Origin: Nitrospirota bacterium
Lineage (GTDB): Bacteria; Nitrospirota; Thermodesulfovibrionia; Thermodesulfovibrionales; Dissulfurispiraceae
Reading direction: 5' to 3'
Length of the DNA stretch: 64,000 nucleotides
NCBI GenBank assembly: GCA_963790025.1
Contig: CAWBMP010000004.1
Span: forward strand, 480,001-544,000
Shown: piece by piece, positions 1 to 64,000 of the stretch
How positions within the stretch are numbered: position 1 is the first letter of the stretch
Layout of the letters: each line of letters starts with the position of its first letter
Position numbers and translations under genes: made by a program
Notes under the pieces: generated by a model
The model's database searches: none
The model's input: only the letters and a program-made list of their open reading frames with translations
What the model was told of the DNA's origin: nothing

Positions 1-67
1 GCAACACTGGTACGGTATCCGGGATTTCTGCTTCCTTTGTTTCTTCTTTATCGCTGACTTCAGCCAT
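1..67 (-). CDS. lon: N-terminus of a probable Lon (La) ATP-dependent protease, running off the left edge
   Basis: ATG at 67 with GGAGG RBS at 76-80; translates MAEVSDKEETKEAEIPDTVPVL, typical of the Lon N-terminal IPxxLPVLP; directly downstream of an Hsp20 gene, a common pairing. Confidence 0.5.
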   Translation of the reverse strand, partial: MAEVSDKEETKEAEIPDTVPVL

Positions 68-105
68 CTTTGATTCCTCCATACCTTATAAGCACCCCCA
101 AATTT

Positions 106-199
106 GTATATGGATATATGGGTTTATGGGTATATGGGTTTATGACTATAAGACCAGTGGACCCACATCTCCCATTCACCTCATATGCTCATTCACTCT
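106..199. repeat. Degenerate 8-mer tandem array with an inverted partner array
   Basis: GTATATGG ATATATGG GTTTATGG GTATATGG GTTTATGA at 106-145; complementary-sense units (CCATTCAC, TCATATGC, TCATTCAC) at ~162-199. Confidence 0.7.
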
Positions 200-570
200 T
201 TTGCTCGTTTAACGGTAATTGCTATGGGCCTCAGTTCCAGCTTCGGAAACCTGATGCTTATAACGCCGCTCCCGCAGCATGCATTTCCTTCAGCGGTATG
301 CACGGGGAGAGGAAATTTTATCACCCTTCTGAAGCCCCTCATGCCGCGCTCCATGCAAATATAGTTAAGACCGGCATCATTTTGGGCATCGTTTTTTATC
401 CCTTCAATTATCAGCACGTCCCCGTATGCCACTATGGATACATCCTCAGGTCCTACGCCCGGCAAATCAATTTCAAAAACAAGTTCGCTTCCTGTTTCAT
501 AAAGGTCTATCAGCGGCCAGACAGACGATTCAGCGTGATATAAACAGAGCCTTTTTTGTACACTTTTCAT
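193..570 (-). CDS. Hsp20/alpha-crystallin family small heat-shock protein
   Basis: P-x-IDLYET...EIDLPGV...ERxxxxFRRxIxFP...GVISIRFPK motifs. Confidence 0.85.
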   Translation of the reverse strand: MKSVQKRLCLYHAESSVWPLIDLYETGSELVFEIDLPGVGPEDVSIVAYGDVLIIEGIKNDAQNDAGLNYICMERGMRGFRRVIKFPLPVHTAEGNACCGSGVISIRFPKLELRPIAITVKRAKE

Positions 571-1436
571 ACTACTTTCAATTTCTGCATAAGGTATTGC
601 CTGAAGTCCTCAGATAATTCCTTATTTCTGAGCGCAAAGTCAACAGTTGCCTTCAAATATCCCAACTTGTCGCCCGCATCATACCTGTCACCTTTTATCA
701 AATACCCATAGATTACCCGTCTGTTCAGCAATTCCTTCAGAGCATCGGTAAGCTGTATTTCGCCTCCGGCGCCGGGCTTCTGTTTTTCGAGAATATCAAA
801 AATATCCGGTGTAAGGATATATCGTCCTATTATAGCTAAATTCGAAGGGGCTTCCCCTGGTTTCGGCTTTTCAACCAGATTTTTTATTTTATATACATCC
901 CCGTCGAGCACCCCGTCAATAACACCGTACCGGTGGACATCGGATTTGGGCACCTCTTGAAGGGCGATGACAGGGCATTGCCGTTCATCGTACACCCGCA
1001 TCATATCACGAAGCAAGGGGCATGCGGGATCTATTACGTCATCGCTCAGTATTACAACAAAGGGCTCGTCTTTGACAAACGGTTTGGCACAAAGGATAGC
1101 GTGCCCCAGTCCGAGCGCAACACGTTGCCGGATATAAGCAAAGTTTATATGGCTGAGCTTATTGATCTCCTCAATCAGTTTTTTTTTGCCCGACTTCCTG
1201 AGTGTATCTTCCAACTCATAGGCAGAGTCGAAATGGTCCTCAATGGCACGTTTATATTTACCTGTTATAACAACAAACTCTTCTATCCCGCAGGATATGG
1301 CCTCTTCAACCGCGTACTGGATCAGCGGCTTATCAATTATGGGCATCATCTCTTTGGGGGATGCCTTGGTAGCAGGCAAGAAACGAGTGCCCAAACCTGC
1401 CGCAGGTAATATTCCCTTTGTTATGCTTCGTTTCAT
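567..1436 (-). CDS. galU: UTP--glucose-1-phosphate uridylyltransferase
   Basis: PAAGLGTRFLPATKASPKEM, LGLGHAI, VEKP, GEIQLTDA motifs. Confidence 0.97.
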   Translation of the reverse strand: MKRSITKGILPAAGLGTRFLPATKASPKEMMPIIDKPLIQYAVEEAISCGIEEFVVITGKYKRAIEDHFDSAYELEDTLRKSGKKKLIEEINKLSHINFAYIRQRVALGLGHAILCAKPFVKDEPFVVILSDDVIDPACPLLRDMMRVYDERQCPVIALQEVPKSDVHRYGVIDGVLDGDVYKIKNLVEKPKPGEAPSNLAIIGRYILTPDIFDILEKQKPGAGGEIQLTDALKELLNRRVIYGYLIKGDRYDAGDKLGYLKATVDFALRNKELSEDFRQYLMQKLKVV

Positions 1437-1478
1437 GGCAGCTATCTCCTCAATAATACTTTGCTTGCCGCGTAATAG

Positions 1479-1563
1479 TGCCGGAGACGAGACTTGAACT
1501 CGTACGAAACCAGGTTTCGAGGGATTTTAAGTCCCTTGCGTCTGCCAATTCCGCCACTCCGGC
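1479..1563 (-). tRNA. tRNA-Leu (anticodon TAA), CCA not encoded
   Basis: Minus strand GCCGGAGTGGCGGAATTGGCAGACGCAAGGGACTTAAAATCCCTC...GTACGAGTTCAAGTCTCGTCTCCGGCA; long variable arm; followed by CTA rather than CCA. Confidence 0.95.
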
Positions 1564-1642
1564 ATACATAATGAGCCCCGGGAAGAAAAAATTTTACACT
1601 ACTGTATTACCATACTAAAAAACAAAGGAAAGTGCAACATTA

Positions 1643-1815
1643 TGGTAGTGGGTCATTTTGTTTTTGCTCTGGATCACCTGGGTTATCAGTAGTGGGCTGG
1701 TAACGCCCAGCCCACATATCGAGAAATGGCTGCCAGAGATAATCTTCAGTACATGCCTGTGATTGGAAACGAGAGACTATTTGAGCCAGAGCAAAAACAA
1801 AATGACCCACTACCA
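1643..1815. mobile_element. MITE-like element with 30-bp perfect terminal inverted repeats
   Basis: TGGTAGTGGGTCATTTTGTTTTTGCTCTGG at 1643-1672 and its exact reverse complement at 1786-1815; no coding capacity inside. Confidence 0.75.
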
Positions 1816-1899
1816 ACTGATCCAGTACCTATTTTTTTTAAGATATAATAATATAATAACAAAAATAGCTGATGAGGAATTATTTGGGAGGATTATTGC

Positions 1900-3288
1900 A
1901 TGCTGGACGACGGATTTTTACAAGAGCTACTAAAAAGGACCCTTTCACATGGCGGAGAATATGCCGATATTTTTATAGAACACAGAGAGACAACATCCAT
2001 ACAGTTAGAGGACAACAGAATTGAAAAAGTCATCTCCGGTTCTTTCTCAGGCATAGGCATCCGTCTTATCTATAAAGGAAAAACAGCCTATGCCTTCAGC
2101 AATGATTTTTCAAACGATGTCCTTTTAGACCTGGCGGCCACAGTCAGCAAGGGGGGCGCCGATTCCACCCGGGATGTCGTCATCGACATGAAACAGCTGC
2201 GGCCCGAGAGAAATATTTCAGTCAGGGTCCCTCCCGGATCTGTGCCGCTCGACAAAAAAATTGCCATGGTAACGCGGGCCAATAATGCCGCCAGGTCTCT
2301 GGACCCCAGGGTCAAACAGGTGAACATTATATACAGGGACTCGCTGCAGAAAGTCAAAATCGCGGCATCAGACGGCATCCTGGCAGAGGATGAACGCACC
2401 TACACCCTGGGCATGGCCCACATTATCGCAATGGACGGGGCTTCAGTTCAGACCGGGTATGAGACTGCAGGAGGGCTTATAGGACACGAACTGTTTGAGA
2501 CAGAACCCATGGATGAGCTTGCTGAAACAGCCGCCCGCAGGGCAGTCATGCTTCTCGGCGCACGAAAGGCTCCCGGAGGCAGAATGCCTGTCATTATCTC
2601 ATCTTCCGCCGGAGGTACCTTGATCCATGAGGCAATCGGACACGGTCTTGAGGCAGACCTTGCACGACAGGGCCTGTCAGTTTATTCAAAAAAACTTCAT
2701 CAGCGTGTCGCCTCGCCTGTTGTCACTGTTATCGACGACGCAACTCTCCAGAACAAACGCGGATCATTTTTTGTGGATGACGAGGGCGTATCATCGAAAA
2801 AGAATGTATTGGTAAGCGAGGGGATTCTTATGGGCTATATGTATGATAAATACAATGCGTCTATGGATGAAACCAATTCCACCGGCAACGGCAGGAGAGA
2901 ATCGTACGAGCATAAGCCGATACCGCGCATGACCAATACCATGATCGCTCCTGGCAAGCTTTCACCTGATGAAGTGCTCAGGTCGGTCCAAAGCGGCTTA
3001 CTCGTAAAAAAAATGGGCGGTGGACAGGTGAATACCGTAACAGGAGATTTTGTCTTCGATGTCCAGGAGGGGTATCTTATCGAAAACGGAAGTCCGATTG
3101 GGCCTGTGAGGGGAGCCACTCTCGTTGGAAATGGACCAGAGGTCTTATTGTCAATAGATATGGTTGCCTCAGACCTCGGTTTTTCCATCGGCACCTGTGG
3201 CAAAGACGCCCAGGGAGTCCCGGTATCAGATGCAATGCCGACATTGAGGGTCCCCGAGATGGTAGTAGGAGGAGAAGTGGTGTTGTAA
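1900..3288 (+). CDS. tldD: TldD/PmbA family metalloprotease (TldD)
   Basis: HEAIGHGLEAD metal motif, DDEG, GNGRRESY, PRMTNT, CGKxxQxVPV. Confidence 0.93.
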   Translation: MLDDGFLQELLKRTLSHGGEYADIFIEHRETTSIQLEDNRIEKVISGSFSGIGIRLIYKGKTAYAFSNDFSNDVLLDLAATVSKGGADSTRDVVIDMKQLRPERNISVRVPPGSVPLDKKIAMVTRANNAARSLDPRVKQVNIIYRDSLQKVKIAASDGILAEDERTYTLGMAHIIAMDGASVQTGYETAGGLIGHELFETEPMDELAETAARRAVMLLGARKAPGGRMPVIISSSAGGTLIHEAIGHGLEADLARQGLSVYSKKLHQRVASPVVTVIDDATLQNKRGSFFVDDEGVSSKKNVLVSEGILMGYMYDKYNASMDETNSTGNGRRESYEHKPIPRMTNTMIAPGKLSPDEVLRSVQSGLLVKKMGGGQVNTVTGDFVFDVQEGYLIENGSPIGPVRGATLVGNGPEVLLSIDMVASDLGFSIGTCGKDAQGVPVSDAMPTLRVPEMVVGGEVVL

Positions 3289-3358
3289 ATTTGACACAGC
3301 ATCGAAATTTTTCTACACTTTTTTGAAAGCTGCCGTTGTTTTAAACCACTTTATTTAG

Positions 3359-3374
3359 TGGCACGTTACTTGCC
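3359..3374 (+). promoter_or_regulatory. Sigma-54 (-24/-12) promoter for lpxC
   Basis: TGGCACGTTACTTGC matches TGGCACG-N4-TTGC; ~15 nt upstream of the GTG start. Confidence 0.75.
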
Positions 3375-3388
3375 TGAATTAGTCTCCG

Positions 3389-4273
3389 GTGAGACTGCAA
3401 CGGACAATAAAGAAAGAGGCTTTTTTTCAGGGTATCGGCCTTCATACAGGCAAAAATGCGTCGGTACGACTGAAACCCGCCTCACGTGATACAGGCATTG
3501 TATTTTACAGGACTGACAAAGGGACAATAATCAGGGCGCATCTCGCCTCTGTCATCGACACTGCATTTGCAACGACACTGGGCTACGACGGTGCAAAGAT
3601 AAAAACAGTAGAACATCTTCTGGCAGCAGTCGCGGGGCTCGGAATTAACAATCTTCTCATAGAGGTAAGCGGCCCTGAAATTCCCATCCTCGACGGAAGC
3701 TCAACAGAACTTGCCGGAATCATCCTTGACGCGGGCATAGCGAAGCAGGGCAAGAATATGCCATATATAAAGATAAGCAAGCCCGTTGTCTATGAGGATG
3801 CGCATGCGCGGGTAGTGGCACTTCCATTTGACGGTACGCGTATATCGTACTCCATAAATTTCAATCACCATATTGTAGGCCATCAGGAACTGACCTTCGA
3901 CCTTACCGAAAAGAACTTCGTTAAAGAGATTGCCCCTGCAAGGACGTTCGGTTTCCTGAGGGATGTTGAGGCGTTAAGGGCAAACGGCCTGGCAAAAGGC
4001 GGCTCACTCGATAATGCTGTGGTGGTGGGAGACGAAGGTATTTTGAACTCTACAGGGCTCAGGTTCTGCGATGAGTTTGTTCGACATAAGATACTTGATA
4101 CTATTGGAGATATTTCACTCATAGGGTTCCCGGTACAAGGGCATCTGCTGCTTGAGAAGTCGGGTCATACTGCCAACCTGAGATTCATGAAGAAACTTTT
4201 AGCTTCGACTGATTGCTTCCAATTCATTTCTGAAGTTGACCATTTAGGCCAACAAGTTTTAAGCTATCAGTAA
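3389..4273 (+). CDS. lpxC: UDP-3-O-acyl-N-acetylglucosamine deacetylase
   Basis: QRTI, GIGLHTG, TVEHLLAA, EIPILDGSS, ARTFGF, HKILDxIGD motifs. Confidence 0.97.
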   Translation: MRLQRTIKKEAFFQGIGLHTGKNASVRLKPASRDTGIVFYRTDKGTIIRAHLASVIDTAFATTLGYDGAKIKTVEHLLAAVAGLGINNLLIEVSGPEIPILDGSSTELAGIILDAGIAKQGKNMPYIKISKPVVYEDAHARVVALPFDGTRISYSINFNHHIVGHQELTFDLTEKNFVKEIAPARTFGFLRDVEALRANGLAKGGSLDNAVVVGDEGILNSTGLRFCDEFVRHKILDTIGDISLIGFPVQGHLLLEKSGHTANLRFMKKLLASTDCFQFISEVDHLGQQVLSYQ

Positions 4274-4279
4274 AAAAAG

Positions 4280-4337
4280 AGGGAATACCCGATTTTCAAC
4301 CACGCTTGCTTATAAGAAAATCATCTGGGTATTCCCT
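4280..4337. terminator. Probable bidirectional terminator hairpin between convergent genes
   Basis: AGGGAATACCC-GATTTTC ... GAAAATC-ATCT-GGGTATTCCCT flanked by an A-run on the left and a T-run on the right. Confidence 0.6.
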
Positions 4338-4376
4338 AATTTTTTTTACAACTCCTACATCTTGAGAAAACTGTTC

Positions 4377-4448
4377 TTATTTCTTTTTCTTCGCTGCTGC
4401 CTTCTTCGCAGGAGCTTTTTTTGCAGGAGCCTTTTTTGTTGCCGCCAT
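4377..4448 (-). CDS. 23-aa Lys/Ala/Pro-rich histone-H1-like microprotein (MAATKKAPAKKAPAKKAAAKKKK)
   Basis: Not in ORF track; ATG 4448, TAA 4377-4379, strong SD AAAGGGGGTGA just upstream, terminator downstream. Confidence 0.7.
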   Translation of the reverse strand: MAATKKAPAKKAPAKKAAAKKKK

Positions 4449-4509
4449 TCTATTCACCCCCTTTCAGTCCCGGAAGTCTGTCGCAAAGCATATTCCGGGC
4501 CTCCTTTAT

Positions 4510-5055
4510 TTAAACCCTACCCAACAGAGTAAGCCTTTTCTCTGCCAGTATCCGCTTTAAGCTGATATCTTTTTTCTTCTTTGTCTTATAGTCAGATTCC
4601 TCGATAACAGAGCAATTTATTTGTTTACCGAACTTATTTTCGATGTCCTTTAATCCAAACCAAAGCGCAGGTGTTGAAGGACCAATAACAATTAAATCCA
4701 CCGTCGGGGCATCGTCTCCTTCGGCGTACGCTCCGTAAATGAATGCAATGGTCACACCGTTGGCCCTTAAAAGGCTTTTCAGCGCGCCGGGGAGTCCAAG
4801 AGATTTTGCAATAAGACTTTTCAGCTCGGAATACAGGGGGGAGTTATTATTGGCCTGGAAATATTTCAGGTTGGCAACTTTTTCGCTGAACACGATGCCC
4901 ATCTCTTCCAGCTTATCCAGCTCTCTTTTCACTCCTGATGGGTTCTTCCTCAACAGTTTTGCGATCTCCCGCATGTAAAATTTCTCATCCGGGCTATTCA
5001 GTAATAGCGCCAGGACGTCTGCTCGTATGGATGATGAAAATAAACTTTTAAGCAT
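4510..5055 (-). CDS. Winged-HTH protein fused to a degenerate minimal nucleotidyltransferase (MNT) domain
   Basis: LFSSxxRxxxL...FYMREIAK...VKRELDKL N-terminus; AFIYGAYAEG...TVDLIVIG C-terminal domain; start reassigned to MLKSLF. Confidence 0.75.
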   Translation of the reverse strand: MLKSLFSSSIRADVLALLLNSPDEKFYMREIAKLLRKNPSGVKRELDKLEEMGIVFSEKVANLKYFQANNNSPLYSELKSLIAKSLGLPGALKSLLRANGVTIAFIYGAYAEGDDAPTVDLIVIGPSTPALWFGLKDIENKFGKQINCSVIEESDYKTKKKKDISLKRILAEKRLTLLGRV

Positions 5056-5341
5056 GGTTTTTTTCCGTCGCCGTAAATATAAATTTTCCGTTACTATAAA
5101 TATAAACGATGATATATTTTTTGTCAACAACAAAATTACTTTTTAAAACGATAGTTGTTTTTTGTAGAACGTTAGTTTCATAAAAAGGACTTTCCGGCAC
5201 AATGGCACGAGAGACTTAACCTGTGCCAGGGTAGTTTTTTATGAGTGGGATTTGTCTCGACATTTTTGTAGAACAATCGTTTACTGATCTGAATGTTCTG
5301 TTTTAAACGATGAGCTGATTGTTGTTGGAAGCAACCGTTCC

Positions 5342-5956
5342 TCAGATTTCAACTGCACCCTTGCGGAGCACGGTCAGCTCGTCTCCCGACACATCGACAA
5401 TGGTTGAGGGCAATGTGCCGTCTGATTCTCCACCATCGATGATCAAATCGATAGAATCATCAAAGTAATTCGATACCATCGATACATTTTTTCCAGGAGG
5501 CATGCCTGAAATATTCGCGCTGGTCGCGGTAATCGGGAAACCCGTGGCCCTTGCAAGCCTTAGTGCAAACGATTCTCCGGGCATTCTCACCGCCACCTTA
5601 TTATCAGCAACAATGAAATCAGAGAGGCCGCCGCAGGCCTTGAACAGAAGCGTAAGCGGACCGGGCCAGAATTTTCTGATCAGCGGCGCCGCATTTCCCG
5701 GGACACCGTCCGTCAGCATGGCCAACTGCGCCATGTCACCGATGATCAGGGGCATCGCCTTTCCCATAGGCCGATGTTTTATATTGTAGAGCCTCCGCAA
5801 GGCAGGAACGATATCATATTTTGCTCCAAGTCCGTAAAAAGTATCTGTAGAATAGGCGATGATTCCACCCTGACGAAGCACATGGACAGTCTCGGCCAGC
5901 ACTGCTTCCAAGTTCTGACCGGAGAGCTTTATTACCCTTGTCCTTTGATCTTTCAC
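5342..5956 (-). CDS. tsaC: L-threonylcarbamoyladenylate synthase (TsaC/Sua5/YrdC)
   Basis: TDTFYGL, IKHRP, FWPGPLT, VRMP, TSANISG, PSTIVD. Confidence 0.92.
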   Translation of the reverse strand: MKDQRTRVIKLSGQNLEAVLAETVHVLRQGGIIAYSTDTFYGLGAKYDIVPALRRLYNIKHRPMGKAMPLIIGDMAQLAMLTDGVPGNAAPLIRKFWPGPLTLLFKACGGLSDFIVADNKVAVRMPGESFALRLARATGFPITATSANISGMPPGKNVSMVSNYFDDSIDLIIDGGESDGTLPSTIVDVSGDELTVLRKGAVEI

Positions 5957-5959
5957 CTT

Positions 5960-6601
5960 TTACCTATTCTTTAATATCGCTACCGCTATGTCCCTGATAA
6001 AAAAATCCTTCTCATTATGCGCCACCCATCTTAAAAGATGCAGCGCCTCCTTATCACCGATGCGTCCCAAAGCCTCGGTTGATTTCAACCGGACAGCAAA
6101 ATTGCTGTCATTAAGCGCCTTGCCTATATAAGGAACGGCCTCGCGGGCACGGATTTTACCCAGTGATTCTATTGCAGTCTCGCGTATATACATTGTTGAA
6201 TCATCAAGCGCATCGATAAGCGCATTTATTGCCCTGGCATTATTGTAACTGCCGAGTCCAACAGCCCCATGCCACTTTATTGCAGGGCAGGAATCGTTCA
6301 GGCCGTCTACCAGGGAATTGGTGACAACGGGATTTCCACTCGCTCCCAGAACGTCCAGGGCCATGATCCGTATTTGCCAATCTTCATGCAGATCATGAAA
6401 CTCCTCGATAATAGCGTTCAGCGACCTCTCGTCTTTCATTTCTGCGAGATTATGCAAAGCTGCTATCCTTTCCGTTTTGTTGCCATGTCTCAGATCGTTA
6501 ACCAGGCTGTCAAAACTATCTTCAACTGCCGTAGCCTGTCCGGACAGGACAGAAATAAGGGACAGGATGGTCATCAGCACGACGATATATGAATTTGCCA
6601 T
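5960..6601 (-). CDS. HEAT/PBS-lyase repeat protein with N-terminal signal peptide
   Basis: Repeated LxxxLxD...IRxxAxxxLG units; hydrophobic N-terminus ending ATA. Confidence 0.8.
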   Translation of the reverse strand: MANSYIVVLMTILSLISVLSGQATAVEDSFDSLVNDLRHGNKTERIAALHNLAEMKDERSLNAIIEEFHDLHEDWQIRIMALDVLGASGNPVVTNSLVDGLNDSCPAIKWHGAVGLGSYNNARAINALIDALDDSTMYIRETAIESLGKIRAREAVPYIGKALNDSNFAVRLKSTEALGRIGDKEALHLLRWVAHNEKDFFIRDIAVAILKNR

Positions 6602-6712
6602 TTAATAGATTATCACAAATGTAGAAAAAGGTTAGAGGCCTCAAACTATTCTGTTGCGCTGCCGGTCCGCAGAGGGTAAGATAGTAATAAACAACAATGA
6701 TTGGAGGCCCCT

Positions 6713-7642
6713 ATGCCCAGGATTTTTGATGACATCACAAAAACAATAGGAAATACCCCTCTGGTAAAGCTGAACCGCATTGCATCCGGGATGCACGCAA
6801 CAGTAGCGGCCAAATTGGAATCGTTCAACCCGCTCTCAAGCGTAAAAGACCGTATCGGAGCTGCCATGCTGGAAGATGCCGAACGAAAAGGACTCCTGAA
6901 ACAGGGTTCTGTCATTATTGAGCCGACCAGCGGCAATACCGGCATCGCACTTGCGTTTGCCGCTGCCGCAAAAGGATACAAATTAATACTCGCCATGCCT
7001 GATACCATGAGCATTGAGAGAAGACAACTGCTGCAGGTCTTCGGAGCGGAACTGCACCTGACTCCCGGGGCCGAGGGAATGAAAGGCGCGATCAAAAAAG
7101 CGGAGGAACTCCTGAATGCCACGCCCGGAGCATTTATGCCACAGCAGTTCAGAAACCATGCCAATCCCGAAATACACCGGCTCACTACGGCTGAAGAAAT
7201 ATGGAATGACACGGACGGCGCCGTCGACATGCTGGTATCAGGAGTGGGCACAGGAGGGACCATAACCGGGGTCGCCGAAGTCATCAAAAAAAGGAAAAAA
7301 GAGTTTAAAGCAGTGGCGGTAGAACCTGAAACGTCCCCTGTATTGTCGGGGGGACAGGCGGGGCCGCACAAAATACAGGGAATAGGCGCCGGGTTTGTCC
7401 CGGAAGTGCTGAATACGGGCATTATAGACGAGATCATAAAGGTTTCAGACGAAAGTGCCGGCGTCTGTGCGAGGAGACTTGCGAAAGAAGAGGGAATCCT
7501 TGCCGGCATCTCCAGCGGGGCGGCATTATGGGCTGCTCTGCAGGTTGCAGGAAGAAAAGAGAATAAAGGGAAACTGATCGTTGTCGTGTTCCCGGACACA
7601 GGTGAGCGCTACCTTTCGACCTGGCTGTTCAAGGAGGAATAG
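6713..7642 (+). CDS. cysK: Cysteine synthase A
   Basis: [18 protein letters not shown] (PLP lysine), [37 protein letters not shown] before ATG 6713. Confidence 0.96.
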
Positions 7643-8632
7643 ATTAGGACATTCATACACCATGACGGCGCAATCGGTGACACGCTTCTTTCGTTGCCCT
7701 GCATAAGATTGATCAAAAGAGATTCATCCTTTCTCCATATTGCTGGCCGGCCCGGGCCGGTTCAATTACTGAAAGAGGCCGGGTGCGCGGATGAATTTTC
7801 CGACGCGGGGAGCGGTCATTATTCCTCACTTTATACGTCAACGGCCGGGGAGAATATAAAGAAATTTCTCAAGCGGTTTGACCGTTCTTTCGTTTTCACA
7901 ACTATTCCCGACTCCCAGCTTACTGAAAACATAAAGAAAACCATATCCCGTACCACGCCTGTCATCACTATTCCTCCCGCGGAAACGAAAGAGCATGTGA
8001 CCGAATTCAGACTCAGGCAACTCAGTCCAACTGAATCTCGCAGCCTCCAGCCTCTCCTTGATATTCCCGACAGCTATATTGAAGAGGCAGCCATGCTGCT
8101 CTCTCAGGCGGGATACGTCGCCGGCCCTATGCAGCAGACGATGCCGCTGATTGCACTGCATGCCGGCAGTGGTGGAAAAAGAAAATGCTGGCCCCTTGAA
8201 AATTACCTTGAACTCATGCAAGTCCTGGAGCAGGAGTTCAATCCTTTTTTTATAATATTCTCGGGTCCTGCTGAAGGGCCTGTCATGAAAAACGCATTTG
8301 AGCGCTTTGCAGGTGAGAGAAAGAACTGTCTTCACGCATGCGATAAGCAACTGATTGCTGTTGCGGCGCTTTTTAGTCAGTGCCATCTTTATGTAGGGAA
8401 CGACTCGGGGATCACTCACCTTTCTGCAGCAGTGGGATGTTCAGTGATTGCCATCTTCGGTCCTACCGACCCGTTATTGTGGAAGCCGCAGGGCAGCAAG
8501 GTGCACATTATCTCCCCAGCATCTCCCGCTGGTCTCATTTCAGCTATTACAGTAAATCAGGTATACGAAAAGACTGCGGCAATTCTTGCGGAGACAAACA
8601 AAACTGCAGCAATTACTGAGGAAAGGAAATAA
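7643..8632 (+). CDS. Glycosyltransferase family 9 (heptosyltransferase-like), probable ATT start
   Basis: HHDGAIGD N-terminal motif, HAGSGG..KCWP, GNDSGITHLSAA, IFGPTDP; the motif lies upstream of the TTG called in the ORF track. Confidence 0.85.
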   Translation: MRTFIHHDGAIGDTLLSLPCIRLIKRDSSFLHIAGRPGPVQLLKEAGCADEFSDAGSGHYSSLYTSTAGENIKKFLKRFDRSFVFTTIPDSQLTENIKKTISRTTPVITIPPAETKEHVTEFRLRQLSPTESRSLQPLLDIPDSYIEEAAMLLSQAGYVAGPMQQTMPLIALHAGSGGKRKCWPLENYLELMQVLEQEFNPFFIIFSGPAEGPVMKNAFERFAGERKNCLHACDKQLIAVAALFSQCHLYVGNDSGITHLSAAVGCSVIAIFGPTDPLLWKPQGSKVHIISPASPAGLISAITVNQVYEKTAAILAETNKTAAITEERK

Positions 8633-8640
8633 TAAAACCA

Positions 8641-10188
8641 TTGAACTGGAAATGCATAATTTCCCTGAATAACGTTGATGTCACAATGCAGGGGCGCGAG
8701 GTATTGTCCGGCATCACTTGGCAACTCAAGCAAGGCGAGCATTGGGCCATTATCGGCGGCAACGGCGCCGGGAAATCAACGCTTTTGAAACTTATAAGGG
8801 GCGAACTATGGCCGGATTCCAGGGACCCAGTCTGCACCCCCAAAAGTCTGCGACTTTCCGGGGACCCCGTCGGCACCCAAGGCACTAGGCAGTATTGTTT
8901 TAACGGCGAGTTGCAGGAAAGCCCGATAGGCGTAAAAAAACATATTGCAATTGTTTCAGCCGAACTGCAGGATGCCTACCACCGGCACCACTGGAACATG
9001 AGCGGCCTCGAGGTAGTATACACCGGTTTTTTTGACAGTGCATGGCTGCATCAGGCGCCGGCCGATGAGCAGAAAGCAGCAGCAGAGCGGGTTCTGCAAG
9101 CACTGAAGCTGAACACTTTACTGGGCAAAAACTTTCTTGAAATGTCCCAGGGCGAGGCGAGGAAAATCCTGATCGCCCGCGCACTGGTTTCCTGCCCGGC
9201 CATACTGGCACTCGATGAGCCATGCAGCGGCCTGGACTTCTCTTCCAGAAGAAAGCTCCTGCGTCTTGTCGAAAAAATTGCCGCAACCGGCACGACTGTA
9301 CTCTATGTCACACACCGCATCGAAGAACTTATTCCATCCATCACCCACGTCCTCATTTTGAGCGGTGGAAAAATAATTGCACAGGGCGAAAAAAATGGCC
9401 TGCTCAGCGGCAATTGCAGTGATGCCTTGCTTTCGGTCGCGGCCAATTCTTCTTTGAAACCGGTGCAACACCATACGCGGATGATCCACAAGGGAAGCCA
9501 ATTAATAAGAATAAGACACGCTGATGTCTTCCTGAAACGCAAAAAAATATTGCGTGATATCTCCTGGGTCATGCGCAAAGGAGAGCACTGGGCTGTCATC
9601 GGCAGGAATGGAGCCGGAAAATCTACTCTGCTCAAACTTATAGCCGGTGACTTATACCCCGCTCTCGGAGGAGAAGTACACCGCTTCGGTGCAAAGGACA
9701 GCGGGAGCGTCTGGGACCTGCGGAAAAGGATCGGCATTGTTTCTCCGGATGTGCAGCATGAATACTCCTACGGCATTAAAGGAATCGATGCGGTCGTGTC
9801 AGGCTTTTTCTCCAGCATAGGTTTATATGATGAGATAACCTCCGCCCAAATAGAGACAGCCCGGTATTGGATGGAATTCTTTGATATCCTGCAACTCAGT
9901 GAACGGTCCCTGTCCTCACTGTCTTACGGGGAACAGCGGAAAATTCTTGTTGCCCGGGCGATGGTGAACAGCCCTGACATACTCATCCTCGACGAACCGT
10001 GCAGCGGACTGGATAGCGCTGCACGCGCCGGGTTTCTTTCGTTCATCACACAGATCGCTGCCGCCGGTGTCGCCCTCATTATGACAACCCATCGCCCGGA
10101 CGAGATACCCCTCTCATTTACTCATATAATGGTCCTGGATAAAGGGAAGATTATTGCACAGGGAAAAAAAGGTGAATTTACTTTTTAG
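8641..10188 (+). CDS. ModF-like duplicated ABC ATPase
   Basis: Two GEHWAxxGxNGAGKSTLL Walker A motifs, SQGE/SYGE signatures, two LDEPCSGLD. Confidence 0.88.
   Translation: MNWKCIISLNNVDVTMQGREVLSGITWQLKQGEHWAIIGGNGAGKSTLLKLIRGELWPDSRDPVCTPKSLRLSGDPVGTQGTRQYCFNGELQESPIGVKKHIAIVSAELQDAYHRHHWNMSGLEVVYTGFFDSAWLHQAPADEQKAAAERVLQALKLNTLLGKNFLEMSQGEARKILIARALVSCPAILALDEPCSGLDFSSRRKLLRLVEKIAATGTTVLYVTHRIEELIPSITHVLILSGGKIIAQGEKNGLLSGNCSDALLSVAANSSLKPVQHHTRMIHKGSQLIRIRHADVFLKRKKILRDISWVMRKGEHWAVIGRNGAGKSTLLKLIAGDLYPALGGEVHRFGAKDSGSVWDLRKRIGIVSPDVQHEYSYGIKGIDAVVSGFFSSIGLYDEITSAQIETARYWMEFFDILQLSERSLSSLSYGEQRKILVARAMVNSPDILILDEPCSGLDSAARAGFLSFITQIAAAGVALIMTTHRPDEIPLSFTHIMVLDKGKIIAQGKKGEFTF
8822..8878. 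repeat. 39-bp in-frame palindromic insert with direct-repeat borders inside the ABC ATPase gene
   Basis: GGGACCCAGTCTGCACCC (8822-8839) and GGGACCCCGTCGGCACCC (8861-8878); internal CCCC-AAAGTC/GACTTT-GGGG hairpin. Confidence 0.6.
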
Positions 10189-11266
10189 GACAACTTCTCG
10201 GGATCAGTGCTGTTATTGTGGCGCCTTCATTTGGTCTACCGCTTATCCGCAGTTCGCCATTACAAATATGAACACGCTCCCGCATCCCTACAAGACCGAA
10301 CGAATTGGCCTTTGAAAGCTGCTCCACCGTAAATCCGACGCCGTTGTCGGCAATCTGAAGCATTATGCTGTTGTCTTGTTCAGTTAAAACAGCCTTGACA
10401 TTTGTTGCCTTCGAATGGCGAAGCACGTTCGTAAGGGCTTCCTGAAAAATCCTGAAAAGCACAGTAGCCTGATCTCTGTCGGCTGTAATGTTATAGGGCT
10501 TAAGCGTAACCTCACATTTAATTCCGCTTCTCTTCTGAAATTCCTCGGCCTGCCACTGAAGGGCGGCGCCAAGGCCAAGATGGTCCAGGATCGCGGGCCT
10601 TAACTCTGTACAAATCTTTTTTACGGTCAGTATGGTCGAATTAACAATGTCTACGTCTGCCTTCAGTTGCTCCACTAGGGTCGCATTCCCGTTACCGTTT
10701 TGAAGTTTTTCTGCTATCAGGGAGAGGTCTATTTTTAAAGCGGTCAGTGCCTGCCCGAGTTCATCGTGTATTTCGCGAGCAATATTCGTTCTCTCTTCTT
10801 CCCTGGCGGATTGCAGATGGGCTGCAAGAGATCTTAATTGTTCATGAGATTTTCTCAGTTCCATAACGGCCTTCCTGCGCTCCGACCGCTCCCTTGTCTC
10901 CCTCAAAGCCCTTTGGACGGATGATGCAAGCCTTGCAATACCGGTTTTCAAAACATAGTCTGTGGCACCATAACGGAGAGTTTCGATGGCAAGTTCCTCG
11001 CCCATTTTCCCGGTCACAAAAATGAACGGTATATCCGGGCATCTTTCTTTTGCGATATCGAGAGCAGAAAAGCCGTTAAAGCCCGGCAGCGAATAGTCGG
11101 AAAGGATTATATCAAAGTCGCCCTTATCTAATGTCGTGATAAAATCATCGCGTGTGTCTACACGGCGTATATTACAGGCGGTACCTTCCTCCTCAAGGGC
11201 ACATTCAACGAGTTCGGCGTCAAGAGGATCGTCTTCCAGATGCAGAATTCGCAAAGACCAGGCCAT
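10178..11266 (-). CDS. Response regulator receiver fused to HisKA_3 (NarX/UhpB-type) histidine kinase
   Basis: LHLEDD...SDYSLP receiver; EERTNIAREIHDELGQ, QEALTNVLRHS, DNGVGF, GLVGMRER. Confidence 0.9.
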   Translation of the reverse strand: MAWSLRILHLEDDPLDAELVECALEEEGTACNIRRVDTRDDFITTLDKGDFDIILSDYSLPGFNGFSALDIAKERCPDIPFIFVTGKMGEELAIETLRYGATDYVLKTGIARLASSVQRALRETRERSERRKAVMELRKSHEQLRSLAAHLQSAREEERTNIAREIHDELGQALTALKIDLSLIAEKLQNGNGNATLVEQLKADVDIVNSTILTVKKICTELRPAILDHLGLGAALQWQAEEFQKRSGIKCEVTLKPYNITADRDQATVLFRIFQEALTNVLRHSKATNVKAVLTEQDNSIMLQIADNGVGFTVEQLSKANSFGLVGMRERVHICNGELRISGRPNEGATITALIPRSCPKK

Positions 11267-11349
11267 CTGATAATCTCCCTTATACTTATCAACGTATTGT
11301 CAAAACCTGATGGGCCTTAGTATATCAGAATAATTTAAAAATAAAAAAA

Positions 11350-13965
11350 TTAACTCTTACCGTAACTCCTTTGAACAAACCTCATCTCTTCCTCTTTCGA
11401 GGCAAGGCGGCCCGTCAGTTTCTCATCGAGTATCCTGCCGAAAATCTCTGAGTAAACCGGTCCCGGCTGAATGCCGAGTTTTTTCAGATCGTCGCCTTTT
11501 GCAAGAGGCCGCACATGCCTCAACTCAAGCAAAAAACGCGATATGGCCTTTTTCTTCTCACTGTCCTGGGTCAGCGCCATGTTGAACAGGATGACTTCAA
11601 TATCACAGTCCTTCAGAGTGTGGTATATATTGACAGGGCTGTCGGGTTTGAGCTGTTTTGTTATGCCCTGAGCGGTATGCAGTGTCTTGAGTATGTGTTC
11701 GCGGGGCTTTAAAGGAACGGCGAGTCTGCTAAGGGCCGATTCACGGTCCGCGTTGTTCAGTTTGTAAAGCAGAGCTGCCAGATAGAGCATACCCTTCTCG
11801 CAGGGCTCATCCAGGAAAAGCAGTTCAAACCATGAGATGGTGTCATGAACAGACTGGAGAAACGCTTCAAGTTGGGAGGAAAAGGCCAGACTGGGGTGAA
11901 TGACCTTAAGGAGCCCGTAATCTCCGAGCCGTTTGACCGCCTTTATCGGGTTAGTCTCATTAAATGTCAGCACAAGCTCATCATAAAGCCTTGACCCGGA
12001 AAGTTTCTCGAAAATGTTCAACCTCAGGGCAAGCTTGATGAGGTTCTCAGTGTGCTTCGTGAGCTTGAAACCGAAACGTTCCGAGAAGCGTATCGCCCTG
12101 AAAGCCCTCGTGGGGTCTTCAACAAAACTGAGATTATGGAGTACCCTGATAACCTTGTCTTTCAAATCGCGCTGCCCTCCGAAGAAGTCCAGCAAGAGGC
12201 CCAGGTCTTTTTTGTTCAGCTTGACTGCAAGGGTATTGATGGTAAAGTCGCGTCGGTACAGGTCTTTTTTTATGGATGAAGTCTCCACCTTGGGCAGCGC
12301 AGCAGGTGACTCGTAATACTCGGTCCGCGCCGTAGCAACATCGATCTTCAGCGGAGGAAGTATCACCTGCGCTGTGCCGAATTTCTGGTGCACCGTAATC
12401 TTGGAACCTGTTTTTTTCCCAAGGGTCCTGGCAAAGGATATCCCGTCGCCCTCAACAACAATATCTATATCGAGGTTTCCGTCACCTCTCAACATGTCAC
12501 GTACACAACCACCCACAAGATACACGCCTATTCCGAGTTCATCGCCGGCCTCCCCTGCCCTGACGAGGAATTCATAAATATGCTTCGGCAATTTTTCTTT
12601 GAGAAGCCCTCCTATACTCCTGCCGAACCCGCTGTAAGCCTCGCCTGGGACGGGCTCCCGCGCCGAAACCTTGCTCTTTCTTAAAAAATCCTCATATAGA
12701 GCCCGCAGTATGTCAGTCCTTGTCACTGCCCCGACAATCTTATCCTCAGACAGCACAGTGACAAACCGCTGATTATTTTCGATCATGTCCTTTTCCACTT
12801 CTGCAACAGGAGCATCAGGCCAAGTTGTCAGCGCATCGCTCGTGGCAAAGTCCGAGCACCTGTTCCTCCCGATCCCATGGAAGAGCGCCTTCTCGATCAC
12901 CCCCCTGGTGATGACTCCCAGGTACCGGCCCTCTTTCACTACCGGTAGAGCATTAACGCCGTAACGTGTCATCACGCGCTCGGCCTCTTTTATGCTGCTG
13001 TTCCACTGAACTACAATAACCGGCCTGGTCATCACATCCTGGACCATTTTCGCAGGGCGTATGTGTTTGTGCAGCATAGCGGTCAATTTCTCCTCCACAA
13101 TCTCAAAAGGCACATCTTTTATCGTGGCCGATGCCGCAGTCGGGTGACCGCCTCCTCCGAATTCGGCCATTAAATGAGCCACATCAAGCTCGGATACCCT
13201 GCTCCGCGCCACCATAAGAATCTTGTCCGCCATCCCGATCAGCAGAATAACGGCTTCGCCTTCTTCCATATCCATGATCTGATGGGCCAGGTGCGCAACA
13301 TCGCCGAACCCCTCCATCGTGCCTTTCCCTATCTTGATCCGTATGCCCTGGATAACAACCTCTTCAAGAGACTTTACCAGTTCATTCAGAAGGGAGAACT
13401 CTTCCCTGGTGATCTCCTCTTTAAGAAAATCGGACACAATATTAAGATTGGCGCCCTGCCTGATAAGATACGCCACCGCCAGGAGATCGCGCGGGGTCGT
13501 CGGGGCAAACAGCAGAGAACCTGTTTCCTGATAAATGCCCATACAGAGGGCAGTCGCTTCGAGGGGACTCAGGTGGATATTCCTTGTCTGGATGATTTCT
13601 GTAAAGATGGTCGAAACGGCGCCTGCAATTTCAATCACCTCCACCTCGCCCCTGATGTCGTCTTTTGATGGAGGATGGTGATCATAAATATGCACCTTTA
13701 CGCCGGGCCTTGAAAGGAGTTCTTTAAAAATGCCGATACGACCGGGATGCTTAGTGTCAACGACAATCAATCGCCTGACCTCATCAAGTGAGATGTCCCT
13801 CAGCTTCTTTATCTCAATCGGCTGAAAGGCATCCATAAAATCCCTCACCTTTTTCTCCATAGATCCGGGCAAGACGATAATGGCATCGGGATAGAGCTTC
13901 TTCGCCGCGATCATCGAGGCAAGCGAGTCGAAATCGGTATTTAAATGTGAAGTTATAACGTCCAT
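11350..13965 (-). CDS. DHH/DHHA1-CBS-class II tRNA nucleotidyltransferase (CCA- or A-adding enzyme)
   Basis: HLNTDFD, DHH, GGGHPTAASA, two CBS domains, VGGCVRD, DIDIVVEG, DLYRRDFTIN, EDPTR. Confidence 0.9.
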   Translation of the reverse strand: MDVITSHLNTDFDSLASMIAAKKLYPDAIIVLPGSMEKKVRDFMDAFQPIEIKKLRDISLDEVRRLIVVDTKHPGRIGIFKELLSRPGVKVHIYDHHPPSKDDIRGEVEVIEIAGAVSTIFTEIIQTRNIHLSPLEATALCMGIYQETGSLLFAPTTPRDLLAVAYLIRQGANLNIVSDFLKEEITREEFSLLNELVKSLEEVVIQGIRIKIGKGTMEGFGDVAHLAHQIMDMEEGEAVILLIGMADKILMVARSRVSELDVAHLMAEFGGGGHPTAASATIKDVPFEIVEEKLTAMLHKHIRPAKMVQDVMTRPVIVVQWNSSIKEAERVMTRYGVNALPVVKEGRYLGVITRGVIEKALFHGIGRNRCSDFATSDALTTWPDAPVAEVEKDMIENNQRFVTVLSEDKIVGAVTRTDILRALYEDFLRKSKVSAREPVPGEAYSGFGRSIGGLLKEKLPKHIYEFLVRAGEAGDELGIGVYLVGGCVRDMLRGDGNLDIDIVVEGDGISFARTLGKKTGSKITVHQKFGTAQVILPPLKIDVATARTEYYESPAALPKVETSSIKKDLYRRDFTINTLAVKLNKKDLGLLLDFFGGQRDLKDKVIRVLHNLSFVEDPTRAFRAIRFSERFGFKLTKHTENLIKLALRLNIFEKLSGSRLYDELVLTFNETNPIKAVKRLGDYGLLKVIHPSLAFSSQLEAFLQSVHDTISWFELLFLDEPCEKGMLYLAALLYKLNNADRESALSRLAVPLKPREHILKTLHTAQGITKQLKPDSPVNIYHTLKDCDIEVILFNMALTQDSEKKKAISRFLLELRHVRPLAKGDDLKKLGIQPGPVYSEIFGRILDEKLTGRLASKEEEMRFVQRSYGKS

Positions 13966-14204
13966 AAAATATAGAATACTATAGTTCACGCGTTATTTGT
14001 GAGTTGTTCCTGAAAATCCTGCGATTCTTGTGCAGTCCGGTAACGGAGTTATGGTGAATTCAATTCTTTCCCATATTCCCCGATAATAATATTGCCAAGG
14101 ATGGTGATATATGATGACCAAGACGCAATTGCCTGAAATCCTGCGTAAAAGGCCCCTTTATACCTGGATTTACGACTTCGACTTATGAAAATTATGGGAC
14201 AAAT

Positions 14205-15365
14205 ATGAATCGGAAGAATATGTCCATAGTGGAGAAAATCAGGGAGGGTTATAGCCTTCCCGTGCTTTCCCCCATTGCCATACGCCTCGGTGAACTTGCA
14301 TCAAGCGAAAGCTCATCAGTCAATGATCTTGCCGGTCTTATAACAAAAGACCCATCCCTTGCCGTGCGCATACTAAGGATTGCAAACTCGGCATTCTATG
14401 GAAACATAGGGCAGATCACCACCATAGAGTACGCAGTCATGAAAATCGGCTTCATGCGGCTCAGGAACATGGCGCTTGCCATTTCCCTCAGGGACACTTT
14501 TCCTATGGGGAAGGTAGGCCCCATGGATTATGAGGATTTCTGGAAATCTTCCATGTACAGGGCCATCATTGCAAAAAATCTTGCCAGGCAATCCAAAAAA
14601 TTCAACCCTGACGAGGCATTCATTGCCGGACTGACGCTTGAGATGGGACTGTTGATCCTTTTTGACCTTTTTATCAAAAACAAAATTGATTACATGCCGG
14701 ACTCCTACCCCCTGGAGACACTTCTTGACTGGGAACGGCAACAGTTCGGTGTCACCCACCGTGAAATAGGGCAATGGGCGCTTAAATACTGGAATTTCCC
14801 GACAATTATGGTTGAATGCCAGGAGGTCCTGACCGGAAAAAGGCATGACAGAGTTCCTCCCCTTGCATTACTCTGTGATACGGCACGCAGGTTCTCGTAT
14901 CTGATCAGCGAAAAATCAGCCGGATGGCATCTCATATTCACCGAGGTAGAGATAATTTATGGTATAAAAAGCTCGATACTTACGTCTCTCCTTGTGTCGG
15001 CATTTCATGATGTGCAGGAGATTTCAGAAAGCCTGCATGTGAAGATGAGCAGGGAAGAGGACCTGATAGAACTCCTGGAGAAAGTGAAATATACGCTTCA
15101 ACAGATAGACCAGACAATATCAAAATGGATAATTTATATGCGCGATGTGAAAGGCCAGGACGGACCGGACCCAACGGTCCAATACTCGCTGACGGAAAAA
15201 CTGCACCTGGTTGCTCTAGAAATCGCAAAACCGCTGGCAAACATGCGGGAATTTATGGATAATCTTGTTCCTGCTGTCAGTCACACTTCCAGGGAGTGGA
15301 AATACGTAACTGCAGTCAGTGGCGAAGTAAAGAAGGTTGAACTGGCAGCCCTGCTTTTGAAATAG
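14205..15365 (+). CDS. HDOD domain signalling protein
   Basis: LPVLSP, DPSLAVRILRIANSAFY, FWxxS, AFIAGL, GVTHxEIG...WNFP. Confidence 0.85.
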   Translation: MNRKNMSIVEKIREGYSLPVLSPIAIRLGELASSESSSVNDLAGLITKDPSLAVRILRIANSAFYGNIGQITTIEYAVMKIGFMRLRNMALAISLRDTFPMGKVGPMDYEDFWKSSMYRAIIAKNLARQSKKFNPDEAFIAGLTLEMGLLILFDLFIKNKIDYMPDSYPLETLLDWERQQFGVTHREIGQWALKYWNFPTIMVECQEVLTGKRHDRVPPLALLCDTARRFSYLISEKSAGWHLIFTEVEIIYGIKSSILTSLLVSAFHDVQEISESLHVKMSREEDLIELLEKVKYTLQQIDQTISKWIIYMRDVKGQDGPDPTVQYSLTEKLHLVALEIAKPLANMREFMDNLVPAVSHTSREWKYVTAVSGEVKKVELAALLLK

Positions 15366-15485
15366 GGAAACTCTCCCTATTAACCCTACCAAATTGACTT
15401 ATCACCCGCCAAAATTTTAAAATGTGAAGACGACTCTTGAATTTCAAAGATTTAAGGCAGTTAAAGACAAAGGGGTAACAAAGCT

Positions 15486-16601
15486 ATGTGCAGACTGGCT
15501 GCTATCACGTCAAAAGATTACATTTCGCCGATGGATCCCATTGTCGCCCTCGAAACCATGAAGGAGGGGCATGACGGCTCCGGCCTCGGCCTCACGTTCA
15601 AAGACCTCGGGGGGGCGTTCGAGAAGCTGAAGAAATATCCGGTAATGTCGGGCATCTGCTCCAATGCCGGTAAAAAAACCCTCGAGGAGTTCATGAAAAA
15701 GGAGGGGTTTACCCTCAAGCATGAATGGAAACCGAAAATAAAGCAGGTTAAAGGCGTTACCGCCCGCGATTATTATTTTGCGAGGGTTTATGACTATCCT
15801 GTTGCCTTCAGGAATAAACCGCTTCAGGAAAAAGAGGACCTCCTCATGAATACCCGGTTGGCGCTCCGGAAAATCGGCGAGCCGGACGAGTCGATATTCG
15901 TTTTTTCGTTTTATCCGGACGTCCTGACTTTAAAAGAGGTGGGTGATCCTCTTCGGTTAGCAGAGTTCTTCGGTCTTGACGATGACAGACTCAAGGCCAG
16001 GATTATTCTGGCCCAGGGAAGACAAAACACCAACTACGCGATCTATCTGTATGCCTGCCACCCGTTCTTCATTCAGGGCTTTTGCTCTATGACGAATGGG
16101 GAAAATACCGCCTTTGTCCCCATAAGAGAATTCCTCTCCAGCAGGGGCTTTCCGGGATACATGGGATACAACAGCGACAGCGAAGTGTTTACGCACATAT
16201 TGCATTATACGGTAAGACAGCTGCATCTGCCCCTGCCTTATTATAAAGATGTTATTACACCGCTGAAATCAACCGAGATCGGGCAGCGGCCAGACGGGGA
16301 TGCCCTGAGGCTTATGAAACAATCCTTGCGCTCTCTCTGCATTGACGGACCGAATGTAATCATCGGCTTTACTCCCGATGGCACCTGCTTCATGGTGCAT
16401 GACTCAAAAAAACTGAGGCCCGGCACTGTTGGCGGTGTAAAAGGAAGATATGCATTAATGTCAGAGGAATGCGGCGTTGACGCTTCGGTCCCCAAACGGG
16501 ACAGGAGCAAAGACATATTCCCGATGAAATATGATATGGTGATCGTTTCGCCGCAGGCGCAGGAGGTAAGGGTATGGAACCAGCTACACGGTCAAATATA
16601 A
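15486..16601 (+). CDS. Glutamate synthase, glutamine amidotransferase subunit (split GltB domain 1)
   Basis: N-terminal nucleophile Cys (MCRL), GHDGSG, RQNTN, HPF, NGEN, SDSE, LRP. Confidence 0.88.
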   Translation: MCRLAAITSKDYISPMDPIVALETMKEGHDGSGLGLTFKDLGGAFEKLKKYPVMSGICSNAGKKTLEEFMKKEGFTLKHEWKPKIKQVKGVTARDYYFARVYDYPVAFRNKPLQEKEDLLMNTRLALRKIGEPDESIFVFSFYPDVLTLKEVGDPLRLAEFFGLDDDRLKARIILAQGRQNTNYAIYLYACHPFFIQGFCSMTNGENTAFVPIREFLSSRGFPGYMGYNSDSEVFTHILHYTVRQLHLPLPYYKDVITPLKSTEIGQRPDGDALRLMKQSLRSLCIDGPNVIIGFTPDGTCFMVHDSKKLRPGTVGGVKGRYALMSEECGVDASVPKRDRSKDIFPMKYDMVIVSPQAQEVRVWNQLHGQI

Positions 16602-18247
16602 CATTGGACCATAATCATCAGCTCTCACTGAGAGAGTTTCCATATATAATCAGATGGCGGGATGACCGCTGCAAGCGGTGCGGCAAGTGTACCGCGGTTT
16701 GCCCGGTTAAAGCTATAGTCCCCGCAGTTAAAGTTCAGAGATTTGTCAGGTCAGAAGGACCGGTGCCGGCGCCAACAGCGACCAGGACGACAATTCAGAT
16801 AGTGGAACAAGTGACCGATATGGAGCGCTACTGCACCGGCTGCGGGGCCTGTACTCTGGTATGTCCCAATGAAGCGATAGAACCGGAGTTCAATTTCCAG
16901 AACAAATTCCTCCATTACAAAAACAAAGGCGGTGATGCCTACAAGCGCGGCGGAAGGAGAAACGACCCCTCAGTGTCTACACTGGACAGGCTTAAATTCA
17001 CGAGGATTTCAATGCTTACCGATCCCGCGCTAGACGCAGCCAGGCACGAATTCCGTATACGGTCGCTCCTGGGAAGAATACTGCCTCCCGAGGCGATGCC
17101 GCTCACCGTGCATGACGATATTCTGGGAATAAATAAAAAAAGCGGCGGGTTTATTCCACCTGTGCGGGAGATATTCCCCATCATGATCGGCAGCATGTCT
17201 ATCGGCGCCCTTTCACCCCCTATGTGGGAAGGACTTGCCATGGGTGTTGCCTATTTGAATGAGGTTGAAGGACTGCCGGTAGTTATGGCGTCCGGTGAGG
17301 GTGGAATGCCGCCCCGGCTGACGAGATCAAAATACCTCAAGTATTTCATCCTGCAGATTGCTTCCGGCTATTTTGGATGGGACGAAATCATCCGTGCCCT
17401 GCCCGAAATGGTGGAAGACCCGGCGGCCATTGAAATTAAATACGGACAGGGCGCAAAGCCCGGTGACGGCGGTCTCCTTATGGCCCAAAAGGTATTAAAG
17501 CTCATAGCAAAAATACGCGGTGTTCCGCAGTTTGTCGATCTCTCATCACCTCCTACGCATCAGACCAAGTATTCTATTGAAGAGGCAGTTGCAAAGATGA
17601 TCCTGTCGATGTCGATGGCCTGGGGCTTCAGAGTACCCGTGTATCCTAAGATATCAGGGACCAAGACTGCCAGGGCGGTGCTGAACAACCTTGCGCGGAA
17701 CCCCTATGCGGCGGCCCTCTCGATTGACGGCGAGGACGGCGGCACCGGCGCAGCCTACAATGTATCAATGGATAAAATGGGCCACCCTATCGCTTCCAAT
17801 ATACGCGAGTGTTATCTTGATCTTGTGAAGCAAGGAAAGCAAAACGAGCTCCCGTTGATCGCGGCAGGCGGCGTCGGCAAAAAAGGCAACCTGGCTGCGA
17901 ATACGGCTGCCCTCATTATGCTCGGCGCATCGGCGGTTTCAATAGGCAAATACTTAATGCAGGCGACAGCGGACTGCTTCGGCGACGAATACAACCGCTG
18001 CAATCTCTGCAACACCGGGAAATGTCCCCGCGGCATTACGACCCAGGACCCGAAACTCTACCGTAGGCTGGATGCCGACAAAGTTGCTGAGCGCGTGGTA
18101 GAGGTCTTCAAGGCTGCCGACGTTGAATTGCGGAAGATATTTGCGCCCATGGGCAGGAGCACCGAGCTTCCTATCGGCATGTCCGACGGATTAAGTATCG
18201 ACGATAAAGCAATGGCAGAGAGGTTGGGGATAAGTTATGCGTGTTAA
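16574..18247 (+). CDS. Glutamate synthase, ferredoxin plus FMN-binding subunit (split GltB domain 2)
   Basis: Two CxxCxxCxxxCP motifs; MSIGALS, SGEGG, QIASG, EIKYGQGAKPGDGG, DGEDGGTGAA, CxxCNTGKCPRGITTQ. Confidence 0.92.
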   Translation: MEPATRSNITLDHNHQLSLREFPYIIRWRDDRCKRCGKCTAVCPVKAIVPAVKVQRFVRSEGPVPAPTATRTTIQIVEQVTDMERYCTGCGACTLVCPNEAIEPEFNFQNKFLHYKNKGGDAYKRGGRRNDPSVSTLDRLKFTRISMLTDPALDAARHEFRIRSLLGRILPPEAMPLTVHDDILGINKKSGGFIPPVREIFPIMIGSMSIGALSPPMWEGLAMGVAYLNEVEGLPVVMASGEGGMPPRLTRSKYLKYFILQIASGYFGWDEIIRALPEMVEDPAAIEIKYGQGAKPGDGGLLMAQKVLKLIAKIRGVPQFVDLSSPPTHQTKYSIEEAVAKMILSMSMAWGFRVPVYPKISGTKTARAVLNNLARNPYAAALSIDGEDGGTGAAYNVSMDKMGHPIASNIRECYLDLVKQGKQNELPLIAAGGVGKKGNLAANTAALIMLGASAVSIGKYLMQATADCFGDEYNRCNLCNTGKCPRGITTQDPKLYRRLDADKVAERVVEVFKAADVELRKIFAPMGRSTELPIGMSDGLSIDDKAMAERLGISYAC

Positions 18248-20639
18248 AAAACCGGCCAAGGGCAAAGGGGAAAGGGCAAAAGGCAAAGGACAGACAACTG
18301 TAGAGATTGCCGATAAAGCCATTACTACCATAAAAGGTCTTGTAAACGGCGAAAGAGTTCCATCCCGAATACTCGAAGAACAGATTCAGCAGGCAGTGCA
18401 GGACGGCAAACGTGAAATTCGCATCATAGCCGATGGACAGCATGGCATTGGCGGCAGAATCTGGCCGAGAAATGAAACAGTGAAAATAACGGTCGAAGGC
18501 ACCGCCGGACAACGTCTCGGCAGCATGGGAATGCCCGGCACCGAGATTATAGTCAAGGGGAGCGCCTCCGATGATGCAGGATGGCTTAACTGCGGCGCCC
18601 GGATAACTGTTCTTGGCGACGTGACTAACGGCGCCTTCAATGCTGCGGCCCAGGGGGTCCTTTACGTCCAGGGCAGCGGCGGCGCACGGTGTGACACTAT
18701 AACAAAGAATAATCCCCGCTTTGAACCTCCACAATCGTGGTACTTCAGAAATGTGGGAGATTCCTTTGCCGAATTCAAGGCCGGCGGCATTGCCGTGGTA
18801 TGCGGTGTCAATCCCAGAAATCCTGAAAATATACTTGGATACCGTCCCTGTGTCGGAATGGTGGGGGGCGCCATTTATTTCCGCGGCCCTATACAAGGTT
18901 ACAGCGAAAAGGATGTAAAGCTACTAGACTTGTCGGCGCAGGACTGGGAATGGCTCAGAGACAATATGAAGACATACCTCGAAGCCATTGACAGAATGTC
19001 CTACTACAGCGAGTTGACCCGCTCGGCTGACGACTGGAAAAAGCTTGTGGCATATACGCCGCAGGAGAAACGGTCGAGAAAATGGTTCAAGGTATCAACC
19101 GCTGATTACAGAAAAAATATGTGGGAAAAGGAAGTCGGACAAGGCGGCATCTTTGCGGAATTTTTAGATCATGACCTTACACTGCTGCCCTACATTACTA
19201 CCGGAGCGGACAGACGCAATAAGCCTATATGGACCAATGAAAAATACAACCCTCCCTGCGCATATGCATGCCCGACCCATATCCCTACACACAAGCGGGC
19301 CGCGCTGATACGGCAGGGCCTGCTCCAGGAGTCCCTCGAACTCGTATTGAGATACAGCCCGCTTCCTGCAACAGTTTGCGGCCAAATATGCCCCAACCCC
19401 TGCATGGAGAGTTGTACAAGAGGCCGGATCGACAAGCCTTTACAGATCGATAAGCTAGGGAGCCTCTCCTTGGACCTGCCCGCCCCAAAAAAAGAGCGGC
19501 CGACAGGCCATACCGTGGCGGTCATCGGCGGAGGGCCGGCTGGCCTCAGCGCTGCGTGGCAGCTCTCTTTGAAAGGGCATACGGTTGACCTCTATGAATC
19601 GACAGGCAAGCTGGGCGGCAAGATCGAACTCTGCATCCCGAGAGAACGCCTTCCCCATGCCATACTCGAAAAGGAACTTTCGCGTTTCAGCGAGCTCGGG
19701 GTAAACGTCCACCTGAATACTCCTGTAGACAGGGACATGTTCGATGAAATTTATAAAAACCACGAACTCGTTGTGGTTGCCGTCGGCGCTCAAAGACCAA
19801 GGACCATCGCCTTCCCGGGCTCGGAGAACACCATATCAGCGTATGACTTCCTGAGGGAGATCAACAGCGGAAAGCTGCCTGATCTGAGAGGGCAGAAAGT
19901 GGTCGTAATCGGTGCGGGCAATGTGGGCATGGATGCCGCTTCCGAGGCATACAATTACGGCGCTGAATCTGTCATCGCCGCTGATATCCAAAAACCAGCG
20001 GCATTCGGGAAAGAGATGGAAAACGCAACCGCTAAAGGAACACAAATCCTATGGCCCAAATTCACCGAGCGCTATGACAAGGAAGAGAAAAAACTGTATT
20101 TCAATGACGGCTCATCGCTAGATGCGGACCTTGTGGTAATTTCCATTGGGGATACGCCGGTACTCGATTTCCTGCCGCAAGGCGTCCATACCGAAAAAGG
20201 CTGGCTGGCAGTGAATGAAATAAATCAGACTTCGGATGTCAAAGTCTTTGCCATAGGTGACGCTACAAGTCTGGGGCTCGTCACTAATGCCATTGGACAG
20301 GGAAGACTCGTAGCAGAGACTATACATTATCAGATGATGCATGCGCCTCGCCAACCTGAGGTCAAACAGGTAATCCCTTACGATCGTATAAAAAAAGAAT
20401 ACTATGACGTGTGCACCGGCGATTTCCAGCCGGATAAGGAAGCAAACAAATGCATGTCCTGCGCCACCTGCCGTGACTGCCACATGTGCGAGGCCACCTG
20501 CTATTGGGGTGCGATAAGCAGAATTGAGCACGAAGGCGGGACATATGAATACGTAGTAGATGAGGACAAATGCATCGGATGCGCCTTCTGCGCAGGCATT
20601 TGTCCCTGCGGCGTATGGGAGATGGTGGAGAACATATAA
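18237..20639 (+). CDS. Glutamate synthase GXGXG domain fused to a GltD-like FAD/NAD(P) oxidoreductase and ferredoxin
   Basis: GQHGIGG, GDSFAEFKAGG, GMVGG; PCxxACP, CGQICPxPC, GGGPAGL, IGAGNVGMD; C-terminal 4Fe-4S motifs. Confidence 0.9.
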   Translation: MRVKKPAKGKGERAKGKGQTTVEIADKAITTIKGLVNGERVPSRILEEQIQQAVQDGKREIRIIADGQHGIGGRIWPRNETVKITVEGTAGQRLGSMGMPGTEIIVKGSASDDAGWLNCGARITVLGDVTNGAFNAAAQGVLYVQGSGGARCDTITKNNPRFEPPQSWYFRNVGDSFAEFKAGGIAVVCGVNPRNPENILGYRPCVGMVGGAIYFRGPIQGYSEKDVKLLDLSAQDWEWLRDNMKTYLEAIDRMSYYSELTRSADDWKKLVAYTPQEKRSRKWFKVSTADYRKNMWEKEVGQGGIFAEFLDHDLTLLPYITTGADRRNKPIWTNEKYNPPCAYACPTHIPTHKRAALIRQGLLQESLELVLRYSPLPATVCGQICPNPCMESCTRGRIDKPLQIDKLGSLSLDLPAPKKERPTGHTVAVIGGGPAGLSAAWQLSLKGHTVDLYESTGKLGGKIELCIPRERLPHAILEKELSRFSELGVNVHLNTPVDRDMFDEIYKNHELVVVAVGAQRPRTIAFPGSENTISAYDFLREINSGKLPDLRGQKVVVIGAGNVGMDAASEAYNYGAESVIAADIQKPAAFGKEMENATAKGTQILWPKFTERYDKEEKKLYFNDGSSLDADLVVISIGDTPVLDFLPQGVHTEKGWLAVNEINQTSDVKVFAIGDATSLGLVTNAIGQGRLVAETIHYQMMHAPRQPEVKQVIPYDRIKKEYYDVCTGDFQPDKEANKCMSCATCRDCHMCEATCYWGAISRIEHEGGTYEYVVDEDKCIGCAFCAGICPCGVWEMVENI

Positions 20640-20644
20640 AAACA

Positions 20645-20735
20645 GGTAAAGGCAGAGGTAGAGGCAGAGATAAAGCACAAAGGATATGGATTCTTATTAT
20701 TTGTTTTTTACTATACCTATGCCTTTACCTGTGCC
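20645..20735. repeat. Degenerate 6-mer tandem array with an inverted partner array
   Basis: GGTAAA GGCAGA GGTAGA GGCAGA GATAAA (20645-20674) versus TATACC TATGCC TTTACC TGTGCC (20712-20735). Confidence 0.7.
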
Positions 20736-20747
20736 TATAGTTGGAGA

Positions 20748-20824
<77 letters not shown>

Positions 20825-20923
20825 CTTTTCCAATTTATTTCATTAGGTTTTTTCGTGTGAAAGTGGTCAAAAGCAGTTTCGTGGGAGTTTCATGGGAAAG
20901 ATAAATTAATATCTTTATAATAG

Positions 20924-20975
20924 GTGGAAATTCCTGGGCAGTTCGGACAGGCATTCCGATTTGGTTCGGACAGTT
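20924..20975 (+). mobile_element. Solo IS end remnant (IS21-like repeated end structure)
   Basis: ATTCC...GTTCGGACAG repeated with a ~23-bp period (20941-20950, 20964-20973); no transposase follows. Confidence 0.4.
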
Positions 20976-21357
20976 AAGCCGTCTCTGATACTACATATAA
21001 CCCGCTTTTCTCGCTCGATTAACTCAGACAAACTTCCTCACAGTACCACTCGGTTGTTGCAACATTTCATAACTGAGGGGTACGTCCCGTAACTTCGCTG
21101 AACTGCCGAACCCCAAGCTGAACTCTTGCATTGAGCCGGTACTGGAATCATATTTTGCCCGCGTGAAATGCCGGAAGAAACCTTCATTAATGCTGCTCTC
21201 AGAAGAAGTGGTCCGGCATTCTCAGCGAGCGATAAAACTTTCACCGACTACTCCTCATAGTCCAAATCCTTGCAACAGTAAAGATTTACGGAAGAAACCT
21301 GGATAACAAAAAAATAACGCGTTGGCTTTATACTCTTCCATTAAGCAATGCTGCAAT

Positions 21358-21843
21358 CTATTCTTCCAAATTAGAATCGATATGATAGTTAAATTTCTGC
21401 TCTGCTTCTCTAATGAATTTTCTTATTTGAAGAAGTTCCGTTTCTTCTTTAAAAGATATTTTTTGACTTCCGTCGTCGGTAACAATGAGTAAATAATATA
21501 TTTTCTTAAATACTTCTTTTATCAGCACAGCACCGATAAAAACAAGTGGCGCTCCGAAAGCAAAAAACTTATATCCGTTGTGTTGATTGAGAGACGTATT
21601 CCCTTGCATAGCGTCAATGAGAAATCCAATAATAGGAAAAAAGAAGATCATCCCACCGCCAATAAGAATTATACCTATTATCAGTTGAGCTATGGGACGG
21701 TTTGCACTTGTCCCATAATTCAAGGTGATGCTTCGTATTGCCTTTTTGGGTATGAATGCAACTGCCTTTCCATTATCGAGCTCACGTATTTCGTTGCCCG
21801 AGACCTCAACACCAGAAAAACTTAATGAGCTATCTATTTGCAT
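21358..21843 (-). CDS. Hypothetical membrane protein (2 TM)
   Basis: 161-aa ORF with two hydrophobic segments. Confidence 0.65.
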   Translation of the reverse strand: MQIDSSLSFSGVEVSGNEIRELDNGKAVAFIPKKAIRSITLNYGTSANRPIAQLIIGIILIGGGMIFFFPIIGFLIDAMQGNTSLNQHNGYKFFAFGAPLVFIGAVLIKEVFKKIYYLLIVTDDGSQKISFKEETELLQIRKFIREAEQKFNYHIDSNLEE

Positions 21844-21972
21844 TTGGATTTCGCTAGATTATACCAAATTCAAGTTTACATAGTTCAGAAGCAGAACTCT
21901 TGCCACTCATCTCCACCGACAACTACTCAGCCCAGGTATTTCATCGAGAACGTTGCTTTCCGCAAGAAACCA

Positions 21973-22020
21973 GCATAACGATAAGCTAACCCAATCGCCG
22001 ATTGAGCTATTTAGCTGCTG
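21973..22020 (-). other. Degenerate attC-like site downstream of ORF 22011-22589
   Basis: Minus strand ends ...GGTTAGCTTATC-GTTATGC, with an internal CAATCG-G-CGATTG palindrome. Confidence 0.4.
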
Positions 22021-22589
22021 GTTCTTTTAGGATCGGTGTCCATTGAAACTCTTCTGCGCAAAGGTGAAAAATAGACAGCTGGAATTAACGAAAAAAATAT
22101 CCAATGGCCTGAAAAGCCACGCAGTTCATAGGAGCGAAAACGATAGAATTCTTGCTCAGACAACTCCCGGATTATGTGCCCGTGACTTGTAAGATAGTAT
22201 TTACCATTTTCAGCATCTGGGCCGCCACCTTCGGAGTTTTTGAAGAATAAACCAAAATTAATGAGCATATAGATGAATGCCGCTGTATATAGAATGCGAA
22301 TCGTTATGGGTACTGACCGGATGATTTCAGCCATATATGTCTGGTCTGCACTTTTCGAATTGTACCACAATGTAAAGCAACTTTCCTCTGGCTCGCGTGC
22401 CGGTCGTTTACTCTTTTGTTTTGCAACGAGATTTATAATCATTGCACCAAATACAATCATTACGCCCAGATGTAGCGGCCATGCGACGCTCATAGAAAGC
22501 CTATCAGACGGGATAAATGTACTGATATGGCATACGAGGCTTAACGCTAGCATTGTACTTGATAAAATATAAAAGAAATTTAGCAACAA
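22011..22589 (-). CDS. Hypothetical membrane protein
   Basis: 192-aa ORF with several TM segments; GGAG RBS before TTG. Confidence 0.7.
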   Translation of the reverse strand: MLLNFFYILSSTMLALSLVCHISTFIPSDRLSMSVAWPLHLGVMIVFGAMIINLVAKQKSKRPAREPEESCFTLWYNSKSADQTYMAEIIRSVPITIRILYTAAFIYMLINFGLFFKNSEGGGPDAENGKYYLTSHGHIIRELSEQEFYRFRSYELRGFSGHWIFFSLIPAVYFSPLRRRVSMDTDPKRTSS

Positions 22590-22809
22590 TGTCTCCTTGC
22601 CTGGAAATAGTAGTTAGACCGTTAATCGCACGAACAATCGTTAGTCCGATAAGTTTCGTCTTTTCACATAGTTCATTTCCGATAATAACTTACACTATTT
22701 TGACGATTTTGAAAAGCGAGGGTTACAGGAAGGACCTCTGCGGAACCAATACCGACGACTACGCAGGTATCGAGGAGTTGCAACTACTGAAGATTTATGG
22801 AAGAAATTC

Positions 22810-22899
22810 GCAGTACCGATTTAAATGAAGCCAAGGGCAACCAGCACGTGAAAAGAACCACAGAGGCTATTCACTGTCGGCTCGATTGATTTGTTGGGC
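22810..22899 (-). other. Degenerate attC-like site downstream of ORF 22923-23300
   Basis: Minus strand GCCCAAC-AAATCAA-TCGAGCCGAC ... GGCTTCATTTAAATC-GGTACTG; canonical R'' and L'' boxes, decayed R'. Confidence 0.5.
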
Positions 22900-22922
22900 A
22901 TTCTTTATTTCTTCAATACAGC

Positions 22923-23300
22923 TTAGAATAGGCGAAACCATGATAACTTTGAGCCTATAGCTTCGCTGATCATAATTAAAATAAAATGATCTCTTTGCTT
23001 CAGTGTCTTGTATGCCTCTTTATAAGTCTCTTTCAGATCTTTATTTGTTTCTATATCTCTTTTGTACATCCGCTCAATTAAGCCTTGTATCTTTTTTTCA
23101 TATTCCGGCTGCGGTATTTCAGCTTCACATTGTTCGCTAAGCTCTATGTCCACAACAAAAGATGGTTCTGTTTCAGACCATGACAACATGTAGCGTTGTG
23201 CTTTGGATAGCGGTGCCCCTTCGTGTTCTGCTTGCTGTATGATCTTGTTTACAAAAAAAGCTTTAGCTGTATATTGACTATCGACTGGCATATCTGTCAT
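22923..23300 (-). CDS. Hypothetical protein
   Basis: 125-aa ORF with AAGGAGG RBS, preceded by GTTCGGC. Confidence 0.75.
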   Translation of the reverse strand: MTDMPVDSQYTAKAFFVNKIIQQAEHEGAPLSKAQRYMLSWSETEPSFVVDIELSEQCEAEIPQPEYEKKIQGLIERMYKRDIETNKDLKETYKEAYKTLKQRDHFILIMISEAIGSKLSWFRLF

Positions 23301-23555
23301 TTCCTCCTTTTGTCATGCCGAACAATTACTATACCCTGCCGCATTTTCTGATCCTTGATCGCAATAATAGCATAGCGATCACAACTTTTGAAGGCAAAAC
23401 TGAATAGAATCAAGATGGCACTCACTTCTTGAAATGGCTTCTCCTGATATTACTGACTAAAAGCCATCATGGTAAAAAATGGGAAAATTGGTTTACGAAA
23501 GTAACCATCGGATCGAAAGTCACTGCTACAACGAAGGGTTACAGGAAGCAATTTC

Positions 23556-24011
23556 TTATTGTTTCCCTGTATCAGGTTCCCATCCAGAAGATGCTGTAGC
23601 CTCTATCGCTTTGCATAGTTCTTTTGCACTATCGGGACACCTCAGGCGGGTGTTGTTAATGATTTTTTGAAGCACATCAACAGATATTGTCATGTCAATA
23701 TGCTTTAAAACAAAATTCTTAAATCTTTTGTCAGATGAGCATAGTTCCCGGAGTCTTTCAAAATGCTTCCAATCATCTGCCAAAAGCCGTCCGACAGCAT
23801 CGCTAAATCCCTCAGCTATTGCGCCATCATCGCAATGAGCAAAACGCTTATAAAATCCGTAGGCAATATCCCAAGTCTTAAGATTATCTGTTTCACCTTC
23901 GGCTTGATATGCTTCCTCTTTGGCGCAAACCTTTTGTGCTGCATCAACTGGAGGGCATAAATTCAGACTCATAATTAAAATAACAATAATTCGAAGCATA
24001 AGTTTATTCAC
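23556..24011 (-). CDS. Hypothetical exported Cys-containing protein
   Basis: GGAGGGGG RBS before GTG 24011; signal peptide; CDDGAIAEGFSD motif and several Cys. Confidence 0.7.
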   Translation of the reverse strand: MNKLMLRIIVILIMSLNLCPPVDAAQKVCAKEEAYQAEGETDNLKTWDIAYGFYKRFAHCDDGAIAEGFSDAVGRLLADDWKHFERLRELCSSDKRFKNFVLKHIDMTISVDVLQKIINNTRLRCPDSAKELCKAIEATASSGWEPDTGKQ

Positions 24012-24275
24012 TGAACCCCCTCCATGAATTACCGTTTGAAAGCTGCACAATTATATCACGCGCTGAGGGCGTTGTTTACAGGAAGAAGTTAAAAAAGTTA
24101 TCCGTCGCCTATGCCGGACCTTTTTTGATCATGGTACGGGATAAAATGCGCGTTTCCATTAAAAGGCCGTCTGGTGCACCAGTCCTTCTGAAGTCCGCTA
24201 TGTAGCGTTTTCACCATAGGCTCAAGGTTTCAGCTGGAAAAAAACACTATGAGGTGAGTAAGGACATGTTATCCG

Positions 24276-24352
24276 TGAACTCCCCTGCGGCAGAAACCGC
24301 AGTATGTCAAAAGCCAAGGCACTACCCTGTGGCAGAGACTACAGGGAGTTCA
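24276..24352. repeat. Double-hairpin palindromic REP/IS200-IS605-end-like element
   Basis: TGAACTCCC ... GGGAGTTCA outer inverted repeat enclosing two related hairpins CTGCGG-CAGAAA-CCGCAG and CCCTGTGG-CAGAGA-CTACAGGG. Confidence 0.55.
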
Positions 24353-24393
24353 TGCAACTTAAAGTAGTCTTCCTTATAGTATGGACAACCTTT

Positions 24394-24975
24394 CTATCGC
24401 GAGGGATTCCGGGCCTTCTCGGCTATTTGATCGGCTGGCGTGATGCCCTTGCAGTCGGAGCCGAGATACTTCATTTGTATCTCGCTCCGCATGGTGTGGC
24501 GGTTACCCTGATTATCAGTCGTTGTCATATCCATGCGTGTAGTCACCGTATCGCTGCTGACGGTACTTTCGCCCTTGCCGATCATGGTGCCTCTCCTAGT
24601 GGTACAATTGATCTCAAAACTGGTCTTGTTGCCGCTGCGGCTTACTCTGGTCGGTTCGCAGTCGCCCTTGGCGTCAACCATAGGCTTGTCCTTGGCCGCC
24701 ATAGCCGGGCTGATGCAAATTTGCATTCCGCCGCCGGAGAGCAAGCCTTGGTTACCCATCATGGCTTGCATCTGCTCACGCTGAACAGGGGACATATTGG
24801 CCAATGCTTGCTGCATTTTGGCCTGGGCCGAGGCTATCTGCGCAGTCATGTCACGGCCATCCATGATTTGGCTGATCGGCTTATATTCCCATAGGCCAGG
24901 CTTCAAGCCGGAATTTTGCGCAAATGCTGTCCCACTCAGGAGTGTGATAAGAATTACCAAGATTGTTTTTTTCAT
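24394..24975 (-). CDS. DUF3617 family exported protein
   Basis: Signal peptide, LKPGLWE motif, ICISP, C-terminal KYLGSDC. Confidence 0.85.
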   Translation of the reverse strand: MKKTILVILITLLSGTAFAQNSGLKPGLWEYKPISQIMDGRDMTAQIASAQAKMQQALANMSPVQREQMQAMMGNQGLLSGGGMQICISPAMAAKDKPMVDAKGDCEPTRVSRSGNKTSFEINCTTRRGTMIGKGESTVSSDTVTTRMDMTTTDNQGNRHTMRSEIQMKYLGSDCKGITPADQIAEKARNPSR

Positions 24976-25508
24976 GCTTGCCTCCTAATGGCAATAGGTT
25001 AATAGCCGCTTTAGCCCCGTCATCGGGATTGCCACCAACCTCGGCGACATATGCTTAGCAAATCCATAGATCATCGCCGGCTAAACAGACGTTGGCTATA
25101 GGAGATCCAGGCGCTTGCGTATTATGATAGCTGGAGATATTGCGTTTTGCAAGTGCTCCTGTGAAAGTTCTCCTGTGAAACTACTGTCAGAAGGAAAACT
25201 ATTGGACCACATTCCTTCCTGTTATCATCGGCGATAGTTTACGACCGGAAGTCAACGCTTGTCCCCGTTCAAGTTATCTTGACTCAAAGCCATCAGGTAG
25301 GGTATAACAAATCTGCTGGGGGAGTACATTTAGACAGAAAAATCGATACCACCGCAATAGTAAAATTATTCGTCCTGACAAATACAATAAATCAAATAGT
25401 TACAAGAGGCGCGATTTTCCTACAGATCACAAGAGATTAGAATTGTCGGAATTATCGAGTTAACTGCTTAATGACTTGTTGAGAAGAGCTCGGTGAAGTG
25501 TTTCGCAA

Positions 25509-25979
25509 ATGAACGGGAAAAAATTCCTTGAACTCAAAATTCCTCCACCCTTAGTTTTTGCGGTATTCGGAGGCCTTATGTGGACACTTTCACGGCTCGT
25601 GCAAGCCGCAGATTTTTCGTTCCTGTCGAATACCGTTATTGCTCTGGCTATAGCCGGAGTTGGTGGCGTATTTGCGGTACCGGCTATAGTATCATTTCTG
25701 CTCGCAAGGACGACGATACATCCGCATAAACCGCGTGAAACCCGGAAATTGATTGTTACCGGCGTCAACGCTATTACGCGAAATCCCATGTACTTGGGAC
25801 TGCTGCTCGTGCTGATAGCCTGGGCGATATACCTGTCCAATATCTTATCATTTGTGCCGCTTCCGTTTTTTGTTGCCTATCTCAATCGGTTCCAGATCAG
25901 ACCTGAAGAAAGAGCGCTCGCTGATAGATTTGGAAGCGAGTATGAGGCATACTGTAACCGCGTACGCCGGTGGCTGTAA
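25509..25979 (+). CDS. Isoprenylcysteine carboxyl methyltransferase/PEMT family membrane protein
   Basis: IPPP, TTIHP, LIVTG, TRNPMYLG, EERAL..FG.EY..Y..RVRRWL. Confidence 0.9.
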   Translation: MNGKKFLELKIPPPLVFAVFGGLMWTLSRLVQAADFSFLSNTVIALAIAGVGGVFAVPAIVSFLLARTTIHPHKPRETRKLIVTGVNAITRNPMYLGLLLVLIAWAIYLSNILSFVPLPFFVAYLNRFQIRPEERALADRFGSEYEAYCNRVRRWL

Positions 25980-26471
25980 CTCAGCGTCAAGGTATGACGA
26001 GAGAAGAATGGCAATCATTATAATTGAAAATCAGCAAGAAACAATATAGCGATTTTCACCAAGCCGTTAAATCGTATTCTATTGAAGTATGATGGCTCTA
26101 AGGAGACGTTCGAGTCACACGTTCTGTAGCGCAGGGCTCCACTCATCGTTCATCCACCTTTCTTTCGAAAACCTACAATAGTTTCGTCACCTAATAACTA
26201 TTGACAAGTCGGTGTACTTCCTGAAACACGCACAAATAGCAATTTGCTGAATATGTTTAATGCGGGTAGAAGCTATCAACATCGGATTTCCCCGATGCTA
26301 CTTAATAATCGAGAATGCCGACAATACAGCAAATACGTTATGTTCCATCGGAAACGCTCACCCCTCACATGCGGAGTACTTCTAAGAGCAGCTATTACTT
26401 AAAAACGTAAAGAGCCTTACACCTTTTGTAAATAGAATCTGATAAAATAGCCCCACCAGGGGGATTAGTAG

Positions 26472-29381
26472 ATGAAAGAAATAACCTCGCCTTCCAGATT
26501 TCTAAAGCAACTGGCAATAGGGTGGGTTTTTATAAACCTTCTTGTTGTTGTGCTTGTTGGCGTTTCCATCAACGAAAGCCGCCTTAATTATCAGGAAAGA
26601 GCCGCTGTTATAACGCAGAACCTATCCCAAATACTTGAAGAGTATATCGGTGGTGTCATCAGGAATACTGATGTGACCCTCCAGACAGTGGCAGACGAAG
26701 CGGAGAAGCAGCTTGCCGCAGGAGGCATCAACAAACGGATAATGAATTCATATTTATTAAGACAGAAAGCACGCATAAAGGAAAGTGACAATTTTAGGTT
26801 GAGTGATGAAAAGGGCCATGTCTTTTATGGTACGGAAGTGATGCCAGGTACACCTATTAATGTTGCTGACCGCGATTACTTCATTAGCTTGTCTAATAAC
26901 TCAAAGATTGGAATGTTAATCTCAAAGCCGATGCTTGGCCGCATCTCCCACAAATGGGTATTAGTTGTTGCCCGCCGCATTAATAAACCTGACGGTTCAT
27001 TTGCCGGTGTCGTCTACTCGGGAATTTTACTGGAGAGGTTGGCTGAAACATTTTCCAGTATTAATACGGGCAAGAACGGGTCTGTCATACTAGTAGACGA
27101 CAAACGCAGCACGATTTGTCGCTATCCTGAGCACCTTGGAATTGGCAGTGCCGTGGGTGTCAAGATCAAGTCTCCAGAAGTCATAAAATTCTTTGAAAGT
27201 GGCGCAGTGGCGACAACATTCAGGACGCGGTTCACCCTTGACGGGGTTGAGCGTACGCTTTCATATCGCAGGATTTCCTCCTATCCCCTTTATGTAGGAG
27301 TCGGACTGGCAAAAAAGGACTATCTTTCAGAATGGCGAAAGGAAACCGCAAAAAATCTGGCGCTGGTATTTCTCTTTTTCCTCGTCACACTTGGTTTAGC
27401 ATGGATGATCTATCGATACATAACCCAGCGCAAGCAGGCGGAGAATATCCTTCAGGAAAGCGAGAAAAAATACAGGACACTTATTGAAACAACTGATACC
27501 GGTTTTGTAATCATTGACAAGGACGGATTAGTATTGGATGCCAATCCTGAGTATGTCCGTCTGACGGGTCATCAGAGGCTGGAAGATATACTTGGCAGGT
27601 CGGTGACGGAATGGACTGCCGGTCATGACAGTGACCGCAATGCTGCGGAAGTGAAAGAGTGCTTCAAGGAGGGTTTTGTAAGGAACTTTAATGTTGACTA
27701 TATAGACAAAGACGGCAAAATAACCCCGGTCGAAATCAATGCAACGGTTGTCGGTACTGAACAAGGACAGTTAGTGGTTACACTGTGTCGTGACATCACC
27801 GAACGGAAGCAGGCTGAGGAGGAAGTGCTGAGCGAGCAGAATTTTATTCAAAATATTCTAAGTACGACGCCGAACTTGATCTATATTTATGATTTGATAG
27901 AACGCTGTAATGTGTATGCCAATCGCGAGGTGACAGTAATTCTGGGATACACAGAAGAACAACTAAGGTCTATGGGCTCCATGTTGTTTTCAAACATTCT
28001 GCATCCTGATGATGTACCAGTCGTAAGCCAGCACCATGCTCGCTTTTTGACGGCAGGCGATGGTGAAGTATTGGAAGCCACTTACCGAATGAAACATTCA
28101 AATGGACAGTGGCGCTGGCTGGCGAGCAAGGATATTGTATTCTCGCGTGACAAGGAAGGTAAGCCGCTGCAAATACTGGGCACAGCCACAGACATTACTG
28201 AAAGCAAGCTGGCTCAGGAAGAGAAAGCCAAAATTGCAGAGCAACTTCGCCAAGCCCAGAAGATGGAGGCAATAGGCACTCTTGCCGGAGGAGTAGCGCA
28301 CGACTTCAATAACATACTCTCGGCAATTATCGGATTTGCTACAATGGCGCAGATGAGTAAAAATGATCAAAAAACTAATGAGTTTATAAAGGAAATTGTT
28401 GCTGGCGCAAACCGTGCTGCTGAGCTTACTCATAGCCTGCTTGCCTTTAGCCGGAAACAGACTATTGCCCTGAAACAGGTAGACCTCAATCATATAGTCA
28501 GGAACATCAATAAAATGCTTATGAGAGTCATCGGGGAAGACATAAAGCTGTCAAATTTTCTTATTAATAGAGAGCTTGTTGTTATGGCAGACACAGGACA
28601 GATTGAGCAAGTATTGCTAAATCTGGCAACCAATGCACGTGATGCGATGCCTGATGGGGGAGAGTTGACCATACAGACAGATATGGTCAATGTGGACATC
28701 AGTTACGCTGAAGCTCACCTTTTTGAGAACACGGGCATGTATGCTGTCCTGACAGTATCGGACACGGGTATTGGCATGGATCAGAAAACAAGGGAAAATA
28801 TATTTGAGCCATTCTTCACGACAAAAGAAGCAGGCAAAGGCACCGGATTGGGGCTTGCCATGGTTTACGGAACAATCAAGCAGCATAGTGGCAATATTAA
28901 TGTATACAGCGAGGTTGCAAGGGGAACAACATTCAGGATATGCCTGCCCATGGCGGAGACAGAAGAAGAGGCAATGCCGCAACAGGTTGAACCGTTGTCG
29001 AAAGGAAAGGGCGAGACAATATTGCTGACAGAGGATGACCCGCAGGTTAGAAACGTTACAGGCGCGTACCTTCAGCAATTAGGTTACAGGGTAATTGAAG
29101 CGGAAAACGGAGAAGAGGCTATAAAGAGGTTTATTGAGAACAAGGATACAATAGCTATTGTTCTTATGGATGTGATAATGCCGGTAATGAACGGAAGACA
29201 GGCATACGAAGAAATAAAGAAACTTACCTCTGATGTAAAGGGAATATTCATGTCAGGCTACACGGACGATGTAATATCCAGAAAGGGTATACTGGAAGAC
29301 GGTTTTGATTTCATCCAAAAACCGATTAACCCTGCCGCATTGGTTAGAAAGATAGGGGAAGTGTTGGACAGGAAAGGGTAA
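26472..29381 (+). CDS. Hybrid sensor histidine kinase (dCache-PAS-PAS-HisKA-HATPase-REC)
   Basis: DRDYF Cache motif between two TM helices, [34 protein letters not shown], receiver DVIMP. Confidence 0.93.
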
Positions 29382-29886
29382 AAAGGGGGAAAGGCTAACA
29401 AAGATCGGAAATTGTCTGAATTGATCGTTACTCGCACGATCGGGATGAATATGGCAACACTCTGATTTTTTGATGAAGGTTCCAGTGCAGAGTACTTGAG
29501 GTGTATGGCAAATTGTTTTTGAGATATTTTTTCGCAATTAAACGCAATCGGAAAGATTGGTGCACTCTCATGTTCTCGGTGCAGTTGTGTCGGCATCCCT
29601 CTTGAACAGCCTTGGTTTCGGGTAGTACCCTTGCCTGTTTTCCTTTGCGCCGCTACTATCGACTCGTCGGTGAAGTCGCATTCCTACATTTCTTACGTTG
29701 ATAAAAGATTTCCTGCGATAATTGATAGTCAGCAATTGCGTTTACAAATGCCTTCAACATAAATACTGTTCACGACAATTAATTGTGGTACTGCTGTGGT
29801 GGTGTCATCGATGTCAAGGGCAATGTTCATCCTCACTTTATCAATCCCGGCTATTCATAACATACCCGAGCAACCTCATTTATTTG

Positions 29887-30339
29887 TTATAAAACTTCAT
29901 CGTCACCATAAATTCTTTTGTCTCCAAAAATCTCTGTTTTACCAGATACTGTTCCATTACCAGAAACTATTGCATTACCAGAAACCCTTGCTTTACCACA
30001 AACACGTGCATTACCAAAAACTTGTGCTTCATTAAAAACTCTTGCAAAATCAAAAATGGTTGGACCACCAAAAATTTTTGCATTGTCATAAATCTGTGCT
30101 TAACCATAAATCCTTACATATTGAAAAACCTTTGCATTGCCACAAACTATTGCTTCATCAGCAACCCAACAGTTGCCTTCGTGTGACAAGTTATATTCTT
30201 CTTGTATCCAGCCTCCAAAATCACCTTTTGTTACATTCCCAAAATGATTTAATGCTCGGATTCTGTGTAATACTATTCCTTTTCCAGTCCCATTTTTACT
30301 TCTTATTGTTTCGTCTGTTATTTCGTATTTTTTCATCAT
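29887..30339 (-). pseudogene. Phage-type left-handed beta-helix (hexapeptide repeat) protein with one in-frame TAA
   Basis: MMKKYEIT...LHRIRAL...GDFGGWI..E.NLS..GNCWV, then xAxVxG hexapeptides continuing in frame past TAA at 30100-30102 to a stop at 29887. Confidence 0.75.
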
Positions 30340-30690
30340 TTTTAGTCATCCTTTCGACCTCTCATTTGATGATATTTACATTGTAATGAATGAAGATATA
30401 TATTTGCCACAGTCAACTATAAGCTGCTTATTTCTTCATCACAACAGGACGGATGCTTGAAGGATAATCTTCTGGTTGAATAGGCTGACGGGTTACAAAC
30501 AATTCCTGTTAAGAACTCATGAAAATAATCAGATTTCTTAGCGTATTTTACGCCGAATTATAGCATGCTTTTTTTGCAGATTGGCGGGTGTATAATACTG
30601 ACATGATGGAAGGAATACTTCGACAGGATTAACCATGTTAGCCACAGGTTAACTGGTGGAATATGATACCGAACGTCTGAAGGAGATTAC

Positions 30691-31191
30691 ATGAAAAGAA
30701 CCGTAAAGGAAACCTCAGTAGTGATGGCTCAAGTTATGCTGCCGCAGGATGCAAATCCGGCCGGTAATGTGCATGGTGGCGTGATAATGAAGCTGATTGA
30801 TACAGCAGCAGCTGTGGTATCTTGTCGTCACGCTCGATCAAACACCGTCACCGCTTCTATAGATATGATGGCCTTCCATAACGCTGTATTCGTCGGTGAT
30901 CTGCTTTGGCTTAAGGCATGCGTTAATATGGTTGGCAAGACCTCGATGGAGATTGGTGTCAGGGTGGAGGCGGAAAACTATATTACTGGCGAGATCAGGC
31001 ATACATCGTCGGCATATCTAACCTTTGCTGCTCTTGGTCCTGATGGAAAACCTACGCAAGTGCCCGAGCTGATACTAGACACAGATGACGATAGAAGAAG
31101 GAATCAAGAGGCGATCATGCGGAGGAAGACAAGGCAAGAACTTCGCAGGAAAGAAGAACAATGTAAACGGGATGGTATTTGCCCGATCTAG
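30691..31191 (+). CDS. Acyl-CoA thioesterase (YciA-like hotdog fold)
   Basis: DANPAGNVHGG, VTASID, GKTSMEIGV. Confidence 0.92.
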   Translation: MKRTVKETSVVMAQVMLPQDANPAGNVHGGVIMKLIDTAAAVVSCRHARSNTVTASIDMMAFHNAVFVGDLLWLKACVNMVGKTSMEIGVRVEAENYITGEIRHTSSAYLTFAALGPDGKPTQVPELILDTDDDRRRNQEAIMRRKTRQELRRKEEQCKRDGICPI

Positions 31192-31250
31192 GTCCTATAG
31201 TGCCCGAAGAATACGAAAGATTGCTGGGGTCAGGCTTGCGTTCAGTGCAT

Positions 31251-31325
31251 TTAGTGCTTCCGATTGCCACGGACTATTACATGATAAAATGCTCCGGGAT
31301 ATTCTATGCGTGGCGCCCTTGCCAT
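31251..31325 (-). pseudogene. N-terminal 24-aa remnant of a REP-associated tyrosine transposase (RAYT, IS200-like HUH)
   Basis: MARAPRIEYPGAFYHVIVRGNRKH* matches the MARxxRIxxPGxxYHVxxRGN start of RAYT/Y1 transposases. Confidence 0.8.
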
Positions 31326-31401
31326 GATGCCAAAATGTAGCACACTTAAATGCACGTATGCAAGCCTGAACATCCCGCTGGAATTTTCAATATATTTTTT
31401 C

Positions 31402-32601
31402 TTATTTAGATAAGATGTACCCTCTGTTCTCCTTCAGCATCTTGAAAATAACACGGCAAAGATGACGACCAAGCGCACGTAGTGCCTGGTTATGTTTCTT
31501 GCCTTCAGCTCTTTTTTTCTCATAATATTGTTGAGACTGCGGAACTTGTTTTCGGTGCCGATCTACGGCAACCATCATTGCGGCCTTAGCCCGAGTATTA
31601 ACCTGCGTTGGTGGTTTTGATCCTTTTTGCTTGCCTGAACTATTGTCAAGATTCGCCATCCCAATATACAGAGCCAGACTTGCTTCGCTGCCAAAGCGCT
31701 CGATAGTTCCAATCTCTCCGGCGAGTTCAGATGTACAAATGGAACCGAATCCTGGAATGGTTGCGAGCGTTTGCGCAATATCCGAGCCGTGTGCAACACC
31801 CTCCATCTTTGCTTCAAGTGATTTTATCTTGGCATGGAGTTCCATCACGCGGATTGCATCTTCCTGGATCATTTCACCGACCCACTCGACGTCGTGACTA
31901 AACTGTGCTGTTTTCTGCCATTCAACAATAACAGAGGCATATTTCTTACCAATGCCCGGGATCTTGCGGATAGTTGTTTCCCGCATGCGTGCAAGCGTGC
32001 GAAGGTCATCCGTGCTGGTCAGAAATCCAAGAAACCACATATTGTCGGCCTCACCGGTAATCTCCAGAAGTCCCGGACATACAGCGTGAAGATCGGCCTG
32101 TAGGTTGTTTACTACCCGTACTCGCTCATCGACCAAACGACGCCGGCGCCGTGATAGCCGCTTTAGAATGTCGTTGTCCCGCGGCGTTTTGCGTACCTCC
32201 TGCAGCACATCCTTGGCTATCGGCAGATGATCTCGAAGCTGAAAAAGCTCCAGTCCTTTCCTTGCGTCGATTGCATCGGTCTTCGCGGCACCGGGGAATA
32301 TCTCCTTGAATCGAGCAAGCTTGAGATTGTTGATATTGAAGAGGCGATAATTGCGGGCTCGAACGAGCGTGTCCAGCGGACGTGCGTAGCCGTTGAAGCC
32401 CTCCATTGCTACGGCAACGGGACAACTAAACCTTTGCTCCTGCTTCTCGATGCGACAGAAGAATTGCCGGAACCCTTCAGGTTCATGCACGATTGAGAAT
32501 TCATCGAGGACTTCACCGCTGGATAGGCCGATTGCAACGTTGTGACTGCGGCAGCCAATATCGACGCTTACACGCAGTTCGAGGGGATCATCTTTTTTCA
32601 T
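31402..32601 (-). CDS. IS110 family DEDD recombinase/transposase
   Basis: VDIG, MEG, KTDAIDA (D-E-D-D), IPGFG, AGEIG..ERF, DNSSGK catalytic-Ser region, K..ALRALGR. Confidence 0.95.
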   Translation of the reverse strand: MKKDDPLELRVSVDIGCRSHNVAIGLSSGEVLDEFSIVHEPEGFRQFFCRIEKQEQRFSCPVAVAMEGFNGYARPLDTLVRARNYRLFNINNLKLARFKEIFPGAAKTDAIDARKGLELFQLRDHLPIAKDVLQEVRKTPRDNDILKRLSRRRRRLVDERVRVVNNLQADLHAVCPGLLEITGEADNMWFLGFLTSTDDLRTLARMRETTIRKIPGIGKKYASVIVEWQKTAQFSHDVEWVGEMIQEDAIRVMELHAKIKSLEAKMEGVAHGSDIAQTLATIPGFGSICTSELAGEIGTIERFGSEASLALYIGMANLDNSSGKQKGSKPPTQVNTRAKAAMMVAVDRHRKQVPQSQQYYEKKRAEGKKHNQALRALGRHLCRVIFKMLKENRGYILSK

Positions 32602-32619
32602 GTAGTCTCCTTTGCAGAC

Positions 32620-32820
32620 AAGATTATCATCCTCAGGTCTCGTCTACTTACAGAGCCACATTTGGCACCATCCCGGTCGACCCTTTTGAGGATGATGCAG
32701 ATGACGGAGGCGGCATTTCAGACTCAAGTGAGCCTGAATGAACAGGCCACTGACCCCACAAGCCACACCCCCGTTAAGCATATCTTACATGAATAAAGCT
32801 GCCATAGTCATCTGCATAAA
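32620..32820 (-). ncRNA. Predicted IS110 bridge RNA (5' target-binding loop, 3' donor-binding loop)
   Basis: Stems 32626-32635/32687-32696, 32695-32705/32807-32817 and 32732-32736/32743-32747; loop segments match the reconstructed target and donor junctions. Confidence 0.8.
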
Positions 32821-32900
32821 TCCTATGGTAGACCCCATTGTTTCCGTTTAAACCTATATCTCCCCCTTGTCACTTGCGTTAACAGCCACAAACTTGACTA

Positions 32901-33179
32901 TTACTCTGCTTCGTCGAGTCCCTTATTTAAAGCGCCTTCTATAAGCGTTATATGCCGCCCGACATTTTCAGCGAGCACCGCAATTTCTTTAAAATTGCGG
33001 GGGCGTTCGTTCTCCGGGATCGCTTCAAGTGCAAGCGCGAGCAGGTGCACATTGTGATAAAGATCCTCCAGACGCCTCCGTACTGGTCCCTCACGATCCT
33101 GAAACTTCTCTATCCAATTTGCAGCTCTTTCGATCTCTGCCTCCAATTCTTCATATGTTTTTTTCTTAGCCTCCGCCAT
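32901..33179 (-). CDS. Hypothetical helical protein
   Basis: 92-aa ORF with GAGGAG RBS. Confidence 0.65.
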   Translation of the reverse strand: MAEAKKKTYEELEAEIERAANWIEKFQDREGPVRRRLEDLYHNVHLLALALEAIPENERPRNFKEIAVLAENVGRHITLIEGALNKGLDEAE

Positions 33180-33205
33180 TTTAACTCTCCTCTTTTGGTG
33201 ATTTT

Positions 33206-33307
33206 TTAAATAGCCTCTTCAAGCAATTTAATGTATTCCTCTTTTTTATTCTTCTTCTTCGCTGTTTCCAATTTTAGTAATATATCATCCAGCTTTTTCT
33301 TAACCAT
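33206..33307 (-). CDS. Possible 33-aa lysine-rich peptide (MVKKKLDDILLKLETAKKKNKKEEYIKLLEEAI)
   Basis: GAGGGG RBS; co-oriented immediately upstream of ORF 32901-33179. Confidence 0.4.
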   Translation of the reverse strand: MVKKKLDDILLKLETAKKKNKKEEYIKLLEEAI

Positions 33308-33744
33308 ATTTTTCCCCTCTATGAGCAGTAACTAAAAACCGCTCCTGTTATCACCGCGTTTGTGAGTATACCTATAATGATAGCGCTCCTCAAAGAAGAA
33401 TATCAAAGAATTCTTGATAATAATATTCTTCAGATGAGTATCCAGGCAGTTAGAGAACAGTTTCATCCGTTGCACTTCAGCGACATAAAGATAATAGATT
33501 CCATTCTGTGGGGATTTGTTTCGAAGGCAAAAGGTGGTGCTTTACTTTACCGAGATATTCAATACTTATGAGTTGAGAGGTGGACCCCATTGCGGCCGAT
33601 TTGAGATAGAAAATCCCCTGCCGTCAGCCAGCATTCGGTAAACCACATAGCGAGTGCAGAAGCAATGTTTCAAGTGGAAACCAACGCCCTTGGAGAGTTG
33701 ACTGACGTGTTGAGTTTCAGGTGCAGTAGAGCTCGGGTAAAAGT

Positions 33745-34638
33745 TCACTTCACGAGTTTCTCTAGTTCCTCAAGGCTGAACGAACTCTCATAAGTCCGTT
33801 TCATCCACCTGGCACAAAGGTTGGCGCTCAGCGGTATCCCAATGGGAGAAATCCCAAGTTTAATACAAAGCCGCATAGCTTGAGCCAGCTCCGGAATGCA
33901 AGCAATCCCGAGTGCTCCGATGTCCGGATGCTCTGCCTTTAGCCTCCCGAAGAGTTTTTTCTGGTCTATCGTTATCGATATGTAAGGCCGGATATCGTAC
34001 TTCGCAAGCAGCTTGCTGCCTAAACGTATAAAACAATCCTCGGTACAACCCATACAGACATGCTCGATATCTCCAGGGACTGAACTGCACTGTGGTCTGA
34101 AATCTCTCAGGCAATGAGGAAGGAGCGCAAACTTGTAGCTACTTTTCTTGAAAGCATTCTTGTATATTCGGTTAACCAGTTCGATCTCAAGCATGTAAAG
34201 ATGATATCTTTCCTCTCGCGTTCCGATGGTCTTGTCGAACCTCTGAGAAAATGGGATGTTCTTTAAATGCTCATTAACCCCCCGCGTATATGTGTGAAGC
34301 GCTTCATATAGTTTCTTTCGCATGAGAGCGATGAGGGCATCATCACATGCATAGGCCAACTTCTTTTTGAACCTCATTCCACCCGCTTTCTGGACGTGAA
34401 AGAGGAGGATGCGTTGATCCGGACAAAGGACTAAAAGACTTTCTACGATGGCGTGTATGGTGCTGAAGTATTGATCAGTTGATAAATCGACTCCGAATAG
34501 AGAGTAAGTCTTGCCTGAAACTGCTTTGTATGATCTATCCACTTTTTTATTATAACTCGCAGAAAGAGCCCTACGGAAGGAGCGAAACATCAGTTTCAGT
34601 CGGGAATTGATATCCTTGGCGAACAAGCAAAGGTGCAT
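33745..34638 (-). CDS. DUF116 domain protein
   Basis: LLPHCLR...C...C..C...C and GIACIPEL...GIPL...C Cys pattern; true start may be downstream. Confidence 0.75.
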   Translation of the reverse strand: MHLCLFAKDINSRLKLMFRSFRRALSASYNKKVDRSYKAVSGKTYSLFGVDLSTDQYFSTIHAIVESLLVLCPDQRILLFHVQKAGGMRFKKKLAYACDDALIALMRKKLYEALHTYTRGVNEHLKNIPFSQRFDKTIGTREERYHLYMLEIELVNRIYKNAFKKSSYKFALLPHCLRDFRPQCSSVPGDIEHVCMGCTEDCFIRLGSKLLAKYDIRPYISITIDQKKLFGRLKAEHPDIGALGIACIPELAQAMRLCIKLGISPIGIPLSANLCARWMKRTYESSFSLEELEKLVK

Positions 34639-34681
34639 ACCCGACTACTGCTCAGGTATTGGGCGCTGAAACAGTTGCGCA

Positions 34682-34879
34682 TTGAGGAACAAATGGAATG
34701 AAGCATTTGAGTTATCCAAAGTTCCCCATGTCAATTTGAACGTAGCTACCCGTCATTCTGGATACAGTCAGAAGCTTTATTTGGCACATAAAAAGGTTGA
34801 TAATGAAGCCGCCATAGAGTTTGGAGATAGTCAACAAGTGGGTAATTCCAAGTATAGGTTAGACATAAAAGGTTCGTAG
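34682..34879 (+). pseudogene. C-terminal remnant of a tyrosine integrase
   Basis: LRNKWNEAFELSKVPHVNLNVATRHSGYSQ resembles the WxxAxxxxxVxxxxLYxxTRHSxxSQ box of phage integrases; lies 45 bp from the att repeat. Confidence 0.5.
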
Positions 34880-34923
34880 AAGTTGCATTAATGGTTAAAA
34901 AAGTGTTATAAATCAAATATCGA

Positions 34924-34950
34924 TCGGAGGTTCGAATCCTCTCGCCCGGA
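34924..34950 (+). repeat. att-like duplicate of the tRNA-Pro 3' end
   Basis: TCGGAGGTTCGAATCCTCTCGCCCGGA vs tRNA TCGGAGGTTCAAATCCTCTCGCCCCGA. Confidence 0.85.
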
Positions 34951-34964
34951 TTTTATTTCACAGA

Positions 34965-35570
34965 CTAGAAGGCGAAATCGCACTCTGCCTGTCTGCAGCT
35001 CTTTGCCGCCTTTATGACCTTTTCTGCCGAATCGAACCCGAGCGCCATCATTTCCCGCAACTGTATCTGAAAGATCTGTGCGGCAAAGAAGGCATCTGCA
35101 GCGGCATTATGCCGGTAAGACCGTTGCAGGCCATAAGCCGCCATCATACCGTCAAGGCTTAAATCCTTTTCTTCCATTTTCCGTTTTCGCCTCAGCCAGC
35201 GCTCCACCATTGCTATGTCTATAAGATCTCTTTTGAATTTCACTCCCAAGGCCTTGAAATTTGTTTTCAAAAAAGTGAAATCAAACTCGACAGTATGGCC
35301 AACGAGTATGCCATCGAGGACCTTAAGAATCCGGTCCGAGACCTCCTCAAATACCGGCGCATCCATGAGATTGTCCTTGCTTATCCCGTGGTACCTCATT
35401 GCTTTGTAGTCGTAACTTTTAGGTTTAATCAGGGTGTAAAAAGTATCCCGCACAAGGATTTTTAAATTAATAACAGGTACACAGGCGAAGGATATAATCT
35501 CATCCTTGTCGAAGTTTAATCCTGTTGTCTCGATGTCAATGGCATAAAATTGGGCAGTTTTCAAGTCCAT
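34965..35570 (-). CDS. DEDDh 3'-5' exonuclease (DnaQ-like)
   Basis: IDIETTGL, HGIS, VGHTVEFD, HNAAADA. Confidence 0.9.
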   Translation of the reverse strand: MDLKTAQFYAIDIETTGLNFDKDEIISFACVPVINLKILVRDTFYTLIKPKSYDYKAMRYHGISKDNLMDAPVFEEVSDRILKVLDGILVGHTVEFDFTFLKTNFKALGVKFKRDLIDIAMVERWLRRKRKMEEKDLSLDGMMAAYGLQRSYRHNAAADAFFAAQIFQIQLREMMALGFDSAEKVIKAAKSCRQAECDFAF

Positions 35571-35588
35571 GTAACGATGTCTTCCAAC

Positions 35589-37418
35589 CTATAGTTGACT
35601 ATACATTATTGTTCGACTAACGTCATATCTTTTCATCAGGAACTTCTGAAATTCAGAGACGATCTTAAGAGACTCCTTCAGTATGAGCAAATCGACCTGT
35701 GACAGTTCCTTTGAGGCGACCAGATTGTCCATAGCAGACTGATTCAATACCGTCCGTGCCTGATGTCTCAGCCTTAACCCCTGCAAAAAACCGAACGACT
35801 CGATAAGATCGTGGCACATTTGCCCGCTGATCGTTGCGTTGGCGCTCAACGCCTCCAATCTCTCTCTGGTGTTGGTCCTCGCCCATATCCCGCTGTCTAT
35901 AGCGAGGACCCTTGCGCCGTTAACAATCGGATAAATACCATAGGTCTTCAGGTCCACACCCTGACGCAGACCTAATATTCCGAATATTCCAAGTGGAGGC
36001 CTGATTTCAATCGCATCTTCAGCCATCAGCTTCAGGGCCTCGGCTTTCACTAAGTCCTTAATCGACTCCAGCAAGTCGTCGTACAGGTCTGTCTCCCCGT
36101 ATACAGGTCTCATATCGAGAAACACGGAGAGGTACCGGAGATGAAAAGGGATCGGGTCTGAAAACCACTGTTTAAAGTATTCTCTCCACACCCGCAGGGG
36201 TTGATTCCACATGCTGTTGGATGCCATGTAGTTTCCGCGGCATTTGGGAACCCCGATGACAGCCAACGTTTCACTAATATCGTCGGCTAATGTTACGGGG
36301 ATGTCTCCTTCGTAAATTATAGCGTTGTCCTGGTCGGTCCCGATGATCTCTTCTTTTCTGCCGGAACTGCCCATATGCATCCACAGGAACTGAGCAGGAG
36401 CATGTCTGCCGATAAGTATCTCAATGACCTTGGACACTACAGCGTCATGAACAGTGCATAACATCCTGGTCAGGTCATAGAAATTAGGACCCGACATCGC
36501 AATCTTTGAGACTGATACCCTGAGACTGTCAAAAACGGTTTTGAGCTCGTCTATAGAAGTTGCCCGATTGATCCTTCTGAAAAGCTTCACTATGGAGAAG
36601 GAGGGTTCCAGATGGACCTGAATGTCCTTTCTTGTGATAATACCGCAGACCTTATCGTCTTTAGTGACAACAAGGTGGTCTATTCCGGCATCGATCATTT
36701 TTGTAAAGGCATCGAATATCGTTGCCTGCGCGTCTACTGTCTTAACAGGAGATGACATGAACCCGGTAACAGGGTCCAGCCTGTCGCCCCGGATCAATAC
36801 CTTTCTCAGGTCCTCATCGGTCAGTATGCCGACCGGCTTTGCATCATTGTCCACAATGATGATCGAACTGACCGAATTCTTGTCCATCTCAGAAGCAGCG
36901 CTTAGTATCGTAATATCAGGGCTGCAAACAATAGGTTTTTTATATATAATCCTCTCAACCTCAAGAACGAATGAGGCCTCCTCAAGGATCTTCTTGTCAG
37001 ATGCAATGGTCTTGAATGACCGGAGTCTCCTGTTGATTAAAGTCGAGAAAAACAATGCAAATCTCTCATTGGCATCGAAGACAGCCTTAAATTGCCGGTA
37101 AGCTACCGAATAGCAAACGGTGTCCTCGATCGCCCTGGCAGTCGTATTCAACAGGCGTCCAAAAAGTGATATAATGCCGAATATCTCGCCTCTTGCAAGG
37201 TAGTCGACTACTGTTTCGTCATCATAGAGGCCGACAAGTCCGGAGAATATCAAATAAACGTATTCAGAGGTCTGTCCCTTTTTATAGATTGTCTTCCCTT
37301 TTTCAAACAACTCGACTTCTAATCCGGATATTATGATGTCCAGCTCATTTTCCGACAAAAAGGAAAAGGGACGTATCTTGCGTATAAACTCCTGCGGTGG
37401 AATCATCAATAATATCAT
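35589..37418 (-). CDS. cNMP-binding/CBS/nucleotidyltransferase/DUF294 signal-transduction protein
   Basis: cNMP domain, two CBS, MGSSGRKE..TDQDNAI, C.GNYMASN, DLKTYG; usual partner of the adjacent exonuclease. Confidence 0.92.
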   Translation of the reverse strand: MILLMIPPQEFIRKIRPFSFLSENELDIIISGLEVELFEKGKTIYKKGQTSEYVYLIFSGLVGLYDDETVVDYLARGEIFGIISLFGRLLNTTARAIEDTVCYSVAYRQFKAVFDANERFALFFSTLINRRLRSFKTIASDKKILEEASFVLEVERIIYKKPIVCSPDITILSAASEMDKNSVSSIIIVDNDAKPVGILTDEDLRKVLIRGDRLDPVTGFMSSPVKTVDAQATIFDAFTKMIDAGIDHLVVTKDDKVCGIITRKDIQVHLEPSFSIVKLFRRINRATSIDELKTVFDSLRVSVSKIAMSGPNFYDLTRMLCTVHDAVVSKVIEILIGRHAPAQFLWMHMGSSGRKEEIIGTDQDNAIIYEGDIPVTLADDISETLAVIGVPKCRGNYMASNSMWNQPLRVWREYFKQWFSDPIPFHLRYLSVFLDMRPVYGETDLYDDLLESIKDLVKAEALKLMAEDAIEIRPPLGIFGILGLRQGVDLKTYGIYPIVNGARVLAIDSGIWARTNTRERLEALSANATISGQMCHDLIESFGFLQGLRLRHQARTVLNQSAMDNLVASKELSQVDLLILKESLKIVSEFQKFLMKRYDVSRTIMYSQL

Positions 37419-37446
37419 ACCATAAGGGTAGTGGTCCGATGAGTTC

Positions 37447-37509
37447 TGTTGTCAACAAATAGAGTTGTCCGGTTTTAGAGCAAATAAACTGTCCGGTGAG
37501 TTCTTGACA
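37447..37509. mobile_element. Solo IS end remnant (ISNCY-like CCGGACA repeats)
   Basis: Minus strand TGTCAAG...CCGGACAGTTTATTTGCTCTAAAACCGGACAACTCTATTTGTTGACAACA; no transposase. Confidence 0.4.
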
Positions 37510-37601
37510 GAGGGAGAAAGTGTGATAGCATTTAAAAAAGAACCGGGAAGGAGCCCTATGCTCATTAGTTTGAAGGAACGCCGGGCCAGGTAAGATTATA
37601 G

Positions 37602-38177
37602 ATGAAACGTTGTGAATGGGCCAATGGAAGTGATATCGAACAGTCTTATCATGATAATGAATGGGGAGTAGAAAAACATGATGACAGAACACTGTTAGAA
37701 TTCCTCATCCTGGAGGGCGCTCAGGCTGGATTGAGTTGGTCTACCATCCTTAAAAAGCGTGAAGGTTACAGAAAGGCCTTCGATAATTTCGATGCCCGGA
37801 AAATTGCCCGATACTCGGAGAAGAAGATTTCCATGTTGCTCGCCAATCCTGAGATCATAAGAAACAGGCTCAAAATCAACTCGACTATCACCAACGCCAG
37901 GGCATTCCTGAATGTACAGAATGAATTTGGAAGCTTCGATAAATACATTTGGAGATTCGTGAATGGGAAACCCATCAGGAATTCATGGAAAAACATATCG
38001 GATATCCCCTCCAGAACCCCTGAGTCGGATGCCATGAGTAAGGATTTGAAGAAAAGAGGTTTCAAATTCGTCGGTGCGACAATTTGTTATGCGTTCATGC
38101 AGGCAGTGGGCATGATAAACGATCATGTTGTGGGCTGCTTCAGATACAAAGATAGAGGTGGAGTGAAGCATATTTAA
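37602..38177 (+). CDS. tag: DNA-3-methyladenine glycosylase I
   Basis: RCEW, YHDNEWG, LEGAQAGLSW, IIRNRLKI, GFKFVG, MQAVG..NDH...C. Confidence 0.95.
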   Translation: MKRCEWANGSDIEQSYHDNEWGVEKHDDRTLLEFLILEGAQAGLSWSTILKKREGYRKAFDNFDARKIARYSEKKISMLLANPEIIRNRLKINSTITNARAFLNVQNEFGSFDKYIWRFVNGKPIRNSWKNISDIPSRTPESDAMSKDLKKRGFKFVGATICYAFMQAVGMINDHVVGCFRYKDRGGVKHI

Positions 38178-38377
38178 CATATATGGACTTTTTCAGAGTA
38201 TCATTTTGACCGGCATATTTAGACAGGAAATTCTTGCACTTGGCAATTGACTTCCTCCAAAAATCCGCTCAATGGCTGCGGCGCTACGGGCTGTGACTTT
38301 GCACTTACGAACAAACACTCCTGCTAATCCGAATCAGTATCAAGAACGTGAGCACAAGTTCATGTATATGCAAAAAC

Positions 38378-39100
38378 TTATATTTTATGAGACTGTTTTT
38401 TCAGCACTTTTAATCCATAGGGACAGACTGCTGAGCAAATTCCGCAGTTATGCCCTTTGTGATACTGAAAATAGTGTTCCTTTTTCCATTGATCACATGC
38501 CAATACGTCTAATATCTCTTCTCGTGGCAATCCCGGATACCATGTGTTTCCTTTCAATGCTCTTGCAGGGCAGGCTTCCACGCAGCGCCTACAACGACCA
38601 CAGAAGTTTCGCTCCATCCGTAACCCACATGGAAGCTCAATGTCGGTGAAAACAGTTCCCAGTCGAATCCATGATCCGAACTGGCGCGTGATAAGTTGAC
38701 AATGACGACCTATCCACCCCAACCCTGCTCTAGTTGCTGCAGTTTTGTGGGGAAAGTCTCCTCTGATATTAACAGTATCGGTACGAGTCGAGACCGCCAG
38801 CGGTTTGGATCGAAAACCTCTGACTTTGATTTCGGCTGCTAATGCGATTGATAATTCATTGATATGACTGTTAACTCTGGCATACTCATTAGCGTATGCT
38901 TGGTTAGGCGCGTTCTGGATACTGACCATTATTTGCGGGTTCATTGGAATTGCCCATGAAAGAGCGAAAGGAAATCTTTGCCCTGTTTCATCCTGAGGTG
39001 TGGAAATATCCCTAAGATCTGCTGCACCCCATAGCGTAATCTTGCGTACTTCCATCCAGTCAGTAAGCCAGATAGGAGCAATTATTGACGGATCAGACAA
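38378..39100 (-). CDS. QueG-like 4Fe-4S protein (epoxyqueuosine reductase family)
   Basis: HKTAATRAGLGWIG, CGRCRRCVEACP, CGICSAVCP. Confidence 0.85.
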   Translation of the reverse strand: MSDPSIIAPIWLTDWMEVRKITLWGAADLRDISTPQDETGQRFPFALSWAIPMNPQIMVSIQNAPNQAYANEYARVNSHINELSIALAAEIKVRGFRSKPLAVSTRTDTVNIRGDFPHKTAATRAGLGWIGRHCQLITRQFGSWIRLGTVFTDIELPCGLRMERNFCGRCRRCVEACPARALKGNTWYPGLPREEILDVLACDQWKKEHYFQYHKGHNCGICSAVCPYGLKVLKKQSHKI

Positions 39101-39117
39101 TTCATGCCTCGTATTTG

Positions 39118-39405
39118 TTAATCATGGGTCTCCTCTTGAGAAGCAGTGCTTCTGATAATGCTTTCCTCAAGTTGTTTTACTCTTTTTTTCTGCTCCCGTA
39201 AATCAGAACTTTTTCTTAATAGCGAAGGAATAGATATGAGCATGCCGGCGAGCAAACCTAAAGTAAACACTACGACCAAAATCAAAGCGAGAGAGCCATT
39301 ATAATGGAACGCAAGAAAGCTAACTGTTACAATAGCTGAATTTTGAACTGAAAAAAGAACAATTGCGATTGCAATTAAAAGTGCGAGAACAATAAAAAAC
39401 AGCAT
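39118..39405 (-). CDS. LapA (DUF1049) family membrane protein
   Basis: FSVQN..IVTVSFL...SLAL, two TM helices and a C-terminal coiled coil. Confidence 0.8.
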   Translation of the reverse strand: MLFFIVLALLIAIAIVLFSVQNSAIVTVSFLAFHYNGSLALILVVVFTLGLLAGMLISIPSLLRKSSDLREQKKRVKQLEESIIRSTASQEETHD

Positions 39406-39550
39406 AACCTCATCCCAACAGAGTTTTAGCAATTATATCACAAATAAGAATGCGGTCATATCAAAATTACCACTTGTCACATGCAAAGTTATAACAGATT
39501 CGGTTCTTGGGGGCTACAGGAAGCAATCGTGCTTATGATGTTGCGCTCTC

Positions 39551-40357
39551 TTAAGCGAGAAGATTGAGTATCTGACCGTTTTGCTGGTTTGCCTGATTCA
39601 GGACGTAAATCGATGCTTGCAGCCTCACTTTGTCTGCCATCTGCTTGGATGCCTCGGATGCAAGATCGGCGTCGCTTATCTGCGAATAGGCGCTTGCGGT
39701 GTTTACGGCACTATTTGAGAGGCTTTCAGCTGTCGAGCTGAGTCCGTTCTCAGCAGCCCCTATGTTGGACTGTTGTGATGAAATTGCATCTATTGCGTTT
39801 GCCACGGAGGAGATCGCCGATTCTGACTGTGCCTGCGTCTCCGTACCGGCGCCTGACAAGCCCAGGTTTCCGTTGGTGATGTTTCCCGTTGGCACGGTGC
39901 TCTGGTCTCCCGCACCGGTTCCCGACTGGATGCCTATCGATGATGCGCTTCCGTCCAGGATTGAGATTCCGTTAAATGAAGTATTCTGTGCAATATCGCC
40001 AACCGCAGCGTTCAGCTGCTGGAATTGGGTGTCGATGTCGTTCAAGTCGGAGGACGTAAGGATGCCGTCTCCCCCCTCCACCGCCAGAGTGCTCATGGCC
40101 TGCAGGTCATTGCTGGCGTCCGACATTCCTCCAGATGCAGTCTCCAGCATATTCATCCCGTCTGCAACGTTGTTTTCCGCCTGCTGGCTGCCGTTAAGTT
40201 GTGATAAGAGACTTTGTGCTATGGAATAGTCGGCCGAGTTGTCTGAGGCATCGTTGAGCTGGCTGCCAGTGCAAAGTCTTTGAAGAGGCTGAGTAAGCAG
40301 ATTGTAGGCGTTGCTTACAGAATTCACTGAATCACCGTTATTTGTAATGCTGATCAT
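39551..40357 (-). CDS. Orphan minimal flagellin (D0/D1 only), extremely acidic
   Basis: Flagellin N domain (LQRLxTGxxLNxASD, N..DG..ML.TA.GG, IAxNTSFNG..ILDG) and C domain (IGAxEN.L, S.I.DAD.A.E, QANQ....IL.LL). Confidence 0.88.
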   Translation of the reverse strand: MISITNNGDSVNSVSNAYNLLTQPLQRLCTGSQLNDASDNSADYSIAQSLLSQLNGSQQAENNVADGMNMLETASGGMSDASNDLQAMSTLAVEGGDGILTSSDLNDIDTQFQQLNAAVGDIAQNTSFNGISILDGSASSIGIQSGTGAGDQSTVPTGNITNGNLGLSGAGTETQAQSESAISSVANAIDAISSQQSNIGAAENGLSSTAESLSNSAVNTASAYSQISDADLASEASKQMADKVRLQASIYVLNQANQQNGQILNLLA

Positions 40358-40363
40358 GCTGTT

Positions 40364-40392
40364 AGGTTACAACATTAAAAATTATTTGTCAA
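40364..40392 (-). promoter_or_regulatory. Sigma-70 promoter giving a probably leaderless flagellin mRNA
   Basis: TTGACA (40392-40387)-N17-TAACCT (40369-40364), then 6 nt to ATG 40357; no SD. Confidence 0.65.
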
Positions 40393-40534
40393 GTAAAAAA
40401 TGCACGTTTTTCTGAAACATCTAATAATTCCGATAACATACTGAATTAATAGTATTTTTCTGAATTAACTAGGCTGTCCATACACAAAAGGGGTAGTGAT
40501 TTTTTCCAGAATAACACCGACATCCACACTGGTT

Positions 40535-43500
40535 TCAATTTAACTTGCAATCCAGGACTTCACGCAATTTTGCTGACAGTTCGCCCGCAGTAATGGGTTT
40601 CTGCATGAATATGGCATCTTTGATCTCTTTATACAAAATCTCTTTGTCTCCGTATCCGGACATTATGATTACCTTTGTATTTGGCCACCTTTCAATGAAC
40701 AATTCCCCGAGTTCACTCCCTCTCATGCCCGGCATTACCAGGTCCGTCAGTAACAGATCTATCCTTCCCTCGACCTGTTCCGCTATATTCAATGCCTCCT
40801 CCGCGCTGTCGGCTTCGTATAGCTTGTACCCCAGAGGCTGGAGCACGTCGCTTACAAACTGTCTTATGAGAGGCTGATCATCTACTACAAGTATTGTTTC
40901 TGTCCCTTCACTCGTTATGGACGGCCCAGCTTTTCTCGTCTCTTTTACTTCTTCTTCTGTTGCCGGCAAGTAGACCTTGAACGTCGTACCTTTGTCGGGT
41001 TCACTATACACCCATATATACCCGTTGTGCTGCTTAACAATGCCGTACGTGGTTGACAGGCCGAGACCTGTGCCTTTCGCTGTCCCTTTGGTTGTGAAAA
41101 ATGGATCAAAAATCTTTTCCCTGATTTCAGGACTCATACCTGCACCATTGTCAGTCACCGACAACATTACATAATGACCCGGTTTTACGAGCTGACTGTG
41201 CATAAGTGAATATGCCTTATCAAGATATACATTGTCCGTCTCGATTATCAGTCGGCCTCCATTGGTCATCGCATCGCGGGCATTTACAACAAGGTTCATT
41301 AATACCTGCTCTATCTGCCCCGCATCAGCCGATACATTCTTGACAGGCTTGTCAATATTCAGTTCCAGTTCAATGTCTTCCCCTATTGTTCGTTCGAATA
41401 TCTTATTCATGTTGTGGACAATTTCGTTTAAATTGACCGGCTTGATTTCAAGCATTTGATTGCGGCTGAAAGCCAAAAGCTGTCTTACCAGATCAGAAGC
41501 CTTGTTTCCTGCATCCTTAATGATCTCGATTTTGTCGCTTGCAAAATGCTTTTTGGGAAGTTCTCTCAGCACTAAATCGCTGTAGCCGATAACGGCAGTC
41601 ATCAGGTTATTAAAGTCATGCGCTATCCCGCCTGCAAGCCTTCCCATCGCCTCCATTTTCTGTGCTTGCAGAAACTGCTCTTCAAGCTTCTTGTGTTCAG
41701 TTATGTCACGCATTATTCCCCTGTAGGCCGTAACTGAACCTTTTTCATCTCTGACGACCGACGATGTTGTCAAAACAGTCAGTTTGCTTCCGTCCTTCCT
41801 TTTCATTTCAATCTCATAATCTTTGGTAAACCCGTTTTCATGCAACATCTTCTCATATTTTTCCCTGTCTTCCGGATTGACATACAAGTCTCTGGCTATA
41901 TCAATGGCAAGAAGTTCTTCTTTTGAAGCATACCCAAGCAGTTCAATGCCGGCCCGGTTAATATCCAGATACCTTCCTTCAGGTGTGCTGATAAAAACTG
42001 CATCTTTTGATTCCTCAAAAAGGGTGCGATATTTCTCTTCCGATTGTATTGATGCTTTTTCAGCTTTTTTCTGTTCGGTCAATGTCCGTAGAGTCATAAT
42101 CCCGTAAGCCAGATTATCGGATAGTGAAGTAAGCAACATAACTTCATCTTCATTAAAAGCATTTGGTTCAGCAGCGTAAATAGTCAGCGCCCCAAAGGTG
42201 TCTGAATTTGTATTCAAGGGCAGCCCGAGGATTGAACCATAACCGAGATTAAGAGCATCCTTGCGCCAGGGCGAAAAATCAGGATCTGTTGTAATATTAT
42301 TAAAAATAGACGCTTTGCCCGTACGAATAGCTGTGCCGGCTGGTCCCCTGCCATACTCAGTATCATCCCATGATATTTGTATATTCTGAAGATAACTGTC
42401 TTCATATCCCTTTTGTGCAACCGGTCTAACTGTCTTAGCTTCGTCACGTTCGGCATAGCCAACCCAGCACATCCGATAACCACCCGTTTCCACTATGATT
42501 TTGCATACCTCATCAAGCAAATTTGTTTCTTCTTTAACGTGTGTTATAGCCTCATCGCAGCGATTGATTGCATTGAGCGCGCGATTAGCTCTGAACAATC
42601 TAATCTCCGCCTTCTTGCGCTCAGCGATGTCATGATCGATCGTGGCTATCATGGTATTAAAGGCACTCGAGAGCGTACCAATTTCGTCTTTGGTGTTTAT
42701 GTTAAGAAACCTGTCGTCCCCTTCTTTTTGCCCAATGTCCCGAACGTGACTAGTAAAAACTTCAAGAGGAACTGTCAGGCGCCTTATGACGATCAAGGTA
42801 ATCAAGAATATAGCAGCAATACCTGCAACAGTAGCTATCAGGAAGTATTCCTCCGCTTTCCGGATAGGCAGATATGCCTCAGCCTGAGGATAGTTCGCGG
42901 CCAGGATCCAGTCCTTGGTCTTCAGCCTCTTGAATGAAGTAACTGCTTTCAGTCCATACGACGTTGTGGTTTCCCCGGTACCCTCGAATCCATCCCTGGC
43001 CATATCGTAAAGCTTATTCAAACCGCGAGGCTGATTTAGCAGAATTCTTTTTTTATTCGGATGCATAATCATAGTGCCATCTGTTTCATACAGATAGAAA
43101 TTACCCGTCTTACCAACTTTCACGGTGCTTATCCTGTCCATAAAATTGCTTTTCATGAGGTCGATGCTGCCGGTCAATATACCTGTAAGTTCGCCTTTGT
43201 GGCCAAAAAGCGGCACTGTCATCATAATAGAAGCATGTTTATGTGACTGCGATGATATGAACGGATCGGAAATATAGGGCTTTTTTGTCTGGGTGGTTTT
43301 TTTTATATAGTCCCGGAAAGAAAGGTCCAGTCCCCGTCTGCCCGGAATGTACGGTGATTCGACAAAAATCTTGCCCTCCGGAGTGAACAAGAAAAGGTGG
43401 TTGTCGAATATCAGACGCAAATCCTCCCTGCTGTCAAGAAGTGCCTGCGCTTTTTCAGTATTTTTCATTATGTCATGAGGAACAATTTTGGCAAACGTCA

Positions 43501-43693
43501 CAAGGTGCTGTTGGGCTGTCAAAAGTCTGTTGTCAATTTCATCAGCGAATATGGAAACCATGAGAAATTGCTGTTGAGAAATGGTCTTTTTGATGGATTC
43601 TCTATAACTGGAAAAAGTGAAGTAAGCAGTTGCTGCAAATATGGTAATCATAACGCCGGATATAATTAATATGAATTTGGCTTTAAGTTTCAT
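40535..43693 (-). CDS. Hybrid sensor histidine kinase (Cache-HAMP-GAF-PAS-HisKA-HATPase-REC)
   Basis: FRDY Cache, [39 protein letters not shown], receiver DLVMP. Confidence 0.93.
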
Positions 43694-44181
43694 ATTTGCC
43701 GTACCGCCACGATTACAACTGTCCGTGCGTCAGGCCTACTCCCTGCAACTGCCATACAAGAATTATTGCAGCAACAATAATTAACACTGGTCCCGAGACT
43801 TTTCGTTTACGGCGTGAATAATATACATTATAGCATGCCTGAGAAAATGGTTTTGACACTTTCTCTCAGTACTACGCAGAATTTTCGTAGTGGTGAAAAA
43901 CAACCTTTGCAGGGGAACTGCGCGGACAGCCGCATTTATTTTTTTTTGCACTGTTCCATATGTGCATCTGAAATAGCTTTTTTCACTTTCTTCCCATAAT
44001 TGTTATTGCGTCGGTCTAGGCGGTGTCGTTTTTTTATGGCTGAAACAAACAATTGGAAAGAGCCCTTCATTTTGCGTCTTTCTTTGGTGTAATAAAGAAC
44101 TGGGGCGAGACTTAATCGTACTCTGTCCGCAAGGTCAAGTAATGGCAACTACAATTTATGACGCTATTATGCATCATATTT

Positions 44182-45543
44182 TTATATATGCCAGTCAGCG
44201 ATGTCCGAATTTTCGGTAAAATGTGGATATGGCACGACATTCCAGCATGTGACAATGCCATTTTTCCACTTGACGACATCCACATTCCCATCCTGGGAGA
44301 TTACCATCGCCATAGCATCATGCAGCTCATTACAAAGGTGATAGGCAGCTCTGTGCCGCATACCCACCCCATCTACCGGTTCCAATAAAGTACTACCACC
44401 CTCCGAATCCAATGATCTTGCAACGAGTCTTACCTTATCCAAAGGTCCCAGTATAACGCCGCCGAAACCCAGGAGTTCGTGTCTCTGTGACAATATGACA
44501 GCACCGTCAACAGCGGTCAGGCCGGCGACGTAATGAGCGTATTCGAAGACGGCTTCATCGAGCTGTGAGAGGACATCATTCTTACTTGTAACATACTCTT
44601 TCCAACCCACGACCCGATCGGTCTGCTTCAGGTCTCCATAACTTTCTGCAAGAGTGTTCATAAGTTTAACAAGCAGTGTACGAAACCTTTTTCGTGGCTC
44701 TTCATCTCTAAACAGGTACTTAATATTCAAGTAATGGTTCTCAGAGCAAACTTCGGGCGCCCTCTCCTGAGACAGAGAGATTATAGTACCGCCATGATGA
44801 GAATTGCGTACTGTACTGATTATGCGTTTGGCGACCTGCCGGGCAATCATGTTCGGGAAATTCCGTTCCAGCAAGGCCCAGGGCCCCTTCGTCTTTGACC
44901 GTGCCGCCTCATGAAGATTCCAGAGTTCTGCGTACGCCTCAGTATAGCCCTCACTAATCCAACGTGAGCTGAACACACTCTTGGATGGGGTGAAAATCTT
45001 TCCTCCATTCAGCATGGCTATCATTGCGGAGCCTTTGCACGCCACTATGTGCCCAGGGCCTGTAACATATAAAACAAGTGATTCAGGCAGTAGCGAGTAT
45101 TCCAGGCTGCCTCCCCTTATTGCCTGTACCCATCGCTGGCCCGAGTGTATTAAACCCCAAATTTGCAGTTCTCCCTCGGCATTTGCATTAACGCCGATCA
45201 GTGAACGGTAATAATCAACGGCAGGGGCCAGTTTACCCAGCTCATATTCATTGAGGGGGCGAGGCTCGTTAAAAATAAGCCTATGCAGGCCATTGGGTGG
45301 CCCATCTTCGGCTGCAAGCTTTTCCGGGTCCCGCAAAATAAGCCTGAATCTTAAACGTCTCTCCTCTTCCATCATTATGCTGGTTTGGTAACACGTGGAA
45401 ATAAGCCCCTCTAACACTGCCGAGTCCGGTAATTGGTCAAATTTAACGTCTGTTGATGCAATGCTTGAATAAAGTCCGGCCTGGCCGGCATCCCATTTTT
45501 CGAGGACTATCTCCATCAAGTTATGCGGATAAGAATGAACCAT
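44182..45543 (-). CDS. Diadenylate cyclase (DisA_N/DAC) domain protein with N-terminal DACNV/DACNG-type domains
   Basis: VDGAVIL and GMRHRAA catalytic motifs, ISQDG; N-terminal S..xEE.R..RF and HHGG motifs. Confidence 0.8.
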   Translation of the reverse strand: MVHSYPHNLMEIVLEKWDAGQAGLYSSIASTDVKFDQLPDSAVLEGLISTCYQTSIMMEEERRLRFRLILRDPEKLAAEDGPPNGLHRLIFNEPRPLNEYELGKLAPAVDYYRSLIGVNANAEGELQIWGLIHSGQRWVQAIRGGSLEYSLLPESLVLYVTGPGHIVACKGSAMIAMLNGGKIFTPSKSVFSSRWISEGYTEAYAELWNLHEAARSKTKGPWALLERNFPNMIARQVAKRIISTVRNSHHGGTIISLSQERAPEVCSENHYLNIKYLFRDEEPRKRFRTLLVKLMNTLAESYGDLKQTDRVVGWKEYVTSKNDVLSQLDEAVFEYAHYVAGLTAVDGAVILSQRHELLGFGGVILGPLDKVRLVARSLDSEGGSTLLEPVDGVGMRHRAAYHLCNELHDAMAMVISQDGNVDVVKWKNGIVTCWNVVPYPHFTENSDIADWHI

Positions 45544-45570
45544 GTCTCTATTTCTCCTATTTAATCCTTA

Positions 45571-46365
45571 TCATGTACCCTGACGGTCCGCAATAACAGG
45601 GTTGACCAGTATGCCTATACTTTCGATTTCGACCTCTATTTTTTGTCCTGCACGGAGGAAAACCGGGGGCTTTCTTGTAAAACCAACTCCTTCGGGAGTG
45701 CCCGTCAGTATGATTGTGCCCGGAAGAAGCGTCATGCAGCGGGACAGATACGAAACGATGCTTCTGGATGAGAAAATCATGTCGGATGTATTGGATGACT
45801 GCATCACCTGCCCGTCCAGGCGACAAACAATATTGAGGTTGTCACCATCGATGTCTGTTACGATAGCAGGGCCGATGGGGCAAAAGGTATCGTAGCTTTT
45901 CGAACGCACCCATTGGCCGTCAGAAAACTGAACGGCCCTGTTTGATACGTCATTTGCAACAGTGAAGCCGAGAATGACATCTGAGACTTCTTCTTCAGAT
46001 ATGTCTTTTGCACGCTTTCCAATAACGATGGCCAGTTCAGCTTCGAAATCGATTTGATCGGGACTATATCGGGGAAGAACAATAGGATCATCGCATCCGC
46101 ACAACGCTGTCGTAGATTTCATGAAGAACAGAGGCTCGTCGCGACGGGGCATCCCGACCTCATCGGCATGCTTCTTATAGTTCAGTCCCAGACAGATAAT
46201 ATTGGGAGGCACGACCGGGGGCAAAAACTTGACAGTATGCAGATTAAGGACGGTTGACTGTCGTTTAAGTTGATCAAAAGGGTCTCCCGCGCATTGATGA
46301 AGCAGGGCACCCTCGACAATTCCATAATGTATTTGTCCCTCGAACATATACCGCGCAATCTTCAT
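45571..46365 (-). CDS. Fumarylacetoacetate hydrolase family protein
   Basis: ICLGLNY..HA.E, DFEAELA, ANDVS.R, KSYDTFCPIGP, TGTPEGVG. Confidence 0.92.
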   Translation of the reverse strand: MKIARYMFEGQIHYGIVEGALLHQCAGDPFDQLKRQSTVLNLHTVKFLPPVVPPNIICLGLNYKKHADEVGMPRRDEPLFFMKSTTALCGCDDPIVLPRYSPDQIDFEAELAIVIGKRAKDISEEEVSDVILGFTVANDVSNRAVQFSDGQWVRSKSYDTFCPIGPAIVTDIDGDNLNIVCRLDGQVMQSSNTSDMIFSSRSIVSYLSRCMTLLPGTIILTGTPEGVGFTRKPPVFLRAGQKIEVEIESIGILVNPVIADRQGT

Positions 46366-46390
46366 GGTCGGACCTCCTTTAAACGGCGTA

Positions 46391-47041
46391 TCACAGACTT
46401 TTTGCCGCGCCCTGCCGGTGGCGCATGAACTCAATAACAGCGGGCATTACAGAGATGAGAATGATCGCCAGAATTACGATAGAAAAATTCTGTCTCACTA
46501 CGGGAATATTGCCGAAGAAGTAGCCTGAAAAAACGCAGACCGCCACCCACGTCGTCCCGCCAAAAATGTCATAGCTGAGAAAGCGGGTATAGGTCATCCT
46601 TCCCAGGCCGGCGACAAAAGGGGCAAAGGTGCGGATGACAGGGACAAAACGTGCTATGATGATTGTCTTTCCTCCGTACTTCTCGTAGAACGCGTGAGTG
46701 CGCTCCAGGTGCTTCCTGTTCAGAAAGCGTACATCGTCCCGGTGAAACACCTTCGGTCCTACAAAATATCCTATCCAGTAATTCGCCGTATTGCCTGCCA
46801 TTGCAGCAAAAGCGAGAAGCCCGTACAGCAGGGATATATCAAAGGAGCCGAGTGCCGCAAATGTGCCGGCTGCAAAGAGCAGCGAATCACCTGGAAGAAA
46901 CGGTGTCACCACAAGGCCGGTCTCGCAGAAAATGATGAGCGAGAGGATTATATATGTGGCAGGGCCATACTGCTGGATGACCAGACTCAGGTGCCTGTCA
47001 AGATGCATGAAAATAGAAATGAAATTCCCTATCAGTTCCAT
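46391..47041 (-). CDS. dedA: DedA family membrane protein
   Basis: FCETGLVVTPFLPGDSLLFAAG, ARFVPVIRTFAPFVAG. Confidence 0.95.
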   Translation of the reverse strand: MELIGNFISIFMHLDRHLSLVIQQYGPATYIILSLIIFCETGLVVTPFLPGDSLLFAAGTFAALGSFDISLLYGLLAFAAMAGNTANYWIGYFVGPKVFHRDDVRFLNRKHLERTHAFYEKYGGKTIIIARFVPVIRTFAPFVAGLGRMTYTRFLSYDIFGGTTWVAVCVFSGYFFGNIPVVRQNFSIVILAIILISVMPAVIEFMRHRQGAAKSL

Positions 47042-47919
47042 CAGGCCTCCACAAAAGCAGCATTCAGAGTCCCGGCCGCTACCCTTTCTATTCCTGCAAA
47101 ATCCTTAACGAACTTCAGTTGCCGGAAACCGGCGCCCAGCGCCAACTTCTTTATTTGGGCAGACTGGCCAAACCCTATTTCGAGCATAATTATGCCATTT
47201 TCCTTGAGGTGTGCCGGTGCATCCCGGAAAATCCTCCTATAGAAATCCAGACCGTCCACCCCGCCATCGAGTGCCGAAAGGGGCTCGTGTTCCCTTATCT
47301 CTCTCTGAAGCATTTTTATCTCATCATGCCTGATATAGGGGGGGTTGGAAACAATACAATCAAAACGCAGTGGGCCGACAGGCGCAAAAAGGTCGCCAAG
47401 TTTAAACCGGACATTGTGGATGTTATTTGCCAGGGCGTTCTGCGTTGCATACACCATGGCAGCCTCGGAAGAGTCAACTCCATAAACTGTGACTTCGGGA
47501 AGATTCGCTGCAACGGCCAGCGCAATACATCCGCTGCCTGTGCAAAGATCGAGGACATTTAAAGGCCGTTTTGCAGAGCGCTGAACGGATTTTATCGTTT
47601 CTTCAACGAGCAGTTCGGTTTCAGGCCTCGGGATGAGCACGCCGCTGCCGACATAAAGTTTAAGGCCGTAAAATGAAACATGACCTGTGAGATACTGAAT
47701 TGGTTCTCCCCTGGTACGTCGCACAGCCAGGCCGGTAACATGCCCTGAAACGTCCTCCGGCAAATTAGCGTCGCGCGTGTACAGTTCGGTCCTGTCGATA
47801 TGAAGAAGCCCGGTGATAAGCATCTCGGCTTCTCTCACGGGATCTTCGATACCGCTCCGCTCGAAAAGGGCTGCTATCTCCTTTATTTTGGCAAGAGCAG
47901 AAATAACATCAACCGTCAC
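47041..47919 (-). CDS. prmC: Release factor glutamine methyltransferase
   Basis: [29 protein letters not shown]; follows prfA. Confidence 0.96.
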
Positions 47920-48977
47920 AGTTCTTTCAGCCTTTCTGCTTCATAGTGCGTATTCAGCGCTTCTACGAGTTCATCCAGAGCCCCTTCAAGCACATGATCG
48001 AGCTTGTGAAGAGTCAGGCCTATGCGGTGATCGGTGACCCTGTTCTGGGGATAGTTGTATGTCCTGATTCGCTCGCTCCTGTCACCGCTGCCCACCTGGG
48101 TCTTTCTGTCTGCGGAGCGTTCCTTGTCCTGTTTCTCAATTTCCAGGTCCAGCAGCCTCGAACGCAGCACCTTCAATGCCTTTTCACGGTTCTTCAGCTG
48201 CGACCGCTCATCCTGGCACTGAACTACCAGCCCCGTAGGAATATGGGTAATCCGCACAGCAGAATACGTCGTATTCACGCTCTGTCCACCGGCGCCGGAT
48301 GAGCAGAACGTATCGATTCTCAGGTCCTTCTCCTCAATCTTTATATCGACCTCTTCGGCTTCGGGCAGCACTGCCACGGTTGCGGCGGATGTATGGATCC
48401 TGCCCGATGTCTCTGTTACTGGGACTCTTTGCACCCTGTGCACTCCGCTTTCGTATTTCAGCTTGCTGTATGCACCCTTACCGGTAATATTTGCAATCAC
48501 TTCCTTTAATCCGCCGAGCCCCGTTGGGCTGGAATCAATCACTTCAATCTTCCATTTGCGGACTTCGGCAAATTTCGAGTACATCCTGAACAAACTTGCT
48601 CCGAACAAGGCGGCCTCTTCCCCGCCGGTGCCCGCCCGTATCTCGAGAATGACGTTCCTATCATCCCTCGGGTCCTTCGGCAGCAGCATCATCTTAAGTT
48701 CGTTTTCCAGCAGCGGTTTTCTCTTCTTCAGGTCCTCAAGCTCTTCCTGTGCCAGTTCCTTCATGTCACCGTCACCGGCCACGAGCATTTCTTCGGCATC
48801 CTGCATCTCAGAAAGTATTTTTTTGTATTCCCATATTTTTTCAACTATAGGCGTAAGGTCCGACTGCTCTTTGGAATACTTCATGTACGCCTGTGCATTG
48901 GACAGCACTTCCGGATTTGCAAGGGCCTCGTTCACTTCATTATACTTTTGCTCGATAGTGAGCAGTTTCTCTAACAC
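47916..48977 (-). CDS. prfA: Peptide chain release factor 1
   Basis: [15 protein letters not shown] (PxT), GGQ, RTYNYPQ. Confidence 0.98.
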
Positions 48978-49870
48978 TCTTTACACACCTGGTCGCTGCC
49001 TGCTTGGATGTTCAATACGTCATGCACAGCGGCAATCGCTACCTCTATCTGGGAATCGTCAGGCTCTCTAACCGTCATCCTCTGCAGCAGAAGACCGGGA
49101 AGGACCATCAGGGAAATTACCGGGTTATTCTTCATTTTTGCGGAAAACTTCAGCATTTCATAGGAAATACCCGCAATAAGAGGAATCAGGACCAGCCGGG
49201 ACCCCGCCTTCCAGATAAATGGCCACTGCTGGGGAATAAAGGAGAAGATAAGTATGCTGATGACCATCACAATGAGAAGGAAGCTTGTTCCGCATCTCGG
49301 ATGGTAGGGTTTGTATTTTTTGGCGTTATCGACAGTCAGTGATTCGCCGGCCTCATAAGCATAAATGACTTTATGCTCTGCGCCGTGGTATTCAAAAACA
49401 CGTCTCATCTCTTTCCACAACCCTATTGCAAATACATAAAAAAGAAATATGGCAACACGGATTGTCCCGTCCACAACATTGAAAAGCAGAGAACTTTGTG
49501 CGATGCCGTGAAGAAAATTCCCAGCCATCTTTGTAAGCAGCAGCGGCAGCAGTATAAAGAGGGCTACGGCAAGTACTATAGCAGCGACAATAGAGATTCC
49601 GAAGCTCCAGGGGCTGACAGGTTTATCCTGCGCTTCCTCCTGGTAGGCCACATTCCCGGAAAATTCGAGCGCCTTGATTCCTATGTGCAGCGCCTGAAAA
49701 AGCGCCACCGATCCTCTCACAACCGGCAGCTTCAGAAAACCCGTCATCGGGTCTGTCTTCTCACGCTTGATGCTTATATCACCGTTGGGTCCCCTTACTG
49801 CAACGCTCCACCCCGCAGGTGATTTCATCATCACGCCCTCTATTACCGCCTGTCCACCAATATTCTCCAT
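48971..49870 (-). CDS. DUF1385 domain membrane protein (YqhQ-like)
   Basis: [27 protein letters not shown]; usual rpmE-DUF1385-prfA-prmC order. Confidence 0.92.
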
Positions 49871-49908
49871 GCCCCTCCGGAAACACAAGTAAAAAGTAAG
49901 AAATAAAA

Positions 49909-49948
49909 AGGGGTCAGATTTTAGGCGAACCTCTAAACTCTAACCCCT
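49909..49948. repeat. GGGGTCAG-type palindromic repeat downstream of rpmE
   Basis: AGGGGTCAGATTTTAG ... CTAAACTCTAACCCCT imperfect inverted repeat. Confidence 0.5.
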
Positions 49949-49962
49949 GTTATCTGCCGCAG

Positions 49963-50163
49963 CTACTTCTTTGCGTATTTCTTCCTGAACTTTTCCACCC
50001 TTCCCTCGGCATCTATAAGCTTCTGCTTTCCGGTAAAGAACGGATGGCACTTTGAGCATATGTCAAGGCGGATATTGTCCAATGTCGATTTGGTAGTAAA
50101 TGTCTCACCGCACGCGCACACAACTTTGGATTCTTTATATTTTGGATGTATCCCTTCTTTCAT
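49963..50163 (-). CDS. rpmE: 50S ribosomal protein L31 (zinc-binding type)
   Basis: [23 protein letters not shown]. Confidence 0.97.
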
Positions 50164-50319
50164 TGAAGCACCCCCTCATCCTGAATTTGAACATTTAGTT
50201 TAATCCAAAAGCCAAAAGTTTATCAAGTCTATTTTGCTCTAATATCCACATGCCCATTGCTCGGGAACCGGTCACGAATGATGAAGGCCAGAGAGGCTTA
50301 GTGGTCGAACTGAAGGCTT

Positions 50320-51186
50320 TTACGGCGACTTCGTCCATTTTGCCGCTTCCCAGCCGAGCATCGCCTTTTTTCGGGCCTTGCCCCAGCCATAATCGCCGAT
50401 TAGCCCGATCTTCCTGATGACGCGGTGACACGGAATAATGTAACAAACAGGATTACGGCCCACGGCGCTGCCGACAGCGCGTAAGGCCTCCGGGTTGCCG
50501 ATTGATGAGGCAATATATTCATAGCTGACCATAAATCCCCTGGGAATTTTCAGCAATGCCTCCCATACCTTTATCTGAAAATTAGTGCCTTGGACCAACA
50601 GCTTAAGAGGAGAAACTTTCTGATCCTGAAAACCGGTGAATATCCTGCCGATAAAGGGGCCTGTGGACAGGTGATCTTCAAAGAATGCGGCATTCTTCCA
50701 TGTCTTCTTCAAGTCATTGACCGCTCCGCTCCGTCCGCCGGCCGTAATAAAGGACAATCCGCAGATACCCCGTTCCGTAATTGCCAGCATGCACTCGCCA
50801 AACGGCGTGGGATGAAATCCATATCGTATTACCAGACCCTCGCCTCTCTTTTTAAATTCTCCCGGTGTGATTGCCTCTATCGTTATGAACAGATCATGAA
50901 GTCGGCCGGGCGAAGATAAACCAGCATCGAGCGAAGCATCGAGCAGGCTGCGCGATTCATCCAGGACCTTCTTAGCGTATTCGATAGTCATGAACTCAAG
51001 GAATTTCTTGGGACTGATACCGGCCCAACGCCTGAAGAGTCTCTGGAAGTGGTACTCGCTCAAATTCACTACCCTGGCTATTTCCTTCAAATCAGGCTGA
51101 TCATGAAAGTTCTTCTCCAGAAAGAGAATTGCCTTCTCGACCCTCCGGTAATCTTCCGCTGGGGCTCGCAGGTTCATAAGGCTCAT
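50320..51186 (-). CDS. AraC-HTH / methylated-DNA--protein-cysteine methyltransferase (Ada/Ogt-like)
   Basis: HFQRLF..WAGISP HTH; GTNFQ..VW, RAVG, IPCHRV active site. Confidence 0.92.
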   Translation of the reverse strand: MSLMNLRAPAEDYRRVEKAILFLEKNFHDQPDLKEIARVVNLSEYHFQRLFRRWAGISPKKFLEFMTIEYAKKVLDESRSLLDASLDAGLSSPGRLHDLFITIEAITPGEFKKRGEGLVIRYGFHPTPFGECMLAITERGICGLSFITAGGRSGAVNDLKKTWKNAAFFEDHLSTGPFIGRIFTGFQDQKVSPLKLLVQGTNFQIKVWEALLKIPRGFMVSYEYIASSIGNPEALRAVGSAVGRNPVCYIIPCHRVIRKIGLIGDYGWGKARKKAMLGWEAAKWTKSP

Positions 51187-51277
51187 TATCTCCACATTTA
51201 TGATAACGCACCGGACAGGCAGGAACAACCCGATTCTTGCTATTTGAGGGAAGATCAGGAAGAAGTAAATTTTTTCT

Positions 51278-52042
51278 CTATGAGCGATTCAAAATTCTCG
51301 CAAGCCACAACTGCCAGCCTTCTGACGAATAATTTTTTGCAAGTGCAGAGATAGCCTCGTTAGCATGTTCGTTGAACATCTTCACAACACCTGTCATGGG
51401 AGACGTTATTTCGGAGATATTCCCGTCACTCGAGGTCAGTCGTGCAAAAGGCTCGCCCGCTGCAAGGGCCTTCATATTATGCATAAACTCGACGTACATG
51501 AGTTGGCCGCTCACCAGAAAATGCCTGACATCCATTCCTATTTCCCATACCTCTTCCTTTATAAGGGGCCTTGCCCATGTACCGTCCTTGTAATACACAG
51601 TAAAATCGTCCATCTCTTCAGTCGGAACGACATACTTTTTGAACTGACTTATATACTGCATCCTCAGTATCCACCCTTTTTTATCGAATGCCCTGTTCAC
51701 TGCGTTGAGCATGAAATCGGGTGTAAAGGGTTTTTCGATATACTCAAATGCCCCAAGGCGTGTTGCCTCGCGCGCATCTTCAATCGTGGGATACCCTGTT
51801 ATCACCATGACGTCCGCCGAGGGTTGAATGATCCTTGATTCCCTCAAAATGGTCAACCCGTTTATATCGGGGAGTCTCACATCGGTTATTACCAGATCGA
51901 ACGTCTCGTCACTGACCCTCTTGATGCCGCTTTCGCCGTCCTCCGCAGTGAATACGGCATGTCCCTCCATTCCCAGTATTCTCTTGCAGCTGAGAGTAAC
52001 TACCGGGTCGTCGTCAACGATCAATATTCTCTGTTTCTCCAT
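51278..52042 (-). CDS. Response regulator receiver fused to a GcvH-like (lipoyl-fold) domain
   Basis: IVDDD...DVRLP...KPF receiver; C-terminal YY..GTWA....IGMD...GEPFA.L......I.SPMTG.V...N pattern. Confidence 0.75.
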   Translation of the reverse strand: MEKQRILIVDDDPVVTLSCKRILGMEGHAVFTAEDGESGIKRVSDETFDLVITDVRLPDINGLTILRESRIIQPSADVMVITGYPTIEDAREATRLGAFEYIEKPFTPDFMLNAVNRAFDKKGWILRMQYISQFKKYVVPTEEMDDFTVYYKDGTWARPLIKEEVWEIGMDVRHFLVSGQLMYVEFMHNMKALAAGEPFARLTSSDGNISEITSPMTGVVKMFNEHANEAISALAKNYSSEGWQLWLARILNRS

Positions 52043-52096
52043 GTTATCCCCTTAGCGGCGAGTCTGATCGGGTTTTATACAAAATCGTCCCTGCAC

Positions 52097-54683
52097 TCAT
52101 TTCTCAATCACTACCCTGGTCCCATCCAATGCAGGGGCCCTTGTTGCCGGGTTTACCTTCCATTTTGCGATCTCAAAAATCCCTCCCTTTTCAAAGGGCG
52201 AAATAAAGATAACATTCTCCGGCAGGCATGGGTCCAGACGCGCAGACAGGGTCACGCTCCCCGCTTCCGTCACAACCTTCACGCGTTCACCGCTTCTTAC
52301 GGATAATCTGCCTGCCAGCATTTCACTCATATTAACATAGGGTTCTGGAGAAATGCTCTTCAAGGCGGCGGAATACCTGCTTACGTTTACTGAATGAAAA
52401 AGATGCGCTTCTCTGCGGGCAAATACGATGCCCGGATCGGATTTCTTTATTAAAGGGACAAGGTCAGGCAGCTCAAGCCCTTCTATATGCACATCGTGGC
52501 GCAGCGGTTCCCCTTTATAGGGCCACACACATTTGCCGTCTGCCGTGTCATTATAAGTGATATCTCTGTAGATATGTGAAATCCCGGCGATCTCGGCAAA
52601 TACATCGGTCACGCTCCGATAGCCCATGTCAAGACCGCATATCCTGCTCACCTCGGAAATTATCTTCCAATCCTCAATGCCATCTCCGTCAACAGCCTTT
52701 CTGACGAGTTGGATCCGCCGTTCAAGATTAGTGTACGAACCCTCTTTTTCCACCCATGACAGGGCAGGCAGCACCACCTCTGCATACTGGGCAGTTTCGG
52801 AAAGAAACCTGTCCTGAACGACAAGAAATTCAAGATTCCTGAGAGCATTTCTCACATAGTTTGCATCAGGGAGACTCAGCGCTATATCTTCGCCCATCAC
52901 ATAGAGTGCCTTTATCCCGCCGTCGTGTGCGGATTCTATCATCTCGGTGTAACTGAGCCCCGGAGTCGAAGGGAGAGAAATGCCCATAGATTCTTCGCAT
53001 CTCTTCCTGAAGGTCTCAATGATCAAGGGCCTGCCGCTTGGAAGCATATCAGGCTGGCATCCCACATCCAGAAGACCCTGTTCGTTGGGAAGTTCTGAAA
53101 GGAGATATATCCTGCCGTTCAGGAGATAGGCGAGGGCGGCAAGGAACAGGAGATTCGCATGTCCGGTGCTTGTCTGAACAATGTCTCTCCCTATTATGAT
53201 CGAAGGGTTGCTCATATTTGACAGGGTATCCGCCATATCGACAAGCTCATTCAGCCCGAATCCGCCCATTTCAGCAGCGTCTTGAAGAGGCACAGCCTGG
53301 AGCCCTCTGATTATGTCCTCAAAAGCAGGCCTTTCACCCAAAAGAGATTTCTTCTTTTTCAACTCAGACACCAACGAAGCCAGCACAACCGTTTCAGTTG
53401 TCGCATTCGTGATCAAGGCATGTTTTGAAAATCGTTTCAATCCCTCCGCATATCCTATCACGACAACCGGTGCTCCTTTCCTGGAGGCAGATACTGATTT
53501 GCAAACCCAGGACGGGATTTATTGCAGTAGGGTCGCCGCCGATAACGAAAACGCCGTCGGAATTGGATATGCCCTGTATATGGTTAGCAGTAATGCCTTG
53601 CCCGAATATCTTTTCGAAGAACCTCTGGGCAGGTCCATATGCCAGGCTTGCTACTGAATCTATGTTGTTCGTGCCGATGGCCCCCCTTAAAAACTTCTGG
53701 AACACATAGGCGTCTTCATTAGTGCACCTTCCGGACACAATGCCGGCTATGCCGTCGCTCCCATGGTCTTTCTTGATCTCCCCTAACCTGTGAGCTATAT
53801 GGGTAATCGCCTCCGTCCATGTGACCGGAGTTAACTCTCCATTTCTACGCATGAGAGGCGTATCCAATTTGTGTGCCTTGTTCATCGCGTAATAACCGAA
53901 CCTGCCCCTGTTACAGAGGATCCCCTTGTTTAATCCCAGCCCCATCCTTGGCACGCTTCTAACAACAAAATTGCAGGTCTGTATCATCATGGAACACCCG
54001 ACGCCGCAATATGCACATGTCGTCTCGACCTCTTTTTCCAACTGCCACGGTCTGGCGCCATGTCTTTGCACGCGGGATGTAAGTGCCCCCGTAGGGCAAA
54101 CGTTCAAACAGTTTCCGCAATACTCACAGTTGAATTTACCCCCGGAAAACGGCTCAAGATAGGATTTGCTGCCACGGTAAGTAATGGCCAGGGCTGACGC
54201 ACCCTGAACGGTGTCACACATCCTCACACATTTTGAGCACAGAATGCAACGCTCCGGATTCCTCACTATAAGCGGATCATCATAGCTTTCGGGATGCTTT
54301 CTCTTGCCTTCAGCAAACCTGCCCTCAGAAGGACCGTATTTCATGACGAGGTCCTGCAATAAGCACTGACCCGCTTTGTCGCAGTAAGGACAATCAAGAG
54401 GATGGTTGATCAGTAAAAATTCGAGGATAGATCTTCTTGCCTTGATAATCTCATCCGTCTCGGTCCGGACCACCATGCCGTCGGCCACATATTGGGTACA
54501 CGCGGTCTGAAGTCTCGGTACTTTCTCCACTTCAACGAGACACAGCCTGCACCCGCCATAAGGCTCAAGGATATCATCATGACAAAGTGTCGGGATATGT
54601 ATCCCCGCAGACCTCGCCGCTTCAAGTATAGTGACCGGCTTCTGCAGCGTTATTTTTTTCTCATTTATGGTTACCGTTATCAT
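52097..54683 (-). pseudogene. NuoG/FdhF-like Fe-S and molybdopterin-fold subunit, split by a one-base frameshift near 53493
   Basis: 2Fe-2S (IPTLC, CRLCLVE), HPLDCPYCDKAG.C, two 4Fe-4S motifs, CAYCGVGC in ORF 53394-54683; C-half (EKEGSYTNLERR) in ORF 52097-53461. Confidence 0.85.
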
Positions 54684-55927
54684 CGGTTTCTTATCTTTTC
54701 CTCAAAATCACTTCTGAACTTTTCGATAAAATTCTGCACCACGACTGCCGCGCCATCTCCCAGCGCGCAGAGGGTCTTACCCATAATACTCTTTGATACC
54801 TCCGTCAACAGGTCCAGGTCGTCCTCACGTCCTGCACTATTCGATATCCTTTCGAGGATCGCCTTCATCCAGCCAACCCCCTCCCTGCACGGAGTACATT
54901 TGCCACATGATTCATGTTCGAAAAACCTGGTTATCCTCAGGCAAACTTTTATCATGTCAACCGACTCGTCAAAGACCATGACAGCCCCTGAACCAAGCAT
55001 GCTGCCGACGAGTTTGGATAAACTGACAAAGTCCATGGGGCAATCTATTTTATCCGGCAGAAGCACGGGCGTCGATATCCCACCTGGGATTACAGCCTTT
55101 AGCTTTCTGTCACCCGGAATACCTCCGCAATGCGTATAAATAATCTCTCTCAAGGGAACACCCATGGGAAGCTCATATACGCCCGGTCTCCTCACATGCC
55201 CGCTCACAGAGAAAAGCTTCAGGCCGGGGCATGCCGAACTCCCTATTTTTGCATATTCATTCCCTCCGATTTCCATAATGTATGGAATATTGGCAAGGGT
55301 CTCCACATTGTTTATGACGGTAGGCTTCGCAAGGAAGCCCTGATTGACAGGGAATGGCGGTTTAAACCTCGGCTGCCCTCTCTTCCCTTCGAGGGACTCT
55401 ACAAGGGCTGTCTCTTCGCCGCAGATATAGGCGCCTGCACCGGAGTGAACAGAAAGGCGGAACTTCACGCCCTTTCCGGCGATATTATCACCGAGATAAT
55501 TCCTTTCGTATGCCTGTTCAATCGCCTTCGACAGGACCTCTTTTGCTTCCGGATATTCTCCCCTGAGATAAATATAGCCGCTTTCCGCTCCGAGGGCATA
55601 TGCCGAGATCACCATTCCTTCCAGCAATAGATGCGGGTTCTTTTCCAGTATGATCCTGTCCTTGAAAGTGCCTGGTTCGCCTTCATCTGCGTTACAAAGC
55701 AGGTATTTCGGTTTTTCGGAGTCGGCTACCGCGAATGACCATTTCATTCCGGTGGGAAACCCTGCCCCTCCCCTGCCGCGTAACCCGGACCTCTTTACCT
55801 CATCAACTACGTTAGCAGGATTCATCTCGAATGCCTTATGGAGCGAACTATATCCCCCAATCTTTATATACTCGTCTATTTGAAAAGAATTCGGATTGTC
55901 TGTATTTTTCAGCAATACTTTTTCCAT
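54680..55927 (-). CDS. nuoF: NADH dehydrogenase flavoprotein subunit (NuoF/HoxF-like)
   Basis: GLRGRGGAGFPTG.KW, NADEGEPG, GAGAYICGEETAL, ESCGKCTPCREG, CALGD. Confidence 0.93.
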   Translation of the reverse strand: MEKVLLKNTDNPNSFQIDEYIKIGGYSSLHKAFEMNPANVVDEVKRSGLRGRGGAGFPTGMKWSFAVADSEKPKYLLCNADEGEPGTFKDRIILEKNPHLLLEGMVISAYALGAESGYIYLRGEYPEAKEVLSKAIEQAYERNYLGDNIAGKGVKFRLSVHSGAGAYICGEETALVESLEGKRGQPRFKPPFPVNQGFLAKPTVINNVETLANIPYIMEIGGNEYAKIGSSACPGLKLFSVSGHVRRPGVYELPMGVPLREIIYTHCGGIPGDRKLKAVIPGGISTPVLLPDKIDCPMDFVSLSKLVGSMLGSGAVMVFDESVDMIKVCLRITRFFEHESCGKCTPCREGVGWMKAILERISNSAGREDDLDLLTEVSKSIMGKTLCALGDGAAVVVQNFIEKFRSDFEEKIRNR

Positions 55928-55928
55928 A

Positions 55929-56405
55929 TCAATTATACTTCTCCAGAATTTCTATGATACTTTCCTCTGTGAGGTTGCCGTAAAAGCTTGTATCGACAAG
56001 CATTGCAGGGGCCCTGTCACAGGCGCCTATACATTCCATTATGACAAGAGAAAACCTATTATCAGGACTGGTGAGGTTCGGTTCAAGTCCGTATTTTCCC
56101 TTTAAGACATCCACGAGTCTTTCTCCGCCCATGATCATGCAGGCAACATTAGTACATAACTGGATGAGATGCCTGCCCATTGGCTTATGGGCGAACATCG
56201 AATAAAAGGTGGAAATGCCTTTGACTGTTGCCGCCGGGATATTCAGTGTTTCTGACGCTGTCTCCAAAGCCTCGGGACTCAACCACCCATATTCTCTTTG
56301 AAGAATGTAAAGTACAGGTAAAAGGCAGGAGTTGACATCGTCATACTTACTCTTCAGTTCGTTGATTTCATCAAGAATCCTGTTGTCCAGTAACATTTTT
56401 TTCAA
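55929..56405 (-). CDS. nuoE: NADH dehydrogenase 2Fe-2S subunit (NuoE-like)
   Basis: STFYSMF, CTNVAC, ECIGAC..AP. Confidence 0.92.
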   Translation of the reverse strand: MKKMLLDNRILDEINELKSKYDDVNSCLLPVLYILQREYGWLSPEALETASETLNIPAATVKGISTFYSMFAHKPMGRHLIQLCTNVACMIMGGERLVDVLKGKYGLEPNLTSPDNRFSLVIMECIGACDRAPAMLVDTSFYGNLTEESIIEILEKYN

Positions 56406-56564
56406 CCCTCCGGGACACAGATCAAACGAATAATTTAAAAAATTTTCCTGAACAACGTTTTTTTACAATTTGATCATTAATCATAATAAAATAACATTTT
56501 GTTTGTCAATCGATAAATATAGTTTATAATGCAAGTCAGGTTTTCGCCATAAAAAAGGCCGGCA

Positions 56565-56608
56565 GCCGAGCACTCAACTCGCCTCTGCGGGCGAGTTGAG
56601 TGCTCGGC
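56565..56608 (-). terminator. 19-bp perfect hairpin downstream of hppA, probable intrinsic terminator
   Basis: GCCGAGCACTCAACTCGCC-N6-GGCGAGTTGAGTGCTCGGC; an extended outer stem is followed by a T-run on the minus strand. Confidence 0.7.
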
Positions 56609-56635
56609 GCCAGCCTCCAAATCAGAGATAATCGG

Positions 56636-58711
56636 CTACTTCATAAGTGGAACTATAAGCAGCGCCACTATGTTGATGACTTTGATCATCGGGTTGATGG
56701 CCGGTCCTGCGGTGTCCTTGTAAGGATCGCCGACCGTGTCGCCCGTCACAGAAGCTTTGTGTCCATCACTGCCCTTTTTATGCACTACACCTTTATCATC
56801 AGTAACGCCGTCTTCAAAGGACTTCTTGGCGTTGTCCCACGCGCCGCCACCGCTTGTCATAGCAATGGCCTGGAATAATCCGGTCAGGATGGCTCCGATA
56901 AGGACGCCTCCAAGGGCCTCTCTTCCCAGCAGCATTCCGACAACAATAGGGACCACCACTGGTATAAGGGCCGGGACCATCATCTGCCTGATAGCGCCTT
57001 TTGTGACAATGTCAACGCACTTTCCGTATTCCGGCTTTGCCTTATACTCCATAATGCCGGGTATCTCCCTGAACTGTCTTCTGACTTCTTCAACAATACT
57101 GCCCGCCGCCTTTCCAACAGCCTCCATAAGGAGTGAGCCGAAATAATAAGGAAGCAGACCCCCGATGAAAAGACCGGCAAGGACCATCGGGTTGGAGAGA
57201 TCAAACAGTATAGTAGCCCCGAACGACCTTGAATACTCCGCAAAAAGGACCAGGGCCGCAAGACCTGCAGAGCCTATGGCATAACCCTTTGTAACAGCCT
57301 TTGTCGTGTTGCCGACTGCATCCAGCGGGTCTGTGATAGCACGAATCTCTTCAGGCAATCCCGACATCTCTGCGATACCGCCTGCATTGTCTGTTATAGG
57401 TCCATAGGAGTCAATCGCAACAACAATTCCTGTCATTGAAAGCATCGAAACCGCTGACAAGGCGATAGCGAAAAGACCACCAGCCGCATCACCATTAAAT
57501 CCGCCGCCCAATGAATAAGCGCCCAGGATTGAGGCGACTATAACTATAACAGGAGCGCCGGTTGCCTTCATACTGACCGCGAGGCCGGCAATCACGTTTG
57601 TGCCGTGACCGGTCAGACTGGCCTTCGCAATATGTTGCACAGGACTATACTCTTTTGCGGTAAAGTACTCGGTTATGACCACGATCAGGCCTGTCAAAGC
57701 GAGACCGATAAGCGCCATAAGAAAAACATGCATCTGTGTAAACGCCGGATGCGCAACCAACGAGGCTGAAGCAGGGCCTCCAAGAAACCTCCCTGTTACT
57801 ATATAGAATACAATTGCAGCGAGAATTCCCGAAACCGCGAGTCCCTTATAAAGGGCGCCCATGATATACTGGTTTTTGCCGAGCTTAACTGCAAATGTAC
57901 CGATAATAGAAGCGATGATAGATATACCGCCAAGAAGCATCGGGAATTCAACCCACGGGCTGTCAGCTCCAAAAACCGTCTTTGCAAGGAGCATTGCTGC
58001 AACAAGAGTGACCGTGTATGTCTCATAAAGGTCGGCTGCCATACCTGCGCAGTCGCCGACGTTGTCACCGACGTTGTCCGCTATAACAGCAGGGTTTCTC
58101 GGATCATCCTCAGGGATCCCGGCCTCAACCTTGCCGACAAGGTCTGCCCCAACATCAGCAGCCTTTGTGTAAATACCGCCCGCGATACGGGCAAATACGC
58201 TCATGAGTGAGCACCCGAAGCCGAGCCCTACCAGCGCATGGAAGGCCATCTCAGGAGCCGCCTGCTTTGCTATCGTATAGAATCCTGCAAGACCGATGAT
58301 TCCGAGGCCGACAACCATAACCCCTGTAACAGAACCGCCCTTGAAAGCGAGGCTGAGTGCAGCCTGGAGTCCCTTGTGAGCGGCCTGCGTGGTGCGCACA
58401 TTGGCGCGAACTGTCACCCACATACCGACAAAGCCGGCAAGTGCTGAACCGACAGTACCGATAATAAAACCAATACTGGTCCAAATTCCAAGTCCAATTG
58501 CAGCAATTAAAATAACAAGGATAACAGCCACAACTGCAACAGTTTTATACTCGCGGGCTAGAAAAGCATATGCTCCCTCTTTAACTGCATTGGATATCTC
58601 CTGCATCTTAGCACTACCTGCGTCCTGCTTCGATACCCACATTGCAGTAATTACAGCGTATACCACGCCCAAAACGCCGCAAGCTAAAGCAAAAAGTATT
58701 GTATGACTCAT
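56636..58711 (-). CDS. hppA: Membrane-bound proton-translocating pyrophosphatase, K+-independent type
   Basis: [26 protein letters not shown] (Lys at the K+-dependence position), [11 protein letters not shown]. Confidence 0.96.
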
Positions 58712-58867
58712 CTACTATCTCCTCCTTACGAATGAATTTTTTAAAACGCGCATAACTTTAACACAAAAGGGCCGTCGCCGTATACCGATCAACCGGGTGC
58801 CGGTCAACCATATATAGACGGCTCCATAGTGCATCCCTTCAATCACCCCCTTTGTGATTAGTCTTGA

Positions 58868-60031
58868 TTACTGTTCCCTTTGTGCATGCCGCGCAAAAAC
58901 CATAGCCGTTGTCCTGTACACCATATGTGCCATTTTTGAAAAAGGTGCGTAAGCGAAAAGAAAAAAGATAAAAACCAGATGTATGAAGTAGACAGGATAA
59001 GCAACAGGGGCCACATCGGCAAGCCGCAGCACCTCGGACAAAATTCCTGTAACGACTATGGTAAATATAACCACAATAAAGAGCCAGTCAAAATAGCTTC
59101 CGCCTCCCGCCTTTTCGGCATTCTTCAGGCGGTTCGCAGTGACAAACAGCATACCCAGCAGCAGTGCAAACGCGCTGGCGTTGCCGACAATCTTCATCGG
59201 GTCATAGAGGGGATAAGGTGTTTCGCCAAAGTGAAAAATGGACGTCGCCTGAATGCCAAAAATTTCATGCCCGTAAAGGTAGAGAACTCCCCACCCGGTC
59301 GTGACGGCAAGGCCTATAAAAGCATAAAAAACCAGCATGTGCGCCGTAGAACGGTCTTTTGTGACATTGCACTTCTTGAACCTGTCATGCGACAGGATAT
59401 CGCAGATCGTCGCCTTTAAGCTGTCCATCACATTGCCCTTTAATTGCATGCCTGCACTCATATCCGCCCAGTACTTTTTAATACCTATAAAGAAGGATAT
59501 TACGGCAAATGCGGATGCCAGTATGAACACCGTATCTATATAAGGTACAGGTATAAAATTTGAATATACTATCCCTCCATTCGCGCCCCTCGGAATGTCC
59601 GAAAGGTGGCCCAACGAAGTGATAATGCCCAGAAAAATGAGGACCGGCAATGCGAACAGCAGGAGAATGAATTTCGGATCAGCCGTCATGTTGGCCAACG
59701 CACCGGGCACCGCATAATTCTTGATCGTCATTTTCCTTATCGCGCCGAGCACCTCGCCCGGCTTTGCTCCCCTCGGGCAGTAGGCGGTGCAGTCGCTGCA
59801 CTGGTGGCAAAGCCAGACATCCGGATTGCTTATCAGCTTGTCTTTCATCCCCCACTGCGCATACATCATCTCTTTTCTGGGGAAAGGCTTTTCATCGGGG
59901 GTAACATTGCAGACCACTGTGCAGGTGGAGCACTGGTAGCATTTCTTCAGCGACTCGCCACCCGAGGCAATAATATCATTGACAAAATTCAAGTCCGGCT
60001 TTATTATTTGTTCCATTGTCTGTTCCGGCAT
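58868..60031 (-). CDS. qmoC: Quinone-interacting membrane-bound oxidoreductase subunit C
   Basis: HdrC-like CYQCSTC..C and CHQCSDC..CP, then an HdrE-like membrane domain with heme His residues. Confidence 0.93.
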   Translation of the reverse strand: MPEQTMEQIIKPDLNFVNDIIASGGESLKKCYQCSTCTVVCNVTPDEKPFPRKEMMYAQWGMKDKLISNPDVWLCHQCSDCTAYCPRGAKPGEVLGAIRKMTIKNYAVPGALANMTADPKFILLLFALPVLIFLGIITSLGHLSDIPRGANGGIVYSNFIPVPYIDTVFILASAFAVISFFIGIKKYWADMSAGMQLKGNVMDSLKATICDILSHDRFKKCNVTKDRSTAHMLVFYAFIGLAVTTGWGVLYLYGHEIFGIQATSIFHFGETPYPLYDPMKIVGNASAFALLLGMLFVTANRLKNAEKAGGGSYFDWLFIVVIFTIVVTGILSEVLRLADVAPVAYPVYFIHLVFIFFLFAYAPFSKMAHMVYRTTAMVFARHAQREQ

Positions 60032-60042
60032 ATCGCTTCCTC

Positions 60043-62190
60043 CTAAAAGCCCTTGAAAGGATTAGGGCCTATTTCTTTAACTCTGTCTACAAAGTCGCCT
60101 ATTACTTTCGTGATCTTATCATATTCGTCAATGGCGAGTTGTACCATCCCCACGCGCTCGGATTCGAGCTGCAGCCTGCCGAGTGTTTCCTGTACCTTGC
60201 CGAGCCGGTAATCTGCGAGTTCGCTGCCCTTTGCAAAGTGGCATTGGTAATTATCTCCGAACTTGCAGCCCAGCAGGAGCATACCATCCACTCCCCTTGA
60301 GAGGGCATCTGCGATCCAAACCAGGTTTGTAGAGCCAAGACACCTGAGCTGTATGATCCTCACCGCCGGGTCAATCTTCATATGCTTTAATGCCGCAGTG
60401 TCAATGGCGGGATATGCGTCATTTTCACAGGCAAGAACAATGATCCTCGGCTTGTCGTCTTCGGACGGCACGGATACGTTCTTCATCATGGAGCCGATCA
60501 TATCGACATGATAATCCTTGAACGAAATAATCCTCTCCGGGCATGCCCCCATGCAGGTTGCGCATCTTCTGCAGCGCCCCGGCTTGAAGAAGGGAGTCCC
60601 CTTCTCGTCCTCGTCAATGGCCCCGAACGGGCATTCTTCCGTGCACCGCTTGCAGGACGTACACCGCTGCATCAAGGGGTCGGGCCACGTTATGTCCCAT
60701 GCCCTCGGATGCACCGCCATGCCTTGGGCAACATGCTCCGCAGACTGTATCGCCTTGAGGGCCGCGCCGGTCGCGTCTTCCTGCGCCTCAGACATACTCA
60801 TGGGCTGGCGCACGCATCCTGCGGCGTATATTCCCGTCCTCCTGGTTTCGTACTGGAAACAAATAAAATTGGAATCAGCGAACCCGTCATATAATTCAAG
60901 ATCAGGCAAACCCGGTCCCTGCCGGTACTGAAGATTCAAGACCGGGTCGTCTACGGTTGCAGGGACAATGCCGGTCGCAAGGACTACGAGGTCCGCCTCT
61001 ACCTTCACTTTATCGCCAAGGAGGCTGCCTTCCATTTCCACGTACAGGTTCCCGTTCCCCGCCTCGGACACGCCGGTTACGTCGCCTTTCGTCATCATAA
61101 CACCAGGGTCATTCTGCGCAGCCTTGTAATAGTATTCGAGATTACCGGGCGTCCTGATGTCCTTGTAGAGGATCATTGCGGTTGCATCCGGGTCCTGCCG
61201 GACATATTTCGCCTGTTTCAGAGAAGTCGTACAACACATCGCCGAGCAGTAAGGCAAGTGATTCGGGTCTCTCTGGCCCGCGCACTGTATAAAGGCGACC
61301 TTCTTGGCCTCTTTACCGTCTGAAGGCCTCGCAATCTTTCCTTTTCTTGCAATTTCTTCAAACTCAATATTGGTTACAACATCTTTTGATTTTCCATAGC
61401 CCAGGTGCTCAAGCTTGTTTGCATCATAAGGTCTCCACCCGGCAGCCATGATAACAGCACCGATCTTCACCACCTCGGAATTTCCATTGGATGTAATAGT
61501 CACATCGAATTGGCCTGGCTGTCCTTCTATCTTCTCCACCTTTGAGGACTTGAATACCTTTATATTGGCATTGCCTTCGGCCTCTTTGATTGTTTTGTCT
61601 ATGTCGGTATCTACAATCAGCGGCCCCGTAAACTCACCCTCTGATGCCGGGACTTTCTTAAAGAGTTTGTTGGCGAATCCGCCCAGCCGGTCTTCCTTCT
61701 CGACCAGCACCACCTGATAGCCCGCCTTCGCAGATTTCAGGGCAGCAGTCATACCCGAAATACCGCCGCCTATAACGAGAATGGTTTTCACCGTTTCCAT
61801 CATATAAGGTTCAGGGAGATCGCCTTTCTGCGCCTTGATAACACCCATTTTAATATAGTCTTCTGCCGCCATCTGGGCCTCTTCGGTTTTTGGTTCCTGT
61901 GTCCAGACAGCCAACTCCCTGAGGGATATCCTTTCGACCAGGCAGCCGGGAAAATCGAATTCCTCATACTTGACACGACCGGAGCATGCTGCAAGCACTA
62001 CAGTGTTGACCGCAGCACTTTTAATGTCTTCCTTGATGAGTTCCAGACCTTCTTTGCCGCAAAGGGCGAAGTGGGACCTGACAACCGGGACCTTTAAGGA
62101 GTTAGTAGCAATATTGATCGACTTTTCGACATCTATGGAGTCTCCAATGGAGCACCCCGTACATATATATAGTCCTATATTTTTATCCAT
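60043..62190 (-). CDS. qmoB: QmoB (HdrA-like plus MvhD domain)
   Basis: GGGISG, QCAGQRD..HLPYCS..CC, 4Fe-4S motifs, C-terminal ACENDAYP...CLG...GC......CHF. Confidence 0.95.
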   Translation of the reverse strand: MDKNIGLYICTGCSIGDSIDVEKSINIATNSLKVPVVRSHFALCGKEGLELIKEDIKSAAVNTVVLAACSGRVKYEEFDFPGCLVERISLRELAVWTQEPKTEEAQMAAEDYIKMGVIKAQKGDLPEPYMMETVKTILVIGGGISGMTAALKSAKAGYQVVLVEKEDRLGGFANKLFKKVPASEGEFTGPLIVDTDIDKTIKEAEGNANIKVFKSSKVEKIEGQPGQFDVTITSNGNSEVVKIGAVIMAAGWRPYDANKLEHLGYGKSKDVVTNIEFEEIARKGKIARPSDGKEAKKVAFIQCAGQRDPNHLPYCSAMCCTTSLKQAKYVRQDPDATAMILYKDIRTPGNLEYYYKAAQNDPGVMMTKGDVTGVSEAGNGNLYVEMEGSLLGDKVKVEADLVVLATGIVPATVDDPVLNLQYRQGPGLPDLELYDGFADSNFICFQYETRRTGIYAAGCVRQPMSMSEAQEDATGAALKAIQSAEHVAQGMAVHPRAWDITWPDPLMQRCTSCKRCTEECPFGAIDEDEKGTPFFKPGRCRRCATCMGACPERIISFKDYHVDMIGSMMKNVSVPSEDDKPRIIVLACENDAYPAIDTAALKHMKIDPAVRIIQLRCLGSTNLVWIADALSRGVDGMLLLGCKFGDNYQCHFAKGSELADYRLGKVQETLGRLQLESERVGMVQLAIDEYDKITKVIGDFVDRVKEIGPNPFKGF

Positions 62191-62197
62191 CGTTCGA

Positions 62198-63457
62198 TTA
62201 CCTCCCCTGTCCTGTCGTAATTGCCTTCAGGACTGCGCTTGTTGCATCCTGTGCCGAGCGGGCAACATCCATGGGGTTCCTGCTGCAACCGGCAGCATGC
62301 ACTCCCTGGTCCGACAGTGCAAAACCATCGACAGTATACTTCATCCCGTCAATCTTCCCGGCAGCCCCTGCCGGCTGCATGCCGGTGGCAAGGACCACCA
62401 TATCAGCCCTCACCTTCACCTTATTGCCGGTCTGCATATCTTCAGCCTCGACAATCACATCGTCGGAGCCTTCGGCCTGAATTATTTTTGCAACCTTCCC
62501 CTTTGTAAAGGAAACATTGGGGTCCTCTTTTACTTTCATGTAGAATTTCTCGTATTTGCCGGGGGTCCTGATATCGATATAGAAAATATGGGCCTTCGAT
62601 TCAGGGTTCTGCTCCCGTATATAAGTGGTTTGCTTCAGCGAGGCAAGACAGCATATATAAGAACAGAACGGCAAGTGGTTCTCATCCCTGCTGCCCGCGC
62701 ACTGCACAAACACGATGTTTTCGACAGGCTTGCCGTCGGAAGGCCTTATTATCTTTCCGCCTGTAGGCCCGGTCGGAGATGCCAGCCGCTCCATCATCAT
62801 ATTAGTAATGACATTTTTAACAGTCCCGAAACTCAGCGTATCTATTTTATTTGCATCGTAAGGGTCCCAACCTGTGGCGACCACAATGGAATTTACCTTG
62901 AGTGTGATCGTTTCCTGCTTCATCCCCAGGTCTATTGCATCATACTTGCATGCTTTCTGACATGCCTTCCCGCAATCGCTGCCGCAGTGGGCGCTATCGA
63001 TTACATATTTTTGGGGGAATGCCTGGTTGAATGGAAGGTAAGCAGCTTTTGTCTTGTCCATGCCGAAATTATACTCATTGGGCCTCTCTGACGGACATGC
63101 TTCAGCACATGCGTTGCATGCAACACAATTATCGTTTACATAACGTGGTGCAAGTTTCACCGTCACGGTATAATCACCGGGGCCGCCGGTTATTTTTTCA
63201 ACTTCTGCCATTGTGAAGAAACTGATCCGCGGGTTTGTCTTGAGTCTCTTGAAGTTAAGCTCAAGTCCGCAGATGGGAGGGCAAAGTTTTGGGAAATATT
63301 TATTAAGCTGTGCGACTCTTCCGCCTAAGTATGGGTTTCTTTCTACCACTATCACTTCGGCGTCTGTTTCCGCAGCATCCACCGCAGTGGTAATGCCGCT
63401 GAAACCTCCGCCAATCACTAATATGCGATTGGGCTGTTTATTGCTTTGATCTGGCAT
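62198..63457 (-). CDS. qmoA: QmoA (HdrA-like flavoprotein)
   Basis: GGGFSG, KYFPKLCPP.CG, QCAGSRD..HLPFCS.ICC; AGGAGGAG RBS before ATG 63457. Confidence 0.95.
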   Translation of the reverse strand: MPDQSNKQPNRILVIGGGFSGITTAVDAAETDAEVIVVERNPYLGGRVAQLNKYFPKLCPPICGLELNFKRLKTNPRISFFTMAEVEKITGGPGDYTVTVKLAPRYVNDNCVACNACAEACPSERPNEYNFGMDKTKAAYLPFNQAFPQKYVIDSAHCGSDCGKACQKACKYDAIDLGMKQETITLKVNSIVVATGWDPYDANKIDTLSFGTVKNVITNMMMERLASPTGPTGGKIIRPSDGKPVENIVFVQCAGSRDENHLPFCSYICCLASLKQTTYIREQNPESKAHIFYIDIRTPGKYEKFYMKVKEDPNVSFTKGKVAKIIQAEGSDDVIVEAEDMQTGNKVKVRADMVVLATGMQPAGAAGKIDGMKYTVDGFALSDQGVHAAGCSRNPMDVARSAQDATSAVLKAITTGQGR

Positions 63458-63477
63458 ACCGCTCCTCCTTATTGATT

Positions 63478-63563
63478 GTAATGCATGATCAGTGATGGGC
63501 AATAAACCACAGGCTGCAGGCTATTGGTCCTCGTATTTATTACACATTACTCATAACGCATAA
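63478..63563. repeat. Degenerate 7-mer tandem array with an inverted partner array
   Basis: GTAATGC ATGATCA GTGATGG GCAATAA versus TTATTAC ACATTAC TCATAAC GCATAA. Confidence 0.55.
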
Positions 63564-63570
63564 AATTAAA

Positions 63571-63594
63571 GGGAGGGGCGTTGCCGCCCCTCCC
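63571..63594 (-). terminator. GC-rich hairpin after aprA
   Basis: GGGAGGGGCG-TTGC-CGCCCCTCCC followed by TTTAATTTT on the minus strand. Confidence 0.7.
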
Positions 63595-63603
63595 AAAGAA
63601 CAA

Positions 63604-64000
63604 TTATGGGAACATCTCTACATAAGGAACTTTTCTAAATTGCCATGTCTGCTTATCTTGATCGTAATTTGAATTGACGAAGCACTTCCAATCCTTGTCA
63701 TTGATGGCAAGGAAGTCGCCTCTGTAGTAGTATCCGGGATACCTTGATTCTTCCCTGAAGAGGATGTGGCGTGCATGGGCCTCAACAGAAAGAATTCTGT
63801 GGTAGTTCTCCCAGCATCTCATAAGCTCGTGGAGGTTGGCTGCGCCCATCTTCATCGCATCTTCCTTGAGAAGTGCGAGCTGTTTCAAACCCTCGTCCAG
63901 CATGGTTTTTGAGGTCATATACCAGGTGGAAATACCGCCAAAGTATTCGTCAGCGATCTTCTGCATCCTTGCCTGCAGCATTTTCGGCTTAATGTAGTAC
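63604..64000 (-). CDS. aprA: Adenylylsulfate reductase alpha subunit, C-terminal part (starts beyond the right edge)
   Basis: RMQKIADEY.GG, LHELMRCWEN.HR, FREESRYPGYYYR.DF, WKCFVNS; upstream of qmoABC. Confidence 0.93.
   Translation of the reverse strand, partial: YYIKPKMLQARMQKIADEYFGGISTWYMTSKTMLDEGLKQLALLKEDAMKMGAANLHELMRCWENYHRILSVEAHARHILFREESRYPGYYYRGDFLAINDKDWKCFVNSNYDQDKQTWQFRKVPYVEMFP

Follow-up and report, generated by a model that had tools for sequence, protein, structure and literature searches.

The 64,000-nucleotide stretch of Nitrospirota DNA analysed here (the window) very probably carries an intact, recently mobile bridge recombinase of the IS110 group, which belongs to a deep, uncharacterised clade and whose guide RNA appears to be tuned to the GGGGWSAS terminal inverted repeats of TIRYT elements. 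We observe the boundaries of this insertion sequence, its genomic copies and their sites, and the structure and covariation of its left end (Table 1).

The host genome (3.45 Mb in 5 contigs) holds six copies, which fix the ends of the element at 32832 and 31368, where the initial annotation had placed them. These copies vary at three places, comprising two synonymous changes and one 1-nt deletion that breaks the reading frame in two of the six; the other four frames, including that of the window copy, are intact. The copies at C4:1511277-1512740 and C5:250342-251805 carry an identical 1-nt frameshift near codon 214, which may mean that a broken copy was moved in trans or was copied. Across 40 related genomes, one full copy (90% identical) and one fragment were found, as is expected of a recently mobile element. 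A search of a plasmid collection at E 1e-20 gave no match, and Rfam (E up to 1) gave 0 matches between 30500 and 33800. On the flanks lie genes for an acyl-CoA thioesterase (30691-31191), a DUF116 protein and an exonuclease, and a 92-aa ORF upstream of the site (32901-33179, minus strand) has no Pfam match.

The claim that the element encodes an intact IS110 recombinase was borne out, as the frame is unbroken, the product matches Pfam PF01548 and PF02371, and NF033542 scores above its cutoff. An N-terminal DEDD RuvC-like domain is followed by a C-terminal Tnp domain with the catalytic serine, and D14, E67, D109, D112 and S322 show no variation in an alignment of 15 orthologs. The structure model (pLDDT 86.9) finds its best fold matches in ISCro4 and IS621 at 14-16% identity; the sequence comparison gives an E of about 0.003. 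The left end measures 231 bp and the right end 34 bp, and a long, RNA-bearing left end with a short right end is what distinguishes the IS110 group from the IS1111 group (PMC11208160).

Table 1. Features of the insertion sequence and of the repeat that it interrupts (window positions; guide counts are Watson-Crick matches between guide and site, compared with a shuffled null).
Feature	Positions	Strand	Basis or remark
IS110-group insertion sequence, both TC core copies included	31368..32832	-	1,465 bp; six copies, common ends, 99.86-100% identical
Bridge recombinase gene, 399 aa	31402..32601	-	PF01548 + PF02371, NF033542, alignment, fold match
Left core TC	32831..32832	-	copies, relatives
Right core TC	31368..31369	-	copies, relatives
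Target-binding lobe, predicted bridge RNA	32704..32774	-	fold, alignment
Donor-binding lobe, predicted bridge RNA	32626..32696	-	fold, alignment
5' leader strand, can pair with inter-lobe linker 32697-32705	32807..32815	-	overlaps -35-like hexamer 32806-32811
Left target guide, 9 nt, ends at core	32752..32760	-	226/308 vs 204; 44 elements; 0/20,000 shuffles
Right target guide, 7 nt; U reads G/A at target position 12	32718..32724	-	119/175 vs 84; 35 elements; 0/20,000 shuffles
Left donor guide: 7 matches, position-7 mismatch, U against first core base	32667..32675	-	
Split right donor guide: 32647-32643 + 32652-32651 around 3-nt bulge	32643..32652	-	proximal 138/138 vs 128, 46 elements, 0/20,000 shuffles; distal 89/92 vs 84, 2/20,000 shuffles
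Left-donor arm, right end: 7 guide-read nt + unread position 7	31370..31377	-	253/259 vs 235 for left donor guide; 37 elements; 0/20,000 shuffles
Right-donor arm; also putative -10 box of circle-junction promoter	32825..32830	-	covariation, junction reconstruction
Putative target-loop handshake bases, first = A	32716..32717	-	A in 46/46
Putative donor-loop handshake bases, first = C	32641..32642	-	C in 46/46; would pair target G7 post-exchange
Putative -35 box of circle-junction promoter	31385..31390	-	17-bp spacer after end joining
Probable internal -10 box	32782..32787	-	6-7 nt upstream of target-loop stem
Left part (GGGG) of interrupted TIRYT terminal inverted repeat	32833..32836	-	genomic copies
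Right part of interrupted TIRYT terminal inverted repeat	31347..31367	-	genomic copies
24-codon TIRYT (Y1) transposase remnant	31254..31325	-	87.5% identical to residues 1-24 of 306-aa gene
Partner terminal inverted repeat of mini element; doubles as empty target site	31225..31253	+	

Homology searches with the recombinase at E up to 1e-20 returned 3,124 proteins, one of which, from Geotalea daltonii, is 76% identical. We fetched 69 genomic and 80 metagenomic loci, and by their record titles the genomic loci span Nitrospirota, delta-, beta- and gammaproteobacteria, Acidobacteriota, Verrucomicrobiia and others. The 92 loci whose left end was complete and of standard length were dereplicated at 88% to 46, the window element included, and these were aligned. 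The relatives are not independent of one another, but the nearest-relative control given below was passed.

The left end of the element is predicted to encode a bridge RNA with a target loop followed by a donor loop, a layout already proposed in the initial annotation. The motifs named there are found on the minus strand at 32758-32750, 32724-32718, 32675-32669 and 32647-32643, the 10-bp stem of the donor lobe (32696-32687/32635-32626) is present, and the left end folds far more stably than shuffled sequences (z -4.5, 0/200). The stems of both lobes are kept by compensatory change in the 46 non-redundant relatives: two target-lobe and three donor-lobe helices, five in all, are paired in 96.1% of alignment cells, and 20 of the 31 base pairs are altered on both sides, a count reached in 0 of 500 shuffles. 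In slid-alignment controls pairing drops to 38-51%, a comparison that favours the structure because the structure was derived from the same alignment with one helix removed. A helix proposed by RNAalifold that joins both target guides was dropped from the counted structure. The leader strand and the inter-lobe linker also covary (319 of 414 pairs, compared with 278 after permutation; 0/2000), and a conserved RNA motif, GUGGCU, precedes both the left target guide and the right donor guide. What that first reading of the left end had overlooked are the putative handshake bases and the promoters described below.

Covariation with the sites that they read was found for all four guides, whose observed scores were reached in 0 of 20,000 shuffles, and two of the guides were redrawn. 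The left target guide had been given as UGGGGUCAG, but the final AG of this segment is not guide (42/70 matches, compared with 42.5 when shuffled), and the true guide is the 9-mer at 32760-32752; the A after the core in this segment belongs to the linker before the inner stem. For the right donor guide, 32647-32643 was correctly assigned but the distal half at 32652-32651 had been missed. Elements that lack the needed flank were excluded from each guide test, and L086 was excluded since the pattern required T at donor position 7. Matching is not uniform along the guides, with positions 1 and 2 of the left target poorly matched (9/44 and 21/44) and the left donor guide matching at positions 0-6, mismatching at 7, matching at 8 and mismatching at 9.

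Predicted guide pairings also supplied six of the top nine column pairs in a blind scan of 34 elements (7,056 column tests); the other three, which are non-guide or cross pairs, probably reflect shared descent. In the nearest-relative control, the right target was matched better by its own guide than by the guide of the nearest differing relative in 23 cases and worse in 5 (7 ties, p 9e-4), and the left target in 19 cases and 7 (18 ties, p 0.03). Individual relatives illustrate such joint changes. The right guide and its site are altered together in L094, L113, L118 and L105, as are the donor guide and the donor in L078, L077 and L111. Moreover, the element in L117 has been retargeted to a different site, with which its guides agree at 14 of 14 positions. 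By eye only, this site has the look of a tRNA-Arg 3' half; a search with ARAGORN gave no tRNA among 8 loci and 56 reconstructed empty sites, and Rfam gave none in L117.

A search that did not impose the core recovered the proposed dinucleotide TC at all 90 right ends and at 86 of 88 left ends, rather than the CT, GT, AT or TT (NT) of the IS621-type subgroup. The C of this core is kept at every right end (90/90) and every left end (88/88), and the right guides both terminate in GA (45/46 and 46/46). The bases that directly follow resemble the handshake bases of IS621, which pair after strand exchange directly beyond the 2-nt core (PMC11208158). In the window, the A of the target loop would pair with donor T7 and the C of the donor loop with target G7, in both cases only after exchange, a fit that extends to most relatives. 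A G stands at target position 7 in 45 of 46 elements, and both putative handshake bases are invariant among the 46, so there is no covariation to read. Donor position 7, which the guide leaves unmatched, is T, A or G among the relatives; at 16 of the 90 right ends, all from one clade with elements of about 1,600 bp, it is A while the A of the RNA is unchanged, and the target-loop handshake pair is thus lost. On the protein side, an EG[YF]NG motif that includes N70 is found in 119 of 120 close homologs. From the alignment to ISCro4 and the residue number of the IS621 glutamate, we take N70 to occupy the core-reading position of IS621, where it might contribute to core preference.

An alternative reading that we consider improbable keeps the rule of IS621 in a shifted register. 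IS621 requires T at the second core position, which is read by the backbone of G63, and accepts NT cores only (PMC11208158); the IS621 design code gives a warning on any non-NT core. If the T of TC were the T at position 9 that this rule demands, with a stagger of 1 nt, the C would be merely a conserved guide-read base, and 'TC core' would be a label for microhomology that implies no new enzyme preference. In such a register, the matches of the left donor guide would cover positions 1-7 exactly, which is the IS621 pattern, and GU would be what the two left guides read at positions 8-9. However, it sits poorly with the constancy of the C and of the GA at the ends of the right guides, and with putative handshake bases that directly follow TC as they follow the 2-nt core of IS621. 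The shifted register keeps low odds on account of the match pattern of the left donor guide, given that the left donor guide of IS621 also stops at 8 (PMC11208158). The reading that we prefer is a TC core.

All six copies, at six distinct sites, interrupt RGGG-TC-AGRCT, and none lies at an unrelated motif. The right half of the target is AGGCT in five copies and AGACT in one, both of which can be read by the U of the guide. The empty target that had been reconstructed from the window, TGGGGTCAGGCT, is present without interruption at 12 exact genome sites. Its identification as a REP sequence, however, did not survive: the target is one of two terminal inverted repeats that bracket a Y1 gene, and not a REP, which would be a short palindrome with a GTAG/CGTC-type tag. 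The repeat instead belongs to a TIRYT element (TnpA-REP subclass 2.1; consensus GGGGWSAS). Elements of the TIRYT/TIRtron type combine a Y1 transposase, a DnaA-like C-terminal helix-turn-helix and GGGGWSAS inverted repeats (PMC3733652), and TIRYT corresponds to TnpA-REP subclass 2.1.2, with subclass 2.1 described as lacking REPs (10.1101/279083).

The parent TIRYT gene has three full copies in the genome (306 aa, 96-100% identical) with the same flanking repeats. The protein carries Y1_Tnp and a weak Bac_DnaA_C match below the cutoff (E 6e-4), so that the Y1 transposase gene, the GGGGWSAS inverted repeats and, by a weak match, the C-terminal helix-turn-helix of TIRYT/TIRtron elements are all found. 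When the IS110 element is removed in silico from the window, an inverted-repeat arm is recreated that faces the partner at 31225-31253, with the 24-codon remnant between them. The TIRYT copy in the window is thus an internal-deletion derivative of roughly 145 bp. In the genome as a whole, four of the six right flanks match the TIRYT repeat family with at most 3 mismatches; one of the others is a diverged look-alike, and the other ends an element of roughly 90 bp that has its own inverted partner.

The genome has 19 empty RGGG-TC-AGRCT sites, and as 15 of them fall in the same TIRYT repeat family, the guide alone nearly explains site choice. It appears quite improbable that targeting depends on the structure of the TIRYT end or on a protein present there, with the RNA merely confirming the site. 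All six insertions do lie in repeat ends or repeat-like ends, and ISPpu10 uses an extra structural determinant, a stem-loop (10.64898/2026.03.19.712850), yet the guide match by itself selects TIRYT repeats and the guide-changed relatives L117 and L094 occupy unrelated sites. Among the relatives the tie to TIRYT elements is looser: 11 of 48 distinct sites show a TIRYT-like gene end or an inverted partner repeat (7 with a TIRYT-like gene end within 400 bp, 6 with an exact inverted partner), whereas direct-orientation partner repeats were found at 0 of the 48. These 48 are the sites with at least 1 kb of downstream sequence, and those that lacked a left flank were taken to have GGGG there. Because just 11 of 48 sites are linked to TIRYT in this way, specialisation of the whole clade on these elements rests largely on the consensus motif.

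Several features of the TIRYT repeats were noted along the way. Just beyond the GGGG, the TIRYT ends carry a conserved, asymmetric stretch of 9-10 bp (e.g. 32837-32845 and 31216-31224 in the window), which in gene orientation contains CAAT outside both the 5' and the 3' repeat; these outer base pairs may represent the true TIRYT ends or a target motif of the HUH type. At C4:1209012-1211480, an element with a 436-aa transposase-like protein splits a TIRYT gene. One IS110 copy (L153, C4:206764-208228) has a left flank like a TIRYT 5' end and a right flank like a TIRYT 3' end, which suggests that two sites or copies were rearranged with each other or that the join comes from the assembly. At occupied sites L016, L021, L081, L101 and L029, tandem duplications of 13-18 nt end exactly at the target GGGGTC, and a repeat of at least 9 nt is present at 6 of 86 left junctions, compared with 0 of 213 control positions. 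Such duplications also occur at the empty repeats L025 and L031, and because empty repeats carry them too they could stem from either TIRYT activity or past visits by the IS110 element.

That the left-end matches arise by chance or from some DNA-level feature, with no guide RNA involved, is barely credible, for although the guides are short and G-rich and the RNA is predicted from DNA, the stems change in a compensatory manner that includes G-U pairs, the covariation is strand-specific and follows the order of a bridge RNA, and the promoters are placed accordingly.

Two promoters are predicted to drive synthesis of this RNA. In 36 of 37 reconstructed junctions, joining the ends of the element brings a TTGAAA-type box to a distance of 17 bp from a TACCAT-type box, 17 being the best spacer, and the predicted start of this junction promoter lies directly before the leader. 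A second, internal promoter is marked by TAnnnT 5-9 nt upstream of the target-lobe stem in 41 of 46 elements (5-8 in shuffles, with a maximum of 17), and of the 23 elements that also have an NTGACN box, 19 show it at a distance of 17 bp from this motif. Among held-out elements the internal TAnnnT is present in 33 of 64, the misses being mostly from one redundant clade in which the TA is kept and the last T is lost; among elements whose leader is long or unrecognised, where the unit is preceded by about 100 bp of additional DNA, it is present in 15 of 17. A generic sigma-70 scan of 32500-33000 reported no promoter, with the internal site scoring 8/12, under the threshold. We think it reasonably likely that the internal promoter yields a shorter RNA from the integrated element, and the predicted folds of the long RNA and the short RNA each have two lobes. 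This promoter is a feature of the element and not the first of its kind, because native promoters are known for ISPpu9 and ISPpu10. In one subclade (L031, L082, L105, L108 and L109), about 100 bp of extra leader separates the junction promoter from the internal promoter unit. This extra leader contains a 9-mer, TTATCCACA, that resembles a DnaA box.

With transcription, the circular form, the cut position and the chemistry modelled on IS621, a transposition cycle can be proposed. The integrated copy would be expressed at a low level until its ends join at TC to form a circle, in which the joined ends would create a strong -35/17/-10 promoter from which both the recombinase gene and the left-end RNA are transcribed. 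The first lobe of the RNA would then pair with both strands of a G-rich-TC-AGRCT target, the second lobe with both strands of the joined ends, and the DEDD/serine enzyme would cleave 5' of the TC core. Handshake bases would favour the exchanged strands, resulting in insertion into a TIRYT end without duplication past the core. TIRYT GGGGWSAS repeats would provide a multi-copy landing site in many phyla. Whether elements of this family leave by a cut-out or a copy-out route is disputed (10.1101/2025.10.25.684509; 10.64898/2026.08.31.748434), and the six copies fit either. The contigs of 4 DNA sequencing runs gave no joints, a result that has no bearing on the circular form.

A more comprehensive interpretation can be offered tentatively, with the odds somewhat against all of its parts holding together. 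The clade would be a widespread, undescribed group of TC-core enzymes, this preference possibly arising through EG[YF]NG; it would parasitise TIRYT repeats in several phyla, with the right guide tracking local variants; it would retarget naturally, once to a tRNA-like site; and it would use both a long, leader-clamped RNA from the junction and a short RNA from the internal promoter. If this were true, the clade would give access to TC/GA sites as a ready-made orthogonal tool.

The recombinase is a good candidate for a new programmable enzyme, with a TC core where the enzymes now in use as tools have CT. The characterised bridge recombinases IS621 and ISCro4 require an NT core and are 88% identical to each other (10.1101/2025.05.14.653916), and a natural TC-core enzyme with about 15% identity, a decoded 7-nt right target guide and reprogrammed natural relatives would widen the range of addressable sequence and might be orthogonal. 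The system also makes testable which protein determinant sets core preference and how bridge RNA might be supplied from the integrated element ahead of the circle. In biological terms, it would be a case of an RNA guide that follows the termini of a second mobile element, itself poorly understood. When 72 orthologs were screened in human cells, 18 gave a detectable junction and 1 passed in a luciferase assay (10.1101/2025.05.14.653916), and bridge RNAs have been mined in bulk, with 32,190 loci and 86 models (10.64898/2026.10.21.760802).

In Supplementary Table 1 of PMC11208160, the clade appears within unnamed clusters that have no ISfinder element (row 386 and probably row 549). Searches of the supplements, of which the available files are a part, found no entry with the end and RNA motifs of the element. 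The literature and supplements as available do not describe the TC core, the clade or TIRYT targeting, nor did we find a paper that ties IS110 insertion to TIRYT repeats; larger mined sets may contain the clade. Some IS621-like elements in supplements 4 and 5 of PMC11208160 lie at sites starting AGGGGTCAGACCCC, and a second IS110 lineage may thus use TIR-type repeats.

Comparison with known systems gives good support to the view that this is an IS110-group element with the mode of action of IS621, though without the NT core. Features predicted or found here that are shared with IS621 and ISCro4 (IS622) include an RNA in the long left end with the target loop before the donor loop, a 9-nt left target guide with the core, a 7-nt right target guide, a left donor guide missing the second core base, a split right donor guide, putative handshake bases, a junction promoter, DEDD plus Ser residues and the same fold (PMC11208160, PMC11208158, 10.1101/2025.05.14.653916). 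In contrast to both, the protein has 399 aa and is 14-16% identical in the fold match, the conserved RNA motif is GUGGCU, and the leader is predicted to pair with the inter-lobe linker, with no 5' hairpin formed. Compared with IS621, the core is TC rather than NT only, the left donor guide lies one base further out and leaves position 7 unread, and an internal promoter is probable, whereas linear IS621 relies on read-through (PMC13626964).

Natural reprogramming and the targeting of mobile elements are already known in the IS110 family (PMC11187229). For example, IS4321 and IS5075 of the IS1111 group insert into Tn21 terminal repeats (PMC13626964) and ISEc21 into codons of an IS3-family transposase (PMC11187229), whereas the target here is a TIRYT repeat and, unlike in the IS1111 group, the RNA lies in the left end. 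ISPpu9 and ISPpu10 likewise belong to the IS110 group and target repeats. Their linear forms carry native promoters, to which ISPpu10 adds a junction promoter, and ISPpu9 recombines at a dinucleotide written AG (PMC12288879). Their targets are REPs or stem-loops, and a TC core is not described in the available part of that source (PMC12288879). Finally, the parent of the interrupted element agrees with TIRYT/TIRtron elements in that both have a Y1 transposase, a DnaA-like helix-turn-helix (here by the weak match) and GGGGWSAS repeats.

What the first reader, a model, noticed from the sequence alone, without database searches (positions are those of the whole stretch)
31368..32832. IS110 element with a fully decodable bridge RNA programmed against a RAYT/REP inverted repeat
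Seen, written on the element (minus) strand: the empty target reconstructs to caaTGGGG-TC-AGGCTtgc and the circular donor junction to cagCGGGATGt-TC-TACcat, so the core is TC. The non-coding left end holds two bilobed hairpins. 5' lobe: UGGGGUCAG (32758-32750) is identical to the target top strand, then a GCCUG/CAGGC hairpin, then AGUCUGA (32724-32718), which pairs with TCAGGCT using one G:U. 3' lobe, closed by a perfect 10-bp stem (32626-32635/32687-32696): CGGGAUG (32675-32669) equals the left donor and GUAGA (32647-32643) is complementary to the right donor TCTAC. Established: IS110 (IS621) bridge RNAs have this target-loop then donor-loop layout, with a CT core. Inference: this is an intact RNA-guided recombinase with a different core and specificity, usable as a new programmable orthologue.
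Basis: partly seen in the sequence, partly recalled or inferred. Interest (0 to 1): 0.92.

Follow-up and report, generated by a model that had tools for sequence, protein, structure and literature searches.

The report
IS110 insertion sequence with bridge RNA
This is an apparently intact jumping gene of the IS110 family that carries its own guide ("bridge") RNA matching both its own ends and the repeat it sits in; the kind is already known, so it is a new, distant member rather than a new mechanism.

Summary
The 1,465-bp element (32832..31368, minus strand) encodes a 399-aa DEDD/Tnp IS110 recombinase behind a 231-nt left end. Across 47 relatives that left end folds into a stem/internal-loop/stem-loop module twice: 97.9% of cells paired, 20 of 39 pairs compensatory.

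The loop segments behave as guides.
- The 3' target guide pairs with the right flank at core +1..+5 more than permuted pairings do (0 of 10,000).
- The 5' target guide matches the left flank.
- Donor guides co-vary with the element ends.
- The handshake positions fit the IS621 rule.

The core is TC at both junctions. The target is one arm of a 15-nt inverted repeat flanking a 24-codon RAYT-like remnant. Relatives sit in the same repeat beside full-length RAYT-like genes.

IS110 bridge RNAs and REP targeting are published, so this is a new member of a known kind. It is very distant from IS621 (phmmer E 0.003). RNA expression, circle formation and programmability are untested.

The parts
31368..32832 (-). 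Whole IS110-group element, including both copies of the TC core
   Evidence: the ends are conserved in relatives. The rebuilt empty site equals the intact repeat at 31225-31239.
32831..32832 (-). Left copy of the core dinucleotide TC
   Evidence: TC at 48 of 51 left junctions of relatives.
31368..31369 (-). Right copy of the core dinucleotide TC
   Evidence: TC at 41 of 41 right junctions.
32602..32832 (-). Non-coding left end (231 nt) that encodes the bridge RNA
   Evidence: fold z = -3.3; conserved in 54 of 69 loci; one covariance-model hit in the window, 32616-32832, 210 bits.
32825..32830 (-). TACCAT, the -10 half of the promoter that forms only in the circle
   Evidence: Read. TACCAT in 43 of 50 relatives, TATCAT in 6, TACTAT in 1. 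Function is inferred.
31385..31390 (-). TTGAAA, the -35 half of the junction promoter, 17 nt from TACCAT once the ends are joined
   Evidence: Read. Present in 30 of 41 right ends; the others read TTGCAA, TTGTAA or TTGATA. No comparable site on this strand upstream of the integrated left end.
32697..32815 (-). Closing helix P1 (32815-32807 with 32705-32697) around a variable 5' hairpin and the target-binding module
   Evidence: (I1), 32, 34: 4 of 6 counted pairs show compensatory changes.
32703..32775 (-). Target-binding module: 12-bp stem (idx 58-71 / 119-130), internal loop, inner 8-bp stem-loop (idx 83-105)
   Evidence: helix 2 is 99.3% paired with 5 compensatory pairs. Helix 3 has 7 of 8 pairs compensatory.
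32752..32758 (-). Left target guide UGGGG+UC, identical to the target top strand
   Evidence: identities to the left flank exceed permuted (5.21 vs 4.78, 0 of 10,000) and slid registers (4.98 vs at most 3.64).
32718..32724 (-). Right target guide AGUCUGA, which pairs with TC+AGGCT using one rU:dG wobble
   Evidence: the signal lies at +2..+5 and is lost at +6. 0 of 10,000 permutations reach it. Register slide gives 3.82 against at most 1.36.
32716..32717 (-). Target-loop handshake position (AA). The first A pairs with donor position 7 (T, 31370), not with target position 7 (G).
   Evidence: Rule taken from PMC11208158. A in 55 of 55 rows; donor position 7 is T in 35 of 41. Inferred.
32626..32696 (-). 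Donor-binding module: 10-bp outer stem, 4-bp second stem (idx 151-154 / 194-197), internal loop, inner hairpin GCC/GGC
   Evidence: helices 4-6 are 96.8-99.3% paired, with compensatory changes in helices 5 and 6.
32669..32675 (-). Left donor guide CGGGAUG, identical to right-end bases 31377-31371
   Evidence: Invariant in the close family. In the held-out L046 both guide and right end carry G->A at the same position.
32643..32652 (-). Right donor guide: GUAGA pairs with TC+TAC. UG (32652-32651), upstream of a variable 3-nt linker, may pair with CA of the left end.
   Evidence: left end TAC goes with GUAGA in 44 rows, TAT with AUAGA in 5 and with AUGGA in 1. The UG part is inferred from conservation.
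32641..32642 (-). Donor-loop handshake position (CG). C pairs with target position 7 (G, 32833), not with donor position 7 (T).
   Evidence: C in 55 of 55 rows; target position 7 is G in 50 of 51. Inferred.
31402..32601 (-). Recombinase gene, 399 aa: DEDD RuvC-like domain plus Tnp domain
   Evidence: PF01548 7e-21, PF02371 1e-16. NF033542, 164.6 bits against a cut-off of 140. E67, D109, D112 and S322 align with the ISCro4/IS621 catalytic positions.
31368..31401 (-). Short non-coding right end (34 nt including the core)
32833..32839 (-). Left half of the target (AATGGGG)
31360..31367 (-). Right half of the target (AGGCTTGC)
31225..31239 (+). Uninterrupted inverted partner of the target repeat (15 nt), an unoccupied cognate site
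31251..31325 (-). 24-codon remnant of a RAYT-like Y1 transposase gene, lying between the two repeat arms
   Evidence: 57-76% identical to the N-termini of genes in 9 of 69 loci. Two full-length ones are PF01797. The remnant itself is too short for Pfam.

Best explanation
This is an intact-looking IS110-group insertion sequence in the chromosome of an uncultured Nitrospirota/Thermodesulfovibrionales-like bacterium.

Proposed cycle:
1. On excision the two ends join at the TC core.
2. The joint places a -35 box (TTGAAA, right end) 17 nt from a -10 box (TACCAT, left end).
3. That promoter transcribes the left end into a bridge RNA of about 190-200 nt, and the recombinase mRNA behind it.
4. The RNA's first internal loop holds the target: UGGGGUC reads the bottom strand of (T)GGGG-TC, and AGUCUGA reads the top strand of TC-AG(A/G)CT.
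5. The second loop holds the element's own joint: CGGGAUG reads the right end and GUAGA reads TC-TAC of the left end.
6. The base 3' of each 3' guide (A, C) pairs only with the other DNA's position 7, as the IS621 handshake guides do.
7. The DEDD/Ser recombinase then exchanges strands at TC.

The natural target is a REP-type repeat that flanks RAYT-like genes.

Shown here: family membership, conserved RNA structure, guide-flank complementarity and its covariation, boundaries and core.
Inferred: transcription, circle formation, the handshake role, catalysis and reprogrammability.
For: Protein:
- PF01548 and PF02371.
- NF033542 'IS110 family RNA-guided transposase', 164.6 bits against a cut-off of 140.
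- E67, D109, D112 and S322 align to the ISCro4/IS621 catalytic positions.
- 399 aa, the commonest length among homologues.

Anatomy:
- Left end 231 nt, right end 34 nt, TC at both junctions.
- The empty-site sequence is present intact at 31225-31239.

RNA:
- 47-sequence alignment with 39 pairs. 97.9% of cells are paired, against 35-51% in slid controls. 20 pairs have compensatory changes. 0 of 500 shuffles reach any measure.
- The covariance model finds one hit in the window and hits in 55 of 69 loci. These include the held-out L046, whose protein is 49% identical.

Guides:
- RTG-RT over 39 rows: 3.92 WC pairs against 3.04 permuted, 0 of 10,000. On 29 unique combinations: 3.66 against 2.63, 0 of 10,000. 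Register slide: 3.82 against at most 1.36.
- LTG-LT over 47 rows: 5.21 against 4.78, 0 of 10,000.
- RDG G/A tracks left-end C/T in 50 of 50 rows.
- LDG and right end both carry G->A in L046.
- Handshake bases fit in 35 of 41 and 50 of 51 rows.

The layout matches PMC11208160 and PMC11208158 (passages read).
Against: - There are no RNA, circle or activity data.
- Only one copy is in the 64-kb window, and the rest of the genome was not available.
- In the window the left target guide matches only 5 flank bases plus the core. The next two bases mismatch.
- The left donor guide mismatches donor position 7 and the second core base, unlike IS621, where the core is in all four pairings.
- The right target guide needs one wobble.
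- Alone, the two 3' guides are no better than shuffles (1,223 and 2,547 of 3,000).
- Among relatives, 5 of 39 have only 2 of 5 WC pairs on the right.
- Six loci have T where the left guide has G at -3 (L047, L058, L010, L049, L043, L025). L003 and L020 have a changed core base in the left guide.
- The target guides are so conserved (GGGGUC) that covariation on the left rests on few positions.
- Loci are related, so permutations overstate independence.
- Similarity to IS621 is marginal (E 0.0034, C-terminal part only).
- Rfam has no matching family.
Confidence: 0.85

Rival explanations
1. The architecture is right but this copy is a fossil. It is a single, immobile insertion whose RNA or protein no longer works.
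For: - There is one copy in the window, and no identical copy among the 69 loci.
- The target site is a near-cognate, with one wobble against the perfect match seen in L001.
- A perfect unoccupied target 131 nt away has not been used.
- Some relatives are clearly decayed: L003 and L020 have guide-core changes, and several loci hold truncated genes.
Against: - The reading frame is open and full length (399 aa, the same as most homologues).
- Catalytic positions are kept.
- All helices are intact, and the guide, core, -35 and -10 motifs match the family consensus.
- The covariance score of 210 bits lies mid-range for the family.
Confidence: 0.15
2. Target choice is set mainly by the protein, or by the hairpin shape of the REP DNA. 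The loop matches are then a by-product of a conserved left end meeting a conserved repeat.
For: - The GGGGTC left half is nearly invariant in both guide and flank, so it cannot discriminate (-1 and -3 are 0.98 observed and 0.98 expected).
- A recent preprint reports that a target stem-loop adds specificity for ISPpu10 beyond base pairing (10.64898/2026.03.19.712850, abstract read).
- The single-sequence test for the 3' guides is not significant.
Against: - Complementarity, not mere correlation, rises above permuted pairings exactly at +2..+5 and stops at +6.
- It collapses when the register is slid by one base.
- The donor guides change together with the ends.
- For IS621 the RNA is necessary in vitro (PMC11208160).
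Confidence: 0.07
3. The conserved left-end structure is a 5' UTR that only regulates recombinase expression, as with the small RNAs and UTR structure described for ISPpu9. It does not guide DNA recognition.
For: - The structure lies directly upstream of the ribosome-binding site (AAGGAG, 32612-32607).
- Regulation of an IS110-family transposase by UTR structure is published (PMC8450116, search listing and abstract only).
Against: A purely regulatory UTR does not explain three things:
- The unpaired loop segments equal or complement the flanks and the element ends in the IS621 strand pattern.
- They covary with those DNAs.
- The handshake positions mismatch the cognate DNA and match the non-cognate DNA.
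Confidence: 0.03

Closest known systems
IS621 of Escherichia coli (bridge recombinase, PDB 8WT6) and ISCro4/IS622 (PDB 9T56)
   Same: - DEDD plus Ser-Tnp recombinase, with a long left end and a short right end.
- A 2-bp core duplicated at both junctions.
- A left-end RNA with the target loop first and the donor loop second, each built as stem, 5' guide, stem-loop, 3' guide.
- The 5' guides read the bottom strand and the 3' guides read the top strand.
- A handshake base sits 3' of each 3' guide.
- The promoter is split across the joined ends.
- The natural target is a REP repeat.

Sources: PMC11208160 and PMC11208158 (passages read), set.
   Different: - The protein similarity is barely detectable (E 0.0034 and 0.0026, C-terminal part only).
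- The core is TC, not CT. In IS621 the second core base T is reported as almost invariant and read by the protein backbone. Here that position is C.
- The left donor guide skips donor position 7 and the second core base.
- An extra closing helix (P1) encloses the 5' hairpin and the target module.
- The right target guide is 7 nt against 4 nt in IS621.
ISPpu9 and ISPpu10 of Pseudomonas putida (IS110 family, REP-targeting)
   Same: IS110-family elements that insert into repetitive extragenic palindromes or one conserved intergenic stem-loop sequence. Sources: PMC12288879 abstract and 10.64898/2026.03.19.712850 abstract.
   Different: The host phylum differs. No sequence comparison was made here. 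Whether the hairpin shape of the target matters for this element is untested.
IS1111-group elements (seekRNA / right-end bridge RNA)
   Same: The same recombinase family and the same RNA-guided logic (PMC11208160).
   Different: IS1111-group elements have a short left end, a long right end that encodes the RNA, and long subterminal inverted repeats. The element here has the opposite layout (231 / 34 nt), so it belongs to the IS110 group.

Membership tests
IS110 family, IS110 group (bridge-RNA-guided insertion sequences) | [quoted passage not shown] | tested here: met
   75.0 and 61.3 bits, both above the cut-offs. NF033542, 164.6 bits against 140.
IS110 family, IS110 group (bridge-RNA-guided insertion sequences) | Catalytic D, E, D, D and Ser retained | tested here: met
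   HMMER alignments to ISCro4/IS621 place E67, D109, D112 and S322 on their catalytic positions. The first Asp (D14) is assigned from the motif VSVDIG and the start of the Pfam match, not from a pairwise alignment.
IS110 family, IS110 group (bridge-RNA-guided insertion sequences) | Long non-coding left end, short right end, no long terminal inverted repeats, short core repeated at both junctions | tested here: met
   231 and 34 nt, with TC at both junctions; no terminal inverted repeat of the element ends. TC at 48 of 51 left and 41 of 41 right junctions.
IS110 family, IS110 group (bridge-RNA-guided insertion sequences) | Left-end RNA with two internal loops (target loop, then donor loop), each stem / loop / stem-loop, conserved by covariation | tested here: met
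   97.9% paired, 20 of 39 pairs compensatory, 0 of 500 shuffles; model hits in 55 of 69 loci.
IS110 family, IS110 group (bridge-RNA-guided insertion sequences) | 5' loop sides match the top strand and 3' loop sides complement it, for target and donor, with the core included in all four pairings | tested here: inconclusive
   Met for LTG, RTG and RDG. The LDG matches 7 bases of the right end, then mismatches position 7 and the second core base. The core is therefore included in three of four pairings.
IS110 family, IS110 group (bridge-RNA-guided insertion sequences) | Guides covary with flanks and ends across relatives | tested here: met
   (RTG strong, LTG modest). RDG with left end, 50 of 50. 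LDG with right end in one held-out relative.
IS110 family, IS110 group (bridge-RNA-guided insertion sequences) | Handshake bases mismatch the cognate DNA and match the non-cognate DNA at position 7 | tested here: met
   A in 55 of 55 rows against donor T in 35 of 41. C in 55 of 55 against target G in 50 of 51. This is by sequence only, and no covariation is available.
IS110 family, IS110 group (bridge-RNA-guided insertion sequences) | Promoter reconstituted across the joined ends | tested here: met
   Read: TTGAAA, 17 nt, TACCAT (9 of 12 to consensus). Both boxes are conserved. No such site exists in the integrated state. Activity was not tested.
IS110 family, IS110 group (bridge-RNA-guided insertion sequences) | RNA expressed, circular intermediate formed, recombination dependent on the RNA | not testable with these tools
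   Needs RNA-seq, junction PCR and recombination assays.
IS621-like subgroup | CT core with near-invariant T at the second position; readily detectable protein similarity to IS621 | tested here: not met
   The core is TC. phmmer gives E 0.0034 over the C-terminal part only. It is therefore not filed as IS621-like.
REP / RAYT system (as the target) | Y1 HUH transposase gene (PF01797) flanked by inverted copies of the repeat | tested here: inconclusive
   - The window holds only a 24-codon remnant with no Pfam hit, lying between 15-nt inverted arms.
- Full-length neighbours of the IS in L003 and L021 are PF01797.
- In L003 and L044 the gene is bracketed by inverted target copies.
- Their NCBIfam REP_Tyr_transpos scores of 75.2 and 64.1 are below the cut-off of 80.
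REP / RAYT system (as the target) | Repeat present in many copies genome-wide | not testable with these tools
   Only the two arms occur in the 64-kb window. The remaining ~1.7 Mb of the contig was not available.

The most novel reading that the evidence does not exclude
This element represents a distinct, widespread lineage of bridge recombinases. It occurs in Nitrospirota, Binatia, deltaproteobacterial MAGs, Nitrospira, Gallionella and others, and it differs from IS621 in three ways.
- It exchanges strands at a TC core, with C where IS621-like enzymes require T.
- It uses a 7-nt right target guide.
- It leaves donor position 7 unpaired.

Its niche is the REP repeats that border RAYT genes. 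If it is active and reprogrammable, it would be an orthogonal tool with a different core rule.
Probability: 0.45. Interest if true: 0.55.

Novelty: new member of a known kind. Interest (0 to 1): 0.35.

Why it matters
Bridge recombinases are being developed as programmable DNA insertion, inversion and excision tools, and current work centres on IS621/ISCro4 with CT (or GT) cores. A very distant clade with a TC core and a naturally long right target guide would widen the set of addressable sites. It would also give a comparison point for how the core is read.

Biologically, the data show one selfish element (IS110) repeatedly homing to the repeats kept by another (a RAYT-like transposase) across several phyla. 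None of this changes the known mechanism.

Tried and rejected
- Rfam 15 scan of 31000-33200 at E up to 10: no family matched.
- blastn of the element against the plasmid collection: no match.
- phmmer against PDB chains at E 0.001: nothing. At E 10 there were only marginal ISCro4/IS621 hits.
- The RAYT remnant was first translated one base out of frame. This was corrected.
- Window-only significance of the two 3' guides: rejected, as they are no better than shuffles.
- The idea that the 3' arm of the inner target hairpin (UUCAGGCU), which equals the right junction here, is the real guide: rejected. By inspection of relatives, the 3' guide tracks the flank better (L001, L012, L013, L019, L025, L027, L031).
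- RNAalifold's extra pairs between the two target guides and within the right donor guide were left out of the counted structure. They are probable by-products of both guides covering the core.
- Literature search for 'bridge RNA' with 'TC core': 0 papers. The papers opened for core variety gave nothing on it.
I could not check whether this clade is already in the published catalogue of predicted bridge RNAs or in ISfinder.
Full report
**What is there**

On the minus strand, 32832..31368 is a 1,465-bp unit with four parts:
- a TC dinucleotide;
- a 231-nt non-coding left end;
- a 399-codon gene (32601..31402);
- a 34-nt right end that finishes in a second TC.

The protein carries PF01548 (DEDD_Tnp_IS110, 7e-21) and PF02371 (1e-16). 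It passes NCBI's model NF033542, 'IS110 family RNA-guided transposase', at 164.6 bits against a cut-off of 140. HMMER alignments to the solved ISCro4 and IS621 chains are marginal (E 0.0026 and 0.0034). They nevertheless place E67, D109, D112 and S322 on the catalytic Glu, two Asp and Ser. The first Asp (D14) is assigned from the motif only.

The host is an uncultured Nitrospirota/Thermodesulfovibrionales-like bacterium. Its H+-pyrophosphatase is 92-94% identical to proteins so named, and the contig is about 1.74 Mb.

**Checking the observation**

The boundaries have independent support. Deleting the unit and one TC gives TGGGGTCAGGCTTGC, and that exact 15-mer lies uninterrupted on the other strand at 31225-31239, 131 nt beyond the right end.

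From the window alone, significance is uneven. Out of 3,000 dinucleotide shuffles of the left end, the numbers reaching the observed match were:
- 43 for the 9-nt identity to the target;
- 238 for the 7-nt identity to the right end;
- 1,223 for the complementary segment against the target;
- 2,547 for the complementary segment against the right donor;
- 0 for all four together.

The real test therefore has to be comparative.

**Relatives**

One scan of genome contigs with the protein returned 69 loci (71 confirmed of 137 pattern matches) at 27-91% identity. They come from MAGs labelled Nitrospirota, Thermodesulfovibrionales, Binatia, 'delta proteobacterium', Nitrospira, Gallionella, Methylococcaceae and others. 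No identical copy was found. The left end is recognisably conserved in 54 of the 69 loci by blastn, most strongly over RNA positions 59-207.

**RNA structure**

I aligned 47 distinct left ends, the window plus 46 loci. Identical rows, rows cut at a contig edge, and L031 and L059 were left out. RNAalifold and a count on a cleaned structure of 39 pairs gave:
- 97.9% of cells paired, against 35-51% when partners are slid by 1-3 columns;
- 20 pairs with changes on both sides;
- 0 of 500 shuffles reaching any of the five measures.

The fold runs as follows:
- A closing helix (32815-32807 / 32705-32697) encloses a variable hairpin and a first module.
- The first module is a 12-bp stem, an internal loop and an 8-bp stem-loop.
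- A second module follows: a 10-bp stem in the window, a 4-bp stem, an internal loop and a GCC/GGC hairpin.

This is the stem / guide / stem-loop / guide plan described for the IS621 target- and donor-binding loops (PMC11208158, passages read).

A covariance model built from the alignment finds one hit in the 64-kb window (32616-32832, 210 bits). It finds hits in 55 of the 69 loci, including nine loci not in the training set (two of these identical in sequence to a training row). One is L046, whose protein is only 49% identical. The 14 loci without a hit are truncated or 27-34% identical.

**Guides on the target side**

I paired each left end with its own flanks. Of 55 rows, 39 had a right flank (the other 16 had no locatable right end in the held DNA) and 47 had a complete left flank.

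Right target guide against the right flank:
- Over +1..+6 the mean is 3.92 Watson-Crick pairs per locus, against 3.04 when flanks are permuted among loci. 0 of 10,000 permutations reach it.
- By position, observed against expected pairing is 0.90 vs 0.70 at +2, 0.79 vs 0.50 at +3, 0.62 vs 0.46 at +4 and 0.67 vs 0.32 at +5. At +6 it falls to 0.10 vs 0.21.
- On 29 unique guide/flank combinations the result holds: 3.66 vs 2.63, 0 of 10,000.
- Sliding the register by one base drops the mean over +1..+5 from 3.82 to at most 1.36.
- Per locus, 10 of 39 have 5 of 5 Watson-Crick pairs, 17 have 4, 7 have 3 and 5 have 2. With G:U allowed, 16 have 5 of 5.
- L001 carries the same guide as the window and sits at TCAGACT, a perfect match. 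The window's TCAGGCT needs one rU:dG wobble.

Left target guide against the left flank:
- GGGG+UC is nearly invariant in both guide and flank, so most positions cannot discriminate.
- The excess over permutation (5.21 vs 4.78, 0 of 10,000) comes from positions -4 to -7.
- 25 of 47 loci match 5 of 5 nearest bases.
- In the window the match is 5 bases plus the core.
One lies in the inner helix. The other is C in 14 relatives, whose targets have A or T there in 11 of 11 with a flank.

**Guides on the donor side**

CGGGAUG in the second loop equals the right-end bases before position 7. Both are invariant in the close family. In the held-out L046 the guide reads UGGAAUG and the right end AGGAATG, the same G-to-A change on both.

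GUAGA complements TC+TAC of the left end. Left ends with TAC have GUAGA in 44 rows. Those with TAT have AUAGA in 5 rows and AUGGA in 1, so pairing is kept in 50 of 50. These changes probably represent only one to three events.

Upstream of GUAGA a 3-nt linker varies freely, between an invariant UG and the guide. UG could pair with the invariant CA of the left end. That would resemble the discontinuous right donor guide of IS621, but it is inference.

Unlike IS621, the left donor guide mismatches donor position 7 and the second core base.

**Handshake and promoter**

In IS621 the two bases 3' of each 3' guide pair with positions 7 and 6 of the other DNA after strand exchange, and must not pair with their own. 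Here:
- The base after the right target guide is A in 55 of 55 rows. Donor position 7 is T in 35 of 41 rows, while target position 7 is G.
- The base after the right donor guide is C in 55 of 55 rows. Target position 7 is G in 50 of 51 rows, while donor position 7 is T.

This fits the rule at position 7, but no variation exists to test it.

Joining the ends would place TTGAAA (31390-31385) 17 nt from TACCAT (32830-32825). Both boxes are conserved. No sigma-70-like site lies on this strand upstream of the integrated left end. This matches the junction promoter described for IS110 elements (PMC11208160). Its activity is inferred.

**The target**

Between the interrupted repeat arm and its intact inverted partner lies a 24-codon open frame, 31325..31254 plus its stop. 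The frame is 57-76% identical to the N-termini of genes in 9 of the 69 loci.

- Two of those genes, read in full, are PF01797 Y1 transposases with a DnaA-C-like tail. Their best NCBIfam match is 'REP-associated tyrosine transposase', at 75.2 and 64.1 bits, just under the cut-off of 80.
- In L003 and L021 that gene starts 39 and 44 nt beyond the IS right end on the same strand. In the window the remnant starts 42 nt beyond it.
- In L003 and L044 an inverted copy of the rebuilt target lies at the far end of the gene.
- Overall, an inverted partner with at most 2 mismatches in 14 lies 60-1,020 nt beyond the right end in 8 of 35 rows. About 0.02 per locus is expected by chance (my calculation). 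One further hit lies inside the IS and one lies upstream.

Two limits apply: the window's gene is only a stump, and a high genomic copy number of the repeat could not be checked.

**Comparison with what is known, and verdict**

The following are all published for IS621 and its relatives (PMC11208160, PMC11208158, PMC13626964 abstract):
- the order of the loops;
- the strand read by each guide;
- inclusion of the core in the pairings;
- the handshake rule;
- the split promoter;
- REP targeting.

Bridge RNAs were predicted in 85.7% of ISfinder IS110-group elements. This element is therefore a new member of a known kind.

It differs in four respects:
- a TC core, with C where the IS621 structure paper reports a near-invariant T;
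- a 7-nt right target guide;
- the unpaired donor position 7;
- an extra closing helix.

Its protein is also barely alignable to IS621. I found no paper in the searched library that pairs 'bridge RNA' with 'TC core'. The supplementary catalogues that might already list this clade could not be opened.

Expression, circle formation, activity and reprogrammability remain to be shown.

Noticed in passing
window 31225-31239 (+): An exact, unoccupied copy of the 15-nt target lies 131 nt from the element's right end in inverted orientation. A second insertion there, or recombination between this site and a circle junction, would bracket or invert the RAYT remnant.
   Followed up: partly
L029 about 2190-2235; L016, L017, L021, L032, L034 left flanks: Several relatives have two or more tandem target-like GGGGTC(AG) motifs within about 40 nt upstream of the insertion. 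In L029 a 13-nt stretch ending in GGGGTC is duplicated. These could be REP arrays or footprints of earlier events.
   Followed up: no
L048 1922-1990 and IS left end at 2267: A RAYT-like start codon lies only about 345 nt upstream of the IS left end on the same strand. The IS may therefore interrupt, or sit just past, a truncated RAYT-like gene there.
   Followed up: no
L041 1-49: A second, partial covariance-model hit (model positions 177-224, 27.6 bits) at the contig edge, about 1.9 kb upstream of the full hit. It suggests a second element copy nearby.
   Followed up: no
window 29939-30027: An 18-nt tandem repeat of 4.9 copies (also read as a 36-nt period) lies in a stretch with overlapping short ORFs just upstream of the thioesterase gene (30691-31191).
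   Followed up: no
window 20748-26400: The stretch after tRNA-Pro (20748-20824) has lower G+C (0.40-0.44 against about 0.48-0.52 nearby) and only short ORFs of at most 196 aa. It may be an integrated or degraded island.
   Followed up: no
window 56636-63502: A membrane H+/Na+ pyrophosphatase lies next to an HdrA-like flavoprotein fused to an MvhD/FlpD domain (60043-62190). This fits an anaerobic lifestyle.
   Followed up: partly
The window's own recombinase is absent from the 5.8-billion-protein collection (best hit 90% identical), although its pyrophosphatase is present at 100%. Relatives of the recombinase mostly sit on contigs of 1.3-4 kb, as expected for repeats that break assemblies.
   Followed up: no
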